Of a stretch of DNA of 64,000 nucleotides, positions 1-64,000 are shown piece by piece. Numbering within the stretch: the stretch's first letter is position 1; every line of letters begins with the position of its first letter. The translations under genes and the position numbers were made by a program. Source of the DNA: Macrostomum hystrix (taxonomy: Eukaryota; Animalia; Platyhelminthes). The notes beneath the pieces were generated by a model, which ran no database searches, had not been told where the DNA came from, and worked only from the letters and a program-made list of their open reading frames with translations. The stretch covers positions 9,362,001-9,426,000 of the forward strand of contig CATNEN010000003.1 in the NCBI GenBank assembly GCA_950097015.1, given 5' to 3'.

Positions 1-46
1 CAGCGCTCTAACTACTAGGATAAAATGAAACTCCTATTATCTACAA

Positions 47-1202
47 CAGCGGTTCTCAACCTTTTATTCAGGCGATCCTAATTTTTTCCCTTGCATCTTT
101 TTTGTTTGTTTGCGACCCCTATAATAAGCATGCGACCATGCGATAGCCAGCGAACTTTGGTGTGGAGAAGGAGGGAACTGTGCTCAGCCCCCATTTCCTT
201 GCACAGCGCTGTGAACAGTCGATGATTCAGAGGTCAGCTTTTGATGAAATTCACCACGGGAACGTCTGTCAAGACGGCGTCAGTCAGCTGACAAGTCTTT
301 GGCTGCCAGTGCTTCACGATGGATGAAGCAATGTGTCCAGCTAGCGTCAGGCGTGACATCCTGGATGCGATTCACAGCACCACTGTTCTTTCATGTGCAC
401 GCTGCCTGTGCACGCTGGTTCAGTGATACCAACTGATGGAATTTGACGCCTTAACTTCTCCATGAAGTATACTCGCGTGGCTTAGTCGCAACTTCAGGGT
501 GCTGGGTTTGCAGATGGCGCTTGAGATTTTTTGGTTTCATTGACTCCTTTGACAATGTGACTTCGCAGATAACACATTGTGGTTTTTCATTCGCAGTTTT
601 GAAACCTAACTCAAGAAATGCTTCATTATAACTGCGCTTAGGTGAGTTTGCAGACGATGCCATTAACAACAGATGAGATTGAATATCTAAATAGATGCCT
701 CTCTAATCCTAATCTAACCCTAATCCTAAGCAGGTTATTGTGCCTCCAATCGGCTAAGCCAAAAGGAATGGGAATGCGTTTAAATGTGGAGGTGGATTGT
801 TGAGAGGAGTTCGTCCTCTGGGTAAGGAGTTGCGATCGTTCGTTTTAAGCTCGCTGGGGTAACAAGGTAAAAGGGAGACCGAGAAGGAAAGTTTGTTTTG
901 CTTGTCGTGTGGTGTCGTGTGACTCAGCCCATATCTAGCAGAACAGGCTTAGCTTGCGACTGCGTGCATATTTTGTGTTGCGACTTCAAGTTGAGTGCTA
1001 GGCCGCTAGTGCTATAGCCATTGCAATGTAGCTAACAGCCTTTGACTTACTTTTACTTTTACTAAAAATGTTTTACTCTAATATCTCTAAAGGGTTCTTC
1101 CCCAATAAAAAATACATTTTTTATTTTTCTTTTTGCTGCGACCCCCAGAAAATGGTCACGCGACCCCCAGTGGGGTCGCGACCCACAGGTTGAGAACCAC
1201 TG
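47..1202 (-). mobile_element. Non-autonomous hAT (Buster/Charlie-type) deletion derivative, inside a misato intron
   Basis: TIRs CAGCGGTTCTCAACC (47-61) and GGTTGAGAACCACTG (1188-1202). Perfect 8-bp TSD ATCTACAA (39-46, 1203-1210) with central TA. Minus-strand transposase remnants: BED finger KPQCVIC...MKPKNLKRHLQTQHP (451-669), WTHCFIHREALAAK (~298-340) and HTKVRWLS (~140-165). Confidence 0.93.
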
Positions 1203-1215
1203 ATCTACAATATTG

Positions 1216-1290
1216 AAGTGAAGGGCAAATGTACACAAACCTGTGTGTGTGTGTGTGTGCGTCTGCGCTCAGGAATCAGCGAAATGGACT
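1216..1290 (+). mobile_element. SINE family A fragment
   Basis: Matches the GGGCAGATGTACAC...GCTCAGGAGTCAGCGAAATGG segment of the full copy at 37768. Confidence 0.6.
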
Positions 1291-1354
1291 TATGCGGTTA
1301 ATTGTCGTCAACTTATGCGCCAGTGCCAAATATTATTAATCTTACTATAATACA

Positions 1355-1558
1355 AAGGTCAGGGGTTCGATTCTTGACTCCACTGCCCCACTTATTCTCT
1401 TTTAGCAAGGCACTTAACACAGTACTGATTCCGTTCACTAAGCTGTTAAATAGGGGTCATTAGGTAAATAGGGGCGGTTGTGGCGTCCCCCCAGTCCATG
1501 GACTGAACAGGCAGTACGCATGTCGGCTGCACATCTGGCCCAATTGGGGCAGGTGCAA
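1355..1558 (+). mobile_element. SINE family B copy (5' truncated)
   Basis: B-box GGTTCGATTC, TTTAGCAAGGCACTTAAC core, CCAGTCCATGGACTGAACAG and 3' GGGGCAGGTG, as in the copy at 39041-39346. Confidence 0.8.
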
Positions 1559-1603
1559 TTAGTTAGAAATTAGGATTGGGATTTGAAAACAATCAAAACC
1601 CAC

Positions 1604-4600
1604 CTGCAAGCAGTCGCACTCTTCAGCAAACAGACGCAGTCTAGATTCGATTTCATCCCTGACTTCTCCAGCTCCGGATTCCATAGCTGTGACGGATGAC
1701 AGGTGCAGCAAGGATCGCGGATGAAGCCGGGTGCCGAGGCAGTCATTCCAAGCGCGAAAGCTGGACTCCGAGTACACAGAGGAGCCAGTGACACCATCGT
1801 CACCGATACTGAAAGCCTGCCTTTGAAACTCGTGTCTCTGGCTTGTCCGAGTTCGCACCTCAACTGGTAGGCCGCGCGAGGCAACAGCGGCTGCAGCTGC
1901 GGCAATTGTCGCTGAATCGCCGTCATCGGGGATGCTTCCGGAGGCAGCCGTGAAATCGTGTCCATCGAAGCCGTCGACTTTTGGATTCCGAATATATTGA
2001 TATTAGATATGAGAGTCTAGACAATGTCTAACTGGAGACTGGATGTTACAGATTTTAGTTCCTTAAATTTAATTTTCCACTTAAACTCCTCCGAAAAAAG
2101 CAGTTTCGCTCGTTGTCACCTATTAGTCTAGATTCTATAATGTTGGTGTTTATTGGTCTAGAATGTTGGTGTTTATTGGTCTAGAATGCTGGTGTTTATT
2201 GGTCTAGAATGTTGGTGTATTATTGGTCTAGAATGTTGGTGTTTATTGGTCTAGAATGTCGGTGTTTATTGGTCTAGAATGTTGGTGTTTATTGGTCTAG
2301 AATGTTGGTGTTTATTGGTCTAGAATGTTGGTGTATTATTGGTCTAGAATGCTGGTGTTTATTGGTCTAGAATGTTGTTGTATTATTGGTCTAGAATGTT
2401 GGTGTTTATTGGTCTAGAATGTCGGTGTTTATTGGTCTAGAATGTTGGTGTATTATTGGTCTAGAATGTTGTTGTATTATTGGTCTAGAATGTTGGTGTT
2501 TATTGGTCTAGAATGTTGGTGTTTATTGGTCTAGAATGTTGGTGTTTATTAGTCTAGAATGTTGGTGTTTATTGGTCTAGAATGTTGGTGTTTATTGGTC
2601 TAGAATGCTGGTGTTTATTGGTCTAGAATGTTGGTGTATTATTGGTCTAGAATGTTGTTGTATTATTGGTCTAGAATGTTGGTGTTTATTGGTCTAGAAT
2701 GCTGGTGTTTATTGGTCTAGAATGTTGGTGTTTATTGGTCCAGAATGTTGGTGTTTATTGGTCTAGAATGTTGGTGTTTATTGGTCTAGAATGTCGGTGT
2801 TTATTGGTCTAGAATGTTGGTGTTTATTAGTCTAGAATGTTGGTGTTTATTGGTCTAGAATGTTGGTGTTTATTGGTCTAGAATGTTGGTGTATTATTGG
2901 TCTAGAATGTTGGTGTTTATTGGTCCAGAATGTTGGTGTTTATTGGTCTAGAATGTTGGTGTTTATTGGTCTAGAATGTTGGTGTTTATTGGTCTAGAAT
3001 GTCGGTGTTTATTGGTCTAGAATGTTGTTGTATTATTGGTCTAGAATGTTGGTGTTTATTGGTCTAGAATGTCGGTGTTTATTGGTCTAGAATGTTGGTG
3101 TTTATTGGTCTAGAATGTCGGTGTTTATTGGTCTAGAATGTTGGTGTTTATTGGTCTAGAATGTCGGTGTTTATTGGTCTAGAATGTTGTTGTATTATTG
3201 GTCTAGAATGTTGGTGTTTATTGGTCCAGAATGTTGGTGTTTATTGGTCTAGAATGTTGGTGTTTATTGGTCTAGAATGTTGGTGTTTATTGGTCTAGAA
3301 TGTCGGTGTTTATTGGTCTAGAATGTTGTTGTATTATTGGTCTAGAATGTTGGTGTATTATTGGTCTAGAATGTTGGTGTTTATTGGTCTAGAATGTTGG
3401 TGTATTATTGGTCTAGAATGTTGGTGTTTATTGGTCTAGAATGTCGGTGTTTATTGGTCTAGAATGTTGGTGTTTATTGGTCTAGAATGTCGGTGTTTAT
3501 TGGTCTAGAATGTTGGTGTATTATTGGTCTAGAATGTTGGTGTTTATTGGTCTAGAATGTCGGTGTTTATTGGTCTAGAATGTTGGTGTATTATTGGTCT
3601 AGAATGTTGTTGTATTATTGGTCTAGAATGTTGGTGTTTATTGGTCTAGAATGTCGGTGTTTATTGGTCTAGAATGTTGGTGTATTATTGGTCTAGAATG
3701 TTGGTGTTTATTGGTCTAGAATGTCGGTGTTTATTGGTCTAGAATGTTGGTGTTTATTGGTCTAGAATGTCGGTGTTTATTGGTCTAGAATGTTGGTGTA
3801 TTATTGGTCTAGAATGTTGGTGTTTATTGGTCTAGAATGTCGGTGTTTATTGGTCTAGAATGTTGGTGTATTATTGGTCTAGAATGTTGTTGTATTATTG
3901 GTCTAGAATGTTGGTGTTTATTGGTCTAGAATGTCGGTGTTTATTGGTCTAGAATGTTGGTGTATTATTGGTCTAGAATGTTGTTGTATTATTGGTCTAG
4001 AATGTTGGTGTTTATTGGTCTAGAATGTTGGTGTTTATTGGTCTAGAATGTTGGTGTTTATTGGTCTAGAATGTTGGTGTTTATTGGTCTAGAATGTTGG
4101 TGTTTATTGGTCTAGAATGCTGGTGTTTATTGGTCTAGAATGTTGGTGTATTATTGGTCTAGAATGTTGGTGTTTATTGGTCTAGAATGTCGGTGTTTAT
4201 TGGTCTAGAATGTTGGTGTTTATTAGTCTAGAATGTTGGTGTTTATTGGTCTAGAATGTTGGTGTTTATTGGTCTAGAATGCTGGTGTTTATTGGTCTAG
4301 AATGTTGGTGTATTATTGGTCTAGAATGTTGGTGTTTATTGGTCTAGAATGTTGGTGTTTATTGGTCTAGAATGTTGGTGTTTATTGGTCTAGAATGTTG
4401 GTGTTTATTGGTCTAGAATGCTGGTGTTTATTGGTCTAGAATGTTGGTGTATTATTGGTCTAGAATGTTGGTGTTTATTGGTCTAGAATGTCGGTGTTTA
4501 TTGGTCTAGAATGTTGGTGTTTATTAGTCTAGAATGTTGGTGTTTATTGGTCTAGAATGTTGGTGTTTATTGGTCTAGAATGCTGGTGTTTATTGGTCTA

Positions 4601-6134
4601 GAATGTTGGTGTATTATTGGTCTAGAATGTTGGTGTTTATTGGTCTAGAATGTTGGTGTTTATTGGTCTAGAATGTTGGTGTTTATTGGTCTAGAATGTT
4701 GGTGTTTATTGGTCTAGAATGCTGGTGTTTATTGGTCTAGAATGTCGGTGTTTATTGGTCTAGAATGTTGGTGTTTATTAGTCTAGAATGTTGGTGTTTA
4801 TTGGTCTAGAATGTTGGTGTTTATTGGTCTAGAATGCTGGTGTTTATTGGTCTAGAATGTTGGTGTATTATTGGTCTAGAATGTTGGTGTTTATTGGTCT
4901 AGAATGTCGGTGTTTATTGGTCTAGAATGTTGGTGTATTATTGGTCTAGAATGTTGTTGTATTATTGGTCTAGAATGTTGGTGTTTATTGGTCTAGAATG
5001 TTGGTGTTTATTGGTCTAGAATGTTGGTGTTTATTGGTCTAGAATGTTGGTGTTTATTGGTCTAGAATGTTGGTGTTTATTGGTCCAGAATGTTGGTGTT
5101 TATTGGTCTAGAATGTTGGTGTTTATTGGTCCAGAATGTTGGTGTTTATTGGTCTAGAATGTCGGTGTTTATTGGTCTAGAATGTTGGTGTATTATTGGT
5201 CTAGAATGTTGGTGTTTATTGGTCTAGAATGTTGGTGTTTATTGGTCTAGAATGTTGGTGTTTATTGGTCTAGAATGTTGGTGTTTATTGGTCTAGAATG
5301 TTGTTGTATTATTGGTCTAGAATGTTGTTGTATTATTGGTCTAGAATGTTGGTGTTTATTGGTCCAGAATGTTGGTGTTTATTGGTCTAGAATGTTGTTG
5401 TATTATTGGTCTAGAATGTTGGTGTTTATTGGTCTAGAATGTTGGTGTTTATTGGTCTAGAATGTCGGTGTTTATTGGTCTAGAATGTTGGTGTTTATTG
5501 GTCTAGAATGTTGGTGTTTATTGGTCTAGAATGTTGGTGTTTATTGGTCTAGAATGTTGGTGTATTATTGGTCTAGAATGTTGGTGTTTATTGGTCTAGA
5601 ATGTTGGTGTTTATTGGTCCAGAATGTTGGTGTTTATTGGTCTAGAATGTTGGTGTTTATTGGTCTAGAATGTTGGTGTTTATTGGTCCAGAATGTTGGT
5701 GTATTATTGGTCTAGAATGTTGGTGTTTATTGGTCTAGAATGTTGGTGTTTATTGGTCCAGAATGTTGGTGTTTATTGGTCTAGAATGTTGGTGTTTATT
5801 GGTCCAGAATGTTGGTGTTTATTGGTCTAGAATGTTGGTGTTTATTGGTCCAGAATGTTAGTGTATATAATTTTGAAACCTTTCAGAACTCACGATTAAC
5901 AGTTGGAACAGGCAGCGGGGACCATCGGTCGCACATGACCAGCCGGGGTGTGTAAGTTGTTCGACCTCTCGCGTCTTCGCCAACTCGAAACAGAGCATCA
6001 TGATCGGCTTCCATGGGCTGCTCAGTAGAGTTCTCAGATCCATACCGAAACGAGGCCTCTTGTAGGTTCCAGAAATGCGCCCCAACAAAGCAGGCGTTCG
6101 GCCCAAGCTGAACTGTAATCACTTCCTGTGTCAT
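1604..6134 (-). CDS. MSTO1: Misato homolog (tubulin/FtsZ-like), exons 1-2; gene continues left beyond the window
   Basis: Exon 1 6134-5894 MTQEVITVQLGPNACFVGAHFWNLQ...LFRVGEDARGRTTYTPRLVMCD, donor gtgagt. Exon 2 1977-1604 (aag acceptor) ...WNDCLGTRLHPRS...RLRLFAEECDCLQ, donor gtgggt. Phases are compatible (241+374 nt) and the motifs match Misato segment II and the tubulin-like domain. Confidence 0.92.
2125..5857. repeat. Minisatellite, 23-bp unit (24-bp variants) TATTGGTCTAGAATGTTGGTGTT, ~3.7 kb, in misato intron 1
   Basis: Direct inspection; about 160 highly homogeneous units, with variant units recurring in higher-order patterns. Confidence 0.97.
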
Positions 6135-6254
6135 GCTTAACAATGTGTCTGCAATATGGATTTTATAATGCACAATGATTCCAAAGCGATATGCTTAGAA
6201 AATCACATAATTAATATATTAACAGAGTAAACATTTATAAATAAGTCATTTACA

Positions 6255-6940
6255 AACCCAATCAAACAGGATCGATAAACTATAAACTGTCAAACAGTAT
6301 CTATAAACCCAATCAATCAGGATCTATAAACCCAATCAATCAGGATCCATAAACCCAATCTATCAGGATCTATAAACCCAATCTATCAGAATATATAAAC
6401 ACAATCTATCAGGATTTATAAACCCAATCTATCAGGATCTATAAACCCAATCTATCAGGATCTATAAACCCAATCAATCAGGATCTATAAACCCAATCAA
6501 TCAGGATCCATAAACCCAATCTATCAGGATCTATAAACCCAATCAATCAGGATTTATAAACCCAATCAATCAGGATCTATAAACCCAATCTATCAGGATC
6601 TATAAACCCAATCAATCAGGATATATAAACCCAATCTATCAGGATCTATAAACCCAATCAATCAGGATTTATAAACCCAATCAATCAGGATCTATAAACC
6701 CAATCAATCAGGATCCATAAACCCAATCAATCAGGATCCATAAACCCAATCTATCAGGATCTATAAACCCAATCTATCAGGATCTATAAACCCAATCTAT
6801 CAGGATTTTTAAACCCAATCAATCAGGATCTATAAACCCAATCAATCAGGATCTATAAACCCAATCAATCAGGATTTTTAAACCCAATCTATCAGGATAT
6901 ATAAACCCAATCTATCAGGATCTATAAACTCAATCAATCA
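6255..6940. repeat. Minisatellite, 23-bp unit TATAAACCCAATC(A/T)ATCAGGATC
   Basis: Direct inspection; about 30 units between the upstream gene's 3' end and misato. Confidence 0.95.
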
Positions 6941-7527
6941 CTACATCGATGTTTTTCTATGAATAAAAAATTAACCGAAGTAAAGACAGAACTTAAACAA
7001 TTTATAAATGCGAAGATTTATTGATAATATTATTAAAAACCAAATATCAAATAAATGTAAAAATAAACGAAATGTATTACTATTAGCACCATTAGATATT
7101 AGAAATGTATTAAAAGTTATTAATTAATTCAAGAATAGTAAGCATAAAACAATTCAGAAGCATAACCTGATAGCGGTTATTATGCACAAAGTTTGAAAAT
7201 GAAAAATAGGTCAAATAATATTTGTAAAAACTCTAAAAAACTGTCTTCAGTTGGACACTGGAACAGACAAAGATGGAAATGCTAGTACTACTGGATATGT
7301 ACTATAAATCAGAGCTATAAAACAGACTATAACAAATCTGAAATGCTGGCATTGAAAGCACAAAGTTAACAAATAGATTTTTCCACAATGCATCTCGAGG
7401 TTTAAAAGTTGTTATAATCAACTAAACAAAATAACATTTTCAAACGAGCAGTTCTCTTGATAAATCGTTGGCACAAAGGCTAATTTTCAGAACTAAACAG
7501 CCTGTTTAGTGGAAGAAATGAAATCTA

Positions 7528-10376
7528 TTACACTGCGCTTTCGAAACGCGACCGAAATGACGATGAAGAGACAGCGCCGGTGACAGCAGCAGCAGCAGTG
7601 GAAGCCGCAGCCGCATCGTTGTCAACAATGCTCGCAGGTAACAGAACGCTATTATTTCGTCGCTTTTTTAGTTTGAAACTGTACCGACCAGTTAATAGCT
7701 GGCGAGCTGTGGACATTTTCTTGTTTGTTGATTTAGAAACGGATGAAGGCAGGTGCTGTTGCTGCTGTTGCTGTGGTTGCGCCGGAGGCGGCGGCGGTGG
7801 AGGCGCCGGTGGCTGCTGATTGCGCAGTCTTTGAGGTGGCGTCTGCCAAGGTGCCGCCGAAGAGAGGGCCGACGAAGAAGACGGAAAACGACGGGGTGGA
7901 GGGGGCGGCGGCGGCGGCGGTGGTTGGTGATGAGCGAAGTCCCACCTGTCGCCGCAGGATGAAAGGCAGTCCTGAAAATTGAAAGCGGAATGAAATAGCT
8001 GTAAACTTGCTTTAGGCTGAGTAGATAATGAGGAAGAAAGGTGAATTAATAATAATAATCATTGCAGGAGGGCAGCGGGAAATGGCACATCATTTTGTGA
8101 CCCTAGACCAGGGGTCGGCAAACTTATTAGCTTGTGGGCCAAAAAGAGAACCTAAAAGACGGCAGCGGGCCGCATTGACTGTAGAAAGATGAGATAGGGG
8201 AGAGATGAGGCACGGGAGAGACGAGACTGAGGAGAGACGAGACTGAGGAGAGACGAGACTGAGGAGAGACGAGACTGAGGAGAGATGAGACACGGGAGAG
8301 ACGAGACTGAGGAGAGATGAGACACGGGAGAGACGAGACTGAGGAGAGATGAGACACGGGATAGACGAGACTGAGGAGAGATGAGACACGGGAGAGACGG
8401 GACTGAGGAGAGATGAGACACGGGAGAGACGAGACTGAGGAGAGATGAGACACGGGAGAGACGAGACTGAGGAGAGATGAGACAGCGGAGAGATGAGACA
8501 CGGGAGAGACGAGACTGAGGAGAGATGAGGCATGGGAGAGATGAGACACGGGAGAGATGAGACTGAGGAGAGATGAGACAGCGGAGAGATGAGACACGGA
8601 AGAGACGAGACAGGGGAAAGATGAAACAGGGGAAAGATTAAACAGGATACTGTAGGTGTCGGAAGGGGCAACGGGCCGGATTTGGGAGCTTCGAGGGCCG
8701 CATCTGGCCCGCGGGCCGGAGTTTGCCGTCCCCTGCCCTAGACCCACAGCCATGCTGAGCACAAACGCACACAGATACTGTACGCAGGCACACGCTCACA
8801 CAGGTGTGTACATCTCCCCTGACCTTTCTCATCGTCAGGCAGTGTACACTCTCACTGTGCCTTGGAGGTTGGCCCTCGAGGGCGTAAATTGCACGGCCAG
8901 CCCCAACGCGTTCTCTCCGCGGCCCAAAATGACGTGGCCTTGCCGCGGAATCGAGCTCAGGGACCGTGGCGCGAGAGGCAAACACGTAAGACCGCTACTG
9001 CCACTCACCCCGGGAGAAAAGAGGGTGAATAGTGAAGTGAGAGGGGTTGGAAAATTATGATCAAAAGGTGATTCAAGCAACGCGGAGTAATGTGAGCTGA
9101 CCTGCAACTCGTGGCAGCGCCTGAGCAGTCGGCCGCACCTTGCCGACTCCTGTTCTGCCTCCCTGGCAAGCTGTCGGCACCAGTCCTCGCGAAGTAGTAG
9201 GTCGCAGCGGGCTCGCTTCAAATCCTCTTCGCGTTTTGCTAGGAGAGTGGCCAATTCGCGAGCCCGGCTAGTGGCCTCCTAATCAATTATTGACAAAATT
9301 TTGGTTCCTGGGTAAGCTTTTTACTAGCGACAATTTGTAACAATGGAGAAGGAAAAACGCTAACTCGAATGGACAAGTGAGCAAAAAAGAAAGGCAAGAA
9401 AAAAGCGAGGCGACAAAACAAAAAATGGAAAGAGACTAGGACAGACAGGAAATAACTTAATAAGACAGTAGGACAGACAGGAAGTAACTTAATAAGGCAG
9501 TAGGACAGACAGAAAATAACTTAATAAGACAGTAGGACGAACAGGAAATAAGACAGTAGGACAGACAGGAAATAAGACAGTAGGACAGACAGGAAATAAG
9601 ACAGTAGGACAGACAGGAAATAAGACAGTAGGACAGACAGGAAATAAGACAGTAGGACAGACAGGAAATAAGACAGTAGGACAGACAGGAAATAAGACAG
9701 TAGGACAGACAGGAAATAAGACAGTAGGACAGACAGGAAATAAGACAGTAGGACAGACAGGAAATAAGACAGTAGGACAGACAGGAAATAAGACAGTAGG
9801 ACAGACAGGAAATAAGACAGTAGGACAGACAGGAAATAAGACAGTAGGACAGACAGGAAATAAGACAGTAGGACAGACAGGAAATAAGACAGTAGGACAG
9901 ACAGGAAATATAAGAGCAGATAACTAAGGAAAGCAATGAGGACAGGAAGAAACATGCCTCACCTGCAAATCGCATTCCAGTCGCCGTATCTCCAGCTTCT
10001 GCAGTCGCGTCAACTCACGCAATTGTTGACTATTAGAATCGTCAACAATGCCGCGCTGCTGCTGTTGAAGAATGAGGCGCCATTGTCTGCGCTGTTCCTG
10101 ACGCAGTCTGGCTTCGCTGGCACGCCCGCCGTTGTCGCTGTCCAGATCGACAAAGCTGTCGGCAATGCCAGCCAGGTCAAATCCGGCAGATTTGTCAACT
10201 GCATGATCAGCAAAGCTAGTACCATCCACACTCAGACTGTTGCTACTATCGCTACTGCTAGCTATGACTGACAGTGGCCAGAGATCTAGATCGGCGCCAG
10301 TGGTGGCATCGCAACTGGCATCATCGATTCCTAACGGCGATGATGGCGGCGGTGGCAGCTGTCTAGTGCTTTCCAT
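7528..10376 (-). CDS. Uncharacterised 344-aa protein: acidic/Ser-rich N-terminus, coiled coil, polyproline/polyQ region, C-terminal ESAV
   Basis: Three phase-0 exons: 10376-9963 (donor gtgagg), 9278-9102 (tag/gtcagc) and 7971-7528 (cag, stop TAA). Continuous ORF with GC-rich coding composition; AATAAA on the minus strand at 7017-7022. Confidence 0.78.
8048..8990 (-). mobile_element. SINE family A copy interrupted by a hAT MITE
   Basis: SINE A 3' end (8048-8108) and body/head (8744-8990) flank the MITE. Confidence 0.82.
8109..8735. mobile_element. hAT (Charlie/Buster-type) MITE with internal GAGAC/GAGAT tandem array
   Basis: TIRs CAGGGGTCGGCAAACT and AGTTTGCCGTCCCCTG; perfect 8-bp TSD CCCTAGAC (8101-8108, 8736-8743); second copy at 61871. 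Confidence 0.93.
9435..9910. repeat. Minisatellite, 24-bp unit GGAAATAAGACAGTAGGACAGACA
   Basis: Direct inspection; intronic. Confidence 0.95.
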
Positions 10377-12945
10377 CTTGTTGCTGGAGTATGAATTATT
10401 AGCTGCGATAAATATTCAATGTTGCACAACATGGAAAACTGTTTTTCATATTTAGAGATAAGAAGATAAGAAGATTGAGGTCAAGCACTCATATATTAAA
10501 ATAGGTATTAAATATCTTCTGTTTCTACTGCCAGTAGTGAATAAAGGAAAGAGGCTAAAGTGAGAGTTGAAAAGTGGATAACAATAACATATTATTGTGA
10601 AATATGTGAATTATAACCAGGCAGTTATAGTTAATAAGTAAACATTTGTCTCATAAACACTGACAGGCACAGGCCCTGCAAAAGTAACTGATTGAACTAG
10701 AGACTCGCATGTGCACTGAGTAACCCAGAATAAAATGCACTCAGATATTACAAAACAGAAGTGGACCCACAATGATGACTTAGATAGAGTCCATGAAGAA
10801 AAAATTACACACAATGAGGCAAGTTACATTGCTGTATAGGCAATTGGACCAACTCAATTAACTATGATTATAATGGATCAGGTTGAGAGGATACTAACAA
10901 CAAATGCCCTTTAAATATTCCATAAAAAATCCCCAAGTTAAGGCTAGTTCTGATTTTAAAATGCAAATATGCTATTGCAAAAAGCTTGAAAAATTAAAAG
11001 AAATTTTAAGCAGTGAATTACATCATTTCAAACCTATTTTAATTTGGATACTGTCCAAGTAAACCCTATTCTACCCCTGCTTTACTACCTTTGGAATTTC
11101 AATCTTGATACACTAATCCTGTAATTTTTCTCTTCCTCTACTATTGTGGAATTCTAGCTGTTCTGTAATACTGCATTTATTCATAGTAATTCTAAAACTA
11201 TTTTTCTTTTTCTTGCAGAGAGCCATAAACCCTAAAATCCTTCAGGCAACAGACCCAAATCTTTCTGATAACAAGCCCTAATTCTTTTGTGAATCAGCCC
11301 ACAATCTATCATATTTTATCTCTTCATATACTAATCCTATGATTCCTATCAGATCTCAATAATTTATCTTTCATTTGTTTTTATGAACAGAGGCCAAATT
11401 TGAAAGTGAAATAAAATATCATGCAAAGTCTCTTCCTTTTGTTATCAACTGAGAGCTATAGATAGGTAGTTTATAGCTTGTGGACACAAGTACCATGCAA
11501 AAAATGTATAATTCATTAATACAATGAAATTGTACCACATAAAAATGTATTGCTTGCTGTTATCTAAAGCTGTAGTACAATTATTTGTTGAAGCATTAAG
11601 CAATTGTAGCTATACACAAAGTTCTAGAATTTATATGTGGGTGTTTCAATATTAACAAGAATTTAGTCATGACTTTTTATTTTAAAAGATAAACTTTTTA
11701 ACTTAAATTTTTTACTCTTCAATTTTGCAAATATGGACAGCACATAGCTTCCGTTTCAACTCTATAAGTCTACATGTACCAGTGAAATCTTACATTGAAG
11801 TACAGACCTTGAGATAAAAATTAAAAAAATACTTTTTTTGTCTTTTAGTTTTGTCATTTAGTTTAGTCATTTAGTTTTCCAGTAAAAATATAAATAAACT
11901 TACTAAGTCTTAACGATTCTTTGATTCTAATTTGCATTACTCTGGACATTTTTTAAGCTTATGTGAATATTCAAGCTCGGAACAATTCATAACGGCCCTG
12001 CATTTTTATAAATATAGGGCTGAGCTATATGTAAATCCACGAAATGTGTTTTCAGTTTAAAATCGTGGGGTTTTTAATGAAACCTTGCTATTCAAACTAA
12101 AGAAGATAAAACGAGAAAAACCTGTTTTCATACTTTCTAAAAGTGTCAAATTTAAATCTGTTTTTGTTAGATAGTAGTAATATATTTGTTTTTACTTTCA
12201 ATACTTCTGTTATATTTTAAAATATTTTATCGGGTATCAAACTGATAGCAGCTTGCATATATCTATATTTTCATGTATTAATGTTATAGTGCTTATATGC
12301 TTAAATTATTGGCCTACCAGAATTTCTGCCGGAGCCATACATTAACTAACTAGCTAACTAAAAAACTCAGTAAAGGTATCCGTCTGTACTCGGTACTCTA
12401 CTCTGAAGCCCCTGAGGGACCTGCCCCTGCCCTCTGCCTCTGTCTGTGCTGTTTCCTGTCTTTTTGTCTGCTGCCACCTCCTCTGCTCTGCTAATCAGCC
12501 TAACTTGTATTAGAAAAAGATTCGTACGAACTCATCTACTATAATAGTGGCGTGAAAGTGATTGTAAAATATCACTCACACAAGTCAGTTAGGGCCTATA
12601 GGCCTATATATTTAATATATTAGAAAGTGGTACATTTGAGCAAAAAATATTTTCTTTCCTCTCACACAAAACAAAGAGTATGTAATTTTTTACAAATCCT
12701 AAACCTATTTAGGATTAGGATTCCTATAAGTAAAATAAAAAAACTGCAGATATTCCAGTCACACATTGGCATGTAAACTGGCATGATAGTAAAGGTGTTT
12801 AATTTTTTTCATTTTAAGTTTAGGCTAAGGCTAGGCTAATTAATTGAACTTAATTCCAATTAAGTTCACTAACCTTGTCTGCTCATGATTTGCCAACAAA
12901 TAAGTCAATATTTTATCTTTTTCATTAAGTCTACACTTGGATATT

Positions 12946-13378
12946 AGATCCTAGACACTTCATCATCTTACAACTTCGTCATCTTACAACTTTGTCATCC
13001 ACTTGGAAGGTAGGACACTTTGTCATCCAGCCAATTGGCATGCTTTAAAGTTAGGCCTAGGTCAGTTCGTCATCTACTAATAACAAGCAATCTAGTTTGT
13101 CATCAATAAAGTGAGGGTCGGGTGGTGGGGCAGAGGTGTGAACACACTTCACACTCTAAATTGTCAAAAAGAGGTGTTGAAACTGTTTTCATTATAAGAG
13201 TTGAAAGATAGGTGCCAACACGATGTGAGGAGGGGTGGTTCTGTTCTAACTTTTAAACCTTTGCTTTATAGATGACAGTGTCCACAAGTCTAAGTCTCTT
13301 CGTCATCCATCCTCTGAGATATTGGACAGATCATCATTTGGATGACGAAGTTGTAAGATGACGAAGTGTCCAGGTACC
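12946..13378. mobile_element. MULE/Mutator-like MITE
   Basis: Imperfect ~38-bp TIRs (CCTAGACACTTCATCATCTTACAACTTCGTCATC and GATGACGAAGTTGTAAGATGACGAAGTGTCCAGG) with internal subrepeats; 9-bp TSD TTGGATATT (12937-12945, 13379-13387). Confidence 0.8.
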
Positions 13379-14829
13379 TTGGATATTTACCTGGCCTAGC
13401 CCTCAAGTCAAGAAGTAAAGTGTCTAATTTATGCAACAATCCCCAAAGGGCTCAAGCCTTCTCTTTATAGCTACCCTCCAAACTAATGTGGCAGACATGC
13501 TTCATTATTTAAGTAGGCCTACATTATAATTTAACTTTATCAATATTATATTTCTTAAAAATTCTATCTTATGTCTATGGCAAATCTGAAATTTCAATGG
13601 CTACAACATTTTTGTCATGCAGTATGTACAGTTATACCTTTTATTACATTTTTCCTTAATTTCAAACACACAATTGTCTAATTATACTTTGATTAATCTG
13701 TTAGTTTTTAATTCAGTTTTATACATTATAATTATTAAACAAAATTACAAATAACTAAATGGATATCAATATAGTAAATATAATATAGGATTTGATATGG
13801 AACTCAGAAATGGTACAAATAGGCCTAACAAAATAGTTATTCATACAGTAATAATCATAAAACAATAAACAGTTTTACTAATGAATGCCTTGTTATGAAA
13901 TTCAAGCAATGGGTCAGGATTGATTTAATCAAAGGTCTGATACTCATATGTTCCATAGAGCCACATCTCAGCCTAACTCATGCCTTAGATACAAATATCT
14001 ATGAGTTGTAAAGTTACTGTTTTCATTTTATGTGACACATTTTGTGTACAATAATTATTCTGCAAATGGAGGTAATGTGGTAGCAATGGGGAGAAATATC
14101 CAGGAATCATTCTATGAAATCCAATGATGCATGTCATACAACAATTTTTAGACCCAGCATGAAAGCAACAGATTTAGCAATAATGTATTAGGGGCCTATA
14201 CAATATTTGTTTTCACTGTATGAATAACCATTTTGTTATTTGTATATTCACAAAATGAATAACAGCTTTGCTTTTTGGACAGTCACCATATGAATAATCA
14301 TTTTGCTATTTGTCAGTCACCATACAAAAAACAAACATTTTTGTCTATATATTATACTGAACAAAGAACTGATTTAGAGAGAAATTCATAAAAGTCTAGA
14401 TCATTACAATAGGTTACTTATTATGGCATCTAAAGCTTAATGTCAATAGTTATAGGCAAAGCAAAAGTTATTGTCACAAATTATGTATTCATTTTTGCTT
14501 TTATTGCTTGCACTGGAGGTACAAGAAAAATCATTGATTGAGATCATTGTCATTTCTTTTAAATTGTTTGTTACATTTTTTAAAAATAATTATCATTCTT
14601 TATTTAATTGAGGAACAATTTTATCTACATTGTTATGATTAACTGGTCTTTTCAACATTTTTGACAAAAATGTTATTTATATTATGCTCTATAATTATAG
14701 CCAAATTGTGTCTAGAAAAAATATTGCACTAAAATGTTATTTATATTTTTATTGGTTTCATAACAATATTCTCAAACCATGACTGTTATCACCTAATAGA
14801 AAAATACTTTAATTGCAGCAACCGTAGCC

Positions 14830-15465
14830 ATGGTGAAGCGCAACAACATCATCCCGAATGCCCACTTCCACAAGGACTGGCAGCGCTATGTGCGCACCTG
14901 GTTCAACCAGCCGGCTCGCAAGGAGCGCCGCCGCAAGGCCCGCGTTGAAAAAGCACGCCTAGTGGCGCCCCGCCCAGTCAACGGGCCGCTCCGTCCAGTT
15001 GTTCGATGCCAGACGATTCGCTACAACATGCGAGTCCGGGCCGGCCGCGGCTTCAGCCTTGATGAGCTCAAGGCAGCCGGCATTAATCGCCGTTTCGCCC
15101 GCACCATCGGCATCGCCGTCGATCACCGGAGAAGGAATCGCTCAGCTGAGGGTCTGCAGCGCAATGCCCAACGCTTGAAGACCTACCGCGGCAAGCTGAT
15201 CCTATTCCCGAAGAATCCCAAGGCGCCGAAGGCTGGCGAAGCCTCCGAAGAGGAGCTGCGAGCTGTTGTCCAGCGTCCGCTGCCGCCGGTTGTTGCGCCA
15301 GGCCGGCACCTTCGTCGGGTCAAGGCCCGCGTCCAGACTGACGACGATAAGAAGTTCCACGCCTTCCACGCCATCCGGCAGGCCAGGGCCAACAAGCGTC
15401 TCGACGGACTGCGCAAGAAGAAGGCCGCCACCGGCGACGATGCCAAGAAGAAGGTCGACGAGTGA
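14830..15465 (+). CDS. RPL13: 60S ribosomal protein L13 (eL13), 211 aa, no intron in the CDS
   Basis: [22 protein letters not shown]...[12 protein letters not shown]...[12 protein letters not shown]. Splice acceptor ttgcag at 14813-14818 just upstream; ATTAAA near 15483. Confidence 0.98.
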
Positions 15466-15886
15466 AGCGAAAAAAATCTTTAATTAAAGAGGCTGAATTG
15501 TATGCTCTTTAGATAGACAGCTCTTATCTGCGTGTGGGCTAAAGTGTGCAACTTGAAAATACAAGGCTTTGACAAAGAGGATTGTGAAGTCTCTTGATCC
15601 CGCGATGAGTACCGATCGAGTACTAATTTGCTTCAGTTGCAGAGGCTTGGATTGAAAAAATGCTTTGACTCTTTATCTGTCTTGTATTATTTTATTTTCA
15701 GTCTCGCCCCCAGCTTTGTAGGATCTTTGCAGGAGAACTCATAACTTGTAGAATCGTCACTAAATGACCTAATTCTAATTTTAGAATCTTCTCAAAAAGC
15801 CCTAGCTTATATTTATTATCTTTATCACAGAGTACTTTTATAATCGTCCCAGAAGATCTAGCTGTAGTTGTAGAATCTTCGCCGAA

Positions 15887-16572
15887 TATAGCTTTTGCCA
15901 TTCAATCTCAGTGTTTTGTCATTCCCCCATAGCCCCCATAGAATTAATCCAGCCAGTTGGCGCGGTTTGGCCCATAGACTATCGCTCTGTGCCATTCAAT
16001 CTCGGGTTTTGTCATTCAAACTCAGGCTTTAATGTGGAGAAGGAATGTGGATAAGGAATGAACAGGTTCCTCAGCTCGGCTCATGTAACACATGACCGAA
16101 AAAACTGACTTGTTAAACTTGTTAAACATAATGCAGTTCATACACATTACAAGCCAAACACCTCTAGCATCATGGTGAGGAACATACGGATTTGAGCGGA
16201 ATTGTTAATGTCTTGGATCAGAATAGTGACTCAGAGAAAAGGAATTTGCATAATGCACCGTGGATACAGTCGGCTGCAGGCAATCTCCCAGTTCAGAGGC
16301 ATCAGAGTGTCCAGTGCAACGTGGCCCAGGCGCTCCATGTAAGCATATGGCCCATGTAAGCAAATGCTATAGAAGAAATTTGTAATTTAGCTGTCTTTGG
16401 GAGGACTGCGTTTAAGAGACCGAGCTTATAAAGCCTGAGTTTGAATAACAAAACCCGAGATTGAAGGCACAGAGCGATAGTCTATGGGCCAAACCGCGCC
16501 AACTGGCTGGATTAATTCTATGGGGGCTGAGTATGAATGACAAAACACTGAGATTGAATGTCAAAAGCTATA
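15887..16572. mobile_element. Foldback MITE with ~145-bp TIRs, TATA at both ends
   Basis: TATAGCTTTTGCCATTCAATCTCAGTG...CTCAGGCTTTA (15887-16031) is mirrored by TAAAGCCTGAG...GATTGAATGTCAAAAGCTATA (~16429-16572). Confidence 0.88.
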
Positions 16573-17039
16573 CCAAAATGAAGCGGTACTTCATCGCGCC
16601 CAAAGGTTAAAGAAAAATATAGACTCGAAAGCTAAATTACGAAACCTAAGTTAATCAGTGAGTACATGTGCACTTAAGCCGTCTTTATGAATTCATGTAT
16701 TTAATTATATTTTCGGCGAACTATTCAAACTCAACTGGTTTAAAAAAATCAATTAATAATTTGGCATATTAAACTATGATAGGTAACAAAGAAAGTTTTT
16801 TGCGATGTCTCAATGAATAACGGCACGAAGCACTAAGAATTTTGGCAGTGTTGAATCAGAAAATTACGATGCTTCGTTCAATAAGCCTTGTGAACTATAA
16901 AGCGCATTAAAAGTACACGTCAACAGAACAAAGAAAGAAACGCACTTCTCTGACAAGTTTAAAACAGATTTGAGCAGTTCTATTTGATGAACTATTTTGC
17001 GCCATTGTTTTGTGTTTTGTCTGTTAATGAAATCCAAAT

Positions 17040-20000
17040 TTAAGCCATGCTGACAATCACAGTTAAAGGAAAGACAACTAATAAAGTTGGATCGGGGTTC
17101 GAACTGCCACCCTTGTCGGCCGGATGTACCGTTTCACTCTCTGGAGTCTTCAACACTGACGACAGCCTGAAAGGAATTGTGTATTGCAAAATGATTGTGT
17201 CCAATCACTATAAGTGACCATAGACTGGTTTTAGACCAATTAGCATAGGGAAATCAGGAGTTGAGTGACCAATCAGCGATGAGACAACTGGAGTTAACTG
17301 AAGTAGCCAATCGCTGTATGAGAACGAGTTTATTGGCCAAACACCGAAAGCAGTCGACTTTGAAGGCTTGAGTGACAGTGTTATTGCTACAGTTAAGATA
17401 TTTACAAAAATTCACACTAAACAAATAGCAAAGATCGAAAGAAACGACTCACTGGCTCACAAAGTTGTTCAAAATGTCAGACTCCGGATCAGGCTTGACT
17501 TGCTCCAAATAAGTGTGATAGGCTGAGAAGCTTTTCATGTAGGTCACAAACTGGGACATGGTCAGGTTTAGTGGCATATCCTCTGTGACCCTGTATTTCA
17601 GGAAAAATTGAGATTAGAACACACGCGAACACGTGATTGGAGACTTCTGTCTATTTCCCTGTTTGAATAAACATAAATTTATTACAAAAAGAAATTATCC
17701 CACCTGATGCACTTATTGGCATTGTACATCGGCAGAGTTTCATACTTCGAATCCACCAGTTGACGCCTCGAGTCCCAGTAGGGTCCGAGATATTTTTCGC
17801 CTTGGAAAAACTTTCAAATTTTGGAAACATTGAGTGTATTAAAAATTGAACTTCTATCTATTTGCAAACAAAAAAGGGAAACTTTTGACACAAACAAATC
17901 TTTTGTTTCATATTAGTCAGTGTTAGCTGTAGCCCAACCCTGTTTGATCTTAACATCTAGCTATCCATAGTTCGCATATTGACCAATTTTAAAACAATTC
18001 GATCCATACTTAATTCCCGGGTACTAATTGCAATTCATTTCCCCCAAGAGCTGTACAATGGGTTACCAGAGATTGAGCTGGGATAGAAATTTAGATAGAT
18101 GCGGCGGCTCTCAAGTCCATGGACTGAAAAGCAGTACGCGGCACAATAGTTACAGCTGTACTTGCCTCTGACTGAAACACATGAAATGTGAGCGAGTCTC
18201 ACCTCGTGCAAGAGCTTATTGACCCTAGCTTCCCTCTCTTGATTTTGTTCGCCCTGCAGGCGAATTGAACAGAAGCTATAGCTGAGTAAGGCCAGGGCTC
18301 CTGTGGGCTTCAGGCAGCGAGAGACTTCTGTATAAAACTTTGGCAAATCGAACCAGTGCGCCGCCTGAGCAACGGCTACAAGATCAGCGCTGTGATCCTG
18401 ACAAGGCAAGCTGTAGCAGTCGCCAACGCTGCAAAATTTATAAAAATGTCTAGTGCTCTACTAATAGTAGACAAAAGACATACGAGGGGTGTCCCAAAAG
18501 TCTCCGTAATGTCCAACGTTACTCTTCACCGGAGCCATGAAATTTCACGCCCATGGTGTCAAATGAAAGGAAATCTTGTCACAAAGAAAACAAAGTTAAA
18601 ATCATGTTCATATAGTTTTATATTCAGGAGCTGCAGCAAGAAACGTGCGCGAAGGTCAGGGCTAGTGTTACACAAGCTCAAAAATCTATGACAATGATTT
18701 TAAACAATAGAACACAGAGCAGTTCATACCGTTGATGAACCCTCGGCACATGCAACAATTCAAAATTCAAAGCGAATCATTAAGCTCAACCTGCGGCTTC
18801 TCCACATAGTCCCCATTCAGCAGGACTATGTTCACCTCAGCCACCTTAGTCCGTTGATGGCATGTCTTGCCACCCTACGTGCAAGGACGGCCAGAGCGTG
18901 GCTGATCATTCACAGCAGACTGGCCATCTCTAAAGCGTCCGATCCATCCGTAAATAGCAGTTTTTTAGGCTGTTCTCACCGTGGATGGAAATCAGAAGTG
19001 GTCAGAAATCTTGGCTCCAATCTATCCTACTGACCAAAGGACAAAAACTCGACTTTGCTGACTTTCAAGGCTCTGAAGAGAACTCACTTTCGCAAAAAAA
19101 TTCAAGTTGAAAGCCAGTGCTTGGTACAAATTATCTGCACTTGTGTAAAAGCTCAGATTAGCTTTATGAGCATTTCTGCTTTTTTCCATAGACACTGCCA
19201 TGTCTTTCTGACACATCAGAAACATGAATTCAAAATGAAAATATCTAAATCATTGCCATGATAGATTTTTGAGCTTGTGTAATACTACTTTGTTTTTTTG
19301 TAACAAGATTTCCTTTCATTTGACACCATGGGTGCAAAATTTCATGGCTCAGTTGAAGAGCTATGTTGGACAGTCCGGGAACTTTTGGGACACCCCTGGT
19401 AGTATAACTATACAATTTTCATGAGACACGAGGCTCATATAAAGAAATGGAGACCATTCATTTTAAGCTAGCTACATGAAAAAAATTAATGTAAGTAGCT
19501 TCCTATAAGTAATATAAGTAGCTTCTTAAAAGAATTACACAATTTTTTAAGTCCAATAATTATTAGCTTATTTTTTAGAATCAATTGTCATTATTTCCTT
19601 GCTAAACTTCTAGCATTCAAAACAAAAAGTAACTCACATATGATAAATGGTAATGATACTCACTGAAATTCTATATTAGGAAGCTTAAAAAACTCCTCCT
19701 TGGCAGCAGCTATCTGTGTTGCACTGATGTCACTTGCTATCACCCTTGAAAAATGGAAGCTTAATAGTTCTGTGAGCTGTCCAGATCCACAGCCAACATC
19801 AAGGGCTATTCCAGATTTCTAAAAAAAGTTGCCTTAGATAAAGTATGATTTCTCGCTTAGCACAGCAACAAGGAAGTAATCGAACGAATTAAAAAGCAGC
19901 AGAATTCATTATTAATTAGCTATTTAACGAAATTAATTTTTACCTGTAACTCGCCACAATTTAACAGATCATCACTGTCTTTTTTATTGTGACTCATTAG

Positions 20001-20105
20001 CTGTTTCCAAGAGGACACTATCGAGTTAATGACTGATGCTGGGTATCGTGGTCGTGCAGCCCTGTAAAAACTAGAAATGTTTGACCCAAAAAATAAACTA
20101 CTCAT
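17040..20105 (-). CDS. Class I SAM-dependent methyltransferase (Methyltransf_11; Tmt1/Crg1-like), 304 aa
   Basis: Six exons 20105-19944, 19818-19664, 18428-18203, 17810-17704, 17590-17453, 17166-17040, all GT-AG and phase-compatible. Motifs [46 protein letters not shown] and PYW. Confidence 0.92.
18483..19399 (-). mobile_element. Mariner-derived non-autonomous element in methyltransferase intron 2
   Basis: TA-flanked TIRs CGAGGGGTGTCCCAAAAGT and ACTTTTGGGACACCCCTGG extending over 100 bp. Minus-strand HTH remnant [24 protein letters not shown] followed by a stop (~18875-18960). Confidence 0.9.
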
Positions 20106-20670
20106 TTCACAACGTCAGGTTCAAATAAGGATAATAATAAAAATCGTATGAATGCAAATTAGTGAATTAGTAATTCTAAAGGAAATTGTTTCGCGCATTA
20201 CTTAACTGTATAAAAACTAGTTTTTGTTTCTTACAAAAGCCTGGTATTTTTTGAAATTTGAAATTTTGCATTTAGAGGTGATGAACAAATCAAGTTAATT
20301 ACTGCAAAAGTTATGAAGCGTAAAAAATTTTAGCTTTATATATAAGTTTTATCTTTTTTTGTATTTAATTTAACAAAAAGCATTTAGAGAAACGATTTTT
20401 GAAGGGAAATCTCAAACAGTTTATAAACTGAAGGTCACCACTCCTTTGACCAATAGGAGCCGTTCGCACGTCTCTTCTGCGTGTATCTTTTACATATAGC
20501 GGCTGTTCTTGTCTACACAGTATCAGAAGGCACTAAGTGAGCGTGACTAGTCACTAGTGGTTGAGCTAACCGTCATATTCTGCTCTATTTAATTTTAAAC
20601 AAACTGGTTTGCGTCGGTCATTTCAAAGGCGACATCACAACTGGAGTCCGGATTTAAAGAACTATGAAAG
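20106..20670. promoter_or_regulatory. Probable bidirectional promoter region (methyltransferase / SLC25A33-36)
   Basis: Divergent ATGs about 565 bp apart; CCAAT at ~20450 and palindrome GTGACTAGTCAC at ~20543. Confidence 0.55.
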
Positions 20671-23600
20671 ATGGTACTGCTGGATGGCAGCTTTGCACAT
20701 GTTGTTGCTGGAGGGTAAGTTATGAATCAAATTTTTAAAGTCGGTTATTATCTCGAATGATGAATTAAGTAGAACAAACGCCATTAGTACTAAGTACCCT
20801 TGTTCTGAAAATCCCTGCTGATAAAAATTCTAAATAAATAATTTATTTTGACTTTAACTAAAGTCTCATTTTGACTAATGTAGTACATTTGTGGCCCAAA
20901 GCCAATAGCCCAGCCCATGTCCATGTCCATGACATCAACTTCAAGTCAAGTGGCAAGTGGAAATGTATTATTGACTAATAAAATAGACCTAGAATTGCTG
21001 ACCCAGAATCGCTGACATGGAATTAACACTTTTAACATTGGGGTTATATTTTAGAATTAGAAAGGCAATGTTCTACTTCCGTTCGTTATATTATTTTTTC
21101 TTTTGTATTTGTGCCACACGTGGATTCTGAGTTTTAAAAAGTTGTGCTGACGTGGCTTTGCCGTGACTTGACACTTGGATCTATGTCTATGGCATAATCT
21201 GGCAAATATGGGGGGACAGGAAGCTAAAGCACAGAAATTCTGCAGCTGAAGATTTTGCGAAGGCCAAGCTGCGTCAAATGCATGGCATGAGTGCTGCTCT
21301 ATTCGAAAGCCACCTTGAAGAATTCTTATGTCGCCATCTATACCCCAAGAATCAGTGCTTCAGTGCCCTCCTTTACTGGATTAAGTACTATTGCACAGTT
21401 TGAAAGAAGAAAGACTGACCAAGACTTTTTAGAACTATGTGACCAAACTACTAACTTTTTGTTACCGTTAAACTTGTTTTTTGTCGTTATCTGTCATTTG
21501 CAAACAAAAAAATAATAGAACAAATGGATGTAGAACATTGCCTTAAAAAACATACTAAAAAACTTTAAACATGATTAGGCCTATAGATTTATTTTAGAGT
21601 AAAGGTATCTAAGACCTTAGTAAATTTTCTTTTATGACAATTAATAACTTTAACTTAAAACTACTTGGGCTAAATATTAACTATCAGCTTAGTTAAGAAT
21701 TAAATGAATAGTTGGAATCTCCTAATCAAATTAAAATTAATAAAACAAATCCAATATTTGTATTTTTGTAGATGTGTAATTAAGATAGCAGCATTTTTAT
21801 TAGCTAAGATAGTTTTAGCAATATATCAATATTTTCCATTAATTCTAATTTCAGCTTGGCTGGCACCACAGGAGCAGTGCTAACTTCACCACTTGAAGTA
21901 GTAAAGACTAGGTTACAAAGCTCAGTGACTCATTGGAATAATCGGGCTATTACTAGTTCAATTCTACCATCGCCTACCACTGGCTATGCTTCTGCATCTA
22001 CATTCAGGTCAAGGCTGAAGCTGCCTACAACCTGGGGTTTGCAGCCTGCAATGGCAGCAAATTGTTATTCACAGGTGAGTCAAAACAGTGCTTATATAAA
22101 ATTTTCATGATTATATTGTAGTGCTAAATACTTTCTAATTAGGCCTATAAATTTCTATTGCAATTTGCAACACAGGCAACCTGCTCAGAGCACAAGATGG
22201 CCACCATCAGTAGAATGTCAATCCTGCAGTGCATTCGCTATATTCGTCACACAGAGGGTATACCCGGCCTATACAAAGGCTTGAGCATGACAGTATTGGG
22301 TGTATTGCCATCCAGAGCATTCTACTTTGGCGCCTACGTCAATGGCCAGGAGATGCTATCTGAGTTTCTACCAAGAGGCTCGCATGGCAACAATTGCTTA
22401 GCAGCTGCATTTGCTGGCTTCGTATCGCTGACCTTCACCAATCCGATTTGGTTGGTGAAGACGCGGATGCAGTTAGATCAGAGGTGAGTGATTTGATCAG
22501 ATGTGATCTGTATTATTATGTTATTATTCTAATGGAATTTTCCTATATAAAAATAGAAAAATAATTTGAACACGCCGCTTGCGCCTGACTGTGAACTGCA
22601 GCGAGGCCCCTACCTCTCTCCAGTGCGCCCTGGCGTGTTTTTAATCTGAATACAACAGAAGGGACAGTTAGTTTTGTGGGTTAGAGACGAGAAAGCCAAG
22701 AATGCATTGGTGTTATGCACCCTTGCGCTTGCCAGTTCCAACTAGCCAGTTGAGCCAGGCCAACTCTTAGGCCTAACCAAAAACTGATTAATCAGTTCGT
22801 TTTACATTCCTATTTGCCAGTGGTCTTGGCAAGCAAGTTAGATTTCTTGATTAGTCTGGTTACTTTTTAAACTTTGTATGCGTCAATGAGCTTTAAAGTG
22901 CATTTTACTCACTTCTGACTAACACGTTACACGTGTATAGTTGGATTTAGTTTGTTATTTAAAAATTAAATGGATCATTCGGAGTCAAGTACGTTAAATT
23001 TTATATTCCATTTCACTACACAGTCCGGCATCTCAGTCACTCAGTGCGCTTCGTTGCGTTCGCGATGTTTGGCGTAAGAACGGCTTCTTCGGCTTCTACA
23101 AAGGCATCCAGGCCTCTTATTTGGGCATCGCCGAGACTGCCCTGCACTTTGTAGTCTACGAAGATTTAAAGCGTCGATTATTGCAATGGTCTCGCGGCGT
23201 CGACAGTGTCATTGTCGGCATTAGTCGCGGCGATGAAGTAGTTTATTGCTCCATTGCCAGCACGTGCTCAAAGTCGTTTGCCACCTTCGTCTGCTATCCG
23301 CACGGTGAGTTTTCTCTAGACTATTTTATTATTTTATTTACTGTCAAAAGCATTGTACATTTTGTAAAGTACAACGTCGGGTATTTTGTAAACAGCCTAC
23401 TCCTTACTCCCTCCCATACCAGAAGTCTATCCTAGATTCAAAAATCTAAGACAAGGAAGACTAAGCCAGATCGGGCCCTCGTTGGAAGACACCCCATGCC
23501 ATGTCTGTTTCTATAGTGACCGCCCAGGGTTTGGTCCTCTGTCATGTATTTTCTTCCGCGGCGCTCTCCCGTTTTTCCCAATATAGGATCGCGCTCGTAC

Positions 23601-24304
23601 GCACGAACTTGGCAGAAGGAATCATGTGCAATTGTGTGCCTTGGCCTCTTACAAAACAACTTGAGTCGCTGTCAGCTCTTTCCGCCCCACTCTCATGGCC
23701 TCCCGACGACCTTGGGGATTGCCCGTGCATGCCCTTCGCTCCTTAGTCGGGCTCCGTTGGAATTTCTTCGCCCTCATGGCTACGCTATAAATAGAACTTG
23801 TTTACCACTGTACAAGGTTCACGCCGCCGACGCGTGATAAGCACGAGACTTTTGGCCCGACGGGGTGTGGAGTCGGGGGCTGAGTATTGTGGCCCCAGGC
23901 TGGGCGGGGGCGGGCGGTTTACAGTTATATTCTGTAGTGGAAATGGAAGGCTTGTCGCTTATCTTCTAATGTACTGTCAAAAACTAAGCCTGGCACAGAC
24001 AAACTTATGGCTTGCGCGAAAATTATCGGCAAAAAAATCTCAGATTCCGCTTCTGACATTCTTCTACTAATTCAAAATTTGAATTCGAATTTCAGAGGTG
24101 CTTCGCACTCGCCTGAGACAGGAGGGTAACAAGTACAGCGGCCTATTGCAGACTATGCGACTCATCGTGACCGAGGAGGGTCCCAGGGCGCTCTATCGCG
24201 GCATGCTGACCCACTATATGCGCCAGATTCCCAACACCTGCATTGTTTTAACCACCTACGAGGGGATCCTGTGGTTTCTGCGCGAGCACAAGATGCTACT
24301 CTGA
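20671..24304 (+). CDS. SLC25A36: Mitochondrial pyrimidine nucleotide carrier (SLC25A33/SLC25A36, Rim2-like), 353 aa
   Basis: Five phase-compatible exons: 20671-20714, 21855-22074, 22176-22483, 23024-23304, 24096-24304. Motifs HVVAGG, PLEVVKTRLQSS, NPIWLVKTRMQLD, YPHEVLRTRLRQ and RQIPNT. Confidence 0.93.
23435..23920 (+). mobile_element. Possible decayed non-LTR retrotransposon 3' fragment in carrier intron 4
   Basis: GC-rich island translating to QNLRQGR...PCHVC with broken frames; ends with GGGGCTGAG...GGCCCC like the 3' end of the element at 40610-42160. Weak evidence. Confidence 0.3.
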
Positions 24305-25304
24305 ATCTTTATTCGACAATCTTATTTGCTTCACCTGTACGTCGCTCGCTTTTTCCGTTTCCCTAGTCTAATCTTACCTCGTAAAAATACTAATCAGATA
24401 ATGTAAACTCCATCGGGGAAGCGGATTATAATCTGGGACCTGTACAGCAGAAACTATAGTTATGTCAATGAGATTCATTCAATGCCAGATTGCAATTCAT
24501 AAAAAGTCCGTCAATGCTTTAAGCTTGATGGACTCTAGTGAGCCCAACTTCTATCGTATTTTTTCTTATTTATCAAGTTTGTGCTTGATAAATAAAGTAC
24601 ACACGCATGTTTAATCGTTATATTAAACAAATTTTGAAGGCAATTTTTCTGTACAATTAATTATTAACATTCTTTGAGTGCGTTAATTTCGTTAGTCTGG
24701 TTTTTGCAAATGTAGAAAGTTCAACAGTTGTAATTATTTTTTTCCATACTCTTCGAGGTTCTATCGTAATTTATTAAATTTCTAATCACTAGGTGTAAAA
24801 TTAGGTAACATCAAAATTATCCATCAATGTTTCTGAATAACAAAATTATTTTAAGGCCCACACAATGGCTCTGCATTTAAACGGACAATTTTGCTGTTTT
24901 GTCTTATCAAATTTGAAAATTTGTGGGAAATAATTGGTTTAGAACAGGAAAGAAATATTCGCTTGTTTTCATTCTCATTTCGTACTTTCATTATTTGATT
25001 GAATTGAATGTTGCTACCGTTTTTCCTGTATGTTGTATTTTGTATTGGCCCAATGTGTGAATGTTATGTTAATTGTATCATCATTTTTTGTAATGATAGC
25101 TTACAATTTGCTTTTTAAGCAATCCGAAATGGCTCATTAGCTCACAGAATTTAACGATGCCAATGCTTGCTGAATTTAAGTTGCGTGTTCATTTTTGTGT
25201 AAATTTTATAAATTGTGATTTTTTCTTGAAGCCAGGAGCAGCTCTGTTGAGTTGAATAAATTCGATTTTGATTAGAAAGTCGGCCTTGAAAATTTTATTG
25301 GATA

Positions 25305-25560
25305 CGGAGGGCTAGAATTAATAGAAGGCTTTATTAGGGAATCGATAATTCACGTCACGTGACTCACATAAGCCAATAAGGTTTCGGGAGGGGTAGACAT
25401 TTTTTTGCTATTCTTAGAAAGCTTTGGGAATCGATAACTCACGTCACGTGACTCGCGTAAGCCAATAAGGTTTCGGGAGGGCTAGACATTTTTTAGCTTT
25501 TATTAGAAAGCTTTTGGGAATCGAAAAAATTACGTCACGTGACTCGCGTAAGCCAACAAA
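25305..25560. repeat. Three ~90-bp tandem units, each with GTCACGTGAC and GCCAA(T/C)
   Basis: Units visible directly; palindromes at 25354, 25443 and 25534. Confidence 0.85.
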
Positions 25561-26598
25561 GTTAAAGAAAGCCGATACATACAGTTTCAGATATTTTCTC
25601 TACCAGCACTCACAGTCCTTAATTCGATTTGACATTTTTTGAAAGATTTCATCAAATATTGCCTTTTTCCGTTTGTTATTTAAATCTACAAAAAATCCCA
25701 GTGCCATTTTTGTTTAACTAAGCTGTCGTATTATTTAAACTAGTGTACTTTTCTCATATTATTGAAATATTATTTAGCATTCTATAATAAAGCTTAATCA
25801 TTTGTATATTTCATCTTCCTATAACACAAAAACACCCACTTTGTGAAATAATAAACAATGAGAGATTTAGGCTCTGAAGTGAGTTTATTTTATTATTTTC
25901 ATCAGTTCTAGTTCTATTCCGTTATTTAAAATGGTCTTGCTTCGTTAATTCGTCTTTATTTTCTGTTAACTTGGACTAAAGAAATTCGATGAGTTAAAGA
26001 ATTTTCTAGAAGACGATTAATAGATACATCTACTTGTGTATGTGGCCAAGATTTTTTCACTGATAAGGGCCTTATAAAATTATGCTGCTAGAGTATATTT
26101 ATTTTCTCACCTAGTTTTTAGCTAGTAAGCCCAGTTTGAAAATCCGTTGGGCTGCCCGACTGAAATATAAAGCATAAACAAGGTCAGGGAACTTTTTGGT
26201 GACTTGAATAATACGCTTAATGACGCTTTTAGTGTGTTTATCAATTTAATCTATATCAATTTAGAATGCTTATCTACCTACTGACAACCTCTAGCATAGT
26301 AGGCTTGTGGGGACACTTGCTGTAAATAGATAAAAATAGGTTAAAGCGTTTGACCTAAAAATAGTTCTCTTTTATAGTTCTGTCTGGGTGTTGTGTATGC
26401 AGTTTAAGTGTCACGGTACATTGCCAATGGACCTTTTCTTGCATCACGTGCTTGCTTTTTAGAAGAAGAAATATTTTTAGACCGACAAAAGAATAATTGC
26501 TAAGTGCCTTAAATAGTACAGACCATCAACAAATACATATTCACTTTAAACATCAATTTAGTCATTCTAAAAAGTACGAATTACATCTGTATATACAA

Positions 26599-26895
26599 CA
26601 TTTGAATGCTGCGTACGGCTGTTCAGTCCATGGACACGGGGAATGTCACACCCATGCCAGTACATATTCAACAGTTGGGTGAACTGAAGCCATGCAGAGC
26701 TTACGTGTCTCGGTAAATGGACACAATTTTTTCCAGTGGAGTCGGGAATCGAACCCCCAACCTTCAAGTTCGTGAGTCCAACGCTCTTACCACTTTGCTA
26801 CAACTCCCTTCAGATGCACCGGCTGGGCTGTCGGCTGCATCTCTGGCCTTATCGGGCCAGGGCAGGTGCAAATAATTATAATAATTATTATTATA
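26599..26895. mobile_element. SINE family B copy with inverted 5' portion
   Basis: 26599-26807 is head and body in antisense; 26808-26895 is the continuing 3' part in sense, with an (ATT)n tail. Confidence 0.78.
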
Positions 26896-27304
26896 GTAAT
26901 ACAGCCTTTAGCTTCGGCTGTGACACTGGCTTTTATTTTGAAATTGTAAAAATCTAATACAAAAAATATATAATAACTTCACACGAATCTAATATACTAC
27001 TAATATAGTACTTGAAAGTCCACGTAATGCAATTAAACAAGTCAAGTGCGATAAAAAATCGCGTTGGGTATAAAGTATTGCACCTCTCTCATTAACTAAC
27101 TCTCTCACATTAAAGAGAAGGTTATTCATCTTGCTTTCAGTATCAGGGCTGCTGTTAATAATCACAATAAGTGACAGTAATACGTACATGTCCTTTGAAT
27201 CAATCACTGAATAGATGCTTATATGTGGCTTCCGCAATGTCACTATGAGAAAATCTTTGTCATGGGGTGATTTGGCAGATCAGTCTAACGGGTTTTCCTC
27301 TCTC

Positions 27305-27415
27305 GATTTTTTCCCATTAGCGCTAGTGTATTTCATACACCCCTATCAGCGCCTCAGTGCGGCCTTGCCAGTCCTTCAAAATTGATCAGCATGCCACCCG
27401 AATGTGCCTGCATCA
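27305..27415. repeat. Dispersed repeat (unclassified), copy 1
   Basis: TATTTCATACACCCCTA...GCGCCTCAGTGCGGCCTTGCCAG...CACCCGAATGT is shared with 33748-33870. Confidence 0.75.
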
Positions 27416-27804
27416 TCTCCGTCTTCGGTGGTCACCTACCTATATTGAGACGGACTGCTGGACCTAGCTTCAAGGGCTACAACAGGTAGAACAAGGCCAC
27501 TATAGACACCTGACATGAATTTCCCAGATTTCACTGATTAAACCTGAACATTAGGCGCAGCTCAACCACAGTACACCCTCGCCTAGTCTGCCAACTAATC
27601 AGTCACCACCCAAAGCTGCAGTTAGCATTCGGGCGCTATAGGAGAAACCGCCCCTGATGTGTTCTATTTAATACTTCCATTATTTTAGATGGAAACCCCC
27701 TTTAGTATAAGATCTGGCGGTGAAATTGCGTGGTAGTTCTACTTTTAATATGCACGTATAATTGCCATAGTGGTTACATAGCTCGGTCATAAGTCGAGAC
27801 CATG

Positions 27805-28082
27805 ACATTTATTTGGGGCGCAGCCGCGGAGAGAAGGCTTGGGGGCTTGTCGTGCAATTTGCGCCTTTTAGGGCCAATTCCTACAAGGCACAGTGACAGT
27901 GTACACTGACTGAAGATGAGAAAGTCAGGGCAGATGTACACACCTGTGTCAGCGTGTGCCTGCGTACAGTATCAGAGTGCCTGTGTGCTCAGGAGTCAGC
28001 GAAATGGGCAGAATTGCCTCCTCGCTGGCTGCGGGTCTAGTGTCACCAAATGATGTGCCATTGCCCGCAGCCCTCCTGCCAA
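27805..28082 (+). mobile_element. SINE family A copy (5' truncated)
   Basis: High identity to the copy at 37768. Confidence 0.88.
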
Positions 28083-28519
28083 CACATGTTTTCCAGCGAT
28101 GTGTTGTGCCGCCGCCGGCCAAAAACGAGCCAATGACCTGAATGGTTCCTGTTTATGCAAAGACACAAATTTATTTAAACACAAATATGCTCACAGCACC
28201 CAGCTTCATAATACACCTGTCCGATATGTTTATTTGCTTTAGACAATCTCTGATTTTTCGCATGACCCATACCCGCTTGTGTTGAATCCTAGAGATAAGA
28301 AACGGAAGCAGAAAAATACTATGGCGGTCTTAATCAAATGAATATATTTACTCAGAAAGATAACTTGGGGCTCGTGCCACTCGAGTATTTTTTTTTGGAT
28401 AATCAAATCAGGCTTTCAAATTGTATTCGTTCCTTACTCATAACTAAGGCCTCCTGGTTAAAAAATTTGAAATGCGAAATTTCAGGTGCTTTTCAAATTC
28501 CTCATTCAATTTGCACAAG

Positions 28520-29985
28520 TTTCCCTCCTCTCCCTTCCTCTCCCTTCCTCTTTTCTTTGTAGCTCTTGTCTCTCCCCCTTTCTTCTGCCTCTCTTTCCCT
28601 TTTCTCTGTGTCTCTTTCCCTTTTCTCTGTCTCTCTTCCCTTTTTCTCTGCCTCTTTTTCCCTTTTCTCTCTCTCTCTTTCCCTTTTCTCTGTGTCTCTC
28701 TTTCCCTTTTCTCTGTGTCTCTTTCCCTTTTCTCTGTGTCTCTTCCCTTTTCTCTGTCTCTCTTCCCTTTTTCTCTGCCTCTCTTTCCCTTTTCTCTGCC
28801 TCTCATTCCCTTTCTTCTGTCTCTCTTTCCCCTTTCTCTGTCTCTCTTCCCTTTTCTTCTGTCTCTCTTTCCCCTTTCTCTGTCTCTCTTCCCCTTTCTT
28901 CTGTCTCTCCCTTTTCTCTGTCTCTCTTTCCCTTTTCTCTGTCTCTCTTCCCCTTTTCTCTGCCTCTCTTTCCCTTTTCTCTGCCTCTCTTTCCCTTTTC
29001 TCTGTCTCTCTTCCCTTTTTCTCTGCCTCTTTTTCCCTTTTCTCTCTCTCTCTTTCCCTTTTCTCTGTGTCTCTCTTTCCCTTTTCTCTGTGTCTCTTTC
29101 CCTTTTCTCTGTGTCTCTTCCCTTTTCTCTGTCTCTCTTCCCTTTTTCTCTGCCTCTCTTTCCCTTTTCTCTGCCTCTCATTCCCTTTCTTCTGTCTCTC
29201 TTTCCCCTTTCTCTGTCTCTCTTCCCCTTTCTTCTGTCTCTCTTTCCCCTTTCTCTGTCTCTCTTCCCCTTTCTTCTGTCTCTCCCTTTTCTCTGTCTCT
29301 CTTTCCCTTTTCTCTGTCTCTCTTCCCCTTTTCTCTGCCTCTCTTTCCCTTTTCTCTGCCTCTCTTTCCCTTTTCTCTGTCTCTCTTCCCCTTTCTTCTG
29401 TCTCTCTTTCCCCTTTCTCTGTCTCTCTTTCCCTTTTCTCTGTCTCTCTTCCCCTTTTCTCTGCCTCTCTTTCCCTTTCTTCTGTCTCTCTTTCCCCTTT
29501 CTCTGTCTCTCTTCCCCTTTCTTCTGTCTCTCCCTTTTCTCTGTCTCTCTTCCCCTTTTCTCTGCCTCTCTTTCCCTTTTCTCTGCCTCTCTTTCCCTTT
29601 CTTCTGTCTCTCTTTCCCCTTTCTCTGTCTCTCTTCCCCTTTCTTCTGTCTCTCTTTCCCCTTTCTCTGTCTCTCTTTCCCTTTTCTCTGTCTCTCTTCC
29701 CCTTTTCTCTGCCTCTCTTTCCCTTTCTTCTGTCTCACTTTCCCTTTTCTGTCTCTCTTCCCCTTTCTTCTGTCTCACCCTTTCTTCTGTCTCACCCTTT
29801 CTTCTGTCTCACCCTTTCTTCTGTCTCACCCTTTCTTCTGTCTCACCCTTTCTTCCGTCTCACCCTTCTTCTGTCTCGCTTCCCTTTTCTCTGTCGCTCT
29901 CCCCTTTTCCTGTCTCTTCCCCTTCTCTCATCTCCCTTTTTCCACCCCTTCCCGCTTTCTCCCTGTATGCTTTCTCTCCCTTCCT
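28520..29985. repeat. ~1.45-kb polypyrimidine (CT-rich) tandem/low-complexity tract
   Basis: Degenerate TCTCTGTCTCTCTTTCCCTTT-type units; almost no A on the plus strand. Confidence 0.96.
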
Positions 29986-30486
29986 AATATGCTCTCACTA
30001 TTCCTTCATTTAGCGTAAGCACCTTACATACAGGAGATTAAGGTTTGAGAAATTAGGTTATAACACTGCCGCCTTGGTGCCAATATGGATTTAATTGGCA
30101 AAATAAAGGATCCAAATTTAGTTGATAAATAACGAGTTCTAAAATGTAGGCAAAAAGCGAAAGCAATTAGCCTACGAAAAAAGCATAGTCTATTAAATTA
30201 GTTTGTCGCTAATCTGTCTCTATAGTGCCCTAATCAATGCCTCGGGGTTTTTAATACACAGCAAAGGCAATATGCTCGTACAGCAGCATCTCGGCAGTGC
30301 ATTGCCAATGCCGCCTATACCGGAAAACATGCTATTGGTCCGTTTGGCTGGTTGGAGACTAAAGGGTGTAAAATAGTGCCAATTTTGGTATAAATCTAGC
30401 ACAGCACACCTGTAGATAAACGCTATAAGTGGTTTTAGACAAGATCAGCAACACAGCTATAGTTGGTTAAGTTTCATCTAGTGAAA

Positions 30487-33400
30487 ATGTTAAACATGAA
30501 CAACACAACGCAAGATAATGCAACGGCTATGAATGACTTTGGTGAGTTTGTACGAGTATTTAGAGCGACCGTGTCTATAAATTACTGAATGCATTTGAAG
30601 GCTGCGTACAGCTGTTCAGTCCATGGACTGGTGTGGACGCCACACCCACCCTCCATTCCCCCAATGAGCTAATGCTGCAGGTACCCAATTAACAGTTGGG
30701 TGAACTGAAGCAACGCAGAGTTGAAGTGTCTTGCTAAAGGACACAGTTTTTTTCCGGAGGAGTAGGGAATCGAACCTCCGACGCTCAAACCACTAAGCTA
30801 CAACCCCTAGCAGGTCCAGCTAGTACAAAAGCAGTACACAGAAAGCAAAAAATAATAAATATGAAAAAAAGATTAAAGTTAATTAGTAAAATTTAATAGC
30901 TATTAACTACCAGAACTAAATTGAGTGTCAGAGAAACGATAACAGTGACCGAGAACCAATTAAAGTGACCCAAAACCAATTAGAGTGACCCAAAGCCATT
31001 AGAGTGACCCAAAGCCATTAGAGTGACCCAGAACCAATCAGAGTGACCCAGAGCCAATTAGAGTGACCTAGAACCAATCAGAGTGACCCAGAGCTAATAA
31101 GAGTGACCTAGAACCAATCAGAGTGACCCAGAGCTAATAAGAGTGACCTAGAACCAATCAGAGTGAACCAGAGCCAATTAGAGTGACCCAAAACTAATTT
31201 GAGTGACCCAAAGCCATTAGATCAGTGACACATAAGCAATCAGAGTGACTCAGAACCAACCAGAGTGACCCAAAACCAACTATTGCGACTCAGAACCAAT
31301 CAGAGTGACCCAAAGCTATTAGAGTGACCCAAAACCAATCAGAGTGACCCAGAACCAGTCAGATTGACCCAGAAGCAATTAGAGTGACTCAGAACCAATT
31401 AGAGTCACCCAAAGCCATTAGAGTGACCCAAAGCCAATCAGAGTGACACAGAAGCAATTAGAGTGACCCGGAACCAATCTCAGTGACCCAGAGCCAATCA
31501 GAGTGACCCAAAATCATCATAGTGACCCAGAACCAATCAGAGTGACCCATAAGCAATCAGAGTGACTCATAACTAATTAGAGTGACCCAGAAGCAATCAG
31601 AGTGACTCATAACTAATTAGAGTGACCCATAAGCAATCAGAGAGACTCAGAACCAATCAGAGTGACCCTGAACCAATCAGAGTGACCCATAAGCAATCAG
31701 AGTGACTCATAACTAATTAAAGTGACCCATAAGCAATCAGAGTGACCCAGAATTAATCAGAGTGACCCATAAGCAATCAGAGTGACTCATAACTAATTAA
31801 AGTGACCCATAAGCAATCAGAGTGACCCAGAATTAATCAGTGTGACCCATAAGCAATCAGAGTGACTCATAACTAATTAGAGTGACCCATAAGCAATCAG
31901 AGTGACTCAGAACCAATCAGAGTGACCCAGAACCGATCAGAGTGACCCAAAACCGATCAGAGTGACCCAAAACCAATCAGTGACCGAGAACTTTGAATGC
32001 TTGAGTGATTTTATAAAATTTAGTTTGTTTATAACGTTGCTAACATCAGCACAAATACACTACCAAATTTGACCAATCCAGACTATTCAAAGGCGATATC
32101 TGTAGCCAGAATGTTCGTCGAGGCACTCAGGCTATACGCCGCGCCAGTGCTGACACTAGCCTGTGCAGTCGGCTCCTGCCTGATCCTGTACTCGGCTATA
32201 AAGCGACGGCGTATTCTGCCGTCGAAGCACTATGTTCTAGTGCTACTTACGGTGGCTGATCTCGTTACAATTCTCTCAAGGTGAGGCCATTTTTATGTAC
32301 AAAAGAATTTAAATACGAAAAATAGCGACTTCCAAAGTGTTCACAATTCTTCGATTTTCATCAGCTCGTTCTTCAACCAATTTCTCTATTACGGCCTGGG
32401 CATTCCGATGCCGCATGCGAACAACAACATCGCCTGCAAGCTCTGGTCCCTAGTGTGGATAATCAGCAACGGCCTGTCAGCCAATCTGCTCTGCTTCCTG
32501 GCCATAGACAGGCTGTACGCGGTGAGCCGGCCGCTGCAGCACAGAGCAGCTGCTAGCCGGGGTCGCTACTGTTTACTGTTGGCCGCATTCTGCGCACCAT
32601 TTTTTGCTGTCGGAGTCTACGGAGCAGCCACTTTTCGGGTGTACGAATACCTCGGGCAGTGGCATTGCTACATAGACCTGAGCCTGCCATCTGGTCTGGG
32701 CATCGCCTACCAGGCCTACGCCACGCTCATTGCAAACGGAACAGTAGGCAGCTGCTTCCTCCTGATTGCCAATGCTGTCCTAGCTGGTCGCCTCTGTGCC
32801 ATCGCTCGCTCGAGGCGGCGTCGCTGGCGACTGCCAGGATTCGGCGGTCAGGATCATCATCATCATCATCAGCAGCAGCAGCAGCAAGTCCGAGAAACAG
32901 GCGATAGCGGTATTCAACTTCAGTGCGTTGAGCATACTAAATAATTAATTATTAATTGCAGGAGGGCTGCGGGCAATGGTACAATATTTTGTGACACTAG
33001 ACCCGCAGCCAGCGAGGAGGCAGTTCTGCCGATTTCGCTGACTTCTAAGTACACACGCACACATACGTACGCAGGCAGACACACTGTGCCTTCTAGGGCG
33101 TAAATTGCACGACAAGCCCCAAGACTCAGCGGCTGCGCCCGATATTGTCAGCCAAGAAAAACTGTCTTTGGTTGAGCATTAAAAAATTGCACAAAGGAAT
33201 GCTTGAATCCTAAATTCTTCAGATTTTCCACCGATCTGCCTGACAAGCAACAGTCGCAAATTGAGTTAGAGCAGACAACGTCTGATTGTATTGATGTTTG
33301 CAATTATCAACAGCGCCATTATCATCGTCAGCAGCAGCAGCGGCAGAAGAATAGATCAGATTTATCCAGCACAGCTGCAGTTCGCACAGGTGTGACTTTG

Positions 33401-33625
33401 ATGGCAGCATCTGTCGCACACCTTGCTGGCTCATTGCCACGAGCCGTAACCTACCTGACCGTCGGAATCATTCAGTACGGAGGTCTGGCAAAGTCCGAGA
33501 CCGATGCCGCCCACCTGCAGCTGGTGTTTGAGTTGGCCAGCTGTTTTGACTACCTGTTCTACGCCAACTGCTCGCTCAACTGGCTCATCTACTGCGCCAG
33601 CGTGCCCGAGCTGAGGCCTTGGTAG
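30487..33625 (+). CDS. Rhodopsin-class (FMRFamide/Srw-like orphan peptide) GPCR, ~404 aa
   Basis: Phase-compatible exons 30487-30541, 32082-32280, 32365-32922, 33223-33625. N-terminal NTT/NAT sequons, TM2 LTVADL, C in ACKLW, LAIDRLYAVSRPL, ECL2 WHC and TM7 YANCSLNWLIYC. Confidence 0.86.
30591..30807 (-). mobile_element. SINE family B copy lacking the 3' hairpin and tail
   Basis: Antisense A/B boxes and core; in GPCR intron 1. Confidence 0.82.
30944..31990. repeat. Minisatellite, 20-bp unit AGAGTGACCCAGAACCAATC
   Basis: Direct inspection; GPCR intron 1. Confidence 0.95.
32944..33140 (-). mobile_element. SINE family A copy (deleted)
   Basis: Antisense 3' end TTGCAGGAGGGCTGCGGGCAATGG...; in GPCR intron 3. 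Confidence 0.8.
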
Positions 33626-33747
33626 CCATTTTCGCTTTAACAGTAGGACTAGCAGCCATTTTGCCGTCCGTTTTTATACCAAGCGGGGATTCTACTTATG
33701 ACGATTATTTTTGCTGAGATATTCAACGGCTCTGGCCGAAGGTCTGA

Positions 33748-33870
33748 TTTTCCTATAAGAGCTAGTTTATTTCATACACCCCTACTATATACACGAATTC
33801 GCACTGCGCCTCAGTGCGGCCTTGCCAGGTCTTCAAACCTTATCAGCGCGTCACCCGAATGTCCCTGCAC
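33748..33870. repeat. Dispersed repeat (unclassified), copy 2
   Basis: Shared with 27305-27415, same orientation. Confidence 0.75.
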
Positions 33871-34499
33871 AACTTGAGTTTCATGTGCTTGCTGTCCTCC
33901 GTTGGGGTGCAGCAGAACCGATTGTCTGGGCGTAAATCACTCCCATTGGTAGTTATACTGAGAAGGGTATCAGGTTAATTAAAAATGTTTCTTTTAAATG
34001 TAAAGGTGCATTTTTAACAAACTTATTCTCAATTTTTTATTATTTTCCAGTTATTTTTTGTTGTCTTCATAGTTGACGCAAAAAAACTGCGAATCACGTT
34101 CAAATTTCGGACATTGCGGTTCGGTTTCGAGAATTTGCAGAAAATATATTATTCAAGACACAGACAAATGGTTTCCGACCCGGAAGAACTGTGATATGCT
34201 TAACTTAGGAGCATTAACAAGCCGAAATCGGTGAACAAAAATAATATAAGATTACGAAGGCCGACCTGGCAGACTTTTCAGAAAATATTTCATTTAAAAA
34301 AATGCTGATAGGGCAATTGTTACGTACTTGATAAGAGTTTCAGTATTCTGTCGTGTAAACCGCCTAAGCCTTATAAACCGTAACAGTTTTGTCGCAGAAT
34401 ACGCATGGGGAAGCGCGCAGGTGGGTTAAACCTGTGTCTGTACGCAGCGCCCGCACTAACTGCAACTGGCATTGTCGGCAGACTCTTGTCTGATTCTAT

Positions 34500-34705
34500 C
34501 ACCTGTCTCATCTCTCATCTCTACCGTGTCTCATCTCTACCGTGTCTCATCTCTACCGGGTCTTGTCTCTACCGTATCTCATCTCTTCCGTATCTCATCT
34601 CTTCCGTGTCTCATATCTTCCGTGTATCATCTCTTCCCTTTCTCATCTCTTCCATGTCTCAATTATTCCCTGTTTCATCTTCCCTCTGTCTCACCTCACA
34701 TGTCT
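34500..34705. repeat. GTCTC/ATCTC tandem array without hAT TIRs
   Basis: Same repeat type as inside the hAT MITEs (reverse strand); a similar patch lies at 38230-38370. Confidence 0.75.
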
Positions 34706-35119
34706 AATAGATTCCCTATCTAATCTCGCTGCTGTTCCATACCCGTCTATCTGTTCCGTTTTTCAACTCTACCATATGTTTAATCTCTAGCAGAGTGCCA
34801 GCTAATATATGTAGTTGCGATCAGTTTGCATTATTTACTCGTACATCAAAGCGAAATTGCACGACTGCAGCAACATAAAACCCTGCTAACTCTGCAGTTG
34901 CGATAGGAAATCGCATGGATAGGCTGTTCTCATAGGATAGGCTGTTCTTTACACAACACTGAAGAAACTATACCGCACACGCAAGGCAAATAATTTTTGT
35001 TTTACATTCTACAGCTTGGCAAACAGATGTCACGGGAATTTAAGCTACTTTCTTAAGATCCAAAATTTTATTTTTTGCACTGAGACACAAAATCTAAACG
35101 TCTTAGTTAATGCTGAATT

Positions 35120-35445
35120 GACGGGGCGACAATCATGCGTCGCGTCTACCTCACGCACCAAGGTCCTTGAGCTCGATTCCGCGGCGAGGCCACATTCATT
35201 GGGGCGCAGCCGCGGAGAGAGGGCTTGGGGGCTTGTCGTGTAATTTACGCCCTTGATGGCCAACCTCCGATATGAGACGATGAGAAAGTCAGGGCAGATG
35301 TACACACCTGTGTGAGCGAATGCCTGCGTACAGTATCTGTGTGCGTGTGTGCTCAGGAGTTAGCGAAATTGGCAGAATTGCCTCCTCGCTGGCTGCGGGT
35401 CTAGTGTCACCAAATGACGTGCAATTGCCCACAGCAACCTGCAAA
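35120..35445 (+). mobile_element. SINE family A copy
   Basis: High identity to the copy at 37768. Confidence 0.88.
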
Positions 35446-35766
35446 TAGAGCATTCATATATTAGTACGCTCTCTATATGCCTCTACGCATAAAAACTCGC
35501 TCCTTGTTTGTTTAATTTTACAAAAGCACTATTAACAGTAGAAAGACTAGGGTAGTATGTCGCTGCTGATGGCATATAGTTCAACGACTTTTTTAGTCTC
35601 CTTTCATAGTGGACCTCGCGACTATTTTAGCTATATAAATTTTTGCTCGTAGCCTACTCAAGAATTTTGGTTTGCTGAGCTACTCAATTTAACTTAACGG
35701 CAGATTATAGCATTAGGAGCAAGAATCTGATTTATGTCAAGCTCACTCCATATATAGGCTTAAGCC

Positions 35767-37277
35767 ATGCTTCCTCCTCCTTGGCATGTCCGTCGTGTGT
35801 TCGTGGGCCTGTTACTACTTGCATCGTCAGTGCTTTTCTGGCATCTGAGTCCAAGTTCGTTGAATAACAATCAAAACCGGCTCAATCTGCAGAACAAAAG
35901 TGATCTCTACAGCCAGTCGTTAATAACGAAGAAAAAACTGAGCGCCGTGATGAAGGAGTTCGGCAGCGTCTGCCACAGCCGTCCGTGCCACGCTGCTCTG
36001 GAGTCTGCGATCGGGCGCGCCGTTGACCGAGTGCCCCGCATTCGGCACATCCTGTGGAAGAGCGACCAAGTGTCCGCCTACTTCGCCAGCCAGCTCAAGT
36101 CTTGGATGCAGTTCCATCCGCTCTGGACCTACGTTCTCTGGCGCGACAAAGATCTGGAGGTCTTTGTTGTCAGGTACTACTCAGATTTGCTGAGCAAGTT
36201 CCGGAATCTGAAGCACCACATCATGCGAGTGGACATGATTCGCTACCTGATTCTGCACCATGTGAGTTCGCCTTCAACGCCCAAGCTTAAGCATTTGTAC
36301 CTTTATAAACATTGATTGCAGGGATCGGTGACAGTGTGGTTAACACGTTCGCCTCTCGCACCACGGTTCGATTCCACGGCGAGGCCACATTTATTTGGGG
36401 CTCTGACGCGGAGAGAAGTCTTGGGGGCTTGTCGTGCAATTCGCGCCCTTGAGGGCCAACCTCCAAGGCACAGTGAAATGGGCTGAATTGCCTCCTCGCT
36501 GGCTGCGGGTCTAGTGTCACCAAATGATGTGCCACTGCCCGCAGTCCTCCTGCAAGTATTATTATTGTTTTTAATATTAACCTTGATTTCTACCGTTCTT
36601 TGTGCTGTTGCTGTTCTGTACAGTTCGGTGGAGTGTACGCAGACCTGGACTACACACTGGTGAGACCACTGGACCGGTTTCTCAAGTACCCGGCCACTGT
36701 GCCGATAACAGCGGAGGCCATTGCAATGATCTACTTCGGCATGAAGTGGCCTCCAGATCGACTGGGCAACCCGGCTCTGATGATCTCGGAGCCGCAGCAC
36801 CCGTTCTTCTTCTTCTGCATCCTGCAGTTGGCTGCCAACCCGACTCAAGACATTTTCAAGTTTGCCGGTCCCCTCGGCCTCTCCGCCATGGTGAACAAGT
36901 TTTCCACCGATTTCCCGATCAAGGAAGAACCCACCGGCATCGTGCTCGTACCACCGTCGCGAGCCTTTGACGCATTCGCCAACAACAGCTTCATTAGCAG
37001 CACGACTATTCACAAGAAAAACTGGATAAAAAGTCTTAGCTCTCAGTGCAAAAGTATCAGCGCATCAAAGACCTCCGCTGCACAGCTGAAGGAATACTGC
37101 AAGGATGTGTACAACATGGATCCGATCACGAACAAAAGCGACATCGCCTACGCTCTCCATGACACAAAGAAGCTCCGCACGTCCTACGACCGATTGGGCT
37201 CACCACAGTTCTCTGAGAATTTGGTCGACATCAGAAGCGTGATACCCAACATCATAATGGCCAGTGAAATGTTCTGA
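35767..37277 (+). CDS. GT32-family DXD glycosyltransferase (Gly_transf_sug; OCH1/SUR1-like), 382 aa, type II membrane topology
   Basis: Exons 35767-36261 and 36624-37277 (phase 0). N-terminal TM, then VPRIRHILWKS, SWMQFHPLWTYVLWRD, MRVDMIRYLILHH/FGGVYADLD, NPALMISEPQHPF and AGP. Confidence 0.9.
36318..36568 (+). mobile_element. SINE family A copy (internal deletion) in glycosyltransferase intron
   Basis: Head with B-box GGTTCGATTCC and 3' end present; middle missing. Confidence 0.85.
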
Positions 37278-37767
37278 AACTAAACTACACTGTGTGATTT
37301 TATTCATATGTATGCTAAGTGCAACATTTCAAACAGCAAAACAATTTTAACTTTGTATAAAAGTTATTAACGACTATTTGATTGCTCAATCAACCAGTGT
37401 TGGGCGATAATAAAGGATATTCTTTAACCCTTTCTAGGCTTTTTAGTCAAACAAAAGAACAATATTTATTACTATTAGATTAAATGTATCGGATTATCGG
37501 ACCTGTGCCCAACACTGAATCAAGATTGCTTTACGCTGGCCTCACAGCTTCAGTAAGAAAGCACTTGGCCTTGTTTAGTTTTGTCAGTAAGAACTCTGTA
37601 TTTAAAAGCCCATGACAAGCGTATTTTTGTGATCCAGAGACCTGTACAGGAAGAAGTCGAAATACTTCTGTTTTTACTATAATTTGACCGGTCTATAATG
37701 GGATGTTAACAAAGTTCATGTCTTTTCTGCTTTTACGAGCATATCTATGAATTTTTGTATGATACTC

Positions 37768-38190
37768 GGGGGGGGGGGTCGGTGGCAGAGCGGTTAACAA
37801 GTTTGCCTCTCGCACCACGGTCCCTAAGTTCGATTCCAAGGCGAGGCCACATTGATTTGGGGCGCAGCCGCGGAGAGAAGGCTTGAGGGCTTGTCGTACA
37901 ATTTACGCCCTTGAGGGCCAACCTCCAAGGCACAGTGAAATGTACACTGCCTGACGACGAGAAAGTCATGGCAGATGTACACACGTGTGTGAGGGTATGC
38001 CTGCGTACGTACTGTATCTGTGTGCGTGTGTGCTCAGGAGTCAGCGAAATGGGCAGAATTGCCTCCTCGCTGGCTGCGGGTCTAGTGTCACTAAATGATG
38101 TGCCACTGGCGCAGCCCTCCTGCAATTATTATTATTATTATTATTGTTATTATTATTATTAATATTAATATTATTATTATTATTATTATT
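37768..38190 (+). mobile_element. SINE family A, full-length (~360 bp plus (ATT)n tail)
   Basis: A-box TGGCAGAGCGG, B-box AGTTCGATTCC, unique body and ATT microsatellite tail; about 10 copies or fragments in the window. Confidence 0.92.
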
Positions 38191-39040
38191 ATGAAACCCC
38201 GGGTCTACCTAGCTGATGGGCGAAAAAATAACCTATAGCTCATGGGCGGTATGAGACAGGGAGATGTGAGACAGGAGAACGATGAGACATGGGAGAGGTA
38301 AAACAGGAAGAATGATGCAAGACAGGAGAATTATGAGACAGGGAGATGCGAGGAAGGGGCCGAGACAAGTACAACAGAATTAGTTGATAACGTCACTTTA
38401 GTTGTCCGTGAGGAGAAGTAGGTGCCGGTAGGAGCTAGGTGGCCGGACTCCAAAGCTTTACATGCCGTATCTTAGCTCTCGGTGGTTTCCGACCCCAGCA
38501 AAAACATTGATTTACGAAAATTATACTCGTGAAACCAAATAAATAGATCACTTTCCTTCGTTTCGTTTGGATCCTCTAATCAGCAAAAGTTTCTGCCGAA
38601 AAAATATATTTGTTCCATGGCCTGTCTGCAAGATTTAGCATCCGATTTCGTAGAGCCTCACTGAACAACGGAGAAAGTTTAATGAATTAAAATGTGAGGC
38701 CAAAAGCAACAATGAGCAAATGGCAATGCGCGTTAAACCTCCTACGAGTGGTTTAACAAAAAACTTTGGATTAAAAAAATACAGATGGGGCCACGACTAT
38801 GTCATATAAATGAAAGGGAATGTCAACTTTTGATTTATTGATTGTTGCAAGTCAGAAAGTAAGCTGACTGTTGCAATTATTTTCGGTTCAACTAACGGTT
38901 AATTAGTTTTAACTCGGTTGCTTTGGTTTTAAGCTTCAACTATATGTTATTGGTTTGCTCAAGGCTATATTTTCGGTTCGCTTTAACCAGACAGAAACTA
39001 AGTAACGCGAGGTCGCGCACATTAGTATTTTTTATATTTC

Positions 39041-39346
39041 ATAATAATAATAAATGATTACACCTGCCCCAATAGGGTCAGATGTGCAGCCGACAGCACA
39101 GCCGCAGCTAATGCGCGGCGCATCTGAAGGCTGCGTACGGCTGTTCAGTCCATTGACTGGGGGGACGCCACACCCACCTTCAATTATCCCAGCTAATGCT
39201 GGTACCCATTTAACAGCTGGGTGAACTGAAGCAATGCAGAGTTAAGTGTCTTGCTAAAGGAAACAAATTGTTCCAGTGGAGACGGGAATCGAACCCCCGA
39301 CCTTCAAGTCGTGAGTCCGACGCCCTAACCACTAGGCTACAACCCC
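39041..39346 (-). mobile_element. SINE family B, full-length
   Basis: Antisense: A-box TAGCCTAGTGG, tRNA-like head (CTCACGA loop), B-box GGTTCGATTCCC, core TTTAGCAAGACACTTAAC...CACCCAGCTGTTAAATGGGTACC, 3' hairpin CAGATG...CATCTG and ATT tail. Flanking direct repeat ATATTTCA. Confidence 0.92.
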
Positions 39347-39890
39347 AGTTCATATTTCAGCAAACGTTTAAAATACCTTACAATCGATAATACAACCAAC
39401 GAACAGCCCAGCCAATCAGATGCAAGAAAAGCACGTACGGCTCGTACATATCAGCGTACTCACAGTAACAATAAGAAGTATAATGAACTTACAGCCTACT
39501 CACAGTAGGCTGTGATAGTTATACAACAAGAAATGAAATAACAATCGATAACAAAATGATTCGTCGATTGACAACAACAGCCAACAAGCTTCAATAAGCA
39601 GCACGACTATTCACAAGAACAACTGCAGGATAAAAAAACTTCATAATGGCAAATTAAATGTTTCAAAACTAAACGACATTTTTGTGCTATATTGTTTTCA
39701 TGCTTGACTATACGCAGCGTGCATGCAGTTTCTGTCCAATTTAACTTATTTTTGGAACAAGAAGCCCGTGTAGCATTAGCATGTCTATGGGTGCATGCGC
39801 GAACGGATGAAAACACATGTTTTTTAGTCTCTTGAAGGTTACTTTAGAACTTTTTGTTTTACTCACAACCACACTTGGGAGGTAGCGACA

Positions 39891-40172
39891 ATGAAACGAA
39901 ATCCAAGACTTCTGCAACTACCAGCTACATTCACCGCAGCTTTGGATGCACTAATCGAAATTTATGTTCCCATCGCAACTATTCTGAGCCTGTTAACCGA
40001 TTTTATAAAATTAGCTTTTATGAAAGCTGTCTTATCACTGCTTGGCATTCGACCCAGTCAGTCGGACGCCATCGAGATACGAATGCGACTTCCTTACGAA
40101 TACTGGAAGTTGTGCTGTCGCCGACACAAGCTCAGCTACCATGCGAACCAACGCAATTTTAAGAGTCCATAA
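39891..40172 (+). CDS. Candidate 93-aa small hydrophobic protein (unverified)
   Basis: ATG-initiated non-repetitive ORF with a hydrophobic stretch; AG 5 nt upstream and AATAAA near 40306. No recognised homology. Confidence 0.3.
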   Translation: MKRNPRLLQLPATFTAALDALIEIYVPIATILSLLTDFIKLAFMKAVLSLLGIRPSQSDAIEIRMRLPYEYWKLCCRRHKLSYHANQRNFKSP

Positions 40173-40609
40173 AGATATTGTCCAATTTCTACTTGTATGT
40201 TTGATTTATGACTAGAGTAACATTAATTGTAAAACTATATATTGGCATGCCTCTCAAGTAACTAAATTTATTCTGTTTTAAAAAGGAGGCACACATTATT
40301 TGCAGCAATAAAGGCGCTAAAACTTTTCTTTGTGAGTGATACCTCAAAATAAAAAATGGTTAATTCCTTATGGAAGTCTTCTAAATCTGGATCTTTTCTA
40401 TATTTTTCCTGCAGGGACGAATAAATACTTAATACGATGCAATTAGCAGTCGCTGGTGTGTTACTGTGAGTGTTAAAGCAGGCTTGCCACAAACCTCCCT
40501 CCTTTTGCGAGCCTTGGACTTTGGACATTGGATTGGCTCTGGCTGACTTATTAGTCCGATCGAGCATTATTTTTTTGAGATGCCATGTGCGAAACAGCAG
40601 CACCACAGA

Positions 40610-42160
40610 GAGCTATAGACATCGTAGACAGGCAGGACGCAGTGATCCAATCACCAACCACCCGGCTCGCGTCTTTTCTGAGCTACTATTAAGGTAGTAC
40701 TGCAACTCGCGACAACCTGCTTCAGGGCTGCTCAGCTCCTGCCTTCTCGAGGCGGACCTTTCCGGCCTCGTCCGGCAAAGTGCAGTCATTACCGGCAGCT
40801 CCCCAGCGCTCCTTGCGACCAGTCGAGTTTTTTTGAGCAACCCAGCTCACCTGGTCCGGCTGCTACTGAGAGCTGGAGAGATTGAAGTCAAACCGGGCCC
40901 GTCCCGCCAGGACGAACTGAGGGCAACCCGGCAGCTCCGCCTCCTGCAGCTCTGCAGCCTTCGGGCCCGCAGACTGGAGCCACTGAACCTCCTGGTCACG
41001 CAAAGCATAGAAATTTCCTGCCTCTGGAGACCATTTCCAACCCTGCAGACCACCTCCGTCCGTCTGGCAAGTTGCCGGGCGACGAGACCACGTTATTATG
41101 AAGAACAGGGACATTGAAGGCGCGCGCCCGTCAACAACGGCACCTCACCTTTGCCCACACCACCAGCTGGTCAAAGCAAATTTTACATTGCGCGTGCCAG
41201 ATAACATTGGGCTCTGATCACCTACCGGTTGTCACTGAGCTAATTTCCATGGTAGTTGAGCCAAAAAAGCCGCGGCAGACCAGTTTCGCCTACCGGAAGG
41301 CCGACTGCAGTCGGGCAAGCTTTCACATCCAACTAGAAGCCAGCCTTGCTACCTGGTCCGAAAACGCGAACGACGTACCCAGTCAAATTGGGGCTAACCG
41401 CCTGGCTGACGCTATCATGGATGCCGCTAAAGTCGCAATCCCGCGTGGGCCGCAACGCGCGCCCCTGGCCTGGTTGTGCCCTGCACTGCCGCCTAGAGGC
41501 ACTCTGCGAGCTGAGGGAGCCCTGAACGACGAAGCAGCGGCGACTTGGTTTCAAGCAGTAACTGTGGCCTCTATGAAGCCCATCTCCGCTGAACGAAGGA
41601 ATCGTTTCGGAGGACCTTCGGGACACAACGCAAAGAACTGAAGTCAGCGGACCTGTGGAGCATTATTTACGCCCTGGAAGGCCGAACGCCTGCCGCCCGG
41701 CCTTCTTTATGCGACATGCAGAGCGACAGCGGCAGAGAGGCCTGCACTAAAGCCGGTACGCTAACCTCTTTCGGGCCTTCGAGGACGTACGCCGCCGACC
41801 CCGAAATCGAAATCGAAATCCAATGGGAAGCTATGGGCGCAGGCCCACGCCAGAATGACGCCAGCATTCGCAATGACGCAGTCCTGTTCGTCCAGCTCCA
41901 CACCGGCCATTTGTGGATTCTCCGCTTCTACCGCCACTGACTCGGGCTCGTCCTGATCGCCGCTCGATCTATTAGTTGCTTAGGACGCCCGGTACCTGCT
42001 ACTGCAAATTGCCAATTCCACAGTGCTGGCCGGCGCCGACACATAGGCGTCAATACTAATTCGGTTATCCGCTTTACCATTGGCTCGCGAGTACTGAGCT
42101 TCCTTCCCGAGATCGGGGCTGAGACCCGGCCCCCTAAAGTGACGCCTCTGGCCGGAATTA
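40610..42160 (+). mobile_element. Degenerate, internally deleted non-LTR retrotransposon (Ingi/I-group-like) with 2A-like peptide
   Basis: LVRLLLRAGEIEVKPGP, APE N-terminus LRLLQL..LR..IEISCL, APE end LGSDHLPV, YRKAD, LADAIMDAAKVAIPRG and C-terminal VQLHTGH. No RT motifs seen; frameshifts present; boundaries approximate. Confidence 0.78.
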
Positions 42161-43804
42161 CATATTATACCACTGCATGCAGTACCTGCACTTTAATCAA
42201 GGGTTCTCTCCTGAGCATTCGAAATACACGATCATTGCTCTATCGTCCGCCAAATTGACCCACCATGACGCTAATAAAGCACCCTGGTAATAATTTGACA
42301 AAAAATTTTAAATTATGATCAGTGTCTCAGAATGCAATAAAACTTAAAAAAGCAACTTAAAGTTAAACAACTAGTATCATAAAACAGATGTAGAAAGGAA
42401 GATAGAAAACACGAACGAAGAGTTTAAAGATACTTTTTTGTTGGTTATTTACAGTTTTATTCTTTGCAAAAGCAGTACTTTAGATGACATCTACCACTTT
42501 TTTAAGAATACAAATTCCTGCATGTTTTTATTGTTGTGAATGTGGTCTTACTTACGTTAGGTTACGTACTTTTTAATTAATTGTTTTTATCTGGTTTGCA
42601 CACGCAATATCGAGCTCAAGCGCTAAGATTTAATTACTTTATTTTCTTCAAACCAAAGAAAATTTTTAATCAAGGTTTGTTTCTTATAAACTATACAAGT
42701 ATTCTATAGCTAGGCCTACTATACTAGCTATATGGAAAAAGCTTCTGTTGCTCCTGACAATGAAGAATGATGCCTGAGGTTTTTTAGAAAGACAAAATGC
42801 TTGTAGCAATCATTGTTTCATTGATTTGTTGCTAATTGCAGCATTGGTCATAAGACAATAATTTTTCTATGGTAGGGCCTACCTACTCTATTACTATGAA
42901 CCTTGTTTAAAATCAGTTGTTATTTGTTTAAAAATTGTTTTATAAACACTTAAAATAATAAATCATAACTATTAGTTTAGTTGCCAAGTTTCAAGAACTA
43001 TAATAGAATTGGACTAGTATAGCCAAAGTTATTTTAAAAAGGAAAGGACTTTTAAAACAAACCTTTTATAAAAAATGTGGGGTCATATTTTATTATTTAT
43101 TTTAATTTACTCTTATTATATTCTGCATTAGTAGCGGCGTAGCCCTCATACTGTCAGCATTGAGTATTGGTTACCTAGGCCTATAGGAATAAATGTTACA
43201 AACCTACGGATCTACAGTTTAGAATTGAGAAAGAATGAGAAGTGTGTTTTAGCCTTGCACCTAGAATATAATCCAATGTGTTAAAGTCTTTGTACCCCTT
43301 GTTAAGGCCAGTCCATGCCTCTGCTAGCTACCTAAGAGTGTTATTTTTTAGTAGCAGTTAAGGTGCAGTGGCTATGCATGTGTTACACTTTTGAAAAATC
43401 CCAATAGCACACTGGAAACCATTTATGGATTGACAACTTTTTCCCATTGGGTTGGCTATACTTTCCATATACAGTATGCTAGCTAGTATATAGTATATAA
43501 TATAGTATAGTCTATAGTATAGTATATATTAGTAAAGTGGTATATAGTACTAAAATATATTTTTTTACTCTATTTACTCTATATAACTCTTGTTTTCTCA
43601 ATTCCATGTATTAATTTTTTGCTTTAAAGCTAGTTGATCTTATTGACTACTTCGAGTACAAGTGTTAAGAAGCATAATGAATAATGAAAAGAGAAGTAAA
43701 TTAACTAGATAGTAGTACTAGATCCTGCATTCAGTACATAGCTAATTTAAGGACTACTCATCCAATGAGGAAATCCTATCCAACCAAACATAATGCTTTC
43801 TAGA

Positions 43805-45595
43805 AATCATATCCAACCCCAATAGAATGCTGCTGGAAATCTCATCCAACCCCAACAGAAAGCTGCTGGAAATCTCATCCAACTTTTATAGAATGCTGCT
43901 GGAAATCTGATCCAACCCCAGCAGAATGCTGCTGGAAATCTCATCCAACCCCAACAGAATGCTGCTGGAAATCTCATCCAACCCCAACAGAATGCTGCTG
44001 GAAATCTCATCCAACTTTTATAGAATGCTGCTAGAAATCTCATCCAACCCCAACAGAAAGCTGCTGGAAATCTCATCCAACTTTTATAGAATGCTGCTGG
44101 AAATCTGATCCAACCCCAGCAGAATGCTGCTGGAAATCTCATCCAACCCCAACAGAATGCTGCTGGAAATCTCATCCAACCCCAACAGAAAGCTGCTGGA
44201 AATCTCATCCAACTTTTATAGAATGCTGCTGGAAATCTGATCCAACCCCAGCAGAATGCTGCTGGAAATCTCATCCAACCCCAACAGAATGCTGCTGGAA
44301 ATCTCATCCAACCCCAACAGAATGCTGCTGGAAATCTCATCCAACTTTTATAGAATGCTGCTAGAAATCTCATCCAACCCCAACAGAAAGCTGCTGGAAA
44401 TCTCATCCAACTTTTATAGAATGCTGCTGGAAATCTGATCCAACCCCAGCAGAATGCTGCTGGAAATCTCATCCAACCCCAACAGAATGCTGCTGGAAAT
44501 CTCATCCAACCCCAACAGAATGCTGCTGGAAATCTCATCCAACTTTTATAGAATGCTGCTGGAAATCTGATCCAACCCCAGCAGAATGCTGCTGGAAATC
44601 TCATCCAACCCCAACAGAATGCTGCTGGAAATCTCATCCAACCCCAACAGAAAGCTGCTGGAAATCTCATCCAACCCCAATGGAATGCTGCTGGAAATCT
44701 CATCCAACTTTTACAAAAAGCTGCTGGAAATCTCACCCAACCCCAATAGAATGCTGCTGGAAATCTCATCCAACCCCAACAGAAAGCTGCTGGAAATCTC
44801 ATCCAACTTTTATAGAATGCTGCTAGAAATCTCATCCAACCCCAACAGAAAGCTGCTGGAAATCTCATCCAACCCCAACAGAATGCTGCTGGAAATCTCA
44901 TCCAACCCCAATGGAATGCTGCTGGAAATCTCATCCAACTTTTACAAAAAGCTGCTGGAAATCTCACCCAACCCCAATAGAATGCTGCTGGAAATCTCAT
45001 CCAACCCCAACAGAAAGCTGCTGGAAATCTCATCCAACTTTTATAGAATGCTGCTAGAAATCTCATCCAACCCCAACAGAATGCTGCTGGAAATCTCATC
45101 CAACCCCAACAGAATGCTGCTGGAAATCTCACCCAACCCCAACGAAATGCTGCTGGAAATCTCACCCAACCCCAACAGAATGCTGCTGGAAATCTCATCC
45201 AACCCCAACAGAATGCTGCTGGAAATCTCATCCAACCCCAACGAAATGCTGCTGGAAATCTCACCCAACCCCAATAGAATGCTGCTGGAAATATCATCCA
45301 ACCCCAACAGAATGCTGCTGGAAATCTCATCCAACCCCAACGAAATGCTGCTGGAAATCTCACCCAACCCCAACAGAATGCTGCTGGAAATCTCATCCAA
45401 CCCCAACAGAATGCTGCTGGAAATCTCATCCAACCCCAACAGAATGCTGCTGGAAATCTCATCCAACCCCAACAGAATGCTGCTGGAAATCTCATCCAAC
45501 CCCAACGAAATGCTGCTGGAAATCTCATCCAACCCCAATGGAATGCTGCTGGAAATCTCATCCAACCCCAATGAAATGCTGCTGGAAATCTCATT
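43805..45595. repeat. Minisatellite, 33-bp unit CTCATCCAACCCCAACAGAATGCTGCTGGAAAT
   Basis: Direct inspection; about 54 units upstream of the CPT1 start. Confidence 0.96.
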
Positions 45596-46298
45596 CCGTC
45601 TATCTTGGTCTTATAGTTTTTTTTCACAATAAATGTATATTATTTATTGTCCAAAGATTTGCTTTTCATTTCAAGTCTGCATAATTTAGAATGTTTTGCA
45701 GCTTAAAAAATCTGATAGGACATTGCCTCCAGTCTGTTCCAAAGGGCAAAGTGTAAAATTCTTTGGTACTTGTACCTCCTCACCCAACTGGCCCACTGTC
45801 ATATATCTGTAATTCTTATCTATCAAGTTGTTTCATTGAAAACATCAAGACAAAAATCTTACTAAGCGACTATTTCAACTTTGAAGATAAAGAAATCGTA
45901 AGCTTAACTGCTTGAAGCGTATCGCCGAGCTGTAAATCTACCATATTCGGGGGTGTACTCATAGTTATTATAAATAGAATGTTTTACACATGGTGACCTT
46001 TTACCGAACTAAACTAATTTAATCTACTTTACTCTTTGCAGTTTGCCCTCTGTGAAAAAATTGAGAACAGGGCTTTGGGATAAGGGGGCACGGCCCGCAT
46101 TACGTAGGTTTATAAGTCCTTTTTGTGCTGTGCTTCATTGCTTCAAAGCAATTAGAAATTCATTTTGTGTAGACTAGCCGACCCCCTATTTGATCTGATC
46201 TTTTCAGAACAACGCGAAAACTAAAAGCAAACAGACGAATAGCTTCTAGAAGAAGAAACACAATAAACACTCGTTAAAAAGGCAAAGCACAAGTAAAC

Positions 46299-49200
46299 AT
46301 GGCAGAAGCTCACCAGGCTGTTGTATTCGCATTCAACATCACCGATCAGGGTGTGCAATTCGAATTCGATCACGCCGCATTGATGCAGGTTTGGCAGTCG
46401 GGAGTTCGAGCCTACAAAAAGTGGTACGCCAGATTTAAGAATCGACTGAGGAATGGCATCTACCCTGCTAGACCGGGTAGCCTACTAGCCATGATGCTAG
46501 TTATGATCTTTGCCACCATGTTTGGCAACGATCTGTCATTCGGCTATGTGAAACGACTCAATCCGTTTGTTGTGAGGTTGGTGAAAATTATTTTCTGATT
46601 AGAATTTTTAATAGAAATAGTTAGGCGATCGATTAAAATTTCGCTTTGAGACACTTACTTTTCATTACCCTGTAGTTTTTAAGACTCTTTTAGTTTGTAA
46701 AAAAATCTAAAATAAAATGGAGTTGTAGCCTTGTGGTTAGAGCGTCGGACTCACGGCTTGAGGGTCGGGTGTTCGATTCCCGCCTCCACTAAAACAATTT
46801 GTGGCCTTTAGCTGGGGTAATTAAGGGTGGGTTTGGCGACCAACCAGTCCATGGACTGAACAACCGTACGCAGCCTTGTGTGTGCTGTCGGCTTCACAAC
46901 TGGCCCAATTGGGGCAGGTGTAATTAAAAAATTGTTCGTTGGCTAATGCTAAACATAAAATAAAGTTAATTATTTTTCACTGCCTACCTAATAAATGTTT
47001 ACCGGGGGTCGGTGGCAGAGCGGTTAACGCGTTTGCCTCTCGCACCAAGGTCCCTAAGTTCAATTCCGAAGTGAGGCCACATTTATTTGGGGCGCAGCCG
47101 CGGAGAGAAGGCTTGGGGGCTTGTCGTGCAATTTACGCCCTTGAGGGCCAACCTCCAAGGCACAGCGACGATGAGAAAGTCAGGGCAGATGTACACCTGT
47201 GTGAGTGTATGCCTCCGTAAGGTATCTGTGTGCGTGTGTGCTCAGGAGTCAGCTAAATGGGCAGAATTGACACTACATGATGTGCAATTGCCCGCAGCCC
47301 TCCTGAAATTATTCTCATTATTAATAACTGTTTATCTATTTTGCCTGTTTACTTGTTCCAATTTAGTTACCTAGGCGTTGTGCCGCCACACGATACCTAT
47401 GTGTCCTGCATGCTAATAGCATGCCTACTCTGGCTACTGGTGGTGTTGTTTTACAAGCTACTAATTAGCCGCCTATTAGCCTACCAAGGCTGGATGTACG
47501 AAGGTCGTGGCAAGGTGTCCAGGCCAACTAAAATTTGGGCTGTCCTGGCTAAGGCACTGCTAGGCAACAGGCGAGCTGGTTTGTACTCTTATCAGAGCTC
47601 CCTGCCGAGACTGCCCGTTCCTTCTGTTGGCGACACTCTGCGGCGCTACCTGGTTTCCATGGAGCCACTGCTGAATGCGGATGGCATGGCCGAGATGCAG
47701 AAATTGGCTGCCGATTTTCAGGTGATGCATAATTTTGTTAGATTTATCTAGAGAACATTGGATTCGATTCGAATAGGGGGATGGGCTTCGAATATGCGGG
47801 ATGGGATTCGAATAGGTGGGATGGGATTCGAATAGGTGGGATGGGATTCGAATAGGTGGGATGGGATTCGAATAGGTGGGATGGGATTTAAATGGGTAGA
47901 TTGGTATTTGAATAGGTCGGATGGGATGTGAGTAGGTTAGATGGGATTTAAATTGGTAGGTTGGTATATGAATCGGTAAATTGGGATTTGAATAGGTAGG
48001 ATTTTTTGTCCCTATGCGTGTGTGTACTCGCATAGTTTGAGAAATGGGCAGAATTGCCTCCTGGCTGGTTGAAATTTATTTATAAAGTAATTTATCAGAG
48101 CTTATGACCTCTTAAAACCATTTTTAATATCACTCTATCAAAGCAGGCAAACAATATTCTCTAAGACACGAGTCCATTCTGAAATTGACACAAAAATTTT
48201 AGAAGTCTGGCGTAGCCAGGAAGCTACAATTCTATCTGCGCCTAAAATCATGGTGGGCGCCAAACTACGTAAGCGATTGGTGGGAAGAATTCGTCTACCT
48301 ATACAGCCGCGACCCAATCATGGTTAACTCCAACTACTACGGCGTTGATGCCATCTTTGTCCGGCCAACTAGAGTGCAGGCTGCTAGGGCTGGCAACGTC
48401 ACCTGGGCTATGCTGCAGTTCTGGCGTCGCGTCTGTCGCGAGGACATGCCGCCTATTTGTTTAAATGATACCGTGCCATTGTGTAGCTGGCAATACGAAA
48501 GACAGTTTGCCACAACCAGAGTGCCGGGTGAGTTCCTTCTGTGATCCCCAGGAATGGATTCTATGATCCTTCAGGACTGGATTCTATGATCCTTCAGGAC
48601 TGGATTCTATGATCCTTCAGGACTGGATTCTATGATCCTTCAGGACTGGATTCTATGATCCTTCAGGACTGGATTCTATGATCCTTCAGGACTGGATTCT
48701 ATGATCCTTCAGGACTGGATTCTATGATCCTTCAGGACTGGATTCTATGATCCTTCAGGACTGGATTCTATGATCCTTCAGGACTGGATTCTATAATCCT
48801 TCAGGACTGGATTCTATGATCCTTCAGGACTGGATTCTATGATCCTTCAGGACTGGATTCTATCCTTCAGGGCTGGATTCTATCCTTTAGGGCTGGATTC
48901 TATCCTTTAGGGCTGGATTTTATCCTTTAGGGCTGGATTCTATCCTTCAGGACTGGATTCTATCCTTCAGGGCTGGATTCTATCCTTCAGGGCTGGATTC
49001 TATCCTTCAGGGCTGGATTCTATCCTTTAGGGCTGGATTTTATCCTTTAGGGCTGGATTCTATCCTTCAGGGCTGGATTCTATCCTTTAGGGCTGGATTC
49101 TATCCTTCAGGGCTGGATTCTATCCTTCAGGGCTGGATTCTATCCTTCAGGACTGGATTCTATCCTTCAGGACTGGATTCTATCCTTCAGGGCTGGATTC

Positions 49201-52200
49201 TATCCTTTAGGGCTGGATTCTATCCTTTAGGGCTGGATTTTGTCCTTTAGGGCTGGATTCTATCCTTCAGGGCTGGATTCTATCCTTCAGGGCTGGATTC
49301 TATCCTTCAGGGCTGGATTCTATCCTTCAGGGCTGGATTCTATCCTTTAGGGCTGGATTCTATCCTTCAGGGCTGGATTCTATCCTTCAGGGCTGGATTC
49401 TATCCTTTAGGGCTGGATTTTATCCTTTAGGGCTGGATTCTATCCTTCAGGGCTGGATTCTATCCTTCAGGGCTGGATTCTATCCTTCAGGGCTGGATTC
49501 TATCCTTCAGGGCTGGATTCTATCCTTCAGGGCTGGATTCTATCCTTCAGGGCTGGATTCTATCCTTCAGGGCTGGATTCTATCCTTCAGGGCTGGATTC
49601 TATCCTTCAGGGCTGGATTCTATCCTTCAGGGCTGGATTCTATCCTTCAGGGCTGGATTCTATCCTTTAGGGCTGGATTTTATCATTTAGGGCTGGATTC
49701 TATCCTTTAGGGCTGGATTCTATCCTTCAGGTCTGGATTTTATCATTTAGGGCTGGATTCTATCCTTCAGGGCTGGATTTTATCATTTAGGGCTGGATTC
49801 TATCCTTTAGGGCTGGATTCTATCCTTTAGGGCTGGATTTTATCATTTAGGGCTGGATTCTATCCTTTAGGGCTGGATTTTATCATTTAGGGCTGGATTC
49901 TATCCTTTAGGGCTGGATTTTATCATTTAGGGCTGGATTCTATCCTTTAGGGCTGGTTTTATCCTTTAGGGCTGGATTTTATCCTTTAGGCCTGGATTCT
50001 ATCCTTCAGGGCTGGATTCTATCCTTCAGGGCTGGATTCTATCCTTTAGGGCTGGATTTTATCATTTAGGGCTGGATTCTATCCTTTAGGGCTGGATTCT
50101 ATCCTTCAGGTCTGGATTTTATCATTTAGGGCTGGATTCTATCCTTCAGGGCTGGATTTTATCATTTAGGGCTGGATTCTATCCTTTAGGGCTGGATTCT
50201 ATCCTTTAGGGCTGGATTTTATCATTTAGGGCTGGATTCTATCCTTTAGGGCTGGATTTTATCATTTAGGGCTGGATTCTATCCTTTAGGGCTGGTTTTA
50301 TCCTTTAGGGCTGGATTTTATCCTTTAGGCCTGGATTCTATCCTTCAGGGCTGGATTCTATCCTTCAGGGCTGGATTCTATCCTTCAGGTCTGGATTCTA
50401 TCCTTCAGGGCTGGATTCTATCCTTTAGGGCTGGATTCTATCCTTCAGGTCTGGATTTTATCATTTAGGGCTGGATTCTATCCTTCAGGGCTGGATTTTA
50501 TCATTTAGGGCTGGATTCTATCCTTTAGGGCTGGATTCTATCCTTTAGGGCTGGATTCTATCCTTTAGGGCTGGATTTTATCATTTAGGGCTGGATTCTA
50601 TCATTTAGGGCTGGATTCTATCCTTCAGGGCTGGATTCTATCCTTCAGGTCTGGATTCATGTGATCTTTAAGGACTGTATTCATTGATTCTTCAGGACTA
50701 GTACGAAAAATGTGTAAGTTCTATTCTGCAGCCTTCGAAACTCAAATCTTCATTTCAACTTGCAATGTACAGGCGAAGAGCGCGACTACCTGATGCACCT
50801 GAACGACACGCGCCACATTGCCGTCTTCCATGCTGGTCGCTACTACAAGGTTTACTTTCACTATGGCAACCGCTGGCTAGAACCGTGCGAACTGGAAGCC
50901 CAGCTGCAGAAGATCATCGACGACAAGTCGGCTCCAGTTGCTGGCGAAGCTGAACTGGCAGCTCTCACAGCCGGCGAACGCAAAGTGTGGGCCCGCGCTC
51001 GCAAGGACTTCTTCAGACGTGGCGTGAACAAGACCAGCCTAGATGCTGTTGAACGGGCCGCATTCTTCCTGGTTCTGGACGATGAAGAGGCCGACTATGA
51101 TCCCGAGGATGACTCAAAGCTGGATCGTTATGCTAAGAGCCTTCTGCATGGCAACGGTTGCAATCGCTGGTTCGACAAGTCCTTCTCGCTAATTGTGTTC
51201 GCTAATGGACGGGTGAGTTTCGATTTTTAGATCGTTTTTTCACTAGAGTTCCTAGTTAATGCTTTATCCCTTAAGTAAATTTGTGTCAAGAATCCATTTT
51301 TTCAATCCCCTAGTTTTGTTAAAAAAATTTTACCGATAATACGTAGTTTAGATCCTCTAAAATCCCTAGTTTCGATCTTAAGGACTTGTGATTTTGAAAT
51401 CAAAATTGAAACCAAACTTGAAATCTCAAGAATCCCTAGTTAAAGATTTCTTAGAATCCCTAGCTCTAAGAGTCCCCAAGAATCCTAAGGCTTATATCCC
51501 TAAAAATTTGCATTTGATATAAATCCCAGTTTAAATCCTTTAAAGTTCCTGAATCCGTAGTTGAAATCGCGAGAACTCCTAGCTAAAATCCCAAGAATAT
51601 CTGGTTAAGATCCTCGAAATAAATAGTTAAAGATCCTCAATAATCCTTAGTTAAGATTATCATGAATGCCTAGTTAAGATCCTCTAAATCCCTAGCTAAG
51701 ATCTGTAGAAATTCCCAGTTTAGATCCTCAAGAATCCCTAGTTGAAATCCCCAAGAATCCCTAGTTGAAATCCTCAAGAATCCCTAGTTGAAATCCTCAA
51801 GAATCCCTAGTTGAAATCCTCAAGAATCCCTAGTTGAAATCCTCAAGAATCCCTAGTTGAAATCCTCAAGAATCCCTAGTTGAAATCCTCAAGAATCCCT
51901 AGTTGAAATCCTCAAGAATCCCTAGTTGAAATCCTCAAAAATCCCTAGTTAAAATCATCAAGAATCCCTAGTTGAAATCCTCAAGAATCCCTAGTTGAAA
52001 TCTGAAATCCTCAAGAATCCCTAGTTGAAATCATCAAGAATCCCTAGTTGAAATCATCAAGAATCCCTAGTTGAAATCATCAAGAATCCCTAGTTGAAAT
52101 CCTCAAGAATCCCTAGTTGAAATCTGAAATCCTCAAGAATCCCTAGTTAAAATCCTCAAGAATCCCTTGTTGAAATCATCAAGAATCCCTAGTTGAAATC

Positions 52201-55200
52201 CTCAAGAATCCCTAGTTGAAATCCTCAAGAATCCCTAGTTGAAATCTGAAATCCTCAAGAATCCCTAGTTGAAATCCCCAAGAATCCCTAGTTGAAATCA
52301 TCAAGAATCCCTAGTTGAAATCATCAAGAATCCCTAGTTGAAATCCCCAAGAATCCCTAGTTGAAATCCCCAAGAATCCCTAGTTGAAATCATCAAGAAT
52401 CCCTAGTTAAAATCCTCAAGAATCCCTAGTTGAAATCATCAAGAATCCCTAGTTGAAATCATCAAGAATCCCTAGTTGAAATCCCCAAGAATCCCTAGTT
52501 GAAATCCCCAAGAATCCCTAGTTGAAATCCTCAAGAATCCCTAGTTAAAATCCTCAAGAATCCCTAGTTGAAATCATCAAGAATCCCTAGTTGAAATCAT
52601 CAAGAATCCCTAGTTGAAATCATCAAGAATCCCTAGTTGAAATCATCAAGAATCCCTAGTTGAAATCCTCAAGAATCCCTAGTTGAAATCTGAAATCCTC
52701 AAGAATCCCTAGTTAAAATCCTCAAGAATCCCTTGTTGAAATCATCAAGAATCCCTAGTTGAAATCCTCAAGAATCCCTAGTTGAAATCCTCAAGAATCC
52801 CTAGTTGAAATCTGAAATCCTCAAGAATCCCTAGTTGAAATCCCCAAGAATCCCTAGTTGAAATCATCAAGAATCCCTAGTTGAAATCATCAAGAATCCC
52901 TAGTTGAAATCCCCAAGAATCCCTAGTTGAAATCCCCAAGAATCCCTAGTTGAAATCATCAAGAATCCCTAGTTAAAATCCTCAAGAATCCCTAGTTGAA
53001 ATCATCAAGAATCCCTAGTTGAAATCATCAAGAATCCCTAGTTGAAATCCCCAAGAATCCCTAGTTGAAATCCCCAAGAATCCCTAGTTGAAATCCTCAA
53101 GAATCCCTAGTTAAAATCCTCAAGAATCCCTAGTTGAAATCTGAAATCCTCAAGAATCCCTAGTTGAAATCCCCAAGAATCCCTAGTTGAAATCTGAAAT
53201 CATCAAGAATCCCTAGTTGAAATCTGAAATCATCAAGAATCCCTAGTTGAAATCCCCAAGAATCCCTAGTTGAAATCCTCAAGAATCCCTAGTTAAAATC
53301 CTCAAGAATCCCTAGTTGAAATCTGAAATCCTCAAGAATCCCTAGTTAAAATCCTCAAGAATCCCTAGTTGAAATCATCAAGAATCCCTAGTTAAAATCC
53401 TCAAGAATCCCTAGTTGAAATCCTCAAGAATCCCTAGTTGAAATCCTCAAAAATCCCTAGTTAAAATCATCAAGAATCCCTAGTTGAAATCCTCAAGAAT
53501 CCCTAGTTGAAATCTGAAATCCTCAAGAATCCCTAGTTGAAATCATCAAGAATCCCTAGTTGAAATCATCAAGAATCCCTAGTTGAAATCATCAAGAATC
53601 CCTAGTTGAAATCCCCAAGAATCCCTAGTTGAAATCATCAAGAATCCCTAGTTAAAATCCTCAAGAATCCCTAGTTAAAATCATCAAGAATCCCTAGTTA
53701 AAATCCTCAAGAATCCCTAGTTGAAATCTGAAATCCTCAAGAATCCCTAGTTAAAATCCTCAAGAATCCCTAGTTGAAATCTGAAATCCTCAAGAATCCC
53801 TAGTTAAAATCATCAAGAATCCCTAGTTAAGATCCCCATGAATGGTGAATCCCTAGTTAAAGTATCAATAGTCTTGTTTTGAAACTGCTCAACAATAGTT
53901 TAAATCTCACTGTCTATTTTGCATTGTACTTTAACATTTTTATTAAAGTACATTGTCTATGTGCTGTATTTATCTGACAACTTTCAGATTGGTTTCAATG
54001 CCGAGCACAGCTGGTGAGAATACCAATTATTTTTTAATTTTTAATACATTAATATTTTTAATATTTATTTTTAGTTATAGAATGTTGACTGTACATTTTT
54101 CTCTACATTATTTATTTCTAATTACTGCTATAATCAAGTTAGTGCTTAGAAAAACTGGCATTCATACGTACTTCAAATTTACTTGTAAAAATCGATCTAA
54201 TTAAGAGGCGACGCAGTCCTGATGTCTCACCCAGTCGAAGAGATTGTGGAACATGACTGCGTCATCTATGGGTAATTCTTCCATGATTAGATGTCCATAG
54301 AATTAGACCCTTCTGCTTGTCGTTAAAGTACACACATTGTGTCGAAATTACGACTTAAAGGACGGGGGTTCGATTCCTGACTCCACTAGGTGCCTAGACT
54401 ACTATTAGTAAGCTTTTGTGTGTTACTTTTGTACTTGTTTTTTTATTTCTCGTTATCATAGTTACTAACTAGACTAGACAATCGCTTGTAATGTATACCG
54501 TCGCTTGTTGTTTTAGATGTCACCTGTATGTGTATTTATATTACTTATTAATTTTATTACTTAATTTTTCTTATATGTGCTTCGTTTGCATAGATTTATT
54601 TATTCAATTTTTTTTTCATTAAACTCTTTGCTCAATTTTTAAAGGGCCGACGCTCCGATTGTATCCCAACTATGGGAAGAGGCAGTCATCACTTACGACA
54701 TTGTGCCAGATACTGGGTATAACCATTATATGTTATTCAATGCACTAAATTTTCCTTTGTTAGTTTGTATGAACTCGACAGCAAAATGCATTATTATTAC
54801 TATAGATTAGTTTTTTCTATTGGTTCATTTGGATGCTAAAATAATAATTTGAATACTAGTTATTTTCCACTTGTTAATCTACTTTAACTGTTTTGATAAA
54901 CCCGTGTTAACTCTACTGTTAAGTAATTGAAGACCGTCTGCGAGATTAGAAAAACTTGATCTACCGTCTAGCTGCTTTCTGATTGGTTGCAAAGTTTTTT
55001 TCTCTCCAATGCTTGTGCGGAATTTCCGCGGTATTACCTTTCTCATCTCGCACCGAAATCATTGACTCACATACAAGATGAACCATTATTGACTTGCAGC
55101 AAAAATAAAATTTTAATTTAATTAAAATTTACTGCTAGCCTAAACATTACTGATTACCGATTTGATTGCACTTTCACTAAATTCAATACAAATCTAAGTA

Positions 55201-58200
55201 AACCTGTAGTTTATTGTACAATTGTCATGCTAGTTTTTATTTCAATCCGCAGATACGCTTCATCGGGTCACTGCAAGGGCACCCCGAAAGGCACCGTGCC
55301 TAATCCCATCCGGCTGCAGTGGGATCTGCCCGAGGCTTGCCGCTCAGTGATTGGCAGCCAGCTGCTGGTGGCAACAGACCTGCTGAACGATGTGGACTTG
55401 CACCTGGTGGTTCACCGCCAGTTTGGCAAGGGCGCAATGAAGCGCTGCTCAATGAGCCCGGACGCTTTCATCCAGCTGGCCCTACAGTTGGCCTACTTCA
55501 GGGACAGCGGCGGAGAGTTCTGCCTCACTTACGAGGCCTCCATGACCCGGCTGTTCAAGGAGGGCCGCACGGAGACTGTGCGATCATGCACCAACGAATC
55601 CTGCGCCTTTGTGCGCGCCATGGAGAGCGTCTCGGCTAGCGTGAGTCTCGCTGTGCTGTGATTGGCTGTTGCGATTTTTTACTGACTTGTCCGCACTCAA
55701 CTACTAGCAGTAGAAAGTATAGTAAAACGACGTGATTTTCCGATTTTTGAGGAAATGTAAAATATGCATTTTTCTTACTGAAATCAGAGCGTTTAGCGCG
55801 CGTGCCTCTCGTGCCAAGGTCCTTGGCTCGATTCAGCGGTTAGGCCACATTTATTTTTGTCGCAATCCGCTAAGAGAAGGCTTTAGAGCGTGACACGGAA
55901 TTTAGTGCCAAGCCCCTGATTTCGATTTAGATTCATATATTTACACCCCCGTGTGAGTGTGTGCCTTCATTCGTACAGTATCTGTGTGCGTTTAGCTTCT
56001 AGCTTGCTTTTGGGTCCACTATCACCAACCAATGCGCCTGTGCCCAGTGTCAATAACCCTGAAAAATAAGTGCATATCTGTGTGAGCTAAAACTGTATGT
56101 TGTTTATGTAGATCTATTTCAAGAATATTTTTAAACTTTTAGTTTTTTTCTAGCATTTCTACTTACAGTAGTTAAGTGAAAGTTTAAGTTTAATTAGTTT
56201 AAGATTTAAAGGGTGTGGTTGTAACAATTTTTTTTTATTTTGAAAGTTTAAAAAATGGGCTTAAATGTTTAACTTACACTGACTGCCTGGAGATTTCGCT
56301 ACAACTGTATTTCTGTCTGTTTGTTTGCCCTACAATTTTAATTGTTGATGCTTTTAAATGCTACATTTTTTAGTTTATTATATATAGCATTTTGCAGCCT
56401 AGTTGATCCCTTCACAGAACGAAGCTTAACTTCATTTTTTAAACGAAGCTCATGTTAGATTGCATGGGCTAAAAGGGTGACCACACAGAGAAGTATATAG
56501 TCTTTGTCTGTTTTTTGGTTCCTATTGTCTGAGAAAGGCCTAGGACGCGGTTCTCAGGCCGAGGCGAAGCCTTAGGAACATCGCGTCCAAGGTCTTTCTG
56601 CCATAGACACCAAAAACAACAGACAAAGAATGTACTTTAAATCTTATTATATCGATAGAACATTTTAGCCCGATCGTTTTCAGGCTTGTGAAGTCGTTTA
56701 CTGACCTCGTTTCGAGTTTTGGGCTTAATTTTTTATGTCTTTTGGCCATAGACGGCCATAGAATAAGTCTCCATTAATTGCTTTAATAATTGCTGAACGA
56801 GCCACTCATTTTGTAGATTAAGTACCCGCTAAAAAATAGGGATGTTTCTTTGGGTGATTCCAGTTGGAATCTGCGGTGTTTCCAGAAAAAGAAACAGCCG
56901 AACGCTGGAAACATACCAATCGGATGATTCCATGCTTAGAATCTACCCAACTGGGCGTTTTCTCGGTGCTTCTTGGTGGCGAAATGGAATCACCTAAAGA
57001 ATCCTCCAATTCGGAAGATTCCATGCTCAGAAACCGCCGAGGAATCGCCCGTAAATAATTCTCTGGTTGTCCCATGGGCCACTGGTTCGGGTGATTCTTT
57101 GGTGGTTTCCGCACAATTTACGGTTACATCGGCTGCTTCCTGGGTGGTTTCTTTAACTCTTGCTAGATAGGGGGGATTTTGGTAGATTCCACTCCTATTT
57201 TGCACAAAAAACACGCCGAAGAAGCGGCCGAATTTTTTACACGGTAAATAAGAAACGCTGTTTAATTCACATTCTGTGGTTAGAATGTCCGAGGCTGCGT
57301 TTAATGGTCTCGAGGACCATTGATTGCAGCCGAGGATATTCTAACCATAGACTATGATGAATTAAACGGCGTTTATCATATATGAAATTCGATTGCTTAT
57401 TTTCGGGGGCATCCCATCTGATTGATAGCCATATAGGTTTAGACCATTTGATTCCGACCATAGACAAAAAGATAAATTTCTCACGAAGATACAGTCACGA
57501 AGCAGCCAGTCAGTCAGTGGTTGCAAAACGTACAAGCCGAATTCAAAGTTCACTTCAATGTTCCATATAATACTCCTTATTTCGTGGAGATTATGTGATA
57601 TAATATCCTAGTTTTTGTCAAATTATCTCACCAAAAATTACCATAGACAACACATTCCCGGCTCAGAATAGTACAATTTTTAACGATTAAATAAGCAATT
57701 GTATTTTATATGATTAAACGCGCTCTCGCAATCGATTTGATCCTTCGGACACGCATTTAAGCGCCTCTCCACTGTTTGGTTGTTATTGTTTGTCCTAGAA
57801 CACAGACTAGACAGTTTTCATCAGACGTTAGAGAGCGAAGTAGCTAACACTATGTTCGGCGAAGAAATTAAAGATTAAATCTATCGAGGAAGAAATCTAT
57901 GGGGTGGGACTAAATGCGTGTCCGAAGGATCAAATCGTTTGCTCTATGGTCATACTTTTGGCCATAGACAACTTGAAAATCGGCCTGAAACTCTTGGATT
58001 TTGCCACTGTGGATTAAATCGAATGCTCGAAGGATCAAATGGTCCGCAAAAAGCTATATAATTAATAATGATCAACTAGACTGAAAAAGCAAAATTATCA
58101 ATATATTGAATCATACCCGCAGTTGCATGCATTCAATCAAGCTGTGGCAGTGTTTCTTTTGTGTATTGGACACACAATTTGCTGGTCGTAATTATTTTTA

Positions 58201-60054
58201 ATATGACAAAGCAGACTGTAGATATGAAAGATAAAGCAAATAAGACATATGAGATGACAACTGAGAATGCCTAGAAAGATCATTGCTAAACTATGTTGTT
58301 TATATCTAAAGGGCTTCTATCGGATTAGCAGCCCCATTAATCTTTAGACCGCCAGAAAGTCTGTCTACGAGAAAATACCAATCGATGTTCTACAACAATC
58401 TAGGCATAAAATGGTATTGAGCAGTGTCTAGCGACCGCGTGTTAGTTTCGCTATCCGCTAATAGTAATATAATGTGATATACTGATGTGCAGCATCTGAA
58501 TGCATCACTGAGCGCATTAATTATTTACTAGAAATATTGTACGGCAGTCATCAGTATGTTAGCATATCTAGGCAGGCTGTTTTATTCTCTTTCATTCGGG
58601 GATATTAAATTCATTTTTAGGTGGACTTCCGTATTGTTAGTTGTCATTTTTCCTATCTAACGCTTCATACTTTTCCTAATCGTAGTCTACTGCTAGCTAG
58701 CAAATGTTTATGAAATTGTGTCCGGTCAATGTAAATTGCAGGCAAAGTAGGATCTGTTACTGACTGCGCAGCTACTTGTAGGCTACTTAAGCTAACCCTC
58801 GGGAACGCACGTGACATACCTTCTACGTATGCCTCTATTAAAAGTCACTTGACCCCGGTCTAAGTGTGTCACGTGGGAGTCACTTGACCCCCTGTCTAAG
58901 CGTGTCACGTGAGAGTCACTTGACCCCCTGTCTAACGTGTCATGCGGGAGTCACTTGACCCCTCTGTCTAACGTGTCGTGTGAGGGTCACTTGACCCCGT
59001 GCCTAAGTGTGTCATGTGGGAGTCACTGGACCCCTGTCTAAGCGTGTCACGTGAGAGTCATTTGACCCCGTGTCTAACTTGTCATGTGGGAGTCATTTGA
59101 CCCCCTGTGTAACGTGTCATCAAGAAGGATTACAAATTCCCTCGTATCCTCATTTCCCAATCCTGCAGAAGCAGGAGGTGGTCCGGCTGTTGCGCGCCGC
59201 CTCGGAGAAGCACCAGACGATGTACCGGGACGCAATGACCGGCAAAGGTGTAGACAGGCACTTGTTCACCCTGTACGTGGTGTCCAAGTACTGCAAGATC
59301 CAGTCGCCATTCCTGGAGAAGGCGCTGCACTGCCAGTGGAAGCTGTCAACTTCGCAGACTCCGCACGGCCAGACGAGCAAACTGGACCTTGGACGGAATC
59401 CGGACTTTCTCAGCGCCGGCGGCGGCTTTGGTCCGGTGTCGCACGACGGCTACGGTGTGTCTTATATCATCGCCGGAGAGGACACCATCTTCTTTCACAT
59501 CAGCTGCCGCGTCAGCTCTGAGAAGACGGTAGGTTTGCTGCTTAGCTAGTTAGCTGTTTCTTGATCACCAAATCGTAGTTTTACTGTCCGAGATTATCAC
59601 CGAAGCCAAGATCCTTGACCTACATTCTAGATCCTCACCTGGATCTACATCTCAGATCCTCACCTGGATCTACATCTCAGATCCTCACCTGGATTTGCAT
59701 CCCAGATCCTCACCTGGATTTGCATCCCAGATCCTCACCTGGATTTGCATCCCAGATCCTCACCTGGATTTGCATCCCAGATTCTCACCTGGATTTGCAT
59801 CCCAGATTCTCACCTGGATTTGCATCCCAGATCCTCACCTGGATCTACATCCCAGATCCTCACCTGGACATACAGACAGAGATAAGATTACATATCCCTA
59901 CAAAGATCCCAGATCCCCACCCTAGACCTAGATCCCGGCTCCAATTATGTCAAAAGTGCTAAATTGTCTACCTGTATGATTTCAGAATTCCCGTCGATTC
60001 GGCGAGCGAATCTGTCAAGCGCTGCTAGACGTCAAGAATCTGTTTGACGATTGA
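46299..60054 (+). CDS. CPT1: Carnitine O-palmitoyltransferase 1 (copy A), 770 aa using exon 6B
   Basis: Exons 46299-46576, 47367-47721, 48203-48527, 50773-51212, 53988-54013, [6A 54206-54271 or 6B 54645-54716], 55253-55640, 59169-59528, 59986-60054; all GT-AG and in frame (2313 nt). Motifs [89 protein letters not shown] and GGGFGPV. Confidence 0.96.
46719..46925 (+). mobile_element. SINE family B copy (internally deleted)
   Basis: Head GGAGTTGTAGCCTTGTGGTTAGAGCGTCGGACTCACG, B-box and 3' end; CPT1 intron 1. Confidence 0.85.
47003..47310 (+). mobile_element. SINE family A copy
   Basis: Head with A/B boxes and body; CPT1 intron 1. Confidence 0.88.
47760..48000. repeat. Minisatellite, 20-bp unit ATGGGATTCGAATAGGTGGG
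   Basis: Direct inspection; CPT1 intron 2. Confidence 0.88.
48545..50700. repeat. Minisatellite: 23-bp GGATTCTATGATCCTTCAGGACT switching to 20-bp GGATTCTATCCTTCAGGGCT
   Basis: Direct inspection; fills almost all of CPT1 intron 3. Confidence 0.97.
51720..53860. repeat. Minisatellite, 23-bp unit GAATCCCTAGTTGAAATCCTCAA, with degenerate lead-in from ~51290
   Basis: Direct inspection; CPT1 intron 4. Confidence 0.97.
54206..54271 (+). other. CPT1 alternative exon 6A; splicing creates in-frame TGA at codon 475
   Basis: aag|A GGC GAC GCA GTC CTG ATG TCT CAC CCA GTC GAA GAG ATT GTG GAA CAT GAC TGC GTC ATC TAT GG|gtaatt. 66 nt, phase 2-2; [22 protein letters not shown] aligns with the CPT1 ADAPIVxHLWE..D....G segment. 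Confidence 0.75.
54350..54390 (+). mobile_element. SINE family B head fragment between exons 6A and 6B
   Basis: CGACTTAAAGGACGGGGGTTCGATTCCTGACTCCACT. Confidence 0.6.
54645..54716 (+). other. CPT1 alternative exon 6B (canonical, Trp-forming)
   Basis: aag|G GCC GAC GCT CCG ATT GTA...ACT GG|gtataa. 72 nt, phase 2-2; gives [15 protein letters not shown]. Confidence 0.92.
55785..56065 (+). mobile_element. Old, diverged SINE family A copy
   Basis: GCCTCTCGTGCCAAGGTCC, GGCCACATTTATTT, GAGAAGGCTT and GTACAGTATCTGTGTGCG in SINE A order. Confidence 0.65.
56580..58045. mobile_element. Cluster of unclassified non-autonomous DNA-element remnants in CPT1 intron 7
   Basis: Six dispersed CCATAGAC motifs; inverted repeat TTTGATCCTTCGGACACGCATTTA / TAAATGCGTGTCCGAAGGATCAAA (~57736-57935); possible short TIR pair at 56823 and 57246. 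Confidence 0.45.
58842..59120. repeat. Minisatellite, ~35-36-bp unit GAGTCACTTGACCCCCTGTCTAAGCGTGTCACGTG
   Basis: Eight units visible at the end of CPT1 intron 7. Confidence 0.9.
59610..59870. repeat. Minisatellite, 25-bp unit GATCCTCACCTGGATTTGCATCCCA
   Basis: Direct inspection; CPT1 intron 8. Confidence 0.92.
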
Positions 60055-60491
60055 AGCTTGTTGAAGCCTGTTCAGTGCTTAAATTGACGCTTTTGAAATC
60101 GATTGCGAATTAGTGAAGTACAATGTCCATTATATCTATATATATATTTCACTGTTACTTAATATTTTGTAATTTACATTAGTAAAAGTACTTAATTAAC
60201 AAACACAGAATTTCATTAACTTTCCACTGTAGCGAATTTAGTTCTTTTGCGTTAGTTCTCAGCGTATATAAATTGTATTGCAGTGTACACATTTATATAT
60301 TTCGGTGTAGTTTTACCGCTTTTAAACTCGAGTTAGCATGTGCAGCATGAAAGCACAGTCCCTAAAGTACATTATTCCTAAATAAACTGCTCTCTTTTCA
60401 TTTTTGGTGCATTTCTTTTTCCTTTGTCTTCGAGATTCCACCTAACACCGCCTGTGCTTAGTGTTACGGCAGTTCTGGTGAGGTGATGTGC

Positions 60492-60922
60492 AAACCAGCT
60501 AATTAGCGTATAGTAAGATTTCTTTTGGATTTTAAACCAGCCAATCAGCGAAAGGTTAGATTTTTTAAACCAGCCAATCAGCGAAAAGTTAGATTTTTTG
60601 GATTGTTAACCAGCCAATCAGCGAAAGGTTAGATTTTTTAAACCAGCCGATCAGCGAAAAGTTAGATTTTTTGGATTGTTAACCAGCCAATCAGCGAAAG
60701 GTTAGATTTTTTAAACCAGCCAATCAGCAAAAAGTTAGACTTTTTGGATTGTTAACCAGCCAATCAGCGAAAGGTTAGATTTTTTAAACCAGCCAATCAG
60801 CGAAAAGTTAGACTTTTTGGATTGTAAACCAGCCAATCAGCAAAAAAGATACTTCTTTCGTGTGAAAAAACTAGCAATCAGCGTTAAGTAAGATTTCCTT
60901 TGGATTGTAAACCAGCCCATTG
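60492..60922. repeat. Dimeric tandem repeat (alternating ~33/38-bp units) with AACCAGCCAATCAGCG
   Basis: About 12 subunits between the two CPT1 genes. Confidence 0.9.
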
Positions 60923-61870
60923 ACGGGCAAGTTAAAAAAGTGAAAATTAGTTTTTCTATCTGTAGCAGACTGTTTATCCATACAGTAGGCCTACGTCAAT
61001 GATATTTCTCGCGTGCACTCTGGGGCCCATAAAAAATAGACCGCACATTGATTGGCTATAAAGTAAATAATCAAGTGATTAGGCTTAGCTCTGATTTTCT
61101 CAATAGAAAAAAGTATTAAAATTGGCTGATTTAGGCAAATAAAGGAAGTAGTTTGTACTATGCAATGCTTGCCTGTATGTTACGTTATGTAAGATCACTT
61201 GCTTATCTATTTTTACGATATTTTATTAATTCTAATCAATATTTCTATAGTCAGCAACAAAAGACAATTAGAATGAGATAAACAATTTTTTTTGGCTACA
61301 GTTCAGTATATTAAGTCCTTTTATCATTTTTGATCGGCAATCAATGATACAGAATCCTACTTGGGAAAGCTGATAGTATTGATGATGATATGTGTGCCAG
61401 ATCGAAAATATGAATTTATATGATAACTTTGTCATCAGACGAAAAAACGCAAGTGTTGATTGCGCTGTTTGCAATTTGAGTGAACTTCTTCAATAGTAGA
61501 TATTTTCCTATCATTTTTTCGCTCATATACTAACTCGAACAGCTTGTATTTTTATTGGCTCAATTAATGATTAATTATTTATTACTTTTTGTTTAATCAA
61601 GCAAGTTTTTATTCAGTTAGTTTAGCAACAAATAGACACGTCAATTTAGTATTGTGCTGATTGTTTCTTGGATAACTTGTTTTGTTTTGCTTTACTTATA
61701 TTATTTTTTTATTACCTTTTGTAGTACAAATTATATTATAGTTTAAATAGTTGTTTAAGCGAGTGGACATTGAGAAATAAATAAATCGCTTATGCCATAA
61801 CATCTAGAAAAGTCGCGCAATAGTTGACACTATGAGATTAGGTCATTGGACTATTAGGATATATTTAGAG

Positions 61871-62412
61871 CAGGGGTTGGCAAACTTGTAAGCTAGCGGG
61901 ATAAAGAGCGAACCTAAAAGACGATAGTGGGCCGCATTGAGTGTAGAAGTGTGAGATAGGGGAGAGATAAGACAGATGAGACGCGGGAGAGATAAGAAAC
62001 ATAATAGATGAGACACATGAGCTATGAGACACGGGAGAGATAAGACAGGAGAGATGAGACACAGGAGAGATGAGACACGGGAGAGATAAGACAGGAGAGA
62101 TGAGACACAGGAGAGATGAGACACATAAGAGATGAGACACAGGAGAGATGAGACACAGGAGAGATGAGACACGGGAGAGATGAGACACGGGAGAGATAAG
62201 ACAGGAGAGATGAGACACAGGAGAGATGAGACACAGGAGAGACGAGACACGGGAGAGATGAGACAGGGAAGAGACGAGGCCGCGGAGAGATACGACAGGG
62301 GGTCGGATGAAACAGGGTACTATCGTGTTTAGGATAGTATAGGGGCAACGGGCCGGATTTAGGAGCTTCGAGGGCCGCATCTGGACCGCAGGCCGGAGTT
62401 GGCCGAGCCCTG
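61871..62412. mobile_element. hAT MITE with internal GAGAC/GAGAT array, second copy
   Basis: TIRs CAGGGGTTGGCAAACT and AGTTGGCCGAGCCCTG; degenerate TSD ATTTAGAG/ATCAAGAG; arms homologous to 8109-8735. Confidence 0.88.
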
Positions 62413-62550
62413 ATCAAGAGACTAGAAAGTTTTAGCCTCCGAAATGGAGGGGTCCTTAGTTCGAATCTCAGCAAAAAAGCTATGGTTGGAATAGAATATC
62501 GAGTAGATAATGGTTTTTTCGTATCAATCGCAGAACCCTGAGCCGAAGTC

Positions 62551-63057
62551 ATGGCCGAAGCTCATCAAGCCGTGGTGTTCGCCTTCAACATCACAGACGA
62601 AGGCATCCAGTTGGACTTTGATCACACTGTCCTACGCGAGGTGTTCGCCTCAATTGTGCGCAGCTACAAGAAAGGCATCGGCAGGCTAAAGAATCGAGTA
62701 TGGAACAGCACTTACCCCATGGGACCCAAGAGCTTCTTCTTAGCTCTGTTTGGCGGCACCAGCGCCGCTCTGCTTGGCCGGGATCCGACATTCGGTGTGG
62801 CCGACCGAATCGAACAACTCATTGGACGCATTGTGACAGTACCTGCGCCTTACAAGCGCTATTTGGCCGTGTCAGTTTTCTCCGGCTTATCCTGGCTGGC
62901 TTTCGCTAGGGTGTACAAATCCGTGCAAAGCCGGCTGTTGGCCTATCACGGCTGGATGTACGAGGTCCGCGGACCAACCTCGTGGAGCACCAAGCTGTGG
63001 TACGCCGCCTGCAAGGTGTGCCTCTGGTCGTCTGGAGCTAGCCTGTTTAGCTTCCAG
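62551..63057 (+). CDS. CPT1: Carnitine O-palmitoyltransferase 1 paralog (copy B), first coding exon; continues beyond the window
   Basis: [25 protein letters not shown]...LLAYHGWMYE...LFSFQ, donor gtgagt; acceptor cgcag 17 nt upstream of the ATG. Confidence 0.93.
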
Positions 63058-63069
63058 GTGAGTCTAGAT

Positions 63070-64000
63070 GCTCAACCTGCCACCTTGATGGAGTATAATT
63101 TTTGCTCAAACTGTGCTCAACCTACCATAACTATTGATTTAAATCTGTACTCAAACGGTGCTCAACCTTCAACTAGACCGAGTGCAATATTTACTCAAAC
63201 TATTCTCAACCAACCTTCTCGATTGAGTATAATCTTTACCCAAACTGTGCTCAACCTTTAACCTACTATCTCGATGGAGTATAATCTGTACTCAAACTCT
63301 GCTCAACCAACCATCTCGATGGAGTATGATCTGTACTCAAACTGTGCTCAAGCTACCATCTCGATTAAGTATAATCTGTACTCAAACTGTGCTCAAACTA
63401 CCATCTCGATTAAGTATAATCTGTACTCAAACTGCTCAAGCTACCATCTCGATTACGTATAATCTGTACTCAAACTGTGCCAAACCTACCATCTCGACTG
63501 AGTATAATCTGTACTCAAACTGTTCTCAGCCAACCATCTCGATGGAGTATAATCTGTACTCAAACTGTTCTCAGCCAACCATCTCGATGGAGTATAATCT
63601 GTACTCAAACTGTTCTCAGCCAGCCATCTCGATGGAGTATAATCTGTACTAAAACTTTTCTCAGCCAACCATCTCGATGGAGTATAATCTATACTTAAAC
63701 TGTGCTCAACTTTTAACTAGACCGAGTTCAATATTTACTTAAACTATTCATAACCAACCTTCTCGATGGAGTATAATCTGTACCCAAACGGTGCTCAATC
63801 TACCATCTCGATTACGTATAATATGTACTCAAACTGTGCTAAACCTACCATCTCGACTGAGTATACTCTGTTCTCATACTGTGCTCAGCCAACCATCTCG
63901 ATGTAATATAATCTGTACCCAAACTGTGCTTAACCCTCAACCTACAATCTCGATGGAGTATAATATGTACTCAAACTCTGCTCAACCAACCATCTCGATG
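63070..64000. repeat. Minisatellite, ~45-bp unit GATGGAGTATAATCTGTACTCAAACTGT(G/T)CTCAGCCAACCATCTC
   Basis: Direct inspection; first intron of CPT1 copy B, runs off the window. Confidence 0.94.

What the first reader, a model, noticed from the sequence alone, without database searches (positions are those of the whole stretch)
53988..54271. Splice-assembled in-frame UGA two residues after the CPT1 catalytic His: candidate recoding or NMD switch
Seen: exon 5 ends CAC AGC TG, so the first base of the next exon picks the codon. Exon 6B gives TGG (Trp475) and 6A gives TGA. The only nearby alternative AG (2 nt downstream) shifts frame into another stop. Yet 6A stays open, keeps the DA..H..E..D..G pattern, has the expected 21-codon length, a good gtaatt donor and an aag acceptor like those of 6B, misato exon 2 and methyltransferase exon 4. 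Inference, unresolved: (i) UGA readthrough or selenocysteine giving an HS(W/C/R/U)GDA active-site isoform; (ii) A-to-I editing of the first exon base restoring Trp; (iii) a duplicated exon exapted as a poison exon controlling fatty-acid oxidation by NMD; (iv) recent pseudo-exonisation or a base error. I found no canonical SECIS by eye in the 3' UTR (60055-60390). I know of no described CPT1 with a UGA at this position.
Basis: partly seen in the sequence, partly recalled or inferred. Interest (0 to 1): 0.9.

Follow-up and report, generated by a model that had tools for sequence, protein, structure and literature searches.

The report
Stop-bearing spare exon in flatworm CPT1
One of four fat-burning CPT1 genes in a Macrostomum flatworm has a second, odd copy of its active-site exon. 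Splicing it in creates a stop codon, so it most likely makes no enzyme, though I could not check RNA data.

Summary
Exon 5 (53988-54013) ends CAC AGC TG. Candidate exon 6A (54206-54271) starts with A, giving TGA. Exon 6B (54645-54716) starts with G, giving Trp.

6A is a real relative of CPT1's post-His exon. It has the canonical 66 nt and keeps D2, A3, H8, E11 and D17. It outscores all 3216 intron 17-mers on a CPT1 profile, and it is a 53% GC island in 21-31% GC introns.

It is also atypical:
- It scores below 98.5% of 262 real CPT1 segments.
- It occurs in only one of four paralogs of this genome (size and contig count fit Macrostomum hystrix).
- No M. lignano CPT1 protein uses it.
- It folds into a hairpin that 6B lacks.

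I found no SECIS. The position is Trp in nearly all relatives and never Cys, and the UGA-G context is not leaky. An ADAR gene exists, but the 5' neighbour G disfavours editing.

Best reading (about 0.55): a degenerate duplicated exon whose inclusion is unproductive, either a poison exon or a pseudo-exon. 6B makes the enzyme.

The scan also flagged this stretch in two other notes.

The parts
46299..60054 (+). CPT1 gene, window copy. ATG at 46299, stop TGA at 60052-60054. All exons are open when 6B is used.
   Evidence: ORFs and exon translations. Exons are 75-92% identical to M. lignano CPT1 P0228.
50773..51212 (+). Exon 4, used as the protein search query (50775-51212).
51551..53843 (+). 23-nt minisatellite, about 96 copies, filling intron 4.
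   Evidence: Tandem Repeats Finder.
53988..54013 (+). Exon 5, a 26-nt micro-exon encoding IGFNAEHS plus TG. It holds the catalytic His codon CAC at 54006-54008. The donor is gtgaga at 54014.
   Evidence: The same exon and phase occur in three paralogs.
54195..54202 (+). 5' arm of an 8-bp outer stem (AUCUAAUU) just upstream of the 6A acceptor. It pairs with 54287-54294.
   Evidence: MFE fold of 54180-54300. It is AT-rich and could be chance.
54206..54206 (+). The critical base A. With TG from exon 5 it forms TGA. It is predicted to pair with U54267.
54206..54271 (+). Candidate exon 6A: 66 nt, acceptor attaag|A, donor GG|gtaatt. It encodes (stop)[21 protein letters not shown] plus GG.
54210..54218 (+). 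5' arm of a perfect 9-bp stem, GACGCAGTC (codons D2 A3 V4).
   Evidence: the repeat finder I18 and folds.
54255..54263 (+). 3' arm of the perfect 9-bp stem, GACTGCGTC (codons D17 C18 V19).
54287..54294 (+). 3' arm of the outer stem, downstream of the 6A donor.
54335..54389 (+). tRNA-like (T-arm) repeat fragment in the intron between 6A and 6B. At least 40 copies occur elsewhere in the genome. It is not part of 6A.
   Evidence: Own-genome DNA search. Weak tmRNA/T-arm hit.
54645..54716 (+). Exon 6B, 72 nt, the productive copy. It encodes W(TG|G)[23 protein letters not shown] plus GG.
   Evidence: It is 91% identical to M. lignano P0228.
55253..55640 (+). Exon 7. It starts with A, so joining exon 5 directly to exon 7 also gives TGA.

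Best explanation
Exon 6A is a genuine but degenerate tandem duplicate of the CPT1 exon that follows the catalytic His. The same exon is alternatively duplicated in insects, crustaceans, molluscs and other protostomes.

In this flatworm only one of four CPT1 paralogs keeps a second copy. Because that copy starts with A, any mRNA joining exon 5 to 6A carries UGA two codons after the catalytic His. Such an mRNA cannot encode an active enzyme. At most it would give a truncated protein ending ..NAEHS. With three exon junctions downstream, it would be a candidate for nonsense-mediated decay (NMD).

Active CPT1 from this gene is made through exon 6B. So 6A is an unproductive exon. It is either a poison exon, whose RNA hairpin and weak AAG acceptor set how often it is used, or a pseudo-exon on its way out.

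Shown: the sequence, the homology, the divergence, the paralog distribution and the hairpin. Inferred: that the stop is read as a stop, and that inclusion, if it happens, is unproductive.
For: - **Stop at the junction.** The junction reads HS-TGA-GDA. The only nearby alternative AG gives a frameshift and a stop.
- **Homology.** 6A scores +11.5 bits on a CPT1 profile, against a maximum of -14.7 for 3216 intron windows. It keeps D2, A3, H8, E11 and D17 and the canonical 66 nt.
- **Divergence.** 6A scores below 98.5% of 262 real CPT1 segments (median 43 bits). At positions 4, 9 and 15 it has residues (V, P, E) seen in none of 194 unique CPT1 segments, and L5 is seen in about 1%.
- **Paralogs.** The other three paralogs go from exon 5 to a 6B-type exon with no 6A-like exon between them.
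- **M. lignano.** All four paralogs exist 1:1 in M. lignano. Every M. lignano CPT1 protein found uses the 6B type.
- **Gene intact through 6B.** Every other exon is open and 75-92% identical to the M. lignano ortholog.
- **Against recoding.** No SECIS was found. The position is Trp in nearly all relatives and never Cys. The gene's own terminator is TGA.
- **RNA-level role.**
  - 6A alone folds at -25.8 kcal/mol, z = -2.7, matched by 3 of 200 shuffles. Exon 6B has z = +0.45 and the C24 paralog's copy +1.0.
  - The unusual codons V4, C18 and V19 are exactly those that make a perfect 9-bp stem with the conserved D2, A3 and D17 codons.
Against: - No RNA or raw-read evidence was obtained, so inclusion, NMD and even the base itself are untested.
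- 6A is a sharp GC island: 53% GC and GC3 0.62, against 21% and 31% in the flanking introns. It keeps usable splice sites. This argues against long neutral decay. It fits a functional exon, which could equally be a coding exon rescued by editing or one only recently knocked out.
- The genome has an ADAR-type gene, and the A lies in a duplex.
- The M. lignano protein sets may simply lack a minor isoform, and I could not inspect relatives' genomes.
Confidence: 0.55

Rival explanations
1. Recently inactivated coding exon. 6A was a working alternative exon (HSWGDA...) until a single G-to-A change at its first base. That change may be fixed only in the inbred SR1 line, or may be an uncorrected assembly error. 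Elsewhere in the species the codon would be TGG.
For: The stop is the only lesion. The frame is open, the invariant residues D2, A3, H8 and E11 are kept, the composition is exon-like (GC 0.53, GC3 0.62), and both splice sites are intact. The assembly comes from a highly inbred selfing line, where null alleles can drift to fixation (PMC10468722).
Against: 6A is much more divergent than functional CPT1 exons, below 98.5% of them, with Pro at position 9 and Val in place of the usual Trp at position 10. The hairpin is left unexplained. Substitution errors are rare after Illumina polishing. No 6A-type isoform appears among M. lignano proteins.
Confidence: 0.2
2. ADAR editing of A54206 on the pre-mRNA turns UGA into UGI, read as Trp. 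The hairpin would then license an HSWGDA active-site isoform.
For: An ADAR-architecture gene (two dsRBDs plus A_deamin) lies on contig C9. A54206 is predicted to pair with U54267 at the base of a roughly 25-bp imperfect hairpin that is significantly stable (z about -2.7 to -2.9). The outer stem would extend the duplex on the 5' side in the pre-mRNA.
Against: The 5' neighbour is G both before and after splicing, the least favoured neighbour for ADARs (general knowledge). The A sits at a helix end next to a 3-nt bulge. The resulting peptide would still be a very atypical CPT1 segment. No RNA data were obtained.
Confidence: 0.1
3. Programmed UGA readthrough inserts Trp, Arg or Cys by near-cognate decoding, stimulated by the downstream hairpin. 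This would give a low level of full-length 6A isoform.
For: The hairpin begins 4 nt after the UGA. Near-cognate decoding of UGA commonly inserts Trp, which is the canonical residue here (general knowledge).
Against: The +4 base is G, not the leaky C or CUAG context. The 9-bp stem would already be inside the ribosome's mRNA channel when UGA is in the A site. UGA is used as the normal terminator of this same gene.
Confidence: 0.04
4. Selenocysteine insertion at the UGA, giving an HS-U-GDA isoform.
For: The UGA is in frame and a hairpin follows it. Unchecked notes from this scan report selenoprotein genes with SECIS elements elsewhere in this genome.
Against: No SECIS was found at E up to 10 in 59400-62000, 53900-55500 or 55560-59400. 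A pattern scan of the 3' UTR found none. No homolog has Cys at this position, and nearly all have Trp. Caveat: I had no positive control for SECIS detection in this genome.
Confidence: 0.01

Closest known systems
Drosophila CPT1 (whd) mutually exclusive exons 6A/6B (Price et al. 2010, J Biol Chem 285:7857, cited in PMC3793950; splicing regulation in PMC10879661)
   Same: It is the same exon of the same enzyme, the one right after the catalytic His. It is tandemly duplicated with the same phases. In the fly, the choice between copies tunes fatty-acid oxidation.
   Different: Both fly exons are coding and give active enzymes with different kinetics. Here one copy produces UGA at the junction and is strongly divergent. 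It is also present in only one of four paralogs.
Alternative exon-6 isoforms annotated in crabs, bivalves, a chiton, a nemertean and a bryozoan; both copies included in single models of Lingula, Magallana, Mytilus and Ylistrum (RefSeq/UniProt proteins)
   Same: The exon boundaries are the same (W|ADA...G|Y), the units are 21-22 aa, and the duplicates are tandem. A second exon 6 is therefore common in protostomes and not special to insects or to this flatworm.
   Different: All of those copies are near the family consensus and begin with the Trp-completing G. The flatworm 6A is an outlier and begins with A.
Stop-bearing member of a mutually exclusive exon pair, such as SCN8A exons 18N/18A, and poison exons coupled to NMD in general (from my own knowledge, not checked in papers here)
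   Same: One copy of a duplicated exon pair introduces an in-frame stop, so choosing it switches off production of functional protein.
   Different: The known cases have transcript and conservation evidence. Here inclusion, NMD and conservation are untested, and the stop is assembled by the splice junction and does not lie inside the exon.
ADAR stop-to-Trp recoding, such as the hepatitis delta virus amber/W site (from my own knowledge)
   Same: A stop codon inside an RNA duplex could become Trp by A-to-I editing.
   Different: The known site is UAG with a favourable 5' U. Here the A follows G. No RNA evidence is available.

Membership tests
CPT1 exon-6 tandem alternative (mutually exclusive) exon pair | Two tandem exons homologous to each other and to the post-His exon, with identical splice phases and similar length | tested here: met
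   6A is 66 nt and 6B is 72 nt. Both start in phase 2 and end with GG|. 6A scores +11.5 bits on the CPT1 profile, against a maximum of -14.7 for introns.
CPT1 exon-6 tandem alternative (mutually exclusive) exon pair | Each copy encodes a functional alternative segment | tested here: not met
   The 5/6A junction gives TGA. 6A scores below 98.5% of real segments.
CPT1 exon-6 tandem alternative (mutually exclusive) exon pair | mRNAs contain one copy or the other | not testable with these tools
No proteins of this species are in the protein collection.
Poison exon / regulated unproductive splicing | Inclusion introduces a premature stop upstream of further exon junctions | tested here: met
   The TGA lies at the 5/6A junction, with junctions 6A/7, 7/8 and 8/9 downstream.
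Poison exon / regulated unproductive splicing | The exon is included in transcripts and these are stabilised when NMD is blocked | not testable with these tools
   No read data were obtained.
Poison exon / regulated unproductive splicing | Conservation of the exon and its stop in related species | tested here: inconclusive
   It is absent from three paralogs and from M. lignano proteins. Relatives' genomic DNA could not be fetched.
Eukaryotic selenoprotein gene | SECIS element in the 3' UTR | tested here: not met
   No SECIS family hit at E up to 10. No pattern candidate in 60040-60800. No positive control was available in this genome.
Eukaryotic selenoprotein gene | Cys or Sec at the aligned position in homologs | tested here: not met
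   Trp in nearly all of the several hundred CPT1 relatives inspected, rarely Tyr, Phe or another residue, never Cys.
ADAR recoding site | ADAR enzyme encoded in the genome | tested here: met
   On contig C9, two dsrm domains are followed by A_deamin.
ADAR recoding site | Target A embedded in a stable duplex | tested here: met
   A54206 pairs with U54267 at the base of the hairpin. z = -2.7 to -2.9.
ADAR recoding site | Favourable neighbour (5' U or A, not G) | tested here: not met
   The 5' neighbour is G in the pre-mRNA (aaG|A) and in the mRNA (UG|A). The preference itself is from general knowledge.
ADAR recoding site | A in DNA but G in cDNA | not testable with these tools
Programmed stop-codon readthrough | Leaky stop context (UGA-C or UGA-CUAG) or a suitably spaced 3' stimulator | tested here: not met
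   The context is UGA-GGC. The hairpin starts only 4 nt downstream.

The most novel reading that the evidence does not exclude
The UGA is deliberately kept and conditionally recoded to Trp. This would happen by ADAR editing of the exon's first base inside the exon-spanning hairpin, or by structure-stimulated readthrough. The flatworm could then gate a second CPT1 active-site isoform at the RNA level. It would be the first editing- or readthrough-dependent alternative exon in a core fatty-acid oxidation enzyme.
Probability: 0.13. Interest if true: 0.8.

Novelty: new member of a known kind. Interest (0 to 1): 0.35.

Why it matters
CPT1 is the rate-limiting gate of mitochondrial fatty-acid oxidation. 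In flies, the choice between two versions of this same exon tunes enzyme activity with feeding state.

If the stop-bearing copy proves to be a regulated poison exon, this flatworm could turn one CPT1 paralog off by splicing. That would be a different use of the same duplicated exon.

If it is only a decaying copy, it shows how an old alternative-exon pair is lost after gene duplication: four paralogs may replace two isoforms.

Both outcomes caution gene annotators that this exon should not be merged into a protein model.

A by-product of the check has some interest of its own. Duplication of this active-site exon is widespread across protostomes, not only in insects.

Tried and rejected
- **Read evidence.**
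  - The look-up of sequencing runs listed 12 runs.
Exon 7 was used only up to 55520, and Rfam scans were cut at 55500 and restarted at 55560.
- **Exon-4 protein search for same-species or sister-species ORFs**. It returned nothing closer than 62% identity.
- **Representative search**. It gave CPT1s from many phyla, none closer than 58%.
- **Alignment A1**, with every exon as a separate row, aligned badly and was dropped. A2 was used instead.
- **Alternative splice solutions that avoid the stop, all rejected**.
  - The AG 2 nt downstream gives a frameshift.
  - Exon 5 has no other GT donor.
  - No second exon-5-like copy exists.
  - Joining exon 4 directly to 6A is out of frame (read by hand).
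- **6A as part of a transposon: rejected.** Only the tRNA-like fragment at 54335-54389 is repeated in the genome.
- **Genome-wide SECIS search as a positive control** returned nothing and is uninformative.
- **Docking/selector-type intron pairings.** Many AT-rich 12-20 nt inverted matches exist, and none stands out from chance.
- **A C. elegans paper mentioning CPT and mutually exclusive exons** proved irrelevant.
- **Price et al. 2010** (PMC2832936) is not held.
- **Joined spliced model.** Only a local frame check of the junction codons was made from the window file.
Full report
**What is in the sequence**

The window holds a complete CPT1 gene on the + strand, from ATG 46299 to TGA 60052-60054.

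- Exon 5 is a 26-nt micro-exon, 53988-54013. It reads ATT GGT TTC AAT GCC GAG CAC AGC TG, followed by gtgaga. It carries the catalytic His and leaves two bases of the next codon.
- Exon 6B (54645-54716, acceptor tttaaag|G, donor GG|gtataa) completes TGG. It reads [25 protein letters not shown] and joins exon 7 (55253-55640) in frame.
- Exon 6A (54206-54271, acceptor attaag|A, donor GG|gtaatt) lies 192 nt after exon 5. Joined to exon 5 it reads ..[30 protein letters not shown], then continues in frame into exon 7.
- The only alternative AG, 2 nt downstream, shifts the frame into a stop.
- Exon 5 has no other GT donor, and there is no second exon-5-like copy.
- Skipping both exon 6 copies also gives TGA, because exon 7 starts with A.

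**Which organism**

- Earlier notes of this scan call the genome a Macrostomum flatworm.
- The assembly has 220,453,370 bases in 42 contigs. This matches the published M. hystrix assembly: about 220 Mb, 42 contigs, inbred line SR1, PacBio long reads polished with Illumina reads (PMC10468722).
- The window's CPT1 exons are 75-92% identical to M. lignano CPT1 A0A1I8H8H2, which is P0228.

**Is 6A a real relative of exon 6?**

Yes.

- I built a position profile from 262 distinct CPT1 segments following HSW. On it, 6A scores +11.5 bits.
- The 3216 stop-free 17-codon windows from this gene's introns have mean -52 and maximum -14.7.
- 6A aligns without gaps to CPT1s of many phyla, at up to 10 of 22 identities.
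- It keeps the near-invariant D2 (99%), A3 (95%), H8 (85%) and E11 (97%), and also D17 and the closing Gly.
- It has the canonical 66-nt length. The Macrostomum 6B-type exons are longer and have Gln instead of His at position 8 in all four paralogs of both species.
- 6A therefore does not look like a recent copy of today's 6B. It probably predates the four paralogs. This is an inference from few characters.
- 6A is not part of a repeat. Only a tRNA-like fragment at 54335-54389 recurs in the genome.

**6A is not a typical coding copy**

- Its profile score is below 98.5% of real CPT1 segments (median 43 bits, 5th percentile 21.8). Several of the few lower scorers look like mis-annotated read-throughs.
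- At positions 4, 9 and 15 it has residues (V, P, E) seen in none of 194 unique CPT1 segments; L5 occurs in about 1%. The usual Trp at position 10 is Val.
- The genome has four CPT1 paralogs: the window copy, a tandem copy about 15 kb downstream, one on C24 and one on C39.
- In the other three, exon 5 is followed only by a 6B-type exon. In C24 the intervening intron is only about 120 nt. In C39 exons 6 and 7 are fused.
- The same four paralogs exist 1:1 in M. lignano. All M. lignano CPT1 proteins in the collection, including every member of the four 90% clusters, use the 6B type.

**Features that argue against plain neutral decay**

- 6A is a sharp composition island: GC 0.53 and GC3 0.62, like the coding exons. 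The flanking introns have GC 0.21 and 0.31.
- Both splice sites are usable. The AAG acceptor is shared with 6B.
- The exon folds into one long hairpin.
  - Exon alone: -25.8 kcal/mol, z = -2.7, matched by 3 of 200 dinucleotide shuffles.
  - With flanks: z = -2.9, matched by 4 of 200.
  - Exon 6B has z = +0.45 and the C24 paralog's copy has z = +1.0.
- The core of the hairpin is a perfect 9-bp stem, GACGCAGTC (54210-54218) with GACTGCGTC (54255-54263).
- The first arm is codons D2-A3-V4 and the second is D17-C18-V19.
- So the unusual residues V4, C18 and V19 are exactly those that make the conserved D2, A3 and D17 codons self-complementary.
- This suggests selection on RNA structure at the expense of the protein sequence. 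That is my inference. It would also explain why the 'invariant' codons survive.
- That the frame 'stays open' is weak evidence. Twenty-one random codons avoid a stop about 36% of the time.

**Recoding options**

- *Selenocysteine.*
  - Rfam covariance models found no SECIS at E up to 10 in 59400-62000, 53900-55500 or 55560-59400.
  - A pattern scan of 60040-60800 found no candidate.
  - I had no positive control, because genome-wide SECIS searches returned nothing.
  - More telling, the aligned residue is Trp in nearly all relatives and never Cys.
- *Readthrough.* The context is UGA-G. The stem starts only 4 nt after the stop. UGA terminates this very gene.
- *Editing.*
  - The genome has an ADAR-architecture gene, with two dsRBDs followed by A_deamin, on C9.
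  - A54206 is predicted to pair with U54267 at the base of the hairpin, so editing cannot be excluded.
  - But the 5' neighbour is G, which ADARs disfavour (general knowledge), and the A lies at a helix end beside a bulge.

**Context from other animals**

In Drosophila this same exon exists as 6A/6B. The choice between them changes enzyme activity and responds to starvation (PMC10879661; Price et al. 2010 as cited in PMC3793950). Protein records show the same exon in two or three alternative versions in other groups:

- crabs (Scylla, Eriocheir, Portunus);
- oysters, mussels, scallops and Dreissena;
- a chiton, a nemertean and a bryozoan.

Both copies are included in single models of Lingula, Magallana, Mytilus and Ylistrum. 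All of those copies are near consensus and start with the Trp-completing G. A second exon 6 is therefore ordinary in protostomes. What is unusual here is only the stop and the divergence.

**Verdict**

- *Most likely (about 0.55).* 6A is a degenerate duplicate whose inclusion is unproductive. It may act as a poison exon whose hairpin and weak acceptor limit or regulate its use, or it may be a pseudo-exon being lost now that four paralogs exist. I cannot separate these two versions without RNA data.
- *Next (about 0.2).* A recently inactivated coding exon, a line-specific null allele or, less likely, a base error.
- *Recoding.* Editing or readthrough together are about 0.13 to 0.14. Selenocysteine is about 0.01.

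**Limits**

After that I worked beside those places and sent none of their letters to any search tool.
Exons were searched one by one by reference, and the joined step was left out.
- The scan flagged this same stretch in two other first-stage notes, one on the hairpin and one on the exon pair.

Noticed in passing
G000:C3:9424001-9442000 (L021+L024); G000:C24 (L022+L025); G000:C39 (L023+L026): This genome has four CPT1 paralogs. One is a tandem copy about 15 kb downstream of the window gene. All four have 1:1 counterparts in M. lignano, where the tandem pair is again adjacent on one contig (PAA83980/PAA83981). In C39, exons 6 and 7 are fused.
   Followed up: partly
window 51551-53843; L021 about 5130-6330 and 6900-7350; C24 intron between exons 6 and 7 (L022+L025): Each paralog carries its own long minisatellite (20-25 nt units, up to about 96 copies) in the introns around exons 4-7. 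The unit sequence differs in each copy.
   Followed up: no
window 54335-54389: A tRNA-like (T-arm GGTTCGATTCC) fragment lies in the intron between 6A and 6B. It has at least 40 near-identical copies across the genome, so it is probably a tRNA-derived SINE. It gave a weak Rfam tmRNA hit.
   Followed up: partly
M. lignano proteins P0305, P0306, P0307 (PAA75325, PAA69330, PAA83981): Three M. lignano gene models of the window gene's ortholog switch frame after ..[10 protein letters not shown] and end early at about 620-629 aa. UniProt models read through normally. The cause is either an unproductive splice variant at the 6B/7 junction or indel errors in that assembly.
   Followed up: no
window 54013/55253 junction: Skipping exon 6 altogether (5 joined to 7) also creates TGA, because exon 7 starts with A. 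In the C24 paralog exon 7 starts with C, so this feature is not conserved.
   Followed up: partly
proteins P0298 (Lingula), P0406 (Magallana gigas X1), P0420 (Mytilus), P0436 (Ylistrum): Public gene models include both tandem copies of the post-His exon in one protein (..FVQGADAPIMGHLWE..). These are probably annotation artefacts of a mutually exclusive pair. The pair is widespread in Lophotrochozoa and crustaceans.
   Followed up: partly
G000:C9:212636-216066 (L028, L029): A gene with two dsRNA-binding motifs followed by an adenosine-deaminase (editase) domain, i.e. ADAR architecture. Further A_deamin loci lie on C2 and C25.
   Followed up: partly
window 43807-45632: A long tandem array upstream of the CPT1 gene gives open frames of up to 606 codons on both strands (repeating MRFPAAFxWGW / MLLEISSNPNR). 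It looks like repeat-generated ORFs and not a gene.
   Followed up: no
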